From Botryllus schlosseri (taxonomy: Eukaryota): DNA of 64,000 nt. Shown here one piece after another: positions 1 to 64,000 of this stretch (position 1 is the first letter of the stretch; each line of letters opens with the position of its first letter). Under the pieces are notes generated by a model. The model was not told the DNA's origin. It ran no database searches and saw only the letters and a list, made by a program, of their open reading frames with translations. The stretch lies in assembly GCA_051294905.1 (NCBI GenBank), contig CM119373.1:124001-188000 (forward strand). Reading direction: 5' to 3'. The position numbers were made by a program, and so were the translations under genes.

Positions 1-1594
1 TGTAATCATGATCTCCTAACATGTCTATTATTTATCTGCACTTATTATATTATATATAGTATTGAAATTTTCTGGCTCACTGGAGTAGACCAATTGAAAT
101 GATATGAAGAAAATTCGTGCATTGATAAATAAGTGCTTTTGTAATTGCGCTCGAAAAATATATTCGTCGATAGGTCAGACTGGGCTACGCATAGTAACAA
201 TCGCTCAACCCTTTCCGCATTGTATTCAAACACGCCGTGGATAGTCGACTACGTTGTAATTGGTCACATTTCGTCTTCAATATATTAACATCCTGCGCCG
301 ATAAATCAGACGACATTGCCAATGTACGGTTATTTCTGCCCACAGTTTCATGAATAATTCGGATTATCAATCATTTGCTGAGGTTTGCGGCGAATACTTT
401 TGACTTGTAAATAACGAAAATTAAAAATTCTCTACAAAATAAAAGATTTTTACCAACTGCATTGTCATGGTGGATTACAAGTTGAACTGTCGGCGAACTC
501 CGTTTGTTTTTACACCCTTTGGCCTACCTCTATATTTATTATGAAGTATGAACGATTCCGTCTAATAATTAGACGGTTGGTTATGGTGTAATGCTTAATA
601 CGCCTCATATCGTTTAAAATATATGCGAAGTCATTTCGGAGTCAGTCATCTCCACGCCAGGACACACAAGACATATTATACACAAGTGAGGTCCCACAAG
701 GATAGTTTCTGATGAAACATCCGCCCAAATTGATAGTCGCGTGCTGGCTACATAGATATATTTTTTTACAAACTTATATGACATATACCGCAGGCATGAT
801 ATTTGCAAATTATTTAATTTGTATACTTACCGCTGATCTGAGAGAGGTACTATTTTCCTGCTGTCATAAAAAAGTCTTGAACATGCTTAGGAGAAAAAGA
901 ATATTAAATTAATGATGAAGAAAGTTGCCTATAGAAGGTTTATTTGAAGAATAGTTGCGGCAAAATCTTATAGCAATACGTTATTTTGTCAATATAAAAT
1001 TATATTACATGATGGACCTCACTTTCATGCCTAGCTTCCGTCTATTCACAAACCGTTCTATGCTGTCGCTATCTTCAATAGAATTGCGTAAGTTAATTAA
1101 TCAAGTAGTAGGCTACCTCTATCAAAGAAGCAATATCTTTACCAGACTGAATAGGCAAGTTGACTCTTTTACCTCTAGTTGTACAAAGGTCAAAGCTCGT
1201 TATATCGCTGAGTATACTTAGCTCTGCGAATAGCGGGTTCAAAGTTCTGTATTCATCGGTATACCTCATGACTAATCTTGGAATAGATTCCGCAATAAAT
1301 GTATCTTAGTCATTTCGCGAGCTAGGCAATTTCGCTGTATACTTTGCATTGACTGTAAACACACGACGCAACTGAGTGGAGTGGCCTCTGAATTCCTATT
1401 TCTAAGAGTTGGAGGTTTATCTAGGCTCCTACTCGCCACCTCATAAGTGTAAGCCAGTGGTTCCAGACCTTTTTTTAGACACGCCCCCCTTTATGATAGT
1501 GAGAAATTTCGCGCCCCCTTATCGTCATATCACAAAATCCAACCAGGATGCTAGCAAACTCAATAGATTGTTTGATTACATGGAAGGTTATGAC

Positions 1595-2785
1595 TAGGGC
1601 GATTTTTTTGACATGTCAAAATAAGGTCAAAATTCTAGCGTTAGGTCAAAAAATGTCAAAATTGTTCAAAAAGACAAGATTTTTTGCAACCTGCAATTCA
1701 TTTGTATCGTAGAATTTGCACAATATGTGAACTTATCGTTTGACATTTCACAGCTTGTAGCTTACTTTATATGCCTACCGTTGCATACAGCGCATTGTCT
1801 GCTCATTGTAAATCATAAACAGTCAAATGAAATAAATAGGTTGACACGATGTTATGTTCAACGTACCGCAATATCCTAAGTGAAGCAAGACTGCGTGGGC
1901 ATTGCATGGTTCTTACATCTGTATGAAAAATTGAGATGTACACCATTGTCAGAATGTAGCAACACGGTGTGTCACCAGCATTGTACGCACGCACAACTTC
2001 ATTGTTGTCAGCCAACAGTTGCTACAGTTGAACGTTCTTTCTCTATTCTTCTTGTTGTTGTTTGTATATTCATGGTCTTTGTCGACTACAATGGTCATTT
2101 ACACCAGGCCAATATTCCTTATTTTCGATTCCGTATCCGCCGAGTATCTGCCAACTTGTAGCACGGCCCACTTCTATGCTTTTTGTAAGACACCGCTTAC
2201 GCGGTGAGATGACGAGGAACCTAGATAAACCTTCAACACTTGGGTAGTAATTCTGGAGTCGACCTCGGTTGGACTAGAACCCACAACCCATTGGTGTTGT
2301 AGCTGTGGATTATACCACTACGCTATCTCGACACATCTCCATTATTGACAAGCTACTTTGTAAATACAGACACTTTTTACCCGAGAATCAGGGATATCTG
2401 GAACTAGATATGTAGATATGTCTGCCGAGAATGTAGGAAAGTATCTTTCGTTGTACCACAACAAATTTTAATTATTTTACCCATAGTATGTCACGTACTG
2501 GAATTCATCATAGGGCCAGATTTTGTTAAAATAATATTTTGTCATCTAAAGATTTGTCAGTTTTTGATTGAAAATTTCTTTTTCAGGGCAAACTACTTCG
2601 TAAGGACAGACAGTTCAATTCAGAAATGAGGATAAGTAGTACAATTCTAACATATGTTGGGAAAACACCTAATTTGCATACGGTCAAAATGTGGTCAAAA
2701 TTTAGTTTTTTAACGTCAAAAAATGTCAAAATTCAGATTTTTTAGGTCAAAATCTTTCGTTTATTAGGTCAAAAAAATCGCCCTA
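1595..2785. mobile_element. non-autonomous hAT element nested in 1455-2950
   Basis: TIR tagggcgatttttttgac...gtcaaaaaaatcgcccta; perfect TSD gttatgac (1587-1594/2786-2793); subterminal gtcaaaa repeats. Confidence 0.9.
2045..2332 (-). mobile_element. tRNA-derived SINE family A
   Basis: minus strand begins gtcgagatagcgtagtggtataatcc (A box) ...gggttctagtcc (B box) and ends in a (caa)-rich tail; further copies in the window. Confidence 0.8.
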
Positions 2786-5263
2786 GTTATGACTGTTGAT
2801 GAGAAAATTGAAATATGAAATTCGGACTATCTATAGAGAAACACGGGTGAATTGGAAGTAAATCGCGCAGAGAGCGAAAAAAAGTTTTCAGTTGACCGCT
2901 TCTTCGCCACCCCTTCAGATGCTTTCACGCCCCCAGGTTAGGAACCACTGGTGTATGTGGTGTCTTACAAAACGGCTAGAAGTGGGCCGTGCTGTAAGTC
3001 AGCAGTTCCAGAATAGAAATGAAGAATATCGGTGTGGTGTAAATGGCCATACTAATCGACAAGCACCATGGATAACTTAAAACCAACCAACTAACTGAGT
3101 GGAGAAACTTCTTCATTCGGAGAATAAGCGTTCCTGAGCCGCATCAATTGGCAATAATTCCTAATTCATATAAAGACGGTAATACGTGGTGAGATAAGTC
3201 AATCAGAATGCACGGAATGCTGGAGTTTTGAATTCGATGTTCTAACGCCGACTAGCAGCTCATCAACTATCGTATTTGGCAGTGGTTCTCAACTTTACTA
3301 ACCTGCAGAGCACTTTCGCTAATCTGCCAGCCTTCGCTGAACACCAAATTTTCGCGGAGTCATAAAAACGAAAAATGTACCATAATGAACATCTAATACA
3401 TGACTACAGACTCTCTCACACAAAATTAACTGTGCAACTGCACATTTGCACCTATAGAGTCTAAAAAGAACAAAATAACCATTGAAACATAATTTTCACG
3501 CCGAACTAAAATATTTTATTGATTATCTATTGCTAATCAATGCGACTTCCGCTGTTTCCTTTCAGATACCTGTTCAAAAATTCGAGTGAGAGGCGATACC
3601 CTAATAAGTGTCATTTTGTTGTTGAATCGCAACAGCGTGAATACCAATCAATTAATTACAAATAGGCTTATAAATATTGAAGGTATGAATGGGATTTCAG
3701 AAGAACGCGGTTTGATTTCTCTTCCCAACCGTCCCAGCATACACCCTCGCACACGACGTACGCTACCACCATAACAGTTACAATTCGACTTTACTGATCA
3801 AGGCTAATTATCTGTAACCAATAATGGCCAAGGCAGACATATCATCACAAGTCATTTGTATGAGTTAAATGTGGACTAGGGGTCACTAACACGCGCCTGC
3901 GAGGTCATAGTTTGTGGCCCGCGACCTGATTTTATGTTTCGGAAGAACGCTCAGTAAAGTATTTTCAAGGTCAAAAAATGTCAAAATTGTGATTTTTTAG
4001 GTCTTCTCTTTTGTAGATAAAATGAATCGCCCTATAGTCATACCAAAACGGAAAATGGACGCGCAAACGTGTTTTCAGAGCACCTACTCAAAAAATGACT
4101 TTGTTTTAGTCAATTCACCGGCGATCAGAGTTTAATAAATATATTTCTCGTATATATATCCTCTTTTATACTGGGGAGGGGCGAAAATTTTTGTCGATAT
4201 TGAGAAGGGGGCGATTATTTGAAAAAGGTTGGGAACCACCGGAATAGAACGAGAGCAAATTAAATATATACTTGACCAGGTTTACGGCATTTCATAATGA
4301 TTCAAGTATAAAAATTCAGCTATACTATATATGTACAATTTACAGTGTAAATAGGCCGGTTGTGCGAAATGGGATACGATATTTCGATTATTGTTTGGCG
4401 CTATTGTGATATCGATTCAACAGTCATTGAATCAATGCCTCCTCTACTCGTAGTTTTGGCATGTCCATGGTCACAATGTATAGCGAGGTAAAATCTGTCC
4501 ATGTTCCGAAGCGTCCTTGCCAAATCATTTATCTGCCCTTGGTGATTGGCCCATTGTGTGGCAGGGCTGAGGTGGCGGTTCGTTTGCATGTGTCCGACAA
4601 TTTTTTGTTAAATCGCATCTACAACAAGAACATCATTAATTCTAGAATATTCTAATCTACGAACTTGTGGCGATTAACCGCCGGAAAATATGAATTTCTG
4701 TCGTATTTCAATTTGAGACCCCTGTTAGAATATATGGCTACTGATATTCTGGCGTCTTATTACTACTATAGTACTAATATGAATGCTGTATTATGATATG
4801 TCGTGTCATTTCAGATTAACATCCCGCTAAGTGATGATAAGGCGATGAAATGTGAAGCTGAAGTACGGAGAGGTCCAAGCTACTGAACACATTAACTGGT
4901 TAGCATTAGAATTTCGCACAGCTATCCAAAAATCCGTTGCGTGCATAACCATCTCGTCATCATATTTCCTGGCTGTAATACGAAATAGCCTACATCTAAC
5001 AGCGTATGCTGGTGCTGCTACGATTGTGCTAGAGCAGGGCCGGCCAACCCGTGGCCCGCGGCTCACATGTGGCCCGCGAGAAGGTTTTGAGTAGCCTGCG
5101 AGGTAATTTCCGAAATTTCTGATATCATCAAAAGTGGATTGCACAGATCGTGAACTTGCAAGGCCAACCAAAAATTTGATTAGTATCGCCGCAACACCTG
5201 AGATGTGATGACTAAAATATCAGTTTCGACCCATTGACAAATTCATCAACCATTCATATATTG

Positions 5264-7190
5264 TAGGGATGGTGTGAACCTCTGAAAGGTTCAGGTTCGT
5301 GTAAACGCGAACCTTTTTGAAAGGTTCCATGTGAACGAGAACGTGAACCTCATGACGTCACGTGACGTCATTTTGCTAATTCCAACCTTACATTTCAGTG
5401 AAGTGATAGCCTATATATTAATGTACACGATACCCAGCGACGACTCGGGCCACATAATGCCACAATGCTGAAGCTAAATGTATCAACATGGGTCCATAAA
5501 AGCACTATTTTCCGTCGCTTTGCCAACAATTTCAACGAGTAGGCTACTTGCAGGGGAATATAAGCTTTCGCCTAAACGGTCTAGGCCAGTGGTTCCCAAC
5601 GTGGGCGATATCGCCCCCCAGGGGGCGATTTGGTGGTCTAGGGGGGCGAAAATAACGAAAGGGGCGATAGGGGGGCGAAAACGGACGAAGGGGGCGATAG
5701 AGGGCGAAAACAGCGAAGGGGGCGATAGGGGGGCGATGGTGCGTTAAAACGGCTATATTGGAGTCGGGACCGTAACTACCGCACCCCAAACCCCCCAATT
5801 GGGGGTGGAAGGCCCGAAATAGAAGGAAGCCCAAAATTATTTCGTGAATTAACATGAATGATAGAGTAATTTTTTAGAAATTCATGCCACTTTTTCAAAA
5901 ATTTTCGCGCTGTGCGCAATTTAATATTTTCATGTATCTTGATGTTGGGGTCCCCGTCACCCAACAAAAATACGCATGAGTTATGGAAATGGGAGAGTTC
6001 GGCGTCGGCCATTACTGTGCCACGATGCACCAAGACATATGAAGTTAGAGGCCATGTAACATGCGCCTCCGAGAAGTGTGCCAGAACGATCAGCAGCGAG
6101 AAGACCTTGGCCGAAAAGAAATGCCCTTGTGCTGACTGAAAACTTCGATCTATATACAATATACATATACGTTTAATTGTCCATAGGCGCCTCGATGGCT
6201 GGCGTCGAATGTTCCTGTCATGGCGACCTTAAAACCCTACATGACAAATGACCGATTCAAACATAAATTATATGAATTTGTCGCGCTTCGCGCGTTTAGG
6301 AGAAATACGGTGACTCACCAAACAGTACATGTAATAGGGTATATCTGATATGCAGCGACAAAAAGCCCACTGGCTGGGGGGGTCTGGGGTTTGGTTTATC
6401 ACCCTATGGGGCCAAAGACCAACGTTTTTTTTTTCGAGGGGGGGCGGCTGACGAAGTGCTGTTTTTCGGTTCCCAATATTTGGGGGGCGATGATCGGTGT
6501 GGAGATTCAAAAGGGGGCGATGAGTCGAAAAAGGTTGGGAACCACTGGTCTAGGCCATACTGCACAATGTAGGCTATTCGGCGTCGTTAATATTGAGCAG
6601 AGTGTAAAATGGGTTTCTATACTTGCTACCGATATTACCCCGTTAACAAAAGTATACAGCAGTATCTGACACCCCAATCGTGCGGATTTGGTTTTTATGA
6701 TACAATAAACACATTCAGTCAAGATTGACCCCGTACGCCTGCAAGATTGTTTGCATAAGACAGCGATATTAATTTCATTGATTGGTTGAATAAGCATCAT
6801 TCGCTAACTACCTACATGTAGTGTATTTCGCTCTTGATGCTGTGTGATTGGGGGTCAAGCTCACAGCAAAGAGTCACTAAATATTCAAAAACGGAAAGTT
6901 GGATATTTCGAGCAAACTTTCGTAACAAAGCAAGTACAATTTCTGAGATTGTCAAGGTGCATGTTCGTTTAGTTGTGGATTTTTATGCTGCCAGTGCCAT
7001 GCATACAGTGGCCCGCAGTTGAAATGCAATAAATTTCAACCATAGATGTTACCATGAAATGAAAATTGTAATATATGAAAAAGGTTCACAGTGCAGAACC
7101 TACCAAGGTTCGTTTGTGAACGTGAACCTCCAAATTTCTGAGGTTCACACACAAAACGCGAACCTGAACCTCACGTTCACACCATTCCCA
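5264..7190. mobile_element. non-autonomous hAT element, middle layer
   Basis: TIR tagggatggtgtgaac...gttcacaccattccca; TSD atatattg/aggtattg; an uninterrupted family member lies at 31950-32878. Confidence 0.85.
5587..6547. mobile_element. non-autonomous hAT element, inner layer
   Basis: TIR cagtggttcccaac...gttgggaaccactg; perfect TSD gtctaggc; ggggcga subterminal repeats; related copies at 25604 and 33535. Confidence 0.92.
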
Positions 7191-8229
7191 AGGTATTGCT
7201 ATATCTTCGTACAGTACAATAAAGCAGAATAATTTACAATAGATTTATCAAAGATAAAAATTTTCTACAAGCTTAGCGAAATATGTTGTCACTCGATTTC
7301 TTGTTCTTAATATTGTTGCCCTTTTGTGAAAATTGCAGAACACCCAATGCATCAGTTTGAGTCTAACTATTTTCGAGATTAAGAGACAAAGTGTCGTTCA
7401 ACATATGCGACCTTGCGTTTTCGCTCGCAGTAAGACCGTTGCCTATGAATCCTAGGCACAAAATGATGGACGCATGTTGGTCGCAGCTTTCGATATCAAT
7501 ATGTCCATGCGCCGAATAGCCCAGTCCTCGAAAACTTGGCCCAGCGATATACAGCAGGCCCGCAATATAGTCAAGTGGCAATATTATTGACCTATAAACT
7601 TCAAAAAAATTTCGCGCTTCGCGCGGATAGTGGCCCCGCGCAGAAGTTCGTCAATCAAATGTGGCCCTTTGGCTGAAAAGGTTGGCCACAATGGCCAGCC
7701 CTGTGCTAGAGCGTAAAAAGTTATGTAATATTTCTACGAATATATAAATTACCGAACTGACAGGGTATTCGTCAAGTGCTCTTTCACATTAGTTATAATG
7801 AACTCAACCACGCTGACAGCACTCGCGTGTCATCTTTCTTCCAAAGATGGAATTTCCTTTCGCCTATTCTGTCTAATTGTAGAGATCATGTCGATGATTG
7901 TTTCTCAATGAAATCTGTTAACGCATCGTTTATGGATCGTTGGCTAAATGATGACCCTTTGAACTAGGAGCCTATTGAAATCGTCGTGAATACATTCCGA
8001 GCACCACCGGCATAAAAATCATTTAGGTGTGTATTTTTTTTCACGGTTATCCTCTGATCACTTGTTTAACTGGCTAACTGCATCCATATTTTGGTCAGTA
8101 AATAAACATATCTGGTCCGAACAGATACAGTATGGTCGACTTTGGACGGTAATGCATTGAGTTTCGTAGAGGTAACAAATTTGATGTAAGATCTCCTGAG
8201 ATACACAACGATATTCTATATCTCCAACT

Positions 8230-8320
8230 CCAATTATCTGCTACTTTCTGACAATTACCTCAGACGAGTGTCAGCCAAAAATATTCGGGTTTATTTTAAC
8301 GTGAATACATTATTCAATTG
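8230..8320 (+). mobile_element. degenerate Penelope-like terminal fragment with mutated hammerhead core
   Basis: ttacctcagacgagtgtcagccaaaaatattcgggttt matches 27539-27576 but has CAGA for CTGA and AAAA for GAAA. Confidence 0.7.
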
Positions 8321-11284
8321 CATCTTCAGATTTGTTCATTTACAATTACAAATATCGCATAATTCAATTTTTCATAACATACGGAGTTGTGTATTGAATA
8401 ATGTAACAGGCTGTATCAAACAACTGATAACATACGATGTACAGCGAGATGTTTCAATATGTTTCAAAAGAGCAATGACGCTTCGTTTGCAAATGCTCTA
8501 CTTTGTGATCATGACCGGATATATGACAAATGTTTCAATGTAAAAGATGTAATTGTCCATCTCATTAGGCTTGTTGCTCCATTTCATCATTTCTAAAAGC
8601 TCTGAATGATAAAAGTTTTCCTGTCCGTCTCATATAGCTGCCACACCTATATCAACGACTTTGGCATAGCCGAATATGATGGTAATGATATCACAAGTAG
8701 GCCTATATCAGGGGTGGAATATCTTAATGATTATAAGTAATCCATTCCAATGACCCAAAAGCTTAATTCAACGGAAAGCGAAAAGTGAAAATCACCGATG
8801 TAAATAGGCTAACTATTACAGGTGGCGACTGTGTACTAAGGCGTTAAAGCCTTGCGGGTTGCGGCCCCCTCGTCGTCATCCTGGTCCGTACCGGATTCTC
8901 ACTGGTGTGACGAATAAATGATTGATTGATTATTTTATGTTGTGATTGTCTGGTTTCCATAACAATGTAATTGAAATTGTAATTAAGCAAAATTGGGTTA
9001 GGGTTAGCTGGCATGTATTTATGTCTTCTAGTCGCTGTTACATAAGATTGTTGTCGCAGATCATATGATTGTATCACACAATGACTTGCTATGGCACCTA
9101 GCAATGTAGGAATGAATGGTCAGATGTGTTAAATGCTTGTAGTAAGCACTAGAGTTGAGTAGCCGTTGACCTCAAACCAAATGGTAGAACTGATTGCCTT
9201 CGTTGAGAAATTAAATTTGAATTTACTTATAGACAAAATAAGGCGGGCAAGCAGACAGGCAAACAAACAAGCCTAACTATACAAAAGCCTATACCCGGAA
9301 CCATCAAGCTCTTTGCGAGTTAATTCTTTACCAACTCTCTATCAAATTACCACGCGGTCTATACTCAGGCCCTCATTGCTCATAGCCTCTACCCTAACAC
9401 TGACATTGCTGTCTTTAATTCACAACCAGTCCCATATCTTTGCTTGCGCAACACCCCACTCCAATATTAATTGTTTTAAAGATCATGATGGGGCTCACCT
9501 CAGTGGTCTTACGACGCTTCATGATCGCGAACAAAACAGCCACATTTATCTGTCGCTGCGTACCGTCTCGTCTCAGACCCACTCGATCCTTTAAAATGCA
9601 CGCATCATTGCAAATAGAAATACATCACAAACAAACTAAGAAATCACGGAAATATTCCTCTTATCATTGAACTGAAATCAAACCATACTGTACTCAAGAA
9701 TGGGAACTGTATTTTAACTTCTATATCCCCCATCCAGCTGGTAAAATCCAAAAAGAACGCTACAGTAGTGCCGCTTGATCTCTTCCATATTAAGGCCTCA
9801 TTTACTTTGCAAAAAATACTGAAATCGTAACCTGGAAGGGCGTGCAATACAGGATATCATATTTTAAAGTTGGCGAAGCAAATGCAAAATTATATTTCAA
9901 AGACTTCATCCCCACAATATTGGAACACTATAATACAGGTAATTTGAAAACCATACTGATTTAACAACTGAACTCAATGGATCAAATTTCGCCGTGACTT
10001 TTAGGTTTTTGGCTTTGTGTTAAGCCCAGGTAGGTTAGGACTCTCACTATGCACCTATACACGCTTACAAACGGTGGGTAACCCACATTTCCTGGATACC
10101 ATAATGGAAATAAATCATTTTAGTCGTGACTGAGTGCTTCAATACTGACATCTGACATCTTAGCTACAACGCCACTTCGTCTTCGTCACCTCTATCAAAT
10201 ATGAATGCAAGAATGACAGCAAACGACGCGCATGACAAATAATATTGATGTCAGTCTAAACTACGGTCGAATTTAAAACATATTATATTTTGGTTTTGAG
10301 AAAATGCCACTTTAAAAAGAACGAATTTTTTTATTTTTTTCAAAAGTTCTAGAAATATGCCATAATTGTTTATAAACTTCTTTTTGAGATATCATATATT
10401 ATGGATGGTTGTAACTCCTCGAAATCGCTGTCGGTGCAACAGTTTCAGCACATATAATTACAGATTATCTGTACAGATGGATGTTCTGATGATGATGACC
10501 GTAAAAATGATGCATTACAATATCGGCGCGGTTCAAAGATATTTTGGTACTTGATACAGTGGTCGGAAGCATTTTTCGACAAAAGAGTCATATTTACCCC
10601 ATATGTCATTACACCGTGACGTCACAATTAAGGTTGCATACCGTCATTACCAATAAAAAAAATACAAAACGTTGAAACCCAACGCCTGACATTAATCTCA
10701 AGTTTAACAAGATGATAATAATATTCACGCGCCTATTTTATTTTAGAGTTTTACGATTTTAAAACTACTGAAGGTGGTTAGTGGGGTGGAGATTAAACCA
10801 GGAACGCGACGATCGAATATCTTTTTTATTAATACGCATGAGCATGAATGTCATTAGTAATATTTTCATTCGTATGCGAGTTGGTTACATTTGTTGTCTT
10901 CAATAATATCTCGACCAGGGAGGTTCAGTCTGAGTCGCAATTGCGATTTGAACGGGGACTTCACAGTGAACGATTTCTTAGAATGTGGGATATACAGCCG
11001 AGTGTGCCTCTCAGCATCTCATTAATTTAACTTGCAATGACGAGCAAAGTGTTCTCAGACCATGAAATCCTCTAAATCCGAACAGCATTCACCTTGATCC
11101 ATTCGTTGAACATGATGCAATGTGACCGTTGAGGCATTTGCAGAATATTACTTGAGCTGAGCCGTTTATCCCACAAATTCGAATACAAATCTTACGTCGT
11201 CGAAATTGGGAATCTTCCTGACTGATTCTCTCCTAAATGATATTGACAGACTCTTGGAAATACAAAACTACAGTGTATAATTGA

Positions 11285-11500
11285 ACGGTATATTCAATCT
11301 GAAATAAGCCCGAATATTCCGGCTGGCACCCGGCCGGGGTATACGCCACCAACTAGTTTTGAGTAAAAAGAACACTGTATATCAACAATCACCACATATG
11401 ACGTCAACAGCATGAAAATTCGAATAATCCAGGTGAGCAGTCGGTTCAAAGTACTATTTGAGAGGATACACGAGCCCCTTTGTTGGCAGAACGCGATCCA
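11285..11500 (-). mobile_element. old Penelope-like 3' fragment
   Basis: diverged match to 24590-24790 (cccgaatatt, tatatcaacaatc, tatgacgtca-cagcatgaaa, gttcaa-gtactattt). Confidence 0.65.
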
Positions 11501-11574
11501 ATGCACAATAATGAAAGTACGAACAGCCTGTGGCATAGTCCCATAGCCGTTTAATGAGCCAATAGGGTTATAGC

Positions 11575-12005
11575 TAGGACTGGGCAAAATCGAGTACCTG
11601 AGTGTATCGATTCTGGATCACGCATTACGCTTCGAGTCGAGTCGAATATCCGAGCATTACTCATTATGACGTAACAACAGTTTGTAGGATGTCTATGTTG
11701 AAATTTGTACCTTTTATGCGTCCACATAAAATATAATGCCTGACTTCAAAAATATGTTATCTCCAGTAAAGTAGTATCTTTCTATCATGTGTTTCGTATG
11801 TTGCGATACCGCCAATCAAGGTTTGCATCCTTCGGGAGTGGAAACTAGTATTGAAACTATAATTCTCGTTGACAAATTAACTTTTAGTGGCGTGGAGCGT
11901 ATATTTTCACCACTCGAAAAAAATCGCGTTTTAATACTCGACTCGAATCATTAAAATATATACTCGATTCATATTCGAGTACTCGAATCATTGTGTCCAG
12001 CCTTA
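11575..12005. mobile_element. non-autonomous hAT-type MITE
   Basis: termini taggactgggc...gtccagcctta; TSD gttatagc/ggtatagc; tactcga/tcgagta subterminal repeats; related end near 36190-36220. Confidence 0.75.
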
Positions 12006-12193
12006 GGTATAGCATATCTGAGCAACAATAAATTCATCCCTCGGATGGCTAATGCCCTTTGCGAAAGAATCGTAATTCAAAGCACAATAATAAAAAAAAA
12101 ATCAGCACGTCGGTCGTAGAGAAATATAAATTTACTATAGTTAATTTAGTTGAGGCGAGTCATGCTTCATGACAAAAACATCATCGTTTAAGA

Positions 12194-13780
12194 CAGGGGT
12201 CGGCAACCTTTTGCTAGTTGCGGGCTAAATTTCGGGTGTACAAATTTTTGCCGGGCCAGAATTTTTCTTAGTACTATATTTTACGGTCACTTCGTTATAT
12301 TATCCTACATTGCTGCAATCTCAATCATACCAATCGGAGGACACATGTAATAATAACACTTCAGCAACACAGAATAAATGTGACAATTGACGCATGTTGC
12401 TGTGTAAAAGGTTTTCAACTTCTGGTAACAAGTCAGATGAAACAAAAATCATACCCTTTTCAAAAGGACGTCCTAAATACGTGATCTAAGCTTGCTCTTC
12501 ATGAATTTCATTGTTCAAAACTATTGTTCACATGCGTTCGTGCTTACAAAAATCGATGCAATGTCTTTTGCATTGTACGTCAAGCTGGGATGAAGACCAA
12601 TTTCAAGAACGTACTCTTTGTCAAAGTCATGCAGCGATATGCTCCTTGTATGAAATTTGTCATTCAATTCAACTGCATCGCATTTCAGAAAGGCCCATTA
12701 GAAATATTCAGGCAATGGTATTGGCGTCCACATTAAACGGGGTAATGAATAGTCAGAATTCATTTTGTAGAGAAGAAATGTCGGAAAAGCGGGAGAATAG
12801 TCAGTAGTTAAATTTCGTATCACAGTTACAAATGTAGTGTAGGTACTATAGGTTTTCTCTCCTCCAGTATAGGAAAGTGAGCATAATTTTCTTTGTACTG
12901 TTCACATTTACAGAGTCACAGATTTGTTTTGAATGCGCCTCAACATCTCATGTATTTAGTTGTTTTCCCTCCGAAGTTGCAAATTCAATTTGTTCAGATG
13001 TGACGTTAAATGTACCAGGAAAGCAAGATGAGATACCCGTTTTCTATTAAAAGATTATGAGTCGCCGATATTTGTGTTTTTGCGGGAAGTTGCTATTTCT
13101 TTTCTCAGTTCATACACTCGTGTAAGCATAGCTGCTCGACCTAATGCGCGAATATGGCAGATATAGGCCTACATGACATCGCCATATTGATTCTCTGCTT
13201 CTAGTAATATCTGGCGTAATTGATTCAGTTAATGAGACAAAAGTCATATTAACAGTTCTCACCATTGTGGCCAAACACTATTGAGGTATGTTGTCTTGGC
13301 ACACAATGCCTTCTGGAAAATTAAACTATAGATAAGCCAACTAACATACGGAGGCTAGTTATCCATAATTGAACAGTTTGAGACTTCGTCATTGCGTCTG
13401 AGATGTTCCAAGCGTTTTTGAAGCAAAAGAAGGACACCTTTATTGTCACACCCCATTAGAGGGGTAAACCCCTTGAAAAAGTATGGAACACCTTCGGTTG
13501 CGAGATACACCCGATTGATAAGCACTGATCCAGTCTAGTCTATCTCTATCTCCTACTTCAACCACTTTCGTTTTGTGGCGTAACAATAGACTAATACGAT
13601 GTAGGCTACTATTATATGGTAGCAATGCCGCATTTTTTCATGCAGTGCTGCACTGCAGATTGAAACTCATTATGAAATGGCGGGCCGTATTCTTGTCATA
13701 ACTAATTATTATGTCGCGGGCCTGACGATTTCGCTTGGCGGGCCGGATCCGGCCCGAGGGCCGTAGGTTGCAGACCCTTG
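12194..13780 (-). mobile_element. internally deleted hAT (Buster/Charlie) element with transposase relic
   Basis: TIR caggggtcggcaacct...aggttgcagacccttg; perfect TSD gtttaaga; relic transposase on the minus strand. Confidence 0.88.
12378..12770 (-). pseudogene. decayed hAT transposase C-terminal dimerisation domain (GTF2IRD2/EPM2AIP1-like)
   Basis: manual translation gives ...AKDIASIFVSTNACEQ*F*TMKFMKSKLRSRI*D...PEVENLLHSNMRQLSH, resembling the STYxCEqlFSxMKxxKSkxRSRL...SH motif, with stops and frameshifts. Confidence 0.75.
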
Positions 13781-14187
13781 GTTTAAGACTGCATCGCTGC
13801 ATTTGGTAAACGTAAACTTTTTTCTCGCCAATAGTATGAACGTTAAGTTGATGTTGAAGAAAATTGTTACGCGTGCTCCTGAGGGTACGCGCACCCCACT
13901 TTGAGAACCTTGCCCTAGAATAATTGTGCAATGCTTTGATGAAACCGACCATTGCCAGTCACATAAATCATAAACCATAGGAGAATATCTGGATATCGAC
14001 ACTTGTAATTTGAGATGGGTTTCTTCTAACAAAGCGATATAGAAGTCTGTAATAACTGTTTGTTCGGCAATACAAGCGATATTGCGGTCGTGATAAAGGG
14101 GCAATTCAATCAATCAGAATCGTACTTATTGTTTCCGTCAGTTTATATCATTATGCTGGAACACTCGCTTAAACATATACCTTATTC

Positions 14188-14535
14188 GCCGAGCGAGATA
14201 GTGTAATGGTTATGCGTCCGGCTTCGCGGGCGGTAGTCGTGGGTTCGATCCCCGGCCGGGTCATACCAGGGACTCGGATAGCTGCGGATACCAATTTAAG
14301 ACTCGAAAATTGGTATCCGCAGCTATCATGCTAGGCGCTCAGCAATCACGGATAGCATGGAGGAGAAAAAAAGGGTGCGCATACTAAATGACCTCATGGG
14401 GCCGTATCGCAACTCCGTCGTCAAAGCATCTCGATGGTGCAGGCGAAAAAGAATATCATATCTTTCGCCCTGATTCTTCACTATCGAAAACCAGCGCAAT
14501 CGTTCTGGTTGGCTGAGCCTCCGACTTTCCTTAAC
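14188..14535 (+). mobile_element. tRNA-derived SINE family B
   Basis: A box tagtgtaatgg and B box ggttcgatccc, followed by gggtcatacca...aaattggtatcc...gctaggcgctcagca body; 3' end approximate. Confidence 0.75.
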
Positions 14536-15804
14536 AAATTTTTAACGAGTAAACATTAAACAAAGACGTGTGGCTTCACCATAAGCCCCGCTAGAGCACT
14601 ACACGGATACCGCGCGTAAGCCATCTGGTAATATCGTGAGACCGATGGCGAACGGCTTAAGCGTGGTTATCTAAGCTCAAGAAGGACGGATATCTTTGTT
14701 TCTAAGAAAGTTAGCGCAAAATGTACTTTCCCCAAAAACCGTTCGCAATACGTGCGATTTGGCATCATTTAAATGACAAAACAGTTATATTTGGGAATAT
14801 TCGTGATCTTAGGAATTTGCCGTGGAAAGGTATTTTGTTGGTATAGTTCATCATGTGAAGAGTAGATTGTACATAGCGCTTTCAAAGACACTCGACCAGT
14901 CGGCTTTCAATACGGTTTGCATGGTTCTGTTCTACTATAAAGCTGAACTAGAGTCCCGCATAATTGTTTGCGCCTATTATATATCGATATTGAAGAAAAT
15001 ATATTTCATGAGAAGCTTCCGTTTAATACACTCAGCAATTGTTTCCTATTTTTACAAACCTGGCGAACCCTTACGCCAAGCTGCAAGCCTTATGCGAAAC
15101 CCAAATTTTTGCCGTATAACATGCCACATTACGACACATCACGACCCGAATAGTTCGTTACAGCCACCTTAAACTATTGTTATCGCGACTGCAATGCCGG
15201 ACTCGATGAGTGAACCAACATGACCTATACAATTTGAATATGCTATAATTTTGCATCATATCATAAAAAGTTGCGACCTTGAAATGATTAATTTAAAATC
15301 GTTTTACATAAATGTAAAAATCACATGAAGTGATTGTATCACTGGTTTGACAATTATGGCATAGCAAAGTAAATAGTTAGAAAACATGCGAACTGCTTGT
15401 CTAAGAAAACTTATTTCTTCACTTCTATCCTATATCCTCTTAACCAATATAACTTTCAAATTTTTTAAACCTGGCTCAGAATTGCATCTCTATCACAATT
15501 ATCTTGATACCCCGTCATAGTGGAACTAAACTTCAAGTCACGCGAACGGAACTCGTGTATACGCGGATTAGATTTATAGTGTTTCGCCATTTTAGAGAAC
15601 ATGCGAAATATACGGGGTACGTGTATGGCATCTTAGAAATCACGCATGCAGATCATATCAGTATAACTATTGGACGTTGAGTGTAACTTATATACATGGT
15701 TTACATAATCTGAATATATGAACTAGAATGAAATCTCTTATACACCAAAAGCTTTTCGATAAAATCGTATATGACCCAGGCGTATAACGATCAGACTCAA
15801 AAAA

Positions 15805-16062
15805 CTGTTTGTTCTGTGGTATTCTTGGTGTTTTGTTACTACTATGGTCATTTACACAAGGCTGATATTCTTCATTTTTTGTTCCTTAACTGCCGACTTA
15901 TAGCACGGCCCACTTCTAGACTTTTTGTAAGACACCGCTTACGCGGATGAGGTGGCGAGGAGTAGCCGAGATAAACCTCCAACACTTAGGTAGGAATTCT
16001 GGATCCGAACCCGCACCCATCGGTTCTGCTACCGCGGATTATATCACTGCGCTATCTCGCCA
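15805..16062 (-). mobile_element. tRNA-derived SINE family A
   Basis: minus strand tggcgagatagcgcagtgatataatccgcgg...gggttcggatcc; absent from the paralogous site near 21630. Confidence 0.8.
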
Positions 16063-18203
16063 TACTCGAACAAAACAAACTGTATTTAATGGCCATTATT
16101 ACGATGTAAAATGAGCTGAGAGTAATTAGTATTACTTTTTCACAAACGAGTTCTCGGCGGAACAACACATAGACCTACTTAACTTAACAAGCTATCGAGC
16201 GATTTTCGAATGATACAGAGATCATTTGGCACTTTCAGAATACGTCGCCGAATCGTGAATTCACTGATTAAACACGGACGGACGAACGAAAGAAATACCC
16301 CCCACCCCCCATCAAATGGCGAATTAATCTACTAGATAGCAGCACAGGCTGCTTTTATTGCGTGCTGCCTGGTGAAATAGATATAGCCAAGGCGCAATTT
16401 TGGATACAACATGCGGAAGAAATAGTTCCTAAAAATCGAAGGTGAATAAGTTTCACAAAGTTCTCTCTTGTTGCAGCATTTTCATTCCCTGTAGCCTACG
16501 CTCAATATCAAATTTTTTTCTTGGCTCTGAACTTTATTGATAAGATGTGTGAAAAAGGTCGCCAAATACAGTATAACGCTAAAAGTGATTGATTCTGAAC
16601 ATGACCGTATCCTGAAATCTGAATAAAATCATAATAGTGCGCGTCAGGTTTCAATGCGCTCTGTGACTCTCTTGATTGCTCATGGTGATCAATACTCGAA
16701 TGCGTGGGTCGGAAACCTTCTTCCGACGAGCTGTTTTATTCAGACACGAAGGTTGGCAGGAGAAAAAAAGGGTGCGCATACTAAATGACCTCATGGGGCC
16801 GTATCGCAACTCCGTCGTCAAAGCATCCCGATGGTGCAGGCGAAAAAGAATATCATATCTTTCGCCCTGACTCTTCATTATCGAAAACCAGCGCAATCGT
16901 TCTGGTTGGCTGAGCCTCCGACTTTCCTTAACAAATTTTTAACGAGTAAACATTAAACAAAGACGTGTGGCTTCACCATAAGCCCCGCTAGAGCACTACA
17001 CGGATACCGCGCGTAAGCCATCTGGTAATATCGTGAGACCGATGGCGAACGGCTTAAGCGTGGTTATCTAAGCTCAATAAGGAGTCGGATATCTTTGTTT
17101 CTAAGAAAGTTAGCGCAAAATGTACTTTCCCCAAAAACCGTTCGCAATACGTGCGATTTGGCATCATTTAAATGACAAAACAGTTATATTTGGGAATATT
17201 CGTGATCTTAGGAATTTGCCGTGGAAAGGTATTTTGTTGGTATAGTTCATCATGTGAAGAGTAGATTGTACATAGCGCTTTCAAAGACACTCGACCAGTC
17301 GACTTTCAATACGGTTTGCATGGTTCTGTTCTACTATAAAGCTGAACTAGAGTCCCGCATAATTGTTTGCGCCTATCATATATCGATATTGAAGAAAATA
17401 TATTTCATGAGAAGCTTCCGTTTAATACACTCAGCAGTTGTTTCCTAATTTTACAAACCTGGCGAACCCTTACGCCAAGCTGCAAGCCTTATGCGAAACC
17501 CAAATTTTTGCCGTATAACATGCCACATTACGACACATCACGACCCGAATAGTTCGTTACAGCCACCTTAAACTATTGTTATCGCGACTGCAATGCTGGA
17601 CTCGATGAGTGAACTAACATGACCTATACAATTTGAATATGCTATAATTTTGCATCATATCATAAAAAGTTCCGACCTTGAAATGATTAATTTAAAATCG
17701 TTTGACATAAATGTAAAAATCACATGAAGTGATTGTATCACTGGGTTGACAATTATGGCATAGCAAAGTAAATAGTTATAAAACATGCGAACTGCTTGTC
17801 TAAGAAAACTTATTTCTTCACTTCTATCCTATATCCTCTTAACCAATATAACTTTCAAATTGTTTAAACCTGGCTCAGAATTGCATCTCTATCACAATTA
17901 TCTTGATACCCCGTCATAGTGGAACTAAACTTCAAGTCACGCAAACGGAACTCGTGGATGCGCGGATTAGATTTATAGTGTTTCGCCATTTTAGAGAACA
18001 TGCGAAATATACGGGGTACGTGGATGGCATCTTAGAAATCACGCATGCAGATCATATCAGTATAACTATTGGACGTTGAGTGTAACTTATATACATGGTT
18101 TACATATTCTGAATATATGAACTAGAATGAAATCTCTTATACACCAAAAGCTTTTCGATAAAATCGTATATGACCCAGGCGTATAACGATCAGACTCAAA
18201 AAA

Positions 18204-18461
18204 CTGTTTGTTCTGTGGTATTCTTGGTGTTTTGTTACTACTATGGTCATTTACACCAGGCTGATATTCTTCATTTTTTGTTCCTTAACTGCCGACTTAT
18301 AGCACGGCCCACTTCTAGACTTTTTGTAAGACACCGCTTACGCGGATGAGGTGGCGAGGAGTAGCCGAGATAAACCTCCAACACTTAGGTAGGAATTCTG
18401 GACTCGAACCCGCACCCATCGGTTCTACTGCCGCGGATTATATCACTGCGCTATCTCGCCA
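18204..18461 (-). mobile_element. tRNA-derived SINE family A (copied by the tandem duplication)
   Basis: near-identical to 15805-16062; B box gggttcgagtcc. Confidence 0.8.
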
Positions 18462-20334
18462 TACTCGAACAAAACAAACTGTATTTAATGGCCATTATTA
18501 CGATGTAAAATGAGCTGAGAGTAATTAGTATTACTTTTTCACAAATGAGTTCTCGGCGGAACAACACATAGACCTACTTAACTTAACAAGCTATCGAGCG
18601 ATTTTCGAATGATACAGAGATCATTTGGCACTTTCAGAATACGTCGCCGAATCGTGAATTCACTGATTAAACACGGACGAACGAACGAAAGAAATACCCC
18701 CCCCCCACCCCCCATCAAATGGCGAACTAATCTACTAGATAGCAGCACAGGCTGCTTTTATTGCGTGCTGCCTGGTGAAATAGATATAGCCAAGGCGCAA
18801 TTTAGGATACAACATGCGGAAGAAATAGTTCCTAAACATCGAAGGTGAATAAGTTTCACAAAGTTCTCTCTTGTTGCAGCATTCTCATTCCCTGTAGCCT
18901 ACGCTCAATATCAAATTTTTTCTTGGCTCTGAACTTTATTGATAAGATGGGTGAAAAAGGTCGCCAAATACAGTATAACGCTAAAAGTGATTGATTCTGA
19001 ACATGACCGTATCCTGAAATCTGAATAAAATCATAATAGTGTGCGTCAGGTTTCAATGCGCTCTGTGACTCTCTTGATTGCTCATGGTGATCAATACTCG
19101 AATGCGCGGGTCGGAAACCTTCCGACGAGCTGTTTTATTCAGACACGAAGGTTGGCACGGAATCTTTATCACGATGAAATTGTTCACGCTATAATACTTG
19201 ATGTTATCATTGTTTTTATTCTACTGCACAATGTGCATGTCTCAGCGTCGTATCATTATTTTATGAAATGATTTTAACCTGTTTACAATTGAAATCTATC
19301 GGGTTCAAGTGGTGGAGGTCTATTTATTCTCTTAAGAGATTAACGTAAGGTGGTTATAAGTACCAGAATGAATAATAACAGAATTATCCAGTAATCTTAA
19401 AATCTGTCTTAAAAATTCCTTGAACTCCAACTTTCTATAATTCTTTGTAGCGAGTATACTTCGGCGTAACAGCAAGAAAGGGAGTCCGTAATAAGCTAAA
19501 ACGACCCCGCATACTTTCTTTTCAGAATTTTGTTTGTAAATTTTGAAAACAATGTCACGAGTAGATTGGTTGAGATTGGTTTCGGTCATTGAGTAGCAGA
19601 CATGGGGTGATTACTTCTCTTCGTGAGCAATTACTAGTACTTCTGAATCACGCGATTACGATTCAATCTGGAAGTAGTTGATTACAATTACGACTACATG
19701 GAAAAAGTAATCACAATTACTCTTGATTACATTTATTACGTTTCTCAGAACTAATATTTGAAGACAGATTGGAAGGCATAGGATTGCGATAAGAAGGCCT
19801 AATCAGAGAACGATTTTCGTTTCAAATGTGACGTTATATGCTTGTTACTTCACAATATACGCATTGCTCAATAATCTAGTTGACGATTTCTGGTTCCTAC
19901 CGATTAACCTTTTAGCTAAGGCCGTAAATACCACAAGTCAAACCCCCAAATCGGCTGGAGCAAGCTCGAAAGGTGCCCAGGCCCACCCAAAGTCATTTTG
20001 TTAATCAACCTAATTACAAAGTAATTTTGAGAGATCTTTAATTAACTTGAAAATGTTTTTCTCGCTTCGCAGCATTCGAGATTGATTTTTGGGTGTTCCG
20101 GGAACACTAGCAGAATAAAATTTATATTTTCGCTGTCAGTACTTCAGTAGCTTTCGATTGATATCAGTTTTATCTCTTTTCATGCTCGGCAAGTCGGTCA
20201 AAAATTACCGTAACATTGCCTTTAGCCAAATGGAAAGTGTGACGTAGACCAATCGCAGTAAGCCTTGAGATTCGCTTATATCCGGACCATATAGGACACT
20301 ATGGTCAGATTATATTTTTTGCTGAGCAAAAATC

Positions 20335-21735
20335 AAACAAAGACGTGTGGCTTCACGATAAGCCGTGCTAGAGCACTACACGAATACCGCGCGTAAGCCA
20401 TCAGGTAATATCGCGAGATCTTTCGCGAACTGCTTAAGCCCATGCACGTACCTAAGCTCATGAAGGAGTCAGACCTCTGTTTATTTTCTACGAAAGTTAG
20501 CGCAATACGTACCTTCCCCCAAAACCGATCGCAATACGTGCGATTCAGCATCATTTCATGACAATAGAGTTTTGCCCGAGAATAATTGTGATCTTACGAA
20601 TTTGCCGTGGAAAGTTCATTGTGCGAAGAGTAGATGGTACATAGCGCTTTGAAAAACACTCGGCCAGTCGACTTTCGATACGGTTTGCATGGTTCTGTTC
20701 TGCTATAAAGCTGAATTAGACTAGAACATAATTGTTTGCGCCTATGATATTTTGAGAATATTTAAGCGGATTTAAATGATTATATCGACATTGAAATTAT
20801 ATTATTTCATGGCAACCTTTCTTTTAATACACTCATCCGTCCTGAGGACCAATTGTTTCCTAATTTTTACTAACCTGGCGAACCCTTCCGCCAAGCTGCA
20901 AGCCTTCTGCGAAACCCAAATGTGTGCCGCATTAAATGTCATATTCTTACATTACGACACATCACGATCGGAATAGCTCGTTCTAGCCACCTCAAACTCC
21001 TGTTATTGCGACTGAAATGCTGGACTCGATGAGTGAGCCAACATGACTTATACAATTTGAATATGCTATGATTTGGCATCATATCATCAAAATTTCTGAC
21101 CTTGAAATGATTATTATTTTAAAATCGTTTTACATAAATATAAAAGTCACAAGAAGTGATTGTATCACTCGTTTGAATGTTCTGGCAGAGCAAAGTAAAT
21201 AGCGCGAAAACATGTGCACCGCTTGACTAAGAAAACGTCTTTCTTCACTTCCCTCCTCTATCCGCTTCACCGAAATTATTAAAAATTGTTTAAGCCTGGC
21301 CCAGAATCGCACCGCTATCACAATTATGTGTTTAGCCAGTCATTGTGGAACTAAATCCCAAGTATCGCGGATGGAGCTCGTGGATGAGGGGATTAGATTT
21401 ATTGTTTTTCGCTATTCGAGCGATTATGCTAAATATACGGGCTAAGTTGATGGCACCTTAGAAATCACACATGCAGATCACATCAGTATAACTATTAGAC
21501 GTTAAGTATAACTGAGATATGCTGTATACATAACCTGCATAATATCAATCTAAGAACCAGAATGAAATCTCTGATACAGCGAAAGCTTTTCGATGAAATC
21601 GTGTATGACCCTGGCGTATAACGAGCAGACTCAAACCAACTGTATTTAATGACCATAATTTCGATATAAAATGACGTCATAGTAAATACTTACAAATGAG
21701 GTCTCGGCAGCACAACACATAGACCTAGTTAATTT
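20335..21735 (+). repeat. older diverged paralog of 14555-16180 lacking the SINE
   Basis: collinear from aaacaaagacgtgtggcttcac to caacacatagacct; SINE site is empty (cagactcaaaccaactgtattt). Confidence 0.85.
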
Positions 21736-21931
21736 AAAACTAATAGAGTGATAGAAGCCGCTTAAGGTCCTGTTGGGAATCATTTTGCTTATCTCTGAAC
21801 AATACAACCAAGTTATCCAAGGCTTGGAGAGTCGTCCGATCGATGTCCGAATTCAGACCATGGAATACGATAAGCAGTCTGACATCTGGAAATCACATAC
21901 TTACAAGCAAAAAGCAACAAGGACAAGGCAA

Positions 21932-23372
21932 GTGGCGAAATTGCGTAGTGGTACGATCCACAGCAGCAAAAACACTTGGTTGTGGGTTCGAGTCCGTCCG
22001 AGGTCCACTCTAGAATTCCCACATAACTGCTGGAGGTTTATCTAGGCTAGGGTTGCCATACGTCCGGAATTTCCCGGACATGTCCGGAATTTGAGTGTTC
22101 AAACTAGCGTCTGGAAGAAAATCCTAAAATATGCTTAAATGTTCATAATGAAGATGGCTTAAAATTATTTCGTGAATGAAAATATTAATAGCATGTTTTG
22201 GTTCAAAATTATGCCACTTAAAATTGTCTTCGCATTGCGCGCGATTTAGCGTCACATTTTGATACATGTGGATATTATTATCGGTATCATCACTCGCAAA
22301 AATACAATAATAATAGCCATCTGAAAGAAGTTTAATTGTAATCGCAATTATAGCGGAACGGAAACTTCCTAGTGACGGTTATGACCATTTGGATGATTCA
22401 GTGCAGGTGTGATCACATGGACTGAGAAAGGATCGATATTTAAAAGTAATACGTGAAACTACTAATATTAATAACGAAATTTTTTCTTGAATTCGAATCA
22501 CGGTTACTATTCATAACATGACTACTCGCCATTTCAGTGCGCATAGTACGCTGATATTAATAGACAGATTGGTCCGGAGTTCACTGGAAATATAGACACT
22601 GACAGTTTAACATGGGTATTTGGCGTCCAATTAGTTCATTACGACTGCGCAGTGTGCACTTAAAATGCGGCCGTAGGCTCCAAAAGTAATCGAAATGCCG
22701 CCGTGAACAGCAAAAAGGTTCGCCACCAAAAATGCGGCTGTATGCTCCAAAAGTAATCGAAATGCCGCCGTGAACAGCAAAAAGGTTCGCCATCCCTGCT
22801 TCAGTGTTTGGTATAAAAGTTGTTCTCAACCTGAGGCCTCTTTACTGTAAGTAGGCTATATATAAGTAAGACATGCCCTGCATTTTTGAACTCATCACCA
22901 TCACCAGCACCAATCTACCGCAACTCTGGTCACGTAGGCTGGGAGGGGGTAAAACTTTTAATAGTAATATAGTAATGAAACAATATTATTGACGGAATTC
23001 ATTAATGAAGTGCAACAATTTTCCGTGCCTGGCACGACTAGAAACCAGTTTCCCAAAATTCACTCCTGTATACAACCGATAGGCCAATCAATAATAGTGT
23101 GACGTCATACTGAAATACATTTTGTTCCGACCTCATTTTAACCCCACTAGTGGGCGCAAAAGAGTGACCGGAATATTAGTCATGGAACTACGGCAATCCT
23201 AATCTAGGCTCCTCCTTGCCATGTCATCCGTGTAAGCGTTGCCTTATAAAAGCCTAGAAGTAGGCCGTGTAACAAGTCGGCACCTACAAAATAAAAAGGA
23301 AGAAAATTGACCGGGTGTAAATGACCACAGTAGTCGACAAACACCATGAATACCAAAACAACAAAGACAAGG
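21932..23372 (+). mobile_element. tRNA-derived SINE family A split by a hAT insertion
   Basis: A box ttgcgtagtgg and B box ggttcgagtcc; body resumes after 23209; flanks caacaaggacaagg/caacaaagacaagg resemble a TSD. Confidence 0.8.
22048..23201. mobile_element. non-autonomous hAT element
   Basis: TIR tagggttgcc...ggcaatccta; perfect TSD atctaggc; tccgga subterminal repeats. Confidence 0.85.
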
Positions 23373-23439
23373 AAAATGTATTAGCGTGTATGCTGTATAT
23401 TCACTTAATTCAGTAGCTATGAAAACGTCGATTTTGAAT

Positions 23440-24165
23440 CCGTGGCCAGACGAGAAACATTCAAAAGAGAAAGGCGTCAACCGATATTGCCACAAACCGA
23501 TCAATCTTCGGACATGAATAAAACCTTCACGATGAGAGGATTGAAGAGAGCACAGAAAAGTGCCAATCCTGGCCCAGACGGGGTATTTTACCAGGTGATC
23601 AACAATTTGGACCAACAGTGTCTCAGTCGTGTGCTTTGATCCTTCAATGTTACGTGGAGTATTGGAAATATTGGAAATTGTCCGGCCAGCTGGACCGCCA
23701 GTCATACCGTTACTAAAATAAATAAATAAAACCTATCACCGAATATCCCTAACAACAACATGTGTAAAATAATGCAAAGGATGATAACTAATAGACTACG
23801 TTGGTGGTTAGACAGTACAAGAAAAATTTTGCCAGTTCAAAGCTGCTACAGGACTAAACGCTCAACCACTGATTGTATTTTAGCCCTGCATGACGATATC
23901 TAGAAATGCATTTGGAACAAACGTTCTACAGTTGGAGCATTCCTAGACCTAGAAAAAGCTTACGATACCGTTTGGAGAAAAGGCGTTATCTTCAAGCTCC
24001 GTAAACTGGGCATCTCTGGTAGCATGCTGAGATGGATTTGCTCATTCCTTCGTGACTGTACCATCCAAGTTTGGGTAGGTGACAGCTTATCCGATTCATT
24101 TTCCTTAGATAATGGGATTCCGCAAAGCAGTGTTCTTATTCCGATAACTTTTACCGGTATGATTA
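23440..24165 (+). pseudogene. decayed non-LTR retrotransposon reverse transcriptase fragment (I/Nimb/Jockey-like)
   Basis: manual translation gives PGPDGVFYQVI, CKIMQRMITNRL, RSTTDCILAL, GAFLDLEKAYDTVW, LRWICSFL, GIPQSSVLIP, with stops and frameshifts. Confidence 0.85.
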
Positions 24166-24577
24166 CTTCATGAAATATGGGAAACCGGCTTAGATGTAAC
24201 ATTGTTGGGATGACTCAAGTCATGACTTGCCTCGAGTTAAAGTCGAGTCACCCTGTTCGTATGATTTGACTTGACTGGAGTCACTTAGCTAAAATGACTT
24301 GACTTGACTTGACTCGGCGTATCAGAAATGTTGACTGACTCTTGACTCGGAGCAAAATTACCCAGTCAATCTCAAGTCATCAAGTTATCGGTGTGGATAA
24401 AAATCACTGAATCCTGCATATGTTCGGATTGTTTACGGAACGCTAGTGTAACCCGTGTGAGCGACCGATCATTCAATGATCGTGTGTTTTACGGAGCCGC
24501 CATTGTTCTCTCACAAATACATTGACCGCAAACCAAGTGATCGAAGCTTACAGCTTACGTTGTCGTAAAATAGTCTA

Positions 24578-25210
24578 ATTAAATAGTATATTAATATTGA
24601 AATGAACCCGAATATTTTCGGCTGACACTCGTCAGGGGTAATCGTCAGCAACTAGTAGAGAATTGGAAAGAACATCGTATATCAACAATCGTATCACAAA
24701 ATATGACGTCACCAGCATGAAATTTCGAATGAGAGAGCGTTCAATGTACTATTTTTAGGTGGTACACGAACTCCTTTTGTTGACAGAGTTTTGGTTGGTG
24801 TATTTTGATAAAAGTTGATTCTAAGGCACACAAATGGAATTGTGAACGGCCTCGCGCTACGACTCGAAATCGGTCGTCTCGATAATTATTCGCACAAATC
24901 GGATTATCCAACAGATGTTTGCCGATGGCAGAATTAATGGCCTTTGATCGATCAGCATCAATCTTAAGTGGATGAGTTGAAGGTGAGCTCTTCACATTAC
25001 GTGACGCACGTGTTCTGATAAATCTGGGGACATGTTGGTTTATGCGGTCCTGCAGACGTCTTGACGTTCTTCCCACGTAGCCACAATCACAGTGGCACCT
25101 ATATTCGTACACTACATTACTTTGTTGAAGTGCAGGAAGCACGTCTTTACGTGTTGAAGGGAGCAGTTGTGTTGTTGTGAAAATCACATTAGTTTTGACT
25201 GTGTCGTAAC
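24578..25210 (-). mobile_element. 5'-truncated Penelope-like element (GIY-YIG endonuclease C-terminus plus terminal repeat)
   Basis: ORF 24741-25241 reads SNVVYEYRCHCDCGYVGRTSRRLQDRINQH...SAIGKHL...LCALESTFIK, the PLE GIY-YIG pattern with Cys/His ligands; no RT domain. Confidence 0.9.
24606..24639 (-). ncRNA. minimal type-I hammerhead ribozyme
   Basis: minus strand ACCC-CTGACGA-GTGTCAGCC-GAAA-ATAT-TC-GGGT: intact core, stem I ACCC/GGGT, palindromic stem III AATATT. Confidence 0.8.
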
Positions 25211-25603
25211 GCCAATCCATGGTCCGACGCTTTAATGGCATACCAGCTTAATATATTTTGCTGTTTGATAATACGATTGTTTATACTCCATGTTCTTTCC
25301 AATTCTCAGGTAGTTGCTGACGATTATCCCTGACAATTGTCAATCGAAAATATTCGAGTTTATTTCAATATGAACATATTATTCAATTGTATATCGAAGT
25401 TCTGTACCTCCAGTATAATAGTATATTTGTGTTACGACACAGTCAAAACCAATGTGATTTTCACAACAACACAACTGCTCCCTTCAACACGTAAAGACGT
25501 GCTTCCTGCACTTCAACAAAGTAATGTAGTGTACGAATATAGGTGCCACTGTGATTGTGGCTACGTGGGAAGAACGTCAAGACGTCTGCAGGACCGCATA
25601 AAC

Positions 25604-27134
25604 CAGTGGTTCTTAACCTTGCTCCCAGCGCGCCCCAGGGGGCGCTGGCGATTTTGAAGGGGGGCGGAAACGCTCAGGGGGCGATATGGGGGGCCCTGGG
25701 CTCAGGGGGGCGGTATGGGGGGCGCTGGAGAAAAATGGCTTCGCAGTAGATGATGGTGAAGGACATATCCTTAATGAGTATTCAGAACAAATTAACACCG
25801 AAAACTACGTTATATATAGCCTTCAAAGTACATATAGGTTTAATTGTACATGGGCGCCTAAATGACTGGCACCGAATGTTCCTGTCTTGGCAATCTGAAC
25901 CCCAGAACACGAATTCCATCTGGCAGGGAAAAATTATATGCCAGTGAAGAAATACCAATTTGAAATCGTGTGTGTCTCTTAGTTAAGTACTATTGAGCGA
26001 CAGGGATATTCCTGATGGGCGATATCCCTGTTGGGCGATTCTATATTTTTTGATATTGCAGACAGGAGGTCACGAAATAACATCATGCAACGAAGTCATA
26101 TTAACGGGTTCGCCCGCCCGAATATGTTTAATTATTAGTTACGGGCCCTACAGTTTCCAAGACACCTCACAATGTTCGCTTCAAGTTTTGATGAGTCTGC
26201 GGCACACTCAACAACTCACTGCGCTGACCCTTGGACAACAGTGCGTAACGACTAACAAAAGGTCATAACTTCGGATTTGTTGTGAGCAACGTAGATTTTC
26301 TGTGCGCAGAGACGGTGTCAGCACTGCGCACGTGCGCGGCTTTGAGGGAACATTGCATCCCACTCAGCTCTACCGGTAAATCTGTTTACGTGAGCAGAGA
26401 GAGGATAAAAATTGATCTCAATATACATGCAAATCCCGATCATATTGACCAATTTCAATCATTAATTAATGAAATTTTCCGCGCTTCGCGCGTCTAGGCG
26501 AGAGTAGCTGCTTCAGTAAATGGACACCCAATGTAGATACCTAGTATCAGCAAATAGCGGACAGCCGATAGGGGTCTGGGGGTGAAGTCCCCCGGAAGTT
26601 TGGTTTATCCTCCGAGGGGGGCCCAGGACCAACGGTTTTTGTTTGGGGGGGCTGACGAAGTGCTGTTACGGCCCTGGTAACGAATAATTTTACCTACGGG
26701 CACTCCCGAATATGTTTTATTATTACTTACGGGCCCTTTATTTTCCTGTACAACACCTCACTCAGCGCTACTGGTAAATCTGATTACGTGGGCTGAGAGG
26801 ATAAAAAGTTTATAGCGACTTATATATGTGATTACCACCTATTCATTCATGCATTATAGAAGATTTTGGTACCTAGGGCGACCAGGCCACACAAACTTTG
26901 CTGACCATCGAAATCACGCTATGGGGTTCGTGGGGGCGAAGACCTCAGAAGTTTGGTTTATCACGCTATGGGTGCGCAAGGCAATCGTTTATAGGGGGGT
27001 TGACATAGTGCTGTTACGGCTCTCCCTCTTACTCATTGTCTTTATCACATTCCTCACAATATGAAGCTGGGGGGCGCTGGAGCACGATAATTTTTGAAAG
27101 GGGGCGCTGGACGAAAAAAGGTTAAGAACCACTG
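25604..27134. mobile_element. non-autonomous hAT element
   Basis: TIR cagtggttcttaacctt...aaggttaagaaccactg; perfect TSD gcataaac; empty site visible in the twin near 25040. Confidence 0.93.
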
Positions 27135-27540
27135 GCATAAACCAACATGTCCCCAGATTTATCAGAACACGTGCGTCACGCGATGTGAAGAGCTCACGCT
27201 TAACTCATCCACTTAAGATTGATGCTGATCGATCAAAGGCCATTAATTCTGCCATCGGCAAACATCTGTTGGATAATCCGATTTGTGCGAATAATTATCG
27301 AGACGACCGATTTCGAGTCGTAGCGCGAGGCCGTTCACAATTCCATTTGTGTGCCTTGGAATCAACTTTTATCAAAATACACCAACCAAAACTCTGTCAA
27401 CAAAAGGAGTTCGTGTATCACCTAAAAATAGTACATTGAACGCTCTCTCATTCGAAATTTCATGCTGGTGACGTCATATTTTGTGATACGATTGTTGATA
27501 TACGATGTTCTTTCCAATTCTCTACTAGTTGCTGACGATT

Positions 27541-27574
27541 ACCCCTGACGAGTGTCAGCCGAAAATATTCGGGT
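27541..27574 (+). ncRNA. minimal type-I hammerhead ribozyme
   Basis: ACCC CTGACGA GTGTCAGCC GAAA ATAT TC GGGT; predicted cleavage 3' of C27570. Confidence 0.8.
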
Positions 27575-27602
27575 TCATTTCAATATGAATATACTATTTA
27601 AT

Positions 27603-29259
27603 AGTAAAGTAATAGGTCGCCAATTTTTCAATTCTGTGGGTTGGCCTTTTTTGTAAATTATCGTCGTTATTCCCGTTTTCCAAGTGCTACATAATCCACC
27701 GAAAAGGTAAGCATTGGTAATTACCTCACATGAATCATGTTTTATCATATTCCAGTATTGCAGGTAGAATTCCTTAGATAGTCCGTCAGACCCTAGCGAC
27801 TTGTCATTGTCCATTTGGTTGAGGATGTTTTTAATCTCGTTTTCGTCGACCTGACATTCTAGCTGTTTTTTTTCTCCCTCTGTGATTTCTAGTCCTTCTA
27901 CTTCTTTCAGGTAGTCTTTCTGGACATGAGTCTGTGCCTGGTGTGATTTGGCCCACAGTTTAGTGTAGAAGTTTTCGACTGCTTCTAACGTTTCAGCTTT
28001 GTTCTTGGTTGCAGTTCCAGAAGGTGCTATCACACTGGTTAGCGCAACCTTCTCTTTCCTCTGTTTTAGCTTCTGATAGAAGTACCTAGTTGGCTTTTCG
28101 TTCTCTTCTATGTCTCTGATTTTGTGGAGTTTACATTGGCGTGTGAATTTTTCTTGCTCACTGCTTTTGAGCTCTTTAGCTAGCTCGTATATGTCTCCTT
28201 TTGTATCATCTTTATTCTGGAGTTCTACGATTTGTTTTTGTGAGACTCGATTCTTTGTCCTTCGGCTGCTTTTTTCTTGTAGCCGTATCTCTGTAGCCGA
28301 AGTCCCAGTATTGATACACGTCATCGAAGAGGTGTTTTTGCTCGGTGCATCTCTTGTGCATTTTTTTCGAGTTCTGTTGTTAGTTCTGCTTCTATGAAGA
28401 GTCTGGAGTCGCTTTTCCAGTATCCGTATCCCCATCTTATATGCTCTGGCTTCTTCAGTTTGATCGTGGTTAGGAAGATGTGATCGGATATTGGGTTCAT
28501 TTTATACATGCAGGTTTGGACTCTTGATAGAAGGTCTTCAGACGCGTATATTTTGTCTACCCGTCTAGACTGTCTCGTCTTGATTACGCTGTATAATCTT
28601 CTGTGTGGATTACGCCAGCGCCAGACGTATCGGATTTTGTGTATTCCGGTGAGGTCTTTCCAAACTTTTGCAGCTGGTGTAATTTTGAAATTTTCGTTGT
28701 TTTTGGCGTTGATTGGGTATTCTACGATGTTAAAATCTCGGCATACGGCGGTGTTGTTTGGGTCTATAGCTACTTCTGTCGCAAGGAGCTTAAAAAAATC
28801 CATTTGGACCTTTCCCACATCTGAAGGACCGTATACATTCCATACTTTTATGGCTTGTTCTGTTTCTTTGTCCTTGATTATCATCTGTTGCAGTCTGTCA
28901 TCTTTGATAATTCTGTTTTCTATGGTGTGTCGTTGTTCGACACTATTTTTACAAGCACTCCTGTGCCTCTAAAGTATAATTTTTTGTTGCTTTCCTGGTC
29001 TGTCCAGACTGTGTTTATGTCTATATGGTTTGCGTAGTATTTTAACTGGTTTTGGTGGGCCGATCTGTCGACTGGTTTTGGTGGGCCCATCTGTCGACTG
29101 GTTTTGGTGGGCTCATCTGTCGATCTTTTTTTTATTAGTCCCATGGGTTTCCTGGATGCAGATTATGTCCCAGTCTTTTTCTAGTCTAAAAAAATTCTTG
29201 AAATTATGCCAATGGGCTTGTAGGCCGTTTACGTTAAGGGAAAGTATTTTCAGATCCAT
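27603..29259 (-). pseudogene. LINE ORF2 (APE endonuclease plus start of RT), frameshifted and truncated
   Basis: MDLKILSLNVNGL...DIICIQETH, VWNVYGP, DFN, SRRVDKIY, SDH, ENEKPTRYFY, KSLGSDGL, KNWRPITLL spread over several frames. Confidence 0.88.
29046..29123 (+). repeat. 3 x 26-bp tandem repeat inside LINE ORF2
   Basis: ctggttttggtgggc(cg/cc/tc)atctgtcga x3. Confidence 0.9.
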
Positions 29260-29299
29260 TTGGTCGGGTAAAGTGGGATGATGGATCGTCCGTTACATG

Positions 29300-30611
29300 C
29301 TACACTTCAGCTTTTTTCGGTGAAGGAAGTTTTCTCCTGTTCTTATTTCGTGTGTTAATACTTGGTGGGCTTCTCTCATCACGGCTTCTTTTGATGGGCG
29401 AGCACGTTAGGTGGACCAGCTCCTTGGCTGTTATAATGGAGGAGGGTTCAAATATCTGCCGTAATCTCCCGGTATTTTTGGCTACTGGTTTCCCAGGCGT
29501 TTTAGCTGGCGAGTCTTTCTCCATTACGAGGTCTTCTTCAACATCAGTTTGTTCTGCCTCACTTTCTGAGATTGTGTTTGGATCGGAATCGTTCATTCCT
29601 GTGTTGTTGTTGTTTTTGTGTTAGTTGTTCCTCTCATTTCTGCATTTGCTTCTTCTTGTGTGAGCTGTCCCTCTTCTGTTTGTTTTTCTATTTCCTCGTT
29701 CTCGTCGGTTATTTTCTCGACCTGATTTATCTGAGGCGTTTGATTCGGAATCTGTTTTGTTCCGCTTCCAAGTTGTTGTTGTTGTTCCTCTGCAGACAAT
29801 TGATTGATACTTTCTGGCGTGATGGTCAATTCTCCCGATCTCACTTCATTTTCCTCTGGTTGAGTTTCTACTGTGCTATATTTTACCTCCGTTTGGTTAT
29901 TTTGGGGACACTGGTCTCTAACGTGTCCGTATTGCTTGCAGATGTAGCAAGCCGTTTGGTTAGCGCAGTTTCTAGCTGCGTGCCCTTCTTTTTGGCATTT
30001 AAAGCATTGGGCTTGGTCTTCTCCCGGCGGGAAGAAGACCTTGCATGGAGCTTTCCCCAGATAGACAAAGGGTGGAATTTGTCCCGGTACGTAGTTTTCG
30101 ATGTCTATTTGCCTGTAGCCATTGTGGATAGTAGTTCCAGCATGATTGATCATTCTAACTTCTTTTATTGTACCACAGTTGTATTGTTTAATCTTTTGGA
30201 TTACTTCATCTTGCTCTACTTCCGTCGGTACTGCTCTTATGTTAATCCTGGCTACAGGCATTTTTGGTTTGTCAATGCACATTCTTCCATTTTCAAGAGG
30301 GATTCCTCCTTCTGCGATTTTCAGGAATGCTTCTCTGATTATGTCGATAGGCGAGCCATTATAAGGCGTTAAGTTATATGGTAGATCGAGAAAATATCTT
30401 TGTGTAGCTTCATCTCTGGGTGCGTAATGATTGCGTCGATAACATCAGTTTTTATCGTGTTGTTGGGTACAAGAATGTCAAGTGATCTAGGTCGCAAGCC
30501 ATAGGTTATTCGTTCCGGTCGTGCGTTAATTTTCTGTGTTGGTACATTTGTTGATGCAAACGTGTTTGCAATGGCCTGTGCATAGGCCAGTGTAGTTCCG
30601 TGTTGTTTCAC
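29300..30611 (-). pseudogene. LINE ORF1 (gag-like nucleic-acid chaperone), frameshifted
   Basis: two CX2CX4HX4C knuckles (CFKCQKEGHAARNC, CYICKQYGHVRDQC) in 29593-30282; flanking pieces 30369-30611 and 29300-29596 are in other frames. Confidence 0.85.
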
Positions 30612-31014
30612 GGCGTTATTTGAATGTGTACACTGTACTGTACATGCCCGCAGGTTTTTGATTTGAGCGCAGATGTACGCCGAAGGACAGCTCAGAGGCG
30701 GTCAAAAGACGCGTTTCTAAAGACGATACTGTAGTATCCCAAAGCTGTCTATAGCAGAGTTGGATCAATTGTAATTTGTAATTGTAATGTAATTGTAATT
30801 GAAGCATTTTTATTTCATTGTAATTTGACTTTTGCTCAATTACAATTTCAATTACATTAAATTGCTATTGAGACCTGACAAGCACAACATAAAATAGTTG
30901 ACTTATAATGCATTCTCTTTAAATGTCGACATGGAATTTGGTGGATCCATTCGCGGAAGCCCTTGACTGCGCCCTTGCGGGCGAAGTTTTTTTTTACCGC
31001 TATGCTGGCCTCGG

Positions 31015-31600
31015 CTACCATTGTATACAATTTTTAGATTACTAACCAACGGATGGATTCGCAAAACGTGACTCACGATTGAATACGCCGAGAAGCGAAC
31101 TGCTGAGCCGGCTAAAAGCACCAGAATTGATATTCCCATAGCTGTCGATCCAAGCGTCGAAATTTGATATGTATGGGCCTAATCGAAAGCTAGTGTCGCA
31201 CTGACTCCGCAATAAAAGTATATTTCCGGGCAATGGTACCATCCCAAAATAATCGTGAAAGTCTGGGAATCGGCATTGTTCTGAACAATCGCTGGGCGTA
31301 ATTGGTAATTGTTGTGGTCATGCTGCTGCAGCGTTCTCACTTTTCAGAACAGTCGGCCTTAAACGGCTATTTTTGAGCAGTTACATTGCCCTGACGAGAT
31401 TTTATTTTGTATTTTCGGAATTAGTACATCAATAGCTTACGATAAAGACCAGATGCATCAAATTTGGACGCATGGATCGCCAGCTCTAGGACTACAATGT
31501 TTGCTGCTTTTAGCCGGCACTGCAGTACGTTTGTCGGTGCATTCATCCGTGACTCACATCTTCCGCATCTATCCGTGGTTTGGCAATCTACAATACGATT
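31015..31600. repeat. old diverged inverted repeat (~150-bp arms, 31015-31170/31455-31600), probably a long-TIR MITE
   Basis: gccggctaaaagca vs tgcttttagccggc; gatccaagcgtcgaaatttgat vs atcaaatttggacgcatggatc. Confidence 0.65.
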
Positions 31601-31819
31601 TCATATCACGATGCTGCATCGTTATTTCGTCTGGCTAACTAACCAGACCACTGGATATTATATAACGTCTTATCTGACAAAGCACGGATTTGTTTTTACT
31701 CCTCATCCTAATTCCTACGTCCCTCGATAAAAATAACATTATTTCTTTATTTATATATTTTGTGTTACGATTGTTGATATACGCTGTTCTTTCGAATTCT
31801 CTACTAGTTGCTGACGATT

Positions 31820-31853
31820 ACCCCTGACGAGTGTCAGCCGAAAATATTCGGGT
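31820..31853 (+). ncRNA. minimal type-I hammerhead ribozyme in a solo Penelope terminal fragment (~31755-31882)
   Basis: identical to 27541-27574; no GIY-YIG sequence attached. Confidence 0.78.
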
Positions 31854-31949
31854 TCATTTTAATATGAATATGCTATTTAATTATATACTATATACGCAAA
31901 TCCAACACGTGCATATATTATAATACTTTTTCACCGACATACTGCGCAC

Positions 31950-32878
31950 TAGGGATGGTGCGAACCTCTGAAAGGTTCAGGTTCGTGTGAACGCGAACCT
32001 CTTTGAAAGGTTCTGTGTGAACACGAACGTGAACCTCATGACGTCACGTGTCGTCATATTGTTAATTCCAATCCTATCTTTCAGTGAAGTGATAGCCTAT
32101 ATCGTACAGTGTACAGCTGTACACAATACCTAGCGAAGACTCGGGCCACATAATGCCACAATGCTAAGGTACATATTGGCGTTTTAAACATCGCTAAATG
32201 TATCAACTGAGGCAATCAAGTGATATAATAATCCCATAAAATCAATATTTTCCGTCGTCTAGCCAACAATTTCGACGACGACTTACCAGGGAATAAAAGC
32301 TTACACCTTAACGGTCTAGCCCAGACCGGACAATGGAATAGGCGTCTGAGTATTGCTACATTGATATGGAGCAGAGTGTAAAACAGGTTTCTATATACAT
32401 CAGTAGCCAACACCTCAACCGTACGGATTTCGATGTAATGATACAGTGAACCTATGCAGTCAAGATTGACCCTGAACTCCTGCTAGATTTTTTACATCAG
32501 TAAACGATATTAATCTCATTGATTGGTGGAGTAAGCATCATTGCTGACTACACATTTAGCTCGTGATGTTGTGTGATTACGGGTCAAGCTCCCAGCAGAG
32601 AGTCACTAAATGTTCACAAAGAGTAATAAAGCTGGATATTTCGAGCAAGCAATTTTAACAAAGCAAATAAAACTTTTGAGATTGTCAAGGTGCATGTTCG
32701 TTTACTGTTGATTTTTATACTGCCAGCGCCATGCATTGAGTGGCCCGCAGTTGAAATGCAATAAATTTGAACGAAAAATGTCATAATGAAGTGAAAATTG
32801 TAATATACGCGAAAGGTTCACAGTGCAGAACCTACCACACAGAACGCGAACGTGAACCTCGCGTTCACACCATCCCTA
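31950..32878. mobile_element. non-autonomous hAT element (same family as 5264-7190)
   Basis: TIR tagggatggtgcgaac...gttcacaccatcccta; perfect TSD ctgcgcac. Confidence 0.92.
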
Positions 32879-33534
32879 CTGCGCACCCTATCCTCAATCC
32901 TAACCCATAGGAAATTAGGGAAATAACATTTTACATCGCCAATTACGTGTGCCATAATTACCGAGCTTAAAAACACGCTTATATTACGTCACAATGACAT
33001 ATTACATAGCATACTATGTACGCACATAAACGCATTTATTACTACACAATCTGAACTAGACTTGAATTGTTGTTAAATACGACTCTACGGTTGTCAAGGA
33101 CCACGGTTGAATTTATGATTATTCAATTACATGTTCAACAGCAGCAATTGTAATTGTAATTGTAATGTAATTGAAGCATGCAAGGAGTAATTGTAATTTG
33201 ATATTTTTAGCATGGAGTAATTGTAATGTAATTGAAATATTCATGAAAGTAATTGTAAATGTAATTGAACTGAAATAATGTAATTGATCCAACTCTGGTC
33301 TATAGTGGTTGGTTTACAGCACTTCTGTTGCTGTTTTGAAGTCGTTGTAGGTCTGGGAACACAGATGCAATCTCGCCTAAAAGTCGCGTTTGGGGATGCG
33401 ATACTTTATATCAAGAGGCTGTCTAGAAAGGTGTCTGGCGAAATTTGTGAGAGGCTGGGAGTGAAACTAAAGTCTCCGTCTGAGAGAGGATTCTGAAAGT
33501 CGAGAAGATGAAGGCTGCTAACGACACTCTAGAG

Positions 33535-34830
33535 CAGTGGTTCCCAACGTGGGCGATTTGTCGGTTCAGGGGGGCGAAAATAGCCAAGGGGGCGATATGG
33601 GGGCGAAAACGGACGAAGGGGGCGATAGGGGGCGATGGCGAGTTGAAATAGCCATATTGGCTTCCATAACCGTAACTGCCACACCAAAAACCCCAATTGG
33701 GACGGAAGGCCCGAGCTCGACTGGTGCCCACAATTTTTCCGTGAATTAACATTAATTATAGAGTATTATTTTGGAAATTTAGGCAACTTTTTCAAAATAT
33801 TTTCGCGCTGCGCGCCATTTCGTGGTCGCATGTTTCTTGCTTATTGGATACCCTTCCTCCAAGAAATAATACGCATGAGTTATAGAAATGGGCATCTCGG
33901 CGTCAACCATTATCACACCATGACGCACCAAGACGTATGAAGTTTCAGGCCATGTAACATGCGACTCCGAGAAATGTGTCAGAACGAGAAAACCTTGGCG
34001 GGAAAGGACTGCCTTTCTGCTGACCGACTTCGATATATATACGATCATACATATTTAATTGTCCATAGCCGCCTAAATGGGTGGCGCCAAATGTTCCTGT
34101 CCTGGCAATCAGAACCCCAGAAAAAATGCCATCTCGCAGAGAATAATTAATTGCCAGTGCAGAATTACCAATTTAAAATCGTGTGCGTTTTTTAGTTTAG
34201 TACGTATGGGCGATTTGAATATCTTTTGACATAGCAGACAGGCCACGACATCTCATTAGGTAACGAAGTCATTATACCCACGGGCTCGCCCGAATATGTT
34301 CAATTATTATTTACGGCCCTACATTTTCCAGGACACCTCACTCAGCTTTACCGGTAAATCTGAACATATGAGCACAGAGAGGATAAAAAATTGACAACAA
34401 TATATGCAATTCCCGAATCCGCGAATTACGCCGACTTACTGAAGAGTCCAACAATTTGTGCTGAGAAGTAGCGGTAAAGAGGTATCGGTAGAGTTTAGTC
34501 TAAGGGTGCAGAAGTTTGCTTTATCGCCCTATGGAAGGGGGGAGCAAGACCAAAGTATTGGGGGGGGCTGACGAAGTGCTGTTACGTTCCTTTGGGAATC
34601 AAGTCGGAGAAATCACCTTTTCTGTTAGTCAAATCACCAAAATTTATCTGGAAACAAATTTATCTGGAAAAAGTGTAATTTCGAGGTCGAGCCGAAAATT
34701 TGACCTTTTTTTCTTAGTCAACTCGCCGGTGATTTCAGTCTGTATGCCCGTTTTTCGGTTCCCAATATTTGGGGGGCGATGATCGGTGTGGAGTCTGAAA
34801 AGGGGGCGATGAGTCGAAATAGGTTGGGAA
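33535..34830. mobile_element. non-autonomous hAT element (family of 5587-6547), right TIR clipped
   Basis: starts cagtggttcccaacgtgggcg after ctctagag; ends aggttgggaa without the final ccactg or a TSD. Confidence 0.85.
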
Positions 34831-34915
34831 ATAGGGAGGGAGAGGACTCGAAATCCAGTGAGAAAGAGAGGCAGTGAGAAATTGAGGTAGAATAGAGGAA
34901 GCAGCTACTTAGCCT

Positions 34916-35021
34916 AGGCAAATAAGCTCTTTCGTGTTAGTGACTGCTTGCTGAGTCGTATCTTCGCCGGCGAAGATACGACTCAGCAAGCAGTCACTAA
35001 CACGAAAGAGCTTATTTGCCT
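34916..35021. repeat. perfect 106-bp palindrome (53-bp arms, no loop)
   Basis: aggcaaataagc...tcttcgcc|ggcgaaga...gcttatttgcct checked base by base. Confidence 0.97.
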
Positions 35022-37671
35022 TGCGCGTAGGTTATAGTAGTTAAGTATAAGACTATTTACGGTAGCTAGCAAAGGCAAGACACGAACCTCAATACAACCA
35101 AATACTCTCTCTCGTAACTACTACCAATTCGATGCGAAACGATGTTCACCAAATTTGGTTCAATTCCAACCAGACGCTACTGGCAATACGTTGATTGTCA
35201 TGTCGTTCTCCACTCGAATTAAACGCAACACTGCGGTCGGATGCTTGAAATGTCGCCTATGAACATTAGGGCTCTTCAAAAATGACTTTTTTTCTCAAAT
35301 CGTACTGGCTACTAGATAAAATTGCTAGGTTACCTAATTTAAGCCTACACACAAAATTTGGTTTAATTCAAGCCAGTAACCGCTTTGCTACAGGAGAAGT
35401 AAGTTTCAATTTATTATATAAAAATTTCCGTTGTGGGTTATACAATATGGGTTGCTTTGTTCAGAGTAGCCTAAATGCAATTTAATGTTAATAACTCGGT
35501 GCAATATTCACTCAATTTTAGCGAAATAAATCCACTGTTAGCACATGTCTAAACCACATTCTCAGTTGATTTTCTAGTCGTACAAAGCAATGAAAAAGAA
35601 ACCAATACTATTAAATTCCCCATCTCAACATTGTCAGAGGTGTAGACGCCATGTGTAGACTATACATTGTTCGAACCAGACGGTATATGAACCCGAGCGC
35701 ACACCAGATGGTTGTTGTTACAATAACTTTAATTTGATCATTAATATTGTACATAAAACGAATATAACGTTTATTAGTCGGGTGGTCATTGGGATCGATT
35801 CAAGCGTGAAATATTTCCAATAGTAAAATCCACACCAGAAAAGACCGATCGGACTTCGACCTTATCCCATACTTTTAGTACAATCTTTAAAGTATGTGGG
35901 GGGCGCCGGGTTCTTGAAATTTATTAAAGGGGCGCTGGAAGAAAAAGGTTAAGAACCACTTTCCTACATGTTTCATATTCTGCGATTCAACCAATCGAGG
36001 TTTCAAGGCCTCACAGTGGTATATAGAATCGAAATTCTAATTCTCTGTAAAGTATTATATAGTTTCGAGTACTGAAAATATGTAATACTCTACCGAGAAT
36101 TAGAAGTTCGATTCTATATTCGTACTCAAAACTTAGATCTTTCTTCACTTGCTCGACTCGAATCATCTGAATTAATACTCAATTCAGATTCAAGTACTCG
36201 AATCATTGTGGCCAGCCCTAGGTATTGTAGGAGGTTACTTCCAAACAAATATGGTCAGTAGGGTTGCTCAGATTTGGGCATTTTTTGGAATCTTGTTTTG
36301 TGTAATTGCAAATGATAGTTTAGTGCATAAAAACACTTCTAAAAGCGATTTTGGTCATTTTCATCGCGATCTTCCTTGCGCGCAAAGCCCCCAAACACCC
36401 ACGGGCCAATTTTCCTTACTACCGACGATTCACCATTCCTGGTTTGTAGCTTTGGTGAAGTTTGCGGTAGAAAACGGCTGAGTAGAACTGGGAAATATCA
36501 GGCTGAATTATCTTTTTGACGATTGAACATATAATTACATTCCTATGCATTCCAAATGTGTTTCACCTTCCCGTATTTGGCATAGGTAGCCGCGTGGTAG
36601 GCCTATGTATGAACGAATACAGGCATTTTCAGCTTGTTTCAACTCAGTAAATGTTAATCAAAGACATATTGTATATGAATGTAATTTCATCTTTATAGTA
36701 GCTCAAATTCACCTAATCCTCATCAGGTTTGCAGTATTTAATGTGTCTCAAGAAAAGTTGACCCTCCCCCCCCCTCCGAACACAAAAACTCAAGCAAGTA
36801 CTAGTAGTGAGGGTACCTGGATTATACGCCCCGCCCCTCAGGCTATTTAGAATGTAAACACTCTCATAATATAATTAACGTCGGACTATGGCCGGTCCAT
36901 GCTTCCGAGAAATAAATAACATTCATTATACGTTAGATGATACTTTCCTTAGATAATATAGTATGTGTATTTAGGACTAATATTCTAATATGTGTATTTA
37001 GGACTAATGCGACTACTTCGAAAACGCGTACTGATCTGTTTTTGGGAATATGAATTCTCGCTTATTCTTATGTGAATTTAGAACTTTGTATTTTCGCGGA
37101 TCAATAATTAATTAATGTTCATTTATAAACGCGTAACAGAAATCACGCAAAAGTCGATATTACTTTGTGATGATTTTGATGTTGTTCCATACCGATTGGG
37201 AAGATAGCACACTCAATTTCGTAACCAACTACATAATCCCTAGTTACGTAGTCAGACGCATAACGGCATTTACGCAAAATCGGTATTGCTTAGCGATAAT
37301 TTTGATCACTATGTTTTATCGCTCGCCGCCAGACTATTGCCGTTTGTATTTATGAACAAATTTCGAAAACTATGATGTCTACGCAAGACTATATTCGCAA
37401 GATATTCTATTATGTGTATTTAGGACTGTGTATTTTCGCGGATAGTATGAGCTCTCAGATAACACTCATCCACGTTGAACTATAGTCGTGGTTATTTGAT
37501 GATGTATTAAAATTCTACGCACATTTCGCGCGATCAACATAATATTAATACCTAGTAACGATTCAACTTCATGACATTTTCAGTATTAAACAGAAATATA
37601 GACCTAGAATACTAACTTTTATTCATTAACGTAGTAAAACGCATAACAGAATTCACGCAAAAGTCGATCGG

Positions 37672-38043
37672 TATTTGCAATAAAGCCTAAAAATTAGAGT
37701 CGCATCTTTTCGCAATTTATGCAGCTATTCGCGCAGACTTTGCCGCATTTGCTGTATCTGAAGTAGAATTTCAGCGTCGTTATTCGCTATAAGCCGGAAA
37801 ATGCACCTTCGCGCAATTTATATAGCCAAACGCATTAACTTTTCTGCATCTGAAGTAGAATTTCAGCGTCGTTATTTGTTATAAGCCGAGAAATGTACCT
37901 TCGCGCAATTTTTACAGGCAGTCTCACCCACTTTGCTGCGTCTGAAGTAGAATTTCAGCGTCGTTGTTTGCTATAAGCCGGGAAATTAGAGTCGCTGCTT
38001 CGCGCCATTTTACAGCCAGTCTCACACACTTTGCTGCATCTGA
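37672..38043 (+). repeat. minisatellite, ~4 x 92-98 bp (mirror copy ~50475-50845)
   Basis: tctgaagtagaatttcagcgtcgtt at 37757, 37849 and 37941. Confidence 0.85.
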
Positions 38044-39117
38044 GCTTCATACTAATACATGCATAATTTTTGCATGACGAGAATACGGGTAATACGGTCA
38101 ATAAACGCCGGAGGCGAGTCATTTAAACCTTGTTGCTAGATAATACCGCTTTCGACTACAACAAAGTTGCCCTGCAACAAAAAATAGAAGCCCTAATGAT
38201 CATGCAGTGGAAAGTTCAATTATACATCGAATTATTCGAATAGACTATCTACATTGTATAGGTATGAAGTGAAATAGAACGGAGTTTACGCAAAAGTTGC
38301 TATTGATCATAGACCAAGCTTGCTTTCAGAGCTGGAAACTAAATGCACATGAAAATTTAACTAGGTTTTCCCCACACGCATCAAATGTAGGCCTACTCAA
38401 GTGTTTATGAGGTGGCGAATAGTTCGAAGGTTGTTGGCATGCAAGGACGTCACATAGAATTGTGGAGTTTTCTGTAAACTATAATCCAGTGATCTATTTT
38501 CAATCACTATACTTTTAATAATCTAAAGTAAGTAGCCTACTTGAATGTCATTAAAGAAAGCAGATTTGTATGAAAACTCGTTAAATAGAAGTAAAAGTAG
38601 CCTAGAAACATGACTACTTACTGAAAAATCGTTACGTAGAAGTGGGGTTAGTCTACGAACATAACCACTTACTTACTTTGAAATCTCTACTTGTACTTGT
38701 ATTCGTACTTTACCTTTACACGTCGTTTTTGTATAATGGATACTAATTTTATTAAAAATTAAAAAGTGCGAAAAATTACATTTTATCCCGGAACGTAGCA
38801 AGAAAAATCATATAAATTTTGTAAAGTAGATGGAAAACTACACTATTCCGATGCAGTAAAGACTCTTACACTCTGGATTTTGTGCAGTATATACTAATTT
38901 TACATTGCGGAGTATTCCATAAACGTTAATCCAGTGATCCTCCTTCTATTTTCAATCACGATCCGCTTATTATTCTAGGCTTCGAACCCCACACCCAGTA
39001 CGTTTTATGGGGATTAATATTTTTAGATTAAATATAGCGTATCGAGACTTCGTGAAACTTACTTGGAAATAGTTATTTCTACCCTAATTTAATAGATTTC
39101 TCAGATATCGTAGCAAA

Positions 39118-39176
39118 GGAACTGGCTTGAGCGAGCGGTCAAGGCGTTGGACTTGAGTTTCAATGAACAAGTGTTA
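39118..39176 (+). pseudogene. tRNA-Leu-like 5' fragment
   Basis: gagcgagcggtcaaggcgttggacttgagtttcaatgaacaagtgtt resembles the D arm, anticodon arm and long variable arm of tRNA-Leu; no T arm. Confidence 0.55.
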
Positions 39177-39180
39177 TAAG

Positions 39181-40102
39181 TAGGGCCATTTTTATATGAC
39201 CTTAAAAAATCCATAATATGACTTTATTTTTCGGAAAATATGACTTTATATGACTTTATGTGAAAATCGTGTATTTTTACATGCGAGCAACGTCACTCAG
39301 GGAACTAAATAGTAAAACATACGCAACATAACGCATCCCTTTTTTATTTGAAGCCACTGTTGTAGTACAGTTTCATGTAGTGCAGAATGTTAGAGTCATT
39401 AAAGTTACGATTTGGACCTAAAATGACTTTAGTAAGGAAATTCAGCGCTCCACAGGCGCTGATGTGGGTTGACACTTCTGCAGTTTTTCATAAAGCGAAG
39501 GTGAAATGTCTCTTTTTTGTAGCTCCATAATTTTTTTTTTCACATCGTTTTTGTATAATTGCTTCTTAATGTAATTTTTGAGCTCAAGCGGATCTTTTCC
39601 GAAATCAAGGGCATTTACATCAGCGTGGGCGTGTACGCAGGCTATAACTTTCCATTACAACATCACATCAGGTTGACGGTGTATACGTAAGCTATAATTT
39701 TCCATTTTCAGTATTAAGTTTGAAATATTGTTACAGTTGAGGAAAATTGGCTGAATAGTCAACTTTGTATCTTTGACTGAATTTTTGACGCTCTTTACAA
39801 TAACTTCACCTTCCTACGTCTCGGCATAATATTGAGCAGCATTCGACCAGCTACCCCAACGAGTAACTGCCTTAGTTTCTTAGTGCTTGATTGCTTCGCC
39901 GCTTAAATTGGTACTTTTATTTAAACTATGCTAAAATATGACTTTATAACTTTTTATGACCTAACCAGCAAAATATGACTTTATATGACTTTATAACTTT
40001 CTTAATATAGCCCATAGGGATGCGGTTTTTGCGTTAAAATTGATTTCACGACTTACTGATGCATAGAAAAAAATATGACTTTAATGACTTTAAATGGCCC
40101 TA
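39181..40102. mobile_element. non-autonomous hAT element present only in the left arm
   Basis: TIR tagggccattt...aaatggcccta; perfect TSD gttataag; empty site cttataac at 49337-49344. Confidence 0.93.
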
Positions 40103-40270
40103 GTTATAAGTTACTCATGTTTACAACACAACCTAAACGCAAAGTGCACGAATTTCCATATTGATCAAATACCACAAACTTTGCTGGCTTTCAGAGTTAG
40201 TAACTAAGCGCGTAACAGAATTTACCTAAAAAAGTGAGTACTCCAAAATTTTTGTAAAGTATAGCTTTTT

Positions 40271-40332
40271 GGCGTTGGATTTAAGTTCCAATGAACAAGT
40301 GTTCACATATAGGTTCGAATCCCACACCCACT
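40271..40332 (+). pseudogene. tRNA-Leu(TAA) 3' fragment (mirror copy ~49115-49176)
   Basis: anticodon arm ttgga-tttaagt-tccaa, variable hairpin tgaac-aagt-gttca, T loop ggttcgaatccc; 5' acceptor strand and D arm missing. Confidence 0.65.
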
Positions 40333-41664
40333 ACGTTTTACGAGAATTAATATTTTTAGATTCAAATTTAGCGTATTGAGTACTTTTTCTGCCTTTTTCA
40401 GCGCATTAGAGACGTTTACACTATGGATTTCGTGAGCTTTACTTGAGTTTTATAAATTAACGTAAAAGTAGTCATTTCCGAGTAAGTAAAACGTTCGTAT
40501 TGTAGGTTCATTTCTGCTTAATACTATAATTACCATGGAGTTGAAGCAGTCCAATATCAAAAACACCCGAAAGTATTTGTTGCATATAGCTAAAAACCTA
40601 ATTGAGTACTCTGAAGAAGTACAAGTTGCACAGTTTGTGGTATTTCTATGACATCGAAATTTAGCTGACCAGAACTTATACTTGAGTACTTCGAAATGTA
40701 CAAGTACTTTACCTTCACACGACGTTTCTGTAAAATGAATACTGATTTTATTAAAAAATAAAAAAGCACGAAAAATTACATTTTATCCCAAACCATCAGA
40801 ATACTAAAGTAGCTTATCACGTATATGGACCTAATACTAAAGTGTTTATGATTTCCGTTCGCTTCAACTTCATGACATTTTCAGTATTAAACAGAATTAT
40901 AGGCCTAGAATGCTAACTTTCTTCGTAAATTGCTACTTCTGCCTTAATTTAACGGATTTATCTGAGATCATTGCTTTACTTAATCTCTCCAAAATATGCA
41001 TTATACTAGTACGTCACCATCGAATCCCTCTGGCTATAACTACCCGATAGTATATTTGAGGCAAATACTCGAGTACTAATTTTAAAGTAGCTTAGGTATC
41101 TAAATGAACCGACGGTCAGTAAACCATTTCGAAGTGCAAGTACAGGAATATCGTAGTTCTTGAACCGTGCTCAATGCTCAATAGACCATTTTTGCTATTT
41201 TTCATCGCCATAAGTCATTCTGGACCGCGTAAACGCATTGTACGATATCGATGAAACTTATGCAAATCCCGGAACGCAACAAGAAAAATCGTATGAATTT
41301 GTAAACTACTTATTCATGACATAATAATAATTCTACTTGTACACATTTTCATATTTTATAACACTTTAAGTAGTACTTGAAAGTTTTGTCAAGTTAACAG
41401 GTTAAAAACTTATACTTGAGCACTACGAAATGTACAAGTACTTTACCTTTACACGACGTTTTTGTAAAATGAATACCAATTAAAAAATAAAAGATAAAAA
41501 AGAGCGAAAAATTACATTTTATCCTGGAACGCAACAAAAAAAATCGTATGAATTTGTAAACTACTTATTCGGTAAACTACTCTTTACTTCACAAAACAAA
41601 GTTACAAAAGTAAGCAGATTTATATGAAAACCCGTTAAATAGAAGTAAAAGTAATAACAATGCA

Positions 41665-42205
41665 TCATACCAAATTTGATCACAATTTCATGATGCAATA
41701 CCTTTAAAACTAACGCAGTTCTCTACACACTTTTGCGCAAATCTGTGTTTCGCTAGCGTAGCACGTACCTATACATAGTAAGCTTCAATAACGGAATTAC
41801 CATGCTAATAATCAAATCCCCACCCTGAAACTTGGTACGCGGTTGTAGGACATTATGAAAATACAACATACCAAATTTCATCAGACATTTCATGATGTAA
41901 CACCTTTAAAACCAACGCAGTTCTATACCGACTTTTGGTTAAATCTGTTATCCATAACGCAGCACGTACCTATACATAGTCAACTTTAAAACGGAATTAT
42001 CATGTTAATAATCGGCTCCCCACCTTGAAACTCGGTACGCAGTTGTCAGACATTATGACAATGTACCATGTCAAATTTTGTTACGCATTTCATGATTGAA
42101 CAACTTGAAAACTAACGCAGTTCTATACCGACATTTGCGTGAAACTGTTTTGCGGGAGCTTAGCACATACCTATGCGTAGTCAACTTTAATGACGAAATT
42201 ACAGA
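41665..42205 (+). repeat. diverged tandem repeat, ~2.7 x 201 bp (mirror copy ~47495-48040)
   Basis: recurring atttcatgat...aaaac(t/c)aacgcagttct and tgaaact(t/c)ggtacgc at ~200-bp spacing. Confidence 0.8.
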
Positions 42206-42407
42206 TGTAATTAGGTTTCAACACTTTTACAACGATTCTTCTTGCTTCCTATAACATCCCACTCGAAGCTCTCGTTATTAGGCTATGATCTCAGCCTGAG
42301 CTATGTCTTAAAGCCTACGGGACTTTGCAAATTGTTTCGATTTATTCTACCCGTTTTAATTTAAGGAAGCCCATTTTACTCAATGTATCGATGACTACAG
42401 TATAGAG

Positions 42408-43571
42408 CAGGGGTGGGCAAACTACGGCCCGCGGGCCGCATGCGGCCCGCAACACCGTTCTGTGCGGCCCGCGAGAGCCTAAAGAAACTTATTAAAAATA
42501 TTGATCAAATGCGTACTAAATATCGAATTAATGCAGGGACTTGATTAAACTTTTTCTTAGTATATTTCACCATGATAATTCTAAGGCAGTGGTTCTCAAA
42601 CAGGTGGGCGCGTGAAATTATCTGAAGGGGGAAACGAAGCTCATGAGCTCAACTTAAAAAAAAATTTGCTCTGCGCAATTTCCGCCCAATTCCTAGTTAT
42701 TGCTCTGTATTTGGTCTGAATTTCATATCTAAAAGTCTCTCATCTACAGTCGTAACCTTCCATGCTATCAAACTATCCGTTAGGTTTGCTACCATCCTGG
42801 TTTCATTTTGTGATCTGATGATAAGAGAGCGCGAAATCTTTCACCATCATAAGATGGTCGTGTCTTAAAAAGTTTGAGAACCACTGTTCTAAGGTAAATA
42901 GGCCTACTTCTTATATTTTTTATGTTTAATTTCTGGCACGACCAGCATCTCAAGGCCCTAGCAGTATAAAAGGTTTCAACTGCTAAACATCCCATAAATC
43001 CTAAACGAGATTGACATAATTTGGATCACGAGTGCGATTTCAGATTGGCCACTCTTTTTTTTATTTTAGTGGCGTGCTTGTAAAAAAACGATTCGCGCAT
43101 GTCATATTGTCATATGTAGATTCGTGCTCTGTATGGTATTTATATTCTATCTACAATTAGTAGAATCATGTTTGAAGCTAACATGGTTATGATGCTGTCA
43201 GCATTGTGTGTCCTGGAACTGAATCCAAATGGGAATTAGTAAATCTATGTACAGGTCGCTGCTCACAGATTTAAATTTCAATCCTATTCTAAGAATCGGG
43301 ATAACCGACTTTCATCTCTATAGTTTTGACAAATTGGTCATTGAGGTCTCGACCAGCCTATGAAATATCGCCACTGTTTGTGACGCGTGTACGATATCAT
43401 CAAAGCATCAAGGTTTGTTTTAGATAAGCATATATGTTATCTCCATGTCCTCACTATAATCAAATGCCAATATTGCATTTTGGTTTATAATCCCAATTCT
43501 ATATAGTGCGGCCCGCGAATGGATTCAGATGTTGAATGCGGCCCGCGAGCTGAAAAGTTTGCCCACCCCTG
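42408..43571. mobile_element. composite non-autonomous hAT element present only in the left arm
   Basis: TIR caggggtgggcaaact...agtttgcccacccctg; perfect TSD gtatagag; empty site near 47293. Confidence 0.93.
42587..42886. mobile_element. 300-bp hAT MITE nested in 42408-43571
   Basis: TIR cagtggttctcaaac...gtttgagaaccactg; perfect TSD ttctaagg. Confidence 0.92.
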
Positions 43572-43746
43572 GTATAGAGTATACTCTACAAAATTTCTGA
43601 TTAATTCTCCCTATGTTAATTTACCATAAAAAGACAATTTGACTCCTAAAGTCCGAAATACTTGTTCGCTTGAGCTAAGCCGCAGCGCCTGGAGTGGAAT
43701 TTTATAGTTCTTGTAAAAAGTTGTTTGTACACAATATATGTTTAAG

Positions 43747-44035
43747 GTAAGTCCTACGCATTCTTGATTTCGTCCGAGTTTGTATTTTAGTAATATATAC
43801 TAATTTACGATACCGCGTTTGTAACTTGTGCAAGTAGGCCTACAGGAATATCATAGTTCTTGAACCGTGCTCAATGCTCAATAGACCATTTTTGCTATTT
43901 TTCATCGCCATAAGTCATTCTGAACCGCGTAAACGCATCGTACGATATAGATAAAAGTTATGCAAATCCTAGGATCCTCATTTTCAAAGTAGCTTAGATC
44001 TCGAAATAAGCTCTGACTCGCTATTTTCCTCAAAG
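43747..44035 (+). other. putative 5'-UTR intron of the Mcl-1-like gene
   Basis: donor aag|GTAAGT at 43747; branch-like ctctgac at 44011; acceptor ttttcctcaaAG ending one base before the ATG. Confidence 0.6.
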
Positions 44036-44036
44036 C

Positions 44037-44507
44037 ATGGAATTACCACGAGTATCACCTTCGATCGCTGAAGAAAAGGATGAGATTATATCCAAAGCAT
44101 ATTCCTTGACCAGGAATTTTATCATGTACGAACTCGATGGCTCATGCGTTAAGGTAAATACGAAAGCAGAGAGAACCTTACGTCGAGTTGGGGATGAAAT
44201 GTTCGAGCGACATCGAACTGTCCTAAACGCAGTCTCCAAACGTCTCCGCTATAGCGATGTCGATGTCAATGAAAAATATAAAGAATATTTACCCGATGAG
44301 CGAATGTTCCTGATGATAGCTGATGAAATTTGCAAAGATACCAAAGAAAATTGGGGTAGGATTGTCTCCCTTTTTGTGCTCGGTAGCATTCTTGCTCGCA
44401 AGAACGAGGATAAACATCATGGGGAGCATATAGAAGCTATCATACAGACAGTCGGAAATTACATTGCTAGCAGAAGACTAAAGTGGATAGTGCGAAATGG
44501 AGGATGG
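44037..44507 (+). CDS. MCL1: Bcl-2 family apoptosis regulator, Mcl-1-like; coding exon 1 (157 codons)
   Basis: BH3 TLRRVGDEM, BH1 NWGRIVSLF, BH2 start WIVRNGGW; GT donor directly after the Trp codon, the conserved phase-0 BH2 intron position; symbol reflects motif similarity, orthology untested. Confidence 0.9.
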
Positions 44508-44691
44508 GTGGGTGATTTACATGCTTTGCTTAGGATTTATAAATTATCATTTAGCATGAGATATATAGTGTATCCGCTCCCCAGAGCCCATATCATCTCT
44601 CGATGATGAAACTCAGCTTTACCTTCCAATTCGGTTCCAGATACGATAACTTTCATCCGTTTGATCATTAAGGCTTCTATTTTTGTTGTAG

Positions 44692-44805
44692 GATGGCTTT
44701 GTAGAATTCTTTGATAATACCGCTTTCGACTACAATAAAGTTTGGAAGGGACTCGTGTTTGTCGGGATCGGACTGACATCTATTGCAATGGCATTATCAA
44801 GATAA
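44692..44805 (+). CDS. MCL1: Mcl-1-like gene, coding exon 2 (BH2 end plus C-terminal TM anchor); spliced protein 194 aa
   Basis: acceptor tttttgttgtAG; translates DGFVEFFDNTAFDYNKVWKGLVFVGIGLTSIAMALSR*; W|DGFVEFF matches vertebrate Mcl-1 BH2; AATAAA at 44844. Confidence 0.88.
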   Translation, partial: DGFVEFFDNTAFDYNKVWKGLVFVGIGLTSIAMALSR

Positions 44806-46398
44806 TGGATGTTCGCGTGTTTTGTCTCGTGTAATATTTTAAGAATAAAATTCTTCATCGTTTAATCGCATCCATTTTACTGTAGGACCTATACAGTTTC
44901 TTCTGAGAATACTCGAAGGATTGCCCCATATGGAAACCTTCTTTATACTTTTAATTTTTCTAATTTCTACAGCTACGTAAGGAAATTGTTAGGATTACCC
45001 AGAATACATTGCAGGTCAAATTTGATTCGATTACGAGCATTATAGCGACAGAGATTTACGATAGTGTAAAATGACCTACCTTACGACATCAAATTTCGTC
45101 TTCTCTCCAAGTGGAAATATCATGTTCTATAATATTGTCCATACCGAACAAATATAAATTTGCCTGTGCTGTTGCTTTGCAAGAATACTTCGCTCACATA
45201 GTAACCAATTTCTGGTGGATCCCGAATCGATATAGACAGAAATGCGGAAAGTTACATTGACATGTCTTAACTTCTGCCATAGAAGTTGCGTTTCTGACTA
45301 CTTAAAAGTTGCTAGAGCTCACGCTGTTTTATCGTCGTATTGATGTTCGTTCTGAAAAGTAGCATGCTCTATGCTTCATGTTCACATTATTCAGTTAGGT
45401 TTTGCGCAAAGAAAAATAAAATTCACGCAAAAGTCGCTATTGCTCCGCGATGATTTTGATGTTGTTCCATACCGATTTGGGAGGTAGTACACTTAATTTC
45501 GTAAAGGACGCAGATAACTACTTCTACTAAATTCTTACACTTCTAAGCTTCTACACTGAATCTTGTAAAGTATATAGAAAAGGAAAACTAACGAATAATT
45601 CATGAAGTTCCGATAGGCTATATTTGAGGTAATGATTCCCGTGCGAATGAAAAGTAAGTATAGAAGGTTAGTATATCAACGATATCGCTGCCCGTCATTG
45701 CGTCGATTCGCTGCTTGAAATCCTCCAGATCGATTGATGTTTCGAGGTTTCGTGGTTTCGCTTTGCTGTCATACGTACGAGCAGAATGTCTGGATTAGGA
45801 ACAACTACACCGGGACCATTGAAGCTTTCGGTACAGCGCAATATGAATAGCACTACGTTGATCAATTCAAATTCAACAATGGCTCCCAATGGAATATCAC
45901 AATTAGGGATCTAAAAGTAACTAATATGGGTATGTTTGTAGATTATTTATCCTTCTACTCAGAGGCTTTTCAGGTGAAACTAGCTACTTTTAGGACTATA
46001 TATTTTAAAGTAGTTTGAGCTTACTTTTGTATCACCTTGACGAGTGGCGTTATAAGACATGAAAATGATTTATCACCTAATATCAGAAGTTAACACACGT
46101 CAATGTAGTTCGGAATTCACGAGAAATTGCATGATTACTAAGAGAAGTATATTCTTGTATACACAATAGCGGAGAAAATATTTAACATGTGGTAAGCAGG
46201 CCGATATGAAGATGTAAACTATAAAATGTTGTATGCCGCGCTGATGAGATTAATTATAATATACTTCTCATGTTACAGTGATTTTTCAATAACGAAACTC
46301 TTTTACGGCATAAGCTAATTAATTTCATAGTAAACATAAAATACCTGCTGTCGAGGATTTGCACTTATTTGCGGCGTGTTCAATTAACTCATGTGGCT

Positions 46399-46836
46399 CT
46401 AAAATGTAGTAAGCAGGGTGATGGGTATTCGTTGAGTTGAATAACCATAAAAAATATTCCCGCGCCCTAGGTTGCGAGCAAGAATGCTACCGAGCACAAA
46501 AAGGGAGACAATCCTACCCCAATTTTCTTTGGTATCTTTGCAAATTTCATCAGCTATCATCAGGAACATTCGCTCATCGGGTAAATATTCTTTATATTTT
46601 TCATTGACATCGACATCGCTATAGCGGAGACGTTTGGAGACTGCGTTTAGGACAGTTCGATGTCGCTCGAACATTTCATCCCCAACTCGACGTAAGGTTC
46701 TCTCTGCTTTCGTATTTACCTTAACGCATGAGCCATCGAGTTCGTACATGATAAAATTCCTGGTCAAGGAATATGCTTTGGATATAATCTCATCCTTTTC
46801 TTCAGCGATCGAAGGTGATACTCGTGGTAATTGCAT
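46399..46836 (-). pseudogene. inverted, 3'-truncated duplicate of the Mcl-1-like gene (open 145-aa ORF; BH3+BH1, no BH2 or TM)
   Basis: identical to aa 1-121 except E2Q, then an unrelated tail NLGRGNIFYGYSTQRIPITLLTTF*; upstream intron and 5' region also duplicated. Confidence 0.85.
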
Positions 46837-49800
46837 GCTTTGAGGAAAATAGCGAGTCAGAGCTTATTTCGAGATCTAAGCTACTTTGAAAATGAGGATC
46901 CTAGGATTTGCATAACTTTTATCTATATCGTACGATGCGTTTACGCGGTTCAGAATGACTTATGGCGATGAAAATAGCAAAAATGGTCTATTGAGCATTG
47001 AGCACGGTTCAAGAACTATGATATTCCTGTAGGCCTACTTGCACAAGTTACAAACGCGGTATCGTAAATTAGTATATATTACTAAAATACAAACTCGGAC
47101 GAAATCAAGAATGCGTAGGACTTACCTTAAACATATATTGTGTACAAACAACTTTTTACAAGAACTATAAAATTCCACTCCAGGCGCTGCGGCTTAGCTC
47201 AAGCGAACAAGTATTTCGGACTTTAGGAGTCAAATTGTCTTTCTTATGGTAAATTAACATAGGGAGAATTAATCAGAAATTTTGTAGAGTATACTCTATA
47301 CTGTAGTCATCGATACATTGAGGGAAATGGGCTTCCTTAAATTAAAACGGGTAGAATAAATCGAAACAATTTGCAAAGTCCCGTAGGCTTTAAGACATAG
47401 CTCAGGCTGAGATCATAGCCTAATAACGAGAGCTTCGAGTGGGATGTTATAGGAAGCAAGAAGAATCGTTGTAAAAGTGTTGAAACCTAATTACATTTGT
47501 AATTTCGTCATTAAAGTTGACTACGCATAGGTATGTGCTAAGCTCCCGCAAAACAGTTTCACGCAAATGTCGGTATAGAACTGCGTTAGTTTTCAAGTTG
47601 TTCAATCATGAAATGCGTAACAAAATTTGACATGGTACATTGTCATAATGTCTGACAACTGCGTACCGAGTTTCAAGGTGGGGAGCCGATTATTAACATG
47701 ATAATTCCGTTTTAAAGTTGACTATGTATAGGTACGTGCTGCGTTATGGATAACAGATTTAACCAAAAGTCGGTATAGAACTGCGTTGGTTTTAAAGGTG
47801 TTACATCATGAAATGTCTGATGAAATTTGGTATGTTGTATTTTCATAATGTCCTACAACCGCGTACCAAGTTTCAGGGTGGGGATTTGATTATTAGCATG
47901 GTAATTCCGTTATTGAAGCTTACTATGTATAGGTACGTGCTACGCTAGCGAAACACAGATTTGCGCAAAAGTGTGTAGAGAACTGCGTTAGTTTTAAAGG
48001 TATTGCATCATGAAATTGTGATCAAATTTGGTATGATGCATTGTTATTACTTTTACTTCTATTTAACGGGTTTTCATATAAATCTGCTTACTTTTGTAAC
48101 TTTGTTTTGTGAAGTAAAGAGTAGTTTACCGAATAAGTAGTTTACAAATTCATACGATTTTTCTTGTTGCGTTCCGGGGATTTGCATAAGTTTCATCGAT
48201 ATCGTACAATGCGTTTACGCGGTCCAGAATGACTTATGGCGATGAAAAATAGCAAAAATGGTCTATTGAGCATTGAGCACGGTTCAAGAACTATGATATT
48301 CCTGTACTTGCACTTCGAAATGGTTTACTGACCGTCGGTTCATTTAGATACCTAAGCTACTTTAAAATTAGTACTCGAGTATTTGCCTCAATTATACTAT
48401 CGGGTAGTTATAGCCAGAGGGATTCGATGGTGACGTACTAGTATAATGCACATTTTGGAGAGATTAAGTAAAGCAATGATCTCAGATAAATCCGTTAAAT
48501 TAAGGCAGAAGTAGCAATTTACGAAGAAAGTTAGCATTCTAGGCCTATAATTCTGTTTAATACTGAAAATGTCATGAAGTTGAAGCGAACGGAAATCATA
48601 AACACTTTAGTATTAGGTCCATATACGTGATAAGCTACTTTAGTATTCTGATGGTTTGGGATAAAATGTAATTTTTCGTGCTTTTTTATTTTTTAATAAA
48701 ATCAGTATTCATTTTACAGAAACGTCGTGTGAAGGTAAAGTACTTGTACATTTCGAAGTACACAAGTATAAGTTCTGGTCAGCTAAATTTCGATGTCATA
48801 GAAATACCACAAACTGTGCAACTTGTACTTCTTCAGAGTACTCAATTAGGTTTTTAGCTATATGCAACAAATACTTTCGGGTGTTTTTGATATTGGACTG
48901 CTTCAACTCCATGGTAATTATAGTATTAAGCAGAAATGAACCTACAATACGAACGTTTTACTTACTCGGAAATGACTACTTTTACGTTAATTTATAAAAC
49001 TCAAGTAAAGCTCACGAAATCCATAGTGTAAACGTCTCTAATGCGCTGAAAAAGGCAGAAAAAGTACTCAATACGCTAAATTTGAATCTAAAAATATTAA
49101 TTCTCGTAAAACGTAGTGGGTGTGGGATTCGAACCTATATGTGAACACTTGTTCATTGGAACTTAAATCCAACGCCAAAAAGCTATACTTTACAAAAATT
49201 TTGGAGTACTCACTTTTTTAGGTAAATTCTGTTACGCGCTTAGTTACTAACTCTGAAAGCCAGCAAAGTTTGTGGTATTTGATCAATATGGAAATTCGTG
49301 CACTTTGCGTTTAGGTTGTGTTGTAAATATGAGTAACTTATAACACTTGTTCATTGAAACTCAAGTCCAACGCCTTGACCGCTCGCTCAAGCCAGTTCCG
49401 TTGCTACGATATCTGAGAAATCTATTAAATTAGGGTAGAAATAACTATTTCCAAGTAAGTTTCACGAAGTCTCGATACGCTATATTTAATCTAAAAATAT
49501 TAATCCCCATAAAACGTACTGGGTGGGGGGTTCGAAGCCTAGAATAATAAGCGGATCGTGATTGAAAATAGAAGGAGGATCACTGGATTAACGTTTATGG
49601 AATACTCCGCAATGTAAAATTAGTATATACTGCACAAAATCCAGAGTGTAAGAGTCTTTACTGCATCGGAATAGTGTAGTTTTCCATCTACTTTACAAAA
49701 TTTATATGATTTTTCTTGCTACGTTCCGGGATAAAATGTAATTTTTCGCACTTTTTAATTTTTAATAAAATTAGTATCCATTATACAAAAACGACGTGTA

Positions 49801-52568
49801 AAGGTAAAGTACGAATACAAGTACAAGTAGAGATTTCAAAGTAAGTAAGTGGTTATGTTCGTAGACTAACCCCACTTCTACGTAACGATTTTTCAGTAAG
49901 TAGTCATGTTTCTAGGCTACTTTTACTTCTATTTAACGAGTTTTCATACAAATCTGCTTTCTTTAATGACATTCAAGTAGGCTACTTACTTTAGATTATT
50001 AAAAGTATAGTGATTGAAAATAGATCACTGGATTATAGTTTACAGAAAACTCCACAATTCTATGTGACGTCCTTGCATGCCAACAACCTTCGAACTATTC
50101 GCCACCTCATAAACACTTGAGTAGGCCTACATTTGATGCGTGTGGGGAAAACCTAGTTAAATTTTCATGTGCATTTAGTTTCCAGCTCTGAAAGCAAGCT
50201 TGGTCTATGATCAATAGCAACTTTTGCGTAAACTCCGTTCTATTTCACTTCATACCTATACAATGTAGATAGTCTATTCGAATAATTCGATGTATAATTG
50301 AACTTTCCACTGCATGATCATTAGGGCTTCTATTTTTTGTTGCAGGGCAACTTTGTTGTAGTCGAAAGCGGTATTATCTAGCAACAAGGTTTAAATGACT
50401 CGCCTCCGGCGTTTATTGACCGTATTACCCGTATTCTCGTCATGCAAAAATTATGCATGTATTAGTATGAAGCTCAGATGCAGCAAAGTGTGTGAGACTG
50501 GCTGTAAAATGGCGCGAAGCAGCGACTCTAATTTCCCGGCTTATAGCAAACAACGACGCTGAAATTCTACTTCAGACGCAGCAAAGTGGGTGAGACTGCC
50601 TGTAAAAATTGCGCGAAGGTACATTTCTCGGCTTATAACAAATAACGACGCTGAAATTCTACTTCAGATGCAGAAAAGTTAATGCGTTTGGCTATATAAA
50701 TTGCGCGAAGGTGCATTTTCCGGCTTATAGCGAATAACGACGCTGAAATTCTACTTCAGATACAGCAAATGCGGCAAAGTCTGCGCGAATAGCTGCATAA
50801 ATTGCGAAAAGATGCGACTCTAATTTTTAGGCTTTATTGCAAATACCGATCGACTTTTGCGTGAATTCTGTTATGCGTTTTACTACGTTAATGAATAAAA
50901 GTTAATATTCTAGGTCTATATTTCTGTTTAATACTGAAAATGTCATGAAGTTGAATCGTTACTAGGTATTAATATTATGTTGATCGCGCGAAATGTGCGT
51001 AGAAATTTAATACATCATCAAATAACCACGCCTATAGTTCAACGTGGATGAGTGTTATCTGAGAGCTCATACTATCCGCGAAAATACACAGTCCTAAATA
51101 CACATAATAGAATATCTTGCGAATATAGTCTTGCGTAGACATCATAGTTTTCGAAATTTGTTCATAAATACAAACGGCAATAGTCTGGCGGCGAGCGATA
51201 AAACATAGTGATCAAAATTATCGCTAAGCAATACCGATTTTGCGTAAATGCCGTTATGCGTCTGACTACGTAACTAGGGATTATGTAGTTGGTTACGAAA
51301 TTGAGTGTGCTATCTTCCCAATCGGTATGGAACAACATCAAAATCATCACAAAGTAATATCGACTTTTGCGTGATTTCTGTTACGCGTTTGTAAATGAAC
51401 ATTAATTAATTATTGATCCGCGAAAATACAAAGTTCTAAATTCACATAAGAATAAGCGAGAATTCATATTCCCAAAAACAGATCAGTACGCGTTTTCGAA
51501 GTAGTCGCATTAGTCCTAAATACACATATTAGAATATTAGTCCTAAATACACATACTATATTATCTAAGGAAAGTATCATCTAACGCAGGGGTGGGCAAA
51601 CTTTTGAGCTCGCGGGCCGCATTCAACATCTGAATCCATTCGCGGGCCGCACTATATAAAATTGGAATTTGATTATATAGTGAGGACATGGAGATAATAA
51701 TATGCTTATTTGAAACAAACCAAACATTGCTATGATGATATCGTACACGCGCCAGAAACAATGGCGAGATTTCATAGGCTGGTCGACCTCAATAACCAAT
51801 TTGTCAAAACTATAGAGTTGAAAGTCTGTTGTCCCGATTCTTAGAACAGGATTGAAATTTAAATCTGTGAGCAGCGATCTGTTCATATATTTAATTCCGC
51901 TTTAGGTTCAGTTCCAGGACACACAATGCTGACAGCATCATAACCATGTTAGCTTCAAACACGCTTCTACTATATGTGTAGATTTCGCGCACCCTTATCG
52001 TCATATCACAAAACGCAACCAGGATGCTATAGCAAACCTAACGGATAGTTTGGTGGCATGGGAGGTTACGACTATTGATGAAAGATTTTTAAATATAACA
52101 TTCATACTAAATACAGAGCAATAATCATGAATTGGAAGTAAATCGCGCGAAGCGCGAAAAAAATTTTCAGTTGAGCTCAGCTTTGCGATTCCCTTCAGAT
52201 GCTTTCATGACCTCAAGGGGCACGCGTCCCCCAGGTTGAGACCCACTGCCTTAGAATTATCATGGTGGAATATACTAAGAAAAAGTTTGATCAAGTCCCT
52301 GCATTAATTCGATTTTTAGTACGCATTTTATCAATATTTTTATAATTTTCTTTAGACTCTCGCGAGCCGCACAGAACGGTGTTGCGGGCCGCATGCGGCC
52401 CGCGGGCCGTAGTTTGCCCACCCCTGATCTAACGTATAATGAATGTTATTTATTTCTCGGAAGCATGGACCGGCCATAGTCCGACGTTAATTATATTATG
52501 AGAGTGTTTACATTCTAAATAGCCTGAGGGGCGAGGCGTATAATTCAGGTACCCTCACTACTTGTACT
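46472..52568 (-). repeat. right arm of large inverted duplication 1
   Basis: reverse complement of 36797-44401; ~5.25 kb shared after removing arm-specific indels. Confidence 0.95.
51587..52426. mobile_element. composite hAT element (family of 42408-43571) present only in the right arm
   Basis: TIR caggggtgggcaaact...agtttgcccacccctg; perfect TSD atctaacg; empty site cgttagat near 36931. Confidence 0.92.
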
Positions 52569-52800
52569 GTCCAAGACGTTGTCACAGTAGCGAATACGGG
52601 CAGAATACCTATGTACATTGTGCGAGTGTCAAAAGCTCACGACACTAGGCTTCTTCTCCAAAGATCATGACAGTTAAGTCTAAATGGGGTTCCTGATCCT
52701 CAACTACCAATGCAATCTGTAAGAAAACGTCCACGGTGTTCTTACGGAAACAGAAACAATAATCTCAATACGTTTTGGTCATTGTCGTCACCCACTATTG

Positions 52801-53780
52801 CAGGGGTCACCAACCCGGTGCCCGCGGGCCCCAGGTAGCCCGCGAGGACCAGATGAGTAGCCCGCGAGTCCGTTCTAAAAATAGCATTCACCAACATTCG
52901 TCAGATTATTACCAGATAGCTTTTAAATATACAGATAGGTTGATTCCGCAATTCTTGTGTAAAACACACTAAGATGTAACTTACAAGTGGCAATACATAT
53001 AGATATAAACACTTAAAAAAGATATTCCACTACAATAGTAATATATAGATATATGCGATGGAATCACCAGAAATTTAAGATATGGCGCACTGCCTATACA
53101 AGCGACATGACGGAATGCCATCGTCTTCTTGGAATGGCGGGAGGGGGGTCCGTTACGATAGCTCGACAATGTCAAGGTAGTAAACAATGTTAGTATTTAA
53201 CAGATACTAACAGATTTTCAATACTGTATTTGTATGCCCATTACGTATTGCATCTTTTGAAATAGCTTGTTTCTGTTAAACTCAACGCAGTTTAAACCAT
53301 GTTTCTAACGTTCTGTAATCGTTGCGGCTGTACGGTATAATGAAATCTTGTCATTTCTCGACGCTGAACAGTCGGAGATTCAAATTGTAACACTGCGAAA
53401 TGACCTCCACCCGAAAGCCTATCAGACTGCAGCAAACGTTCGATGCCTTGTTGATACGGCAAAGTACAGTGGTGTGTGCGTACTGCGCAGCTGCTCACAA
53501 GGTTGCAAGAGTGTATGGCTCAACTTATCGTTGTGAATCAACCTTTTCGGACATGAAATTTATCAAAAAAACAAACACAGAACAAACCTGAATAATGCAT
53601 ATCTGGAACTCTCACTCAGAGTTGCAGTGTCAAGTTACATACCAGAGTACAGCGCACTAGTTGATATCATACAATGCCAGGCCTCCCACTGATTACTATA
53701 GTAACAGATAACATGATGCCCAGTCTAAAGTGGAACATGATATATTTTGAAATTTGAGTTGTATAATTTATACAAACATG
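52801..53780 (+). mobile_element. hAT element, left part only, with transposase C-terminal relic (~53350-53692)
   Basis: TIR caggggtcaccaac; manual translation KVARVYGSTYRCESTFSDMKFIK / NKHRTNLNNAYLELSLRVAVSSYIPEYSALVDIIQCQASH*; no right TIR seen in the window. Confidence 0.82.
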
Positions 53781-53829
53781 AGTAGTTATATAGATCGGTC
53801 ATGATGCGCCATTGTGTCTTATGGGTGCA

Positions 53830-54180
53830 CCCGACCGGTGTCGCGAAACTCGTCCTGAACCGGTGACACTTTCAGACCCCCCTTCCACCCGACCGGTGCC
53901 TGGGTTGGTATAGGCATCTCTCGACCGGTAACCCTTTTCGGTATAGGGATCTCTCGACCGGTGCCTCGAAACTCGTCTTGAACCGGTGACCCTTTTCGGT
54001 ATAGGGATCACTCAACCGGTGCCTCGAAACTCGTGTTGAACCGGTAACCCTTTTCGGCATAGGGATCGCTATACCGGTGCCTGGGTATAGGCATCTCTCG
54101 ACCGGTAACACTTTTCGGTATACGGATCGCTCAACCGGTGCCGTGGTGGTAATTCGTACTTTCGAGTATAGGCATCTCTC
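53830..54180 (+). repeat. subterminal tandem array, ~58-bp unit with ACCGGT cores
   Basis: g(t/c)atagggat at 53941, 53999 and 54057; repeated gaaactcgt, accggt, ccttttcgg. Confidence 0.85.
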
Positions 54181-54384
54181 GCATGGTGTGGAATATGTAT
54201 CAGGTATGGTAAATAGTCATGTGACTGGTACTTAGTTAATGTGTATATCCCAAATTATTATATATGACCGATTCCAGGTAATCCCAACGTTTACGGCGAG
54301 TGCGACTTTAAAATATCGTTATTCTTATGACCGCGGTGATTCGTACTTTCAGGTATATGCTGCGACGGTGCCTCGTACTTTCAG

Positions 54385-55030
54385 CAAAAAGGTGTGAAAT
54401 AGTTTGCTAAATCTAGGAATCAGTCGCATAGTAATGTTTGGGCAATTAGTTTACCAGAGAGCTGGCGTAGACGGCGATTCCAATACCAACAATAACCGCG
54501 TTCACAAACTAACACTTCAAATAGGTGTGAAATAGTTTGCAAAACCCCGCGATCGCTGACAAGATAATGTCTCGGACATAACCATCTTTCGCGGCTTCGT
54601 GTTACAGGCATATCGATCGCTCACGCGGTGAAATTTTCGTAAGCAGTTTGTCACAGAACTTGATTTCACTCGTAAGATTTAATAAGTGACGAATAACAGA
54701 CCGCCAGTGTCGGTAACTTGAATAGCGACAAATTGCCACTTATTTCTACTATAACCCTAATCCTTTGTGAAGTGTACGCTTATTCAAAAAGGTGCGAAAT
54801 AATTCTAAAATCCTACGATCGCGCACAAGATAACGCCTATAAGACATAACCATCTCTCGTGACTTGTGGTTACATACATCCCAATCGCTACAATGTAATA
54901 TGTTGGTAGTTTGGTACAGAACTGGATTTCACGAGTCTGATATAATAAGAATATTACCTATTAAGTAATAAGCACCGAATAACAGAACCGGCGCAGACGG
55001 TGACTTGAATATCCAAGATTTGATACTTTC
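54385..55030 (+). repeat. diverged tandem repeats, ~265-bp unit plus a partial copy
   Basis: aggtg(t/c)gaaata, cgatcgc..acaagataa, gacataaccatct and acagaact.gatttcac recur. Confidence 0.65.
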
Positions 55031-56961
55031 CGCGATCGCTATATGTTTCACGTTGACTTTGGTTGCGTGATGCGAATCATGAGAATATTCAATCAATGTG
55101 TCAATTTGTCAACTTGAAATGAAACTCACTACACAAACCAAGTTGATTCGTATTTGAATGTATTGATCCGGTACAACTCTAACCCTTTGAGAAATCCATT
55201 TACCACGATCAGTTGATTCGAACGTAACTTGAATATTGCTGACTCCAACTTCAGTCGCATCGAATTATTCACACATTCCACGCTGTTGTTTCACACCTAT
55301 AGAATCAATACCAACTAACTAAACAAGAATCAAGAATCACAAGTATGCACATACAATAATTGTATTTATTACTGAGAAATCAAACGCTTAACAAAAACAC
55401 GCAACTTATCATTTGCCAACTCTAGCATTACCAAAAAATCAGGTAGGCCTATTGTTGATTGAAAATCCTTGAGTCCTTATTATCAAAAATGTTATAGTGC
55501 GGCGTCGGAATCCATTCGCGGGATGTACTAAAGGTAAATTCAGATAATCCAAAATGAAATATCTCGACTTTGACATAATCTGAATTGAAATAGATTGACA
55601 AACATAACTACCAACTTTCACCCAGTCACATTTCGAAATTATACGCATATTGATTTGAAACAAGTAATGAAATATCACAACTATATTCGCGATCGGACTT
55701 TCCGTTTGGCAAAGATAGTTTCAGAAATACTATCACTATGACATCTCAACATTTTAACATCTTGCCATACACAAAAGAGTAAAATACAAAAACCTTGTCA
55801 AGTCAATCCGTTTGTAACTTACCCAACCAACTCAACAGTATCCTTACGAAAAGTAGACAAGACTACGCGAGTAATCACTACAATCCAAAATCCATAGCAA
55901 GTTCGGTTGTATCGATAGTCCGCCAACTCGTATTTTTTATTCAACTGTAAAAGTCGTTACTATTTTGTAAGACAAAAGTAATTACTACCCGCTGCAGGTG
56001 ACTTGAGATTAACATAATATGTTTGAGTATACGAGATTTGAAAGTCTGATCAACGTATAGTTGCGACTTCATTTCTTACAATCGAACGCTGGTGTTATAT
56101 CGAAAGTTACCATTCTGTAAACATAAGGATTGATACATTGATGTACCATATGTAATAGTTGATCATGACTTGATTATTAAATTATTCGTGTTAATTAGAC
56201 CCGGCGTTGTGGTAAAGGTTATTATGACAACAACAATCTTTTCAGTACCGTTGTTATTAACATATCGAGTTGTAAAACTATGCGTGTCTGAAATGTTCAT
56301 GATTGAAAAAATTATTCCACCTTGGTACATATCACTCTGCGTATCGCGGATATCAGAAAATATTTTACAAATGTAATTGTTTCCAGTAACCAAACTAAAG
56401 ATGAAACAACAATTTCGTTTGCTGATTAACAACCGGTGAAATACTTTATTGTCGGAATCTGCGACATCGAAATGAAACATACGCACATTACGCAGTACGA
56501 AAATATCACTTTGGGCTCCGGGGCGGTGTCATTTAATCTGTGTTAAACTCTGTTCACACTCTCTGTCGAAAATGCGTGAAATGTAAAAACATTACGAAGT
56601 CACACTCTAAGACTTTGATCATCAAAAAAGTAAATAGAGGTATCTTTACTGGATCGATTCTATTCAACTGGTCTTGGTTAATACAAAACCCATAACAATA
56701 ATATCGAAGTATGTGCTACACTGAAATCTACAAAAATGTGTTTGTATTGCTGTTCATAGTAGCGATATCGATTTGAACCTCCAGAATAATTGTCATCATG
56801 TAACCAAACTAAGGAAAGTTGTTGTCAATTTGTATGATGTTCACTGAATGCGTACTATAGAACTAATTGTGTAACGCACACGATCAGAGAAATTGGAAAT
56901 TTTCCCATTGTCATTCGTCACAATACTCGGTCACTAAAATACGTTACTTGGATGTGATTGA

Positions 56962-57198
56962 ATCGCTGGTAGTTAACTCGATAAATCAAACCCCTAAGAA
57001 ATTTCACTCACTCATTAGATATTAAACAGTGTCGCCTAATCGGTGTGGATCGCTTTTATAAATACAAATCATACCTGGTCATCGCTGATAATTAACTCGG
57101 TAAATCAAAACCCTAAGAAATTTCACTCACTCGCTGGATATTAAACAGTGTCACCTAATCGGTGTAGATCGTTTTTCTAAATGTAAATCATATAGGTC
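56962..57198 (+). repeat. 2 x 119-bp tandem duplication
   Basis: atcgctg...ccctaagaaatttcactcactc...gatattaaacagtgtc..cctaatcggtgt at 56962 and 57081. Confidence 0.88.
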
Positions 57199-57520
57199 CA
57201 ACAGAAAAAATGTTCACCCACTCGGAAATGAAACCAATGTGTTGGTCTCCATTCGATATTTTGTTTGGGTCAAATACTTTGCAATGAACACATTTGAGAG
57301 GTTGAGCTTTACATCATCAAGCTGTCGTTTGTAAATCAAGATTTCGGTAAACTTGTAAATGTATCGTTTAACTAACCGACATTTAGTGATTGGTGAACAT
57401 ACCAAACGATACACATCCACCTCGAAATACTCCGTTGATCGTAATTTCCATTATCGTAATAATCGAAGTACATTTGTGTCGAATTCGTAACAACCGACTT
57501 TTCTATGGCATGATAAATTT

Positions 57521-60267
57521 TTGACAAGTTATACTTAGAAGGTTGGTACATATCGCAAAAAATAATATACCATTCATATTGATACAGTTACTCCGTTGAT
57601 CGATATTTTCAAACGAACCGATTTTCAAACGAGTAAAATTTATTACTTGAGTTGTTCCGCTTACTATATTTAAATGTTAACTCATCCATCTTTCAAAACC
57701 ACAACGAACAACGATAAAAAGTATGCAATCAAACACAACATGTTTTACTTTTGTAGGACACTAATTATTATCTCATTTCATACTAAGTGTATAAGAAAGA
57801 TATTCATGACACACGAAAATATTCGATATTCCCATGCTACGAACCTGTACAATGATTGGTGGGACTTTCAAACTGTTTCGATGTCACAAGAACTTTATTG
57901 TCTGAATGGTTGTTCATGTATCTTAATAATCAAATAGTTCAACACAGAACTAGTACGAACAGAAACATCAGAGTTGTTTACACAAAAGTTTGTATGCGTG
58001 CAGTATGCGAATACCATGTGTAAGTCGAGCACAGTTGCGGTATCCATCCAAGTTTAGTTAACAGAAATTCATTACAACGGAGCCGTGTAAACTTTCGTGA
58101 AAGAAAAGCATACCCACTTCCCGAGGGTTCTGTCAATGTCATAACAATAAACCAGATACTCCAACAACAGAGTACATATGTTTTCTAGTCACGGTCCCTA
58201 CATCTTTCACAGAGATCAATCTACTTTGCTACCGAAAAGTGCCGAGTCATCGCATGATTGTCCTCACAACAAAACAACCAGTAGATGGAGCTGTATTAAA
58301 ATTTTCCTAACCCTTTGCACACCAGTGACAAATTGTTTAGTGTATCGAGTGGTTGTTCAGCGTCAAGTCTCCATGTTGAAGCATACATTAAAACAGTGCA
58401 ATCACAATCCAATTAAAACCACCAATCTATTTTCATTTCCTCACAAACTGCCACATACAGAAAAATATTTTTTTTTCCCAAAACATACTTGTAACCAATC
58501 GCTTTCATTAAACACACAACACCATGATAGTATTTACTTTCTACATTATAGACATTCCGATGTAGTCAAGAAATATTTTTAATAATCAAAATCATCGACT
58601 TCTGTTTACGGCGTTAGTATGTGCATGTCATACATGTGGGGTCCGTATTAAAATGCAAACGACACGGCTGAATGTAAGGAGATAGAAGTCTATCGCATAG
58701 ATTTACATGTGGTCTTCGCTACGGTTTCAAAAAACGAATCATCTCTTTTGCATTGATCGAGACCGAGCAAGTTAGTTAATGGCCATGATTGTGTTTGTCA
58801 TATGCGAATAATAGGGTTACTGTCAAATCTACATACAACAACCTTCTGGCACTCATAATAGCAATTTCATTCTCTCCCTTCGTAATTGTATACTCACGAC
58901 AAGTATATTGTACAACTCGACAGCTACGTTTAACAAGACCAACGACACTGAGCCCACGACGTTTACCTATGTAAAATTACCACTTTCACTTGACAGTCCA
59001 TCGTTTACCTGACTAAACATATCATTTTCCTTTGGAGATCTGACGTTTACCCAGAGTAAGAAACCATTTTCACTTGGAAATATATTTTTTCCCCGGGTAA
59101 CAAACCTTTTTCACTTGGAAATATATTTTTTCCCTGAGCAACAAACAATTTTCACTTGGAAATATATTTTTTCCCCGGGTAACAAACCTTTTTCGCTTGG
59201 AAATATATTTTTTCCCTGGGTTACAAACCTTTTCACTTGGAAATATATTTTTTCTCTGAGCAACAAACCATTTTCACTCGGTAGTCCGTCGTTTACTTGA
59301 GTAAAAATATCATTTTCACTTGGAAAAATACTTTTACCTAGAGTAACTAATCATTTTCTTTTAGAAATATATTTTCTCCCTGGCTAACAAACCCTTTTCG
59401 TTTTGAAAACTATCATTTACCTGAGTACCAATAAAGTTTTCACTTGGAAATCTATCTTTTACCTGGGTAACAATACCATTTTCGTTTTAAAAACGGACAA
59501 CAACACCGGACAATTTGATATTTTTGTATATTGTTACAACAGGCAGCGACAAAATATACACCAACAACGACTCCAATACATTTGTGTAATCGTATATTCA
59601 CTTGCTCTGGTGCATCCCATCGAAATCCTCAGTTACCCGCATGCAATGTGCTGTTGTACATCGATGTGTATGTTTTGGAAATTGGACAATAGGTTTCGAC
59701 ATGTCTGCGATGTCCCGGTTCGTGCTTTGGATTTTCCAGAGTCAAAATGTCTGAATAAAACACCTCCTCGACTTCGGTAAATGTTTGGCACGCAGATAAC
59801 GGCGGTCGGAAATCGAGGAATTTATGTTTCCATCGGGCTAACAACTCCAGGTTACTTGTGATTTATCTCACACGTGTTTACTATGTTGTGTCGCTCTTTA
59901 TTGATCAATACATACCACACCATTCAGTTTTAAATCGGAAACCCCGAGAAAGAATTAACCGGATCCGGATATCAACTCTGAATCGATAAACCATATTCAA
60001 GTAAACATGCCACAACCTGTGTCTCCATGAAAATAACAAGATATCGCACAAATCAAGTATACTTCGCGATTATTTGCCCACACAAGTAATCACGTAAACG
60101 AGGTGTATGACATTACATACATCATGGATAACATCGTGTCCAGCATTACAAACATCATGGGTGACAAATTCGTCTTCTCAAGTCTCGTCATGCACCGACT
60201 CTGTACATTCAGTGGGGGTATAGATGACTTGGGGATAGACAAACAGCCATCTTTGACCGTAACATGG
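57521..60267 (+). repeat. left arm (in-window part) of large inverted repeat 2
   Basis: mirror ORF coordinates all sum to 121521; the last 10 nt of the window pair with 57521-57530. Confidence 0.96.
58975..59485 (+). repeat. ~41-bp minisatellite (mirror copy ~62035-62545)
   Basis: ttttcacttggaaatatatttttt-ccc(cggg/tgag)-aacaaac repeated about 10-12 times, degenerate at the edges. Confidence 0.9.
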
Positions 60268-60911
60268 CCTTAGCATGAACCGAGATGTATTCAGCTTGGG
60301 GGGGGGGGAATTAGTCGCACACTATTTCACCGAGATTACACCCCTTTCACGGTTCACACCTTGATTTATCACCTTCTCAAGGTAGTTCGGGTTCTCAGAT
60401 AGACTTGGTTCATGATTCGGACTTCGGGGTATAGTAAAATCAGGATGTGTAGTTTAATTACTCACTCAGTCACTCACTCAATGTCCTGTATATTGGTGGT
60501 GGTCCTATCCTGCAAACTGTTTGCTGAGAACGTAGCTCATCCGTTGGTTCAATGTATATACGGAGTGCGAAAACTGTCGCTGTTTTGACTATGTGTCACA
60601 ATCAATACTAAATATGAGAATTCGTTACACGGGTGCAACGTCGCAGTCAGACATCCTTAACAGTGATTCTGTGTATGGAAATCTCAAATTCGATTGCGGT
60701 TTTTGTAATCCGGGTTACTGTGTTTCTGTGGTGTGAAGACTAAATTCGTGTTGATCCCCTCGCAAGAGCGTGATGTCTATTTTACACCTTGAGCAATTAT
60801 AAAGCGCATCTTCGAAACTTTTGGTCTAGTTCATCCGCTTGCATTTCGAAACGGACCATCACCACAAGGCAATTGAAAAAACGTTATCGTTACCTGACCA
60901 TATACAAGAGC

Positions 60912-61190
60912 ATGGATGGACTACGCATAACTGTCCATAGGTTCCTCTGGCCCCACACCGTGGTTTTACGACACAGACAAGATGCGGCAGTGGAGATATT
61001 GAAAATGAAAAACGATACCTTGGTTACATTTGATTTGGATTTTACACCTGATGAACCATACACTCGACTGATACATTGGGACGACAACTCTATCGTCAAA
61101 GTCGAGGGAAAAGAAATGTACAGATTTGTTGGTGTCGTGGCTATTCAACGAAAATCGGGATACATGATAGTACATGGTTCACATATATGA
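60912..61190 (+). CDS. hypothetical 92-aa protein in the palindrome spacer (open from 60789)
   Basis: MDGLRITVHRFLWPHTVVLRHRQDAAVEILKMKNDTLVTFDLDF...; intronless and protein-like in composition; no recognisable family. Confidence 0.3.
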   Translation: MDGLRITVHRFLWPHTVVLRHRQDAAVEILKMKNDTLVTFDLDFTPDEPYTRLIHWDDNSIVKVEGKEMYRFVGVVAIQRKSGYMIVHGSHI

Positions 61191-61253
61191 CTATGAATAT
61201 GCATAATGCTCTGTTCACTGTATCGATATCACCAATGGTATTTGAACGAATAA

Positions 61254-64000
61254 CCATGTTACGGTCAAAGATGTCTGTTTGTCTATCCCCAAGTCATCTA
61301 TACCCCCACTGAATGTACAGAGTCGGTGCATGACGAGACTTGAGAAGACGAATTTGTCACCCATGATGTTTGTAATGCTAGACACGATGTTATCCATGAT
61401 GTATGTAATGTCATACACCTCGTTTACGTGATTACTTGTGTGGGCAAATAATCGCGAAGTATACTTGATTTGTGCGATGTCTTGTTATTTTCATGGAGAC
61501 ACAGGTTGTGGCATGTTTACTTGAATATGGTTTATCGATTCAGAGTTGATATCCGGATCCGGTTAATTCTTTCTCGGGGTTTCCGATTTCAAACTGAATG
61601 GTGTGGTATGTATTGATCAATAAAGAGCGACACAACATAGTAAACACGTGTGAGATAAATCACAAGTAACCTGGAGTTGTTAGCCCGATGGAAACATAAA
61701 TTCCTCGATTTCCGACCGCCGTTATCTGCGTGCCAAACATTTACCGAAGTCGAGGAGGTGTTTTATTCAGACATTTTGACTCTGGAAAATCCAAAGCACG
61801 AACCGGGACATCGCAGACATGTCGAAACCTATTGTCCAATTTCCAAAACATACACATCGATGTACAACAGCACATTGCATGCGGTTAACTGAGGATTTCG
61901 ATGGGATGCACCAGAACAAGTGAATATGCGATTACACAAATGTATTGGAGTCGTTGTTGGTGTATATTTTGTCGCTGCCTGTTGTAACAATATACAAAAA
62001 TATCAAATTGTCCGGTGTTGTTGTCCGTTTTTAAAACGAAAATGGTATTGTTACCCAGGTAAAAGATAGATTTCCAAGTGAAAACTTTATTGGTACTCAG
62101 GTAAATGATAGTTTTCCAAACGAAAAGGGTTTGTTAGCCAGGGAGAAAATATATTTCTAAAAGAAAATGATTAGTTACTCTAGGTAAAAGTATTTTTCCA
62201 AGTGAAAATGATATTTTTACTCAAGTAAACGACGGACTACCGAGTGAAAATGGTTTGTTGCTCAGAGAAAAAATATATTTCCAAGTGAAAAGGTTTGTAA
62301 CCCAGGGAAAAAATATATTTCCAAGCGAAAAAGGTTTGTTACCCGGGGAAAAAATATATTTCCAAGTGAAAATTGTTTGTTGCTCAGGGAAAAAATATAT
62401 TTCCAAGTGAAAAAGGTTTGTTACCCGGGGAAAAAATATATTTCCAAGTGAAAATGGTTTCTTACTCTGGGTAAACGTCAGATCTCCAAAGGAAAATGAT
62501 ATGTTTAGTCAGGTAAACGATGGACTGTCAAGTGAAAGTGGTAATTTTACATAGGTAAACGTCGTGGGCTCAGTGTCGTTGGTCTTGTTAAACGTAGCTG
62601 TCGAGTTGTACAATATACTTGTCGTGAGTATACAATTACGAAGGGAGAGAATGAAATTGCTATTATGAGTGCCAGAAGGTTGTTGTATGTAGATTTGACA
62701 GTAACCCTATTATTCGCATATGACAAACACAATCATGGCCATTAACTAACTTGCTCGGTCTCGATCAATGCAAAAGAGATGATTCGTTTTTTGAAACCGT
62801 AGCGAAGACCACATGTAAATCTATGCGATAGACTTCTATCTCCTTACATTCAGCCGTGTCGTTTGCATTTTAATACGGACCCCACATGTATGACATGCAC
62901 ATACTAACGCCGTAAACAGAAGTCGATGATTTTGATTATTAAAAATATTTCTTGACTACATCGGAATGTCTATAATGTAGAAAGTAAATACTATCATGGT
63001 GTTGTGTGTTTAATGAAAGCGATTGGTTACAAGTATGTTTTGGGAAAAAAAAATATTTTTCTGTATGTGGCAGTTTGTGAGGAAATGAAAATAGATTGGT
63101 GGTTTTAATTGGATTGTGATTGCACTGTTTTAATGTATGCTTCAACATGGAGACTTGACGCTGAACAACCACTCGATACACTAAACAATTTGTCACTGGT
63201 GTGCAAAGGGTTAGGAAAATTTTAATACAGCTCCATCTACTGGTTGTTTTGTTGTGAGGACAATCATGCGATGACTCGGCACTTTTCGGTAGCAAAGTAG
63301 ATTGATCTCTGTGAAAGATGTAGGGACCGTGACTAGAAAACATATGTACTCTGTTGTTGGAGTATCTGGTTTATTGTTATGACATTGACAGAACCCTCGG
63401 GAAGTGGGTATGCTTTTCTTTCACGAAAGTTTACACGGCTCCGTTGTAATGAATTTCTGTTAACTAAACTTGGATGGATACCGCAACTGTGCTCGACTTA
63501 CACATGGTATTCGCATACTGCACGCATACAAACTTTTGTGTAAACAACTCTGATGTTTCTGTTCGTACTAGTTCTGTGTTGAACTATTTGATTATTAAGA
63601 TACATGAACAACCATTCAGACAATAAAGTTCTTGTGACATCGAAACAGTTTGAAAGTCCCACCAATCATTGTACAGGTTCGTAGCATGGGAATATCGAAT
63701 ATTTTCGTGTGTCATGAATATCTTTCTTATACACTTAGTATGAAATGAGATAATAATTAGTGTCCTACAAAAGTAAAACATGTTGTGTTTGATTGCATAC
63801 TTTTTATCGTTGTTCGTTGTGGTTTTGAAAGATGGATGAGTTAACATTTAAATATAGTAAGCGGAACAACTCAAGTAATAAATTTTACTCGTTTGAAAAT
63901 CGGTTCGTTTGAAAATATCGATCAACGGAGTAACTGTATCAATATGAATGGTATATTATTTTTTGCGATATGTACCAACCTTCTAAGTATAACTTGTCAA
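61254..64000 (-). repeat. right arm of large inverted repeat 2, continuing past the window end
   Basis: reverse complement of 57521-60267 with a few substitutions and no net indel. Confidence 0.96.

Follow-up and report, generated by a model that had tools for sequence, protein, structure and literature searches.

Replication and particle formation of animal Mavericks (Polintons) are largely inferred. Non-autonomous, gene-poor Polintons were reportedly recognized by Kapitonov and Jurka in 2006 and are thought to rely on Polinton proteins; to our knowledge, no near-total palindrome occurs among these families. Adenovirus genomes devoid of viral genes, attributed to Steinwaerder et al. in 1999, are said to form via recombination between inverted repeats during protein-primed, strand-displacement replication and to carry one viral end on both sides of a unique center. 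Foldback transposons (e.g., Drosophila FB) possess long inverted arms, internal tandem arrays, and a loop of variable size.

Mavericks have been characterized by (AGT)2//(ACT)2 ends, 6-bp duplications of the target site (TSDs), sizes of 12.7–24.6 kb, and terminal inverted repeats of 46–1447 bp (PMC8097293). Tlr1 elements are sometimes called non-autonomous Polintons; they encode a helicase and are classed with the Polinton-like viruses (PMC5499653). Snap-back genomes are described from RNA viruses; they lack coding capacity and have hardly any loop (PMC13506859). The window studied here is a 64,000-nt stretch of Botryllus schlosseri DNA. In its last 10 kb (53781–64000), part of a repeated DNA element comes into view: a mirror-image structure that has a Maverick-type end and, at its center, one short conserved frame. 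Literature searches yielded no published description of such a palindromic element.

Geometry of the palindrome

Inverted arms of 2747 nt each were located at 57521–60267 and 61254–64000. They are 99.7% complementary (8 mismatches, 0.29% different) about an axis at 60760/60761, and the symmetry extends to the window edge, as an earlier note on this DNA had claimed. Comparison of the arms delimited a unique loop of 986 bp (60268–61253) between them. The right arm (61254–64000) is cut by the window edge; the left arm, whose mirrored part is seen from 57521, would occupy 53781–60267 (6487 bp) if the symmetry runs to the end. The element is thereby predicted to measure 13,960 bp (about 14 kb) and to end at 67740 with an (ACT)2 motif at 67735–67740; the inverted repeat would make up 93% of it. 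The part of the inverted repeat that is visible (2747 bp) does not reach the termini, and it greatly exceeds the 46–1447 bp given for Mavericks (PMC8097293).

The left end and the apparently interrupted element

The sequence AGTAGTTATATAG begins at 53781. Its first letters, AGTAGT (53781–53786, forward strand), were read directly as noted earlier and constitute the (AGT)2 5′ end motif given for Mavericks in PMC8097293. For any point picked, the chance that AGTAGT occurs 100 bp or less away is about 2.5%, and by itself the motif is modest evidence for a Maverick. The left copy of a 6-bp TSD (aacatg) is predicted from sequence only at 53775–53780 on the same strand, with the right copy predicted at 67741–67746.

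The insertion at 53781 apparently interrupted a hAT-like element, the left part of which is found at 52801–53780 (forward strand). It starts with CAGGGGT, the same as two neighboring elements that have exact 8-bp TSDs (the upstream 8-mers of all three are NNNTANNN), and no right end matching it was present downstream within the window. The stretch at ca. 53391–53693, which we take to resemble a hAT transposase C-terminus in its motifs, had no match to a transposase in Pfam or the PDB. Beyond 53780, the small transposons of the window were absent, as had been proposed. There were 27 hAT-type end motifs in 1–53780 versus none in 53781–64000, and from 54001 on, each of the five 2-kb bins had a self-BLAST coverage of 0.0 (as did 2 of the 27 earlier bins).

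Tandem arrays and coding content

A GC-rich subterminal array with 58-bp and 33-bp periods occupies 53834–54142; the 58-bp portion mentioned in the earlier note was placed at 53924–54142 (3.7 copies). Eleven of the window's 15 ACCGGT palindromes are located in 53834–54142, which may comprise candidate protein-binding sites. Folding of this array was no better than that of shuffled sequences (z = –0.25), and other copies of the element carry unit-sized deletions in it. The left arm also contains a 119-bp tandem duplication (56962–57192) and a 41-bp array of 10.6 copies (59046–59483), the latter with a mirror copy in the right arm (62038–62465).

No Pfam family was detected at E ≤ 0.1 in any of the 12 six-frame read-throughs of 53781–61302, and no gene for a protein-primed DNA polymerase B was found there; for retroviral-like integrase, ATPase, protease, and capsid genes, nothing better than E = 0.035 was obtained. 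These results agree with the prior statement that no polymerase, integrase, or capsid gene was visible, although Pfam scanning of long, noisy frames is insensitive to frameshifted remnants and also missed the presumed hAT remnant. The longest stop-free frame was 143 aa. No homologs were found for the arm frame at 56166–56528 or for one of the three minus-strand frames of 55371–56030; the remaining arm frames were covered by Pfam and PHROG scans only. An alternative genetic code opened no long frames in the element.

The long arms with internal 58-, 119-, and 41-bp arrays, together with the failure to find Maverick gene remnants, are what would be expected of a foldback-type cut-and-paste transposon that uses a non-Maverick transposase and whose AGTAGT is coincidental or convergent. 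This explanation was considered unlikely, as two observations run counter to it: the neighboring element described below has (AGT)2 and (ACT)2 at its two ends and is flanked by a 6-bp duplication that is nearly perfect, and cut-and-paste alone leaves unexplained the family-rare alleles that are common to both arms (see below). Foldback transposons (Drosophila FB, mentioned in PMC6431247) are similar in their long arms, internal tandem arrays, and loop; the present element differs in its Maverick-type end motif and in its arms, which were apparently homogenized within each copy.

A neighboring palindrome

The window contains another palindromic element, at 36803–52562, which is complete, is unrelated in sequence, and was used as a comparator. 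It begins with AGTAGT and ends with ACTACT (52557–52562), and its 6-bp flanks agree at five of six positions. Both arms contain Bcl-2-like frames, and transposons have inserted into the arms separately, each insertion having an 8-bp TSD of its own. Only the 6-bp end motif is common to this element and 53781–64000: there was no tblastx match between the two, and the single blastn match (62 bp) was inside an inserted hAT-type element. The neighbor shows the full Maverick-type signature and has the same architecture as the element at 53781. Its arms likewise have a difference-free gap, of 1378 bp (P = 0.03). The earlier note had overlooked this palindrome, along with the loop frame and the inward clustering of arm differences described below.

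The loop reading frame

An intact 92-codon frame runs from ATG to TGA at 60912–61190 (forward strand) in the loop and is likely a gene. Six relatives were found (73–90% identical; five of 91 aa and one of 98 aa), on contigs of 965, 1064, 1064, 1075, 1192, and 2005 bp; five of the six contigs are near the loop in size. Substitutions leaned toward conservative changes (P = 0.004–0.009 versus P0001 and 0.01–0.04 versus P0003; not significant versus P0002, P = 0.06–0.15). The frame is probably under selection, with the proviso that protein databases contain open frames only. Another entry, P0007, was rejected as a translated tandem repeat.

The loop protein matched no family by which a function could be assigned, had no reliable predicted fold (mean pLDDT 40.8), and had a best E of 0.73 in the PDB. 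Atlas look-alikes, which are weak leads, were the C-terminal beta domains of alpha-amylases (scores reaching 0.90, with a recognition value of 1654). A locus search for the protein yielded none among 51 candidates in viral contigs. In metagenomes, two of 202 candidates were retrieved and then rejected (the match was 41% over 41 aa); one of them, L001, resembles a fungal ubiquitin-activating-enzyme region.

The repeat family and its arms

Public sequencing runs of other studies contain the element's sequence as a diverged repeat family. In three runs, 129130, 11628, and 1892 records were aligned to 8.7 kb of the element (this depth is no copy number), and only 21–24% of aligned records were ≥99% alike to the present copy, whereas its two visible arms differ from each other by 0.29%. 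Copies with distinct flanking sequence, which would indicate dispersal, were not observed. Run X1 was left out as independent support given its possible closeness to the source; rows from seawater and urban metagenomes (share ≤0.24) were also left out. No reads of the raw Hi-C run X21 were aligned, with about 12% of the run sampled, an outcome that carries no weight. Exact terminal 20–22-mers had no matches in viral, metagenome, or prokaryote genome contigs.

Contigs from two studies (runs X15 and X17) terminate at 61283, precisely 30 nt inside the right arm, and in X17 a contig stops at 60267, the arm-loop boundary. These ends are as expected of an assembly-graph branch at an arm-loop-arm structure, presumably with k = 31; contig sequence crosses one junction by 30 nt and the other by 20 nt, which is below the 31-nt rule. 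No loose contig end at 53781 was present among the 18 listed of about 3030. Alternatively, a repeat-rich Maverick remnant might have undergone a single local event of inverted duplication (fold-back repair), with the symmetry ending before the terminus; a visible symmetry of just 2747 bp would be in line with this, and the very low arm divergence would suit such a recent event. However, other studies' contigs also include the loop-arm junctions, and loop-sized contigs carry loop-frame relatives that are as little as 73% identical. The architecture therefore recurs, and a one-off duplication was judged quite improbable.

Among the 40 listed of 480 family differences, seven fall in the visible arm. 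For six of them, the differing letter makes up ≥98% of the depth in each of the three contig runs; at every one of the seven sites, the two arms of the present copy both bear its own letter. No arm-to-arm differences were found in the outer 1883 bp of the visible arms; all eight are in the inner 864 bp (59404–60267 in the left arm). The probability of this inward clustering was about 1e-4 given the direction and 0.0015 for clustering anywhere. Because the arms share family-rare alleles and all of their differences are in the inner 864 bp, these data suggest that arms are homogenized within a copy. Assembly or polishing that evens out the arms far from unique sequence could be another source of the inward gradient, and the neighbor's 1378-bp difference-free gap would fit this as well.

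More broadly, the palindrome could be an assembly or library artefact (a fold-back chimera or palindromic read), which would account for the lack of differences in the outer 1883 bp. The eight arm differences, the 986-bp loop, and the branching contigs in independent runs all contradict this notion, and the separate insertions in the neighbor's arms, each with its own 8-bp TSD, would not arise from an artefact. An artefactual origin was accordingly deemed very improbable, although an artefact might still account for the gradient, if not for the palindrome.

Interpretation and proposed mechanism

We conclude that the element at 53781 is probably a non-autonomous, Maverick/Polinton-dependent palindromic element. 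In the earlier note, it was regarded as a probable Polinton-derived, snap-back palindrome. One part of that picture was supported: a very large palindromic mobile element whose left end is of Maverick type and in which no core genes were recognized. Its architecture and end motif are complete in the neighbor. Another part, a snap-back, defective-genome-like derivative, needs correction: a conserved frame lies in the 986-bp loop, and the abundance and divergence of the family argue for an established lineage instead of a fresh, one-off copy-back product.

The gene-less adenovirus genomes similarly are reported to have a duplicated end flanking a unique center; those genomes are engineered and episomal, whereas the present element is natural, integrated, and abundant. 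Autonomous animal Mavericks (PMC8097293; the Anolis element, PMC3014272) are alike in the (AGT)2 left end, the inverted repeats (predicted here to be terminal), and a size range (12.7–24.6 kb) that includes the predicted 13,960 bp, and they resemble the neighbor in its (ACT)2 end and its 6-bp TSD matching at five of six positions. They differ in having arms of 46–1447 bp (here, ≥2.7 kb are visible and 6.5 kb are predicted) and core genes (none was recognized in this abundant family). Non-autonomous Polintons and Tlr1 (PMC5499653) are likewise gene-poor and thought to depend on Polinton proteins. Snap-back or copy-back defective viral genomes (PMC13506859) are also palindromic, bear the same end twice, and depend on a helper. 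Near-full complementarity and a lack of coding capacity define them; here, the DNA is integrated, an intact conserved frame lies in a 986-bp loop, and the family is diverged.

In the proposed mechanism, proteins of an autonomous Maverick/Polinton would copy and insert the element. Initiation by the helper's protein-primed polymerase would take place at the AGTAGT ends, with the ACCGGT array perhaps supplying binding sites. The displaced strand would then fold back along the full length of its 6.5-kb arms, and one arm would become a copy of the other through copying or repair that proceeds inwards from the end; the two arms of a copy would therefore stay alike even as separate copies diverge. 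Finally, the helper's integrase would insert the product with a 6-bp duplication, in this case recently and into the hAT-like element. The loop would be the sole unpaired part and would retain the small frame, on which selection probably acts.

A bolder proposal, which we hold only tentatively and consider doubtful, is that such elements are true satellites of animal Maverick/Polinton viruses. They would be helper-sized palindromes that form extrachromosomal hairpins or panhandles, have one arm rebuilt from the other in each round, and are maybe packaged in the helper's capsid. They would carry cargo of their own (the orphan 92-aa loop protein; Bcl-2-like genes in the neighbor), and this window would contain two or more unrelated lineages next to each other.

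A palindromic dependent this abundant would amount to a natural record of the Maverick replication intermediate. Arm homogenization and its inward gradient, measurable over many copies, would test fold-back, protein-primed copying. The finding would also add a class of gene-poor Maverick parasites that are liable to be missed or split by repeat annotation and that, as the Bcl-2-like frames of the neighbor suggest, can carry host-type genes.

Results

The inverted arms of the element were located at 57521-60267 and 61254-64000; each is 2747 nt long, with 8 mismatches between them and a 986-nt loop intervening, and the mirror symmetry that the earlier note had traced to the window edge was thus borne out. 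The right end of the element lies outside the window, and the visible symmetry spans 57521-64000 only. Given symmetry all the way to the AGTAGT at 53781, a total length of 13,960 bp is predicted (arms of 6487 bp, 93% inverted repeat, end at 67740). Tandem arrays with periods of 58, 119, and 41 bp occur in the arm, and of the 15 ACCGGT hexamers present in the window, 11 fall within the subterminal array. As had also been claimed, the element is devoid of the window's small-transposon ends: it has no hAT-type ends, whereas 27 were counted at 1-53780. No similarity to the remaining window was detected in five 2-kb bins. Exact-match scans of three sequence collections with the terminus returned no match, and none of the 18 loose record ends listed (of ca. 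3030) falls at 53781. On the minus strand, 55365-56600 contains several protein-like frame pieces that end at a stop overlapping an AATAAA at 55365; these are possibly a decayed gene, for which a homolog search found no relative.

The flanking hAT-like end, CAGGGGT, is accompanied by a NNNTANNN site, as in two neighboring elements with exact 8-bp target-site duplications (TSDs), and a matching right end is absent downstream within the window. These features suggest that the element interrupts a hAT element. The latter may retain a transposase tail, judged by motif resemblance; database searches gave no match.

Part of 53700-61300 is contained in 20 of the 24 runs listed. Records from four of these, three being contig runs, were aligned to 52600-61300; the contig runs contributed 129130, 11628, and 1892 records, and the proportions at least 99% alike to the element were 24, 24, and 21%, respectively. 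The fourth, a raw-read run sampled at about 12%, contributed no reads. Across the aligned records, 480 positions vary, and internal deletions are numerous. The element belongs to a repeat family, and its architecture recurs; a single, one-off local inverted duplication is quite improbable. All three contig runs feature a deletion from 60275 to 60616, i.e. other copies lack a 340-bp segment of the loop located upstream of the reading frame, with the frame kept. Contigs from X15 and X17 (public contig runs from different studies) start at 61283, which is 30 nt within the right arm and preceded by over 100 nt of loop; one X17 contig terminates at 60267. These ends would represent a branch in the assembly graph, i.e. 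one arm with two inner continuations, the overlaps falling under the 31-nt bridging rule. The summed depth was greater in the arm than in the loop, although depth does not equal copy number.

Among the 40 differences listed (of 480), the visible arm accounts for 7. For six of these seven sites, at least 98% of each contig run's depth carries another letter, yet the element's two arms agree at all seven, a pattern in the sequences that fits arms evolving together. The arm-to-arm differences are confined to the inner 864 bp (8/8), and the outer 1883 bp is free of them; P is about 1e-4 if the direction is specified, and 0.0015 for such clustering at any position. This clustering is consistent with one arm serving as template for the other, starting at the terminus and proceeding inward; the same gradient could be obtained if assembly or polishing evened out arms distant from unique DNA.

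That the palindrome is an artefact is very improbable, and its neighbor speaks against it. This second palindrome (36803-52562, 15.8 kb) is complete, starts with AGTAGT, ends with ACTACT, and sits 1.2 kb from the element under study; its 6-bp flanks are identical at 5/6 positions. Its arms are 99.6% alike, with 22 differences over 5315 positions distributed lengthwise and one difference-free gap of 1378 bp (P 0.03), and its loop (44402-46471) is about 2.07 kb. Small inverted-repeat insertions are present in single arms (39182-40102, 42408-43571, and 51587-52426), two of them with exact 8-bp NNNTANNN TSDs. They postdate the last evening-out of the arms, and on these grounds the neighbor was argued not to be an artefact. 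Bcl-2-family frames (44037-44606, plus strand, Pfam E 3.5e-21; 46399-46836, minus strand) start in each arm and extend into the loop, so their ends differ (189 vs. 145 aa). Along with LINE-like frames in the window, the Bcl-2-family frames indicate an animal host. The end motif is the sole sequence shared with the element under study; the neighbor therefore shows that the architecture exists in this genome with full Maverick-type ends, not how the element itself ends.

The loop contains an open frame of 92 codons, ATG to TGA (60912-61190), that the earlier note did not mention. It was matched by three of four candidate clusters (E 7e-51 to 4e-39), whose six members are 73-90% identical to it (91 aa in five, 98 aa in one) and are carried on contigs of 965-1192 bp (five) and 2005 bp (one). 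Seven of the 40 listed differences (of 480) fall in the frame; taken singly, three are silent and four give the residue of P0001, a protein relative that was consequently placed in the element's family. Changes were more conservative than their single-base neighbors in comparisons with the relatives P0001 and P0003, but not clearly with P0002. A HMMER search of 1.84 billion representatives with the loop protein yielded only P0002 and a second match, rejected as a tandem-repeat artefact; comparisons to Pfam, PHROG, PDB, and the atlas, as well as folding, gave nothing reliable. The frame is likely a gene.

Elsewhere in the window, a 2.4-kb tandem duplication (14361-19157, 98% identity) has an older, 78% relative at 20316-21643. 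A GIY-YIG-like frame (24741-25247) lies inside a 468-bp inverted repeat (24578-25045/27135-27602), adjoined by a LINE-like element (27575-30444) that contains a zinc-knuckle frame; the whole region is 24578-30444.

Discussion

The observation is real, largely as first described. According to PMC8097293, vertebrate Mavericks have (AGT)2//(ACT)2 ends, 6-bp TSDs, TIRs of 46-1447 bp, and eight conserved genes; Polinton remnants of C. elegans have 744-bp TIRs (bioRxiv 2024.01.15.575659). In the anole study (PMC3014272), Mavericks were reported to occur in few copies, none non-autonomous. With no core Maverick gene recognized in six-frame Pfam scans of 53781-61302, the element does not qualify as an autonomous Maverick. 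Under the strict definition of a snap-back genome (PMC13506859), it does not belong there either, and the proposal of a snap-back defective genome did not hold in that sense. It probably works like a Maverick dependent and, pending a demonstrated partner, was not filed as a member. The passages retrieved in full-text literature searches contained no description of a palindromic non-autonomous Maverick. A foldback transposon of a different class would be an unlikely identity for the element.

The anatomy, family, and shared alleles of the element are matters of observation. The element is probably non-autonomous, dependent on a Maverick protein-primed polymerase and integrase, with its displaced strand folded back and arm-repaired. 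By analogy with known family biology, the protein-primed polymerase of a helper Maverick would copy the element; the displaced strand would fold back across the full arm and then be repaired from that arm; and the Maverick integrase would generate the TSDs on insertion.
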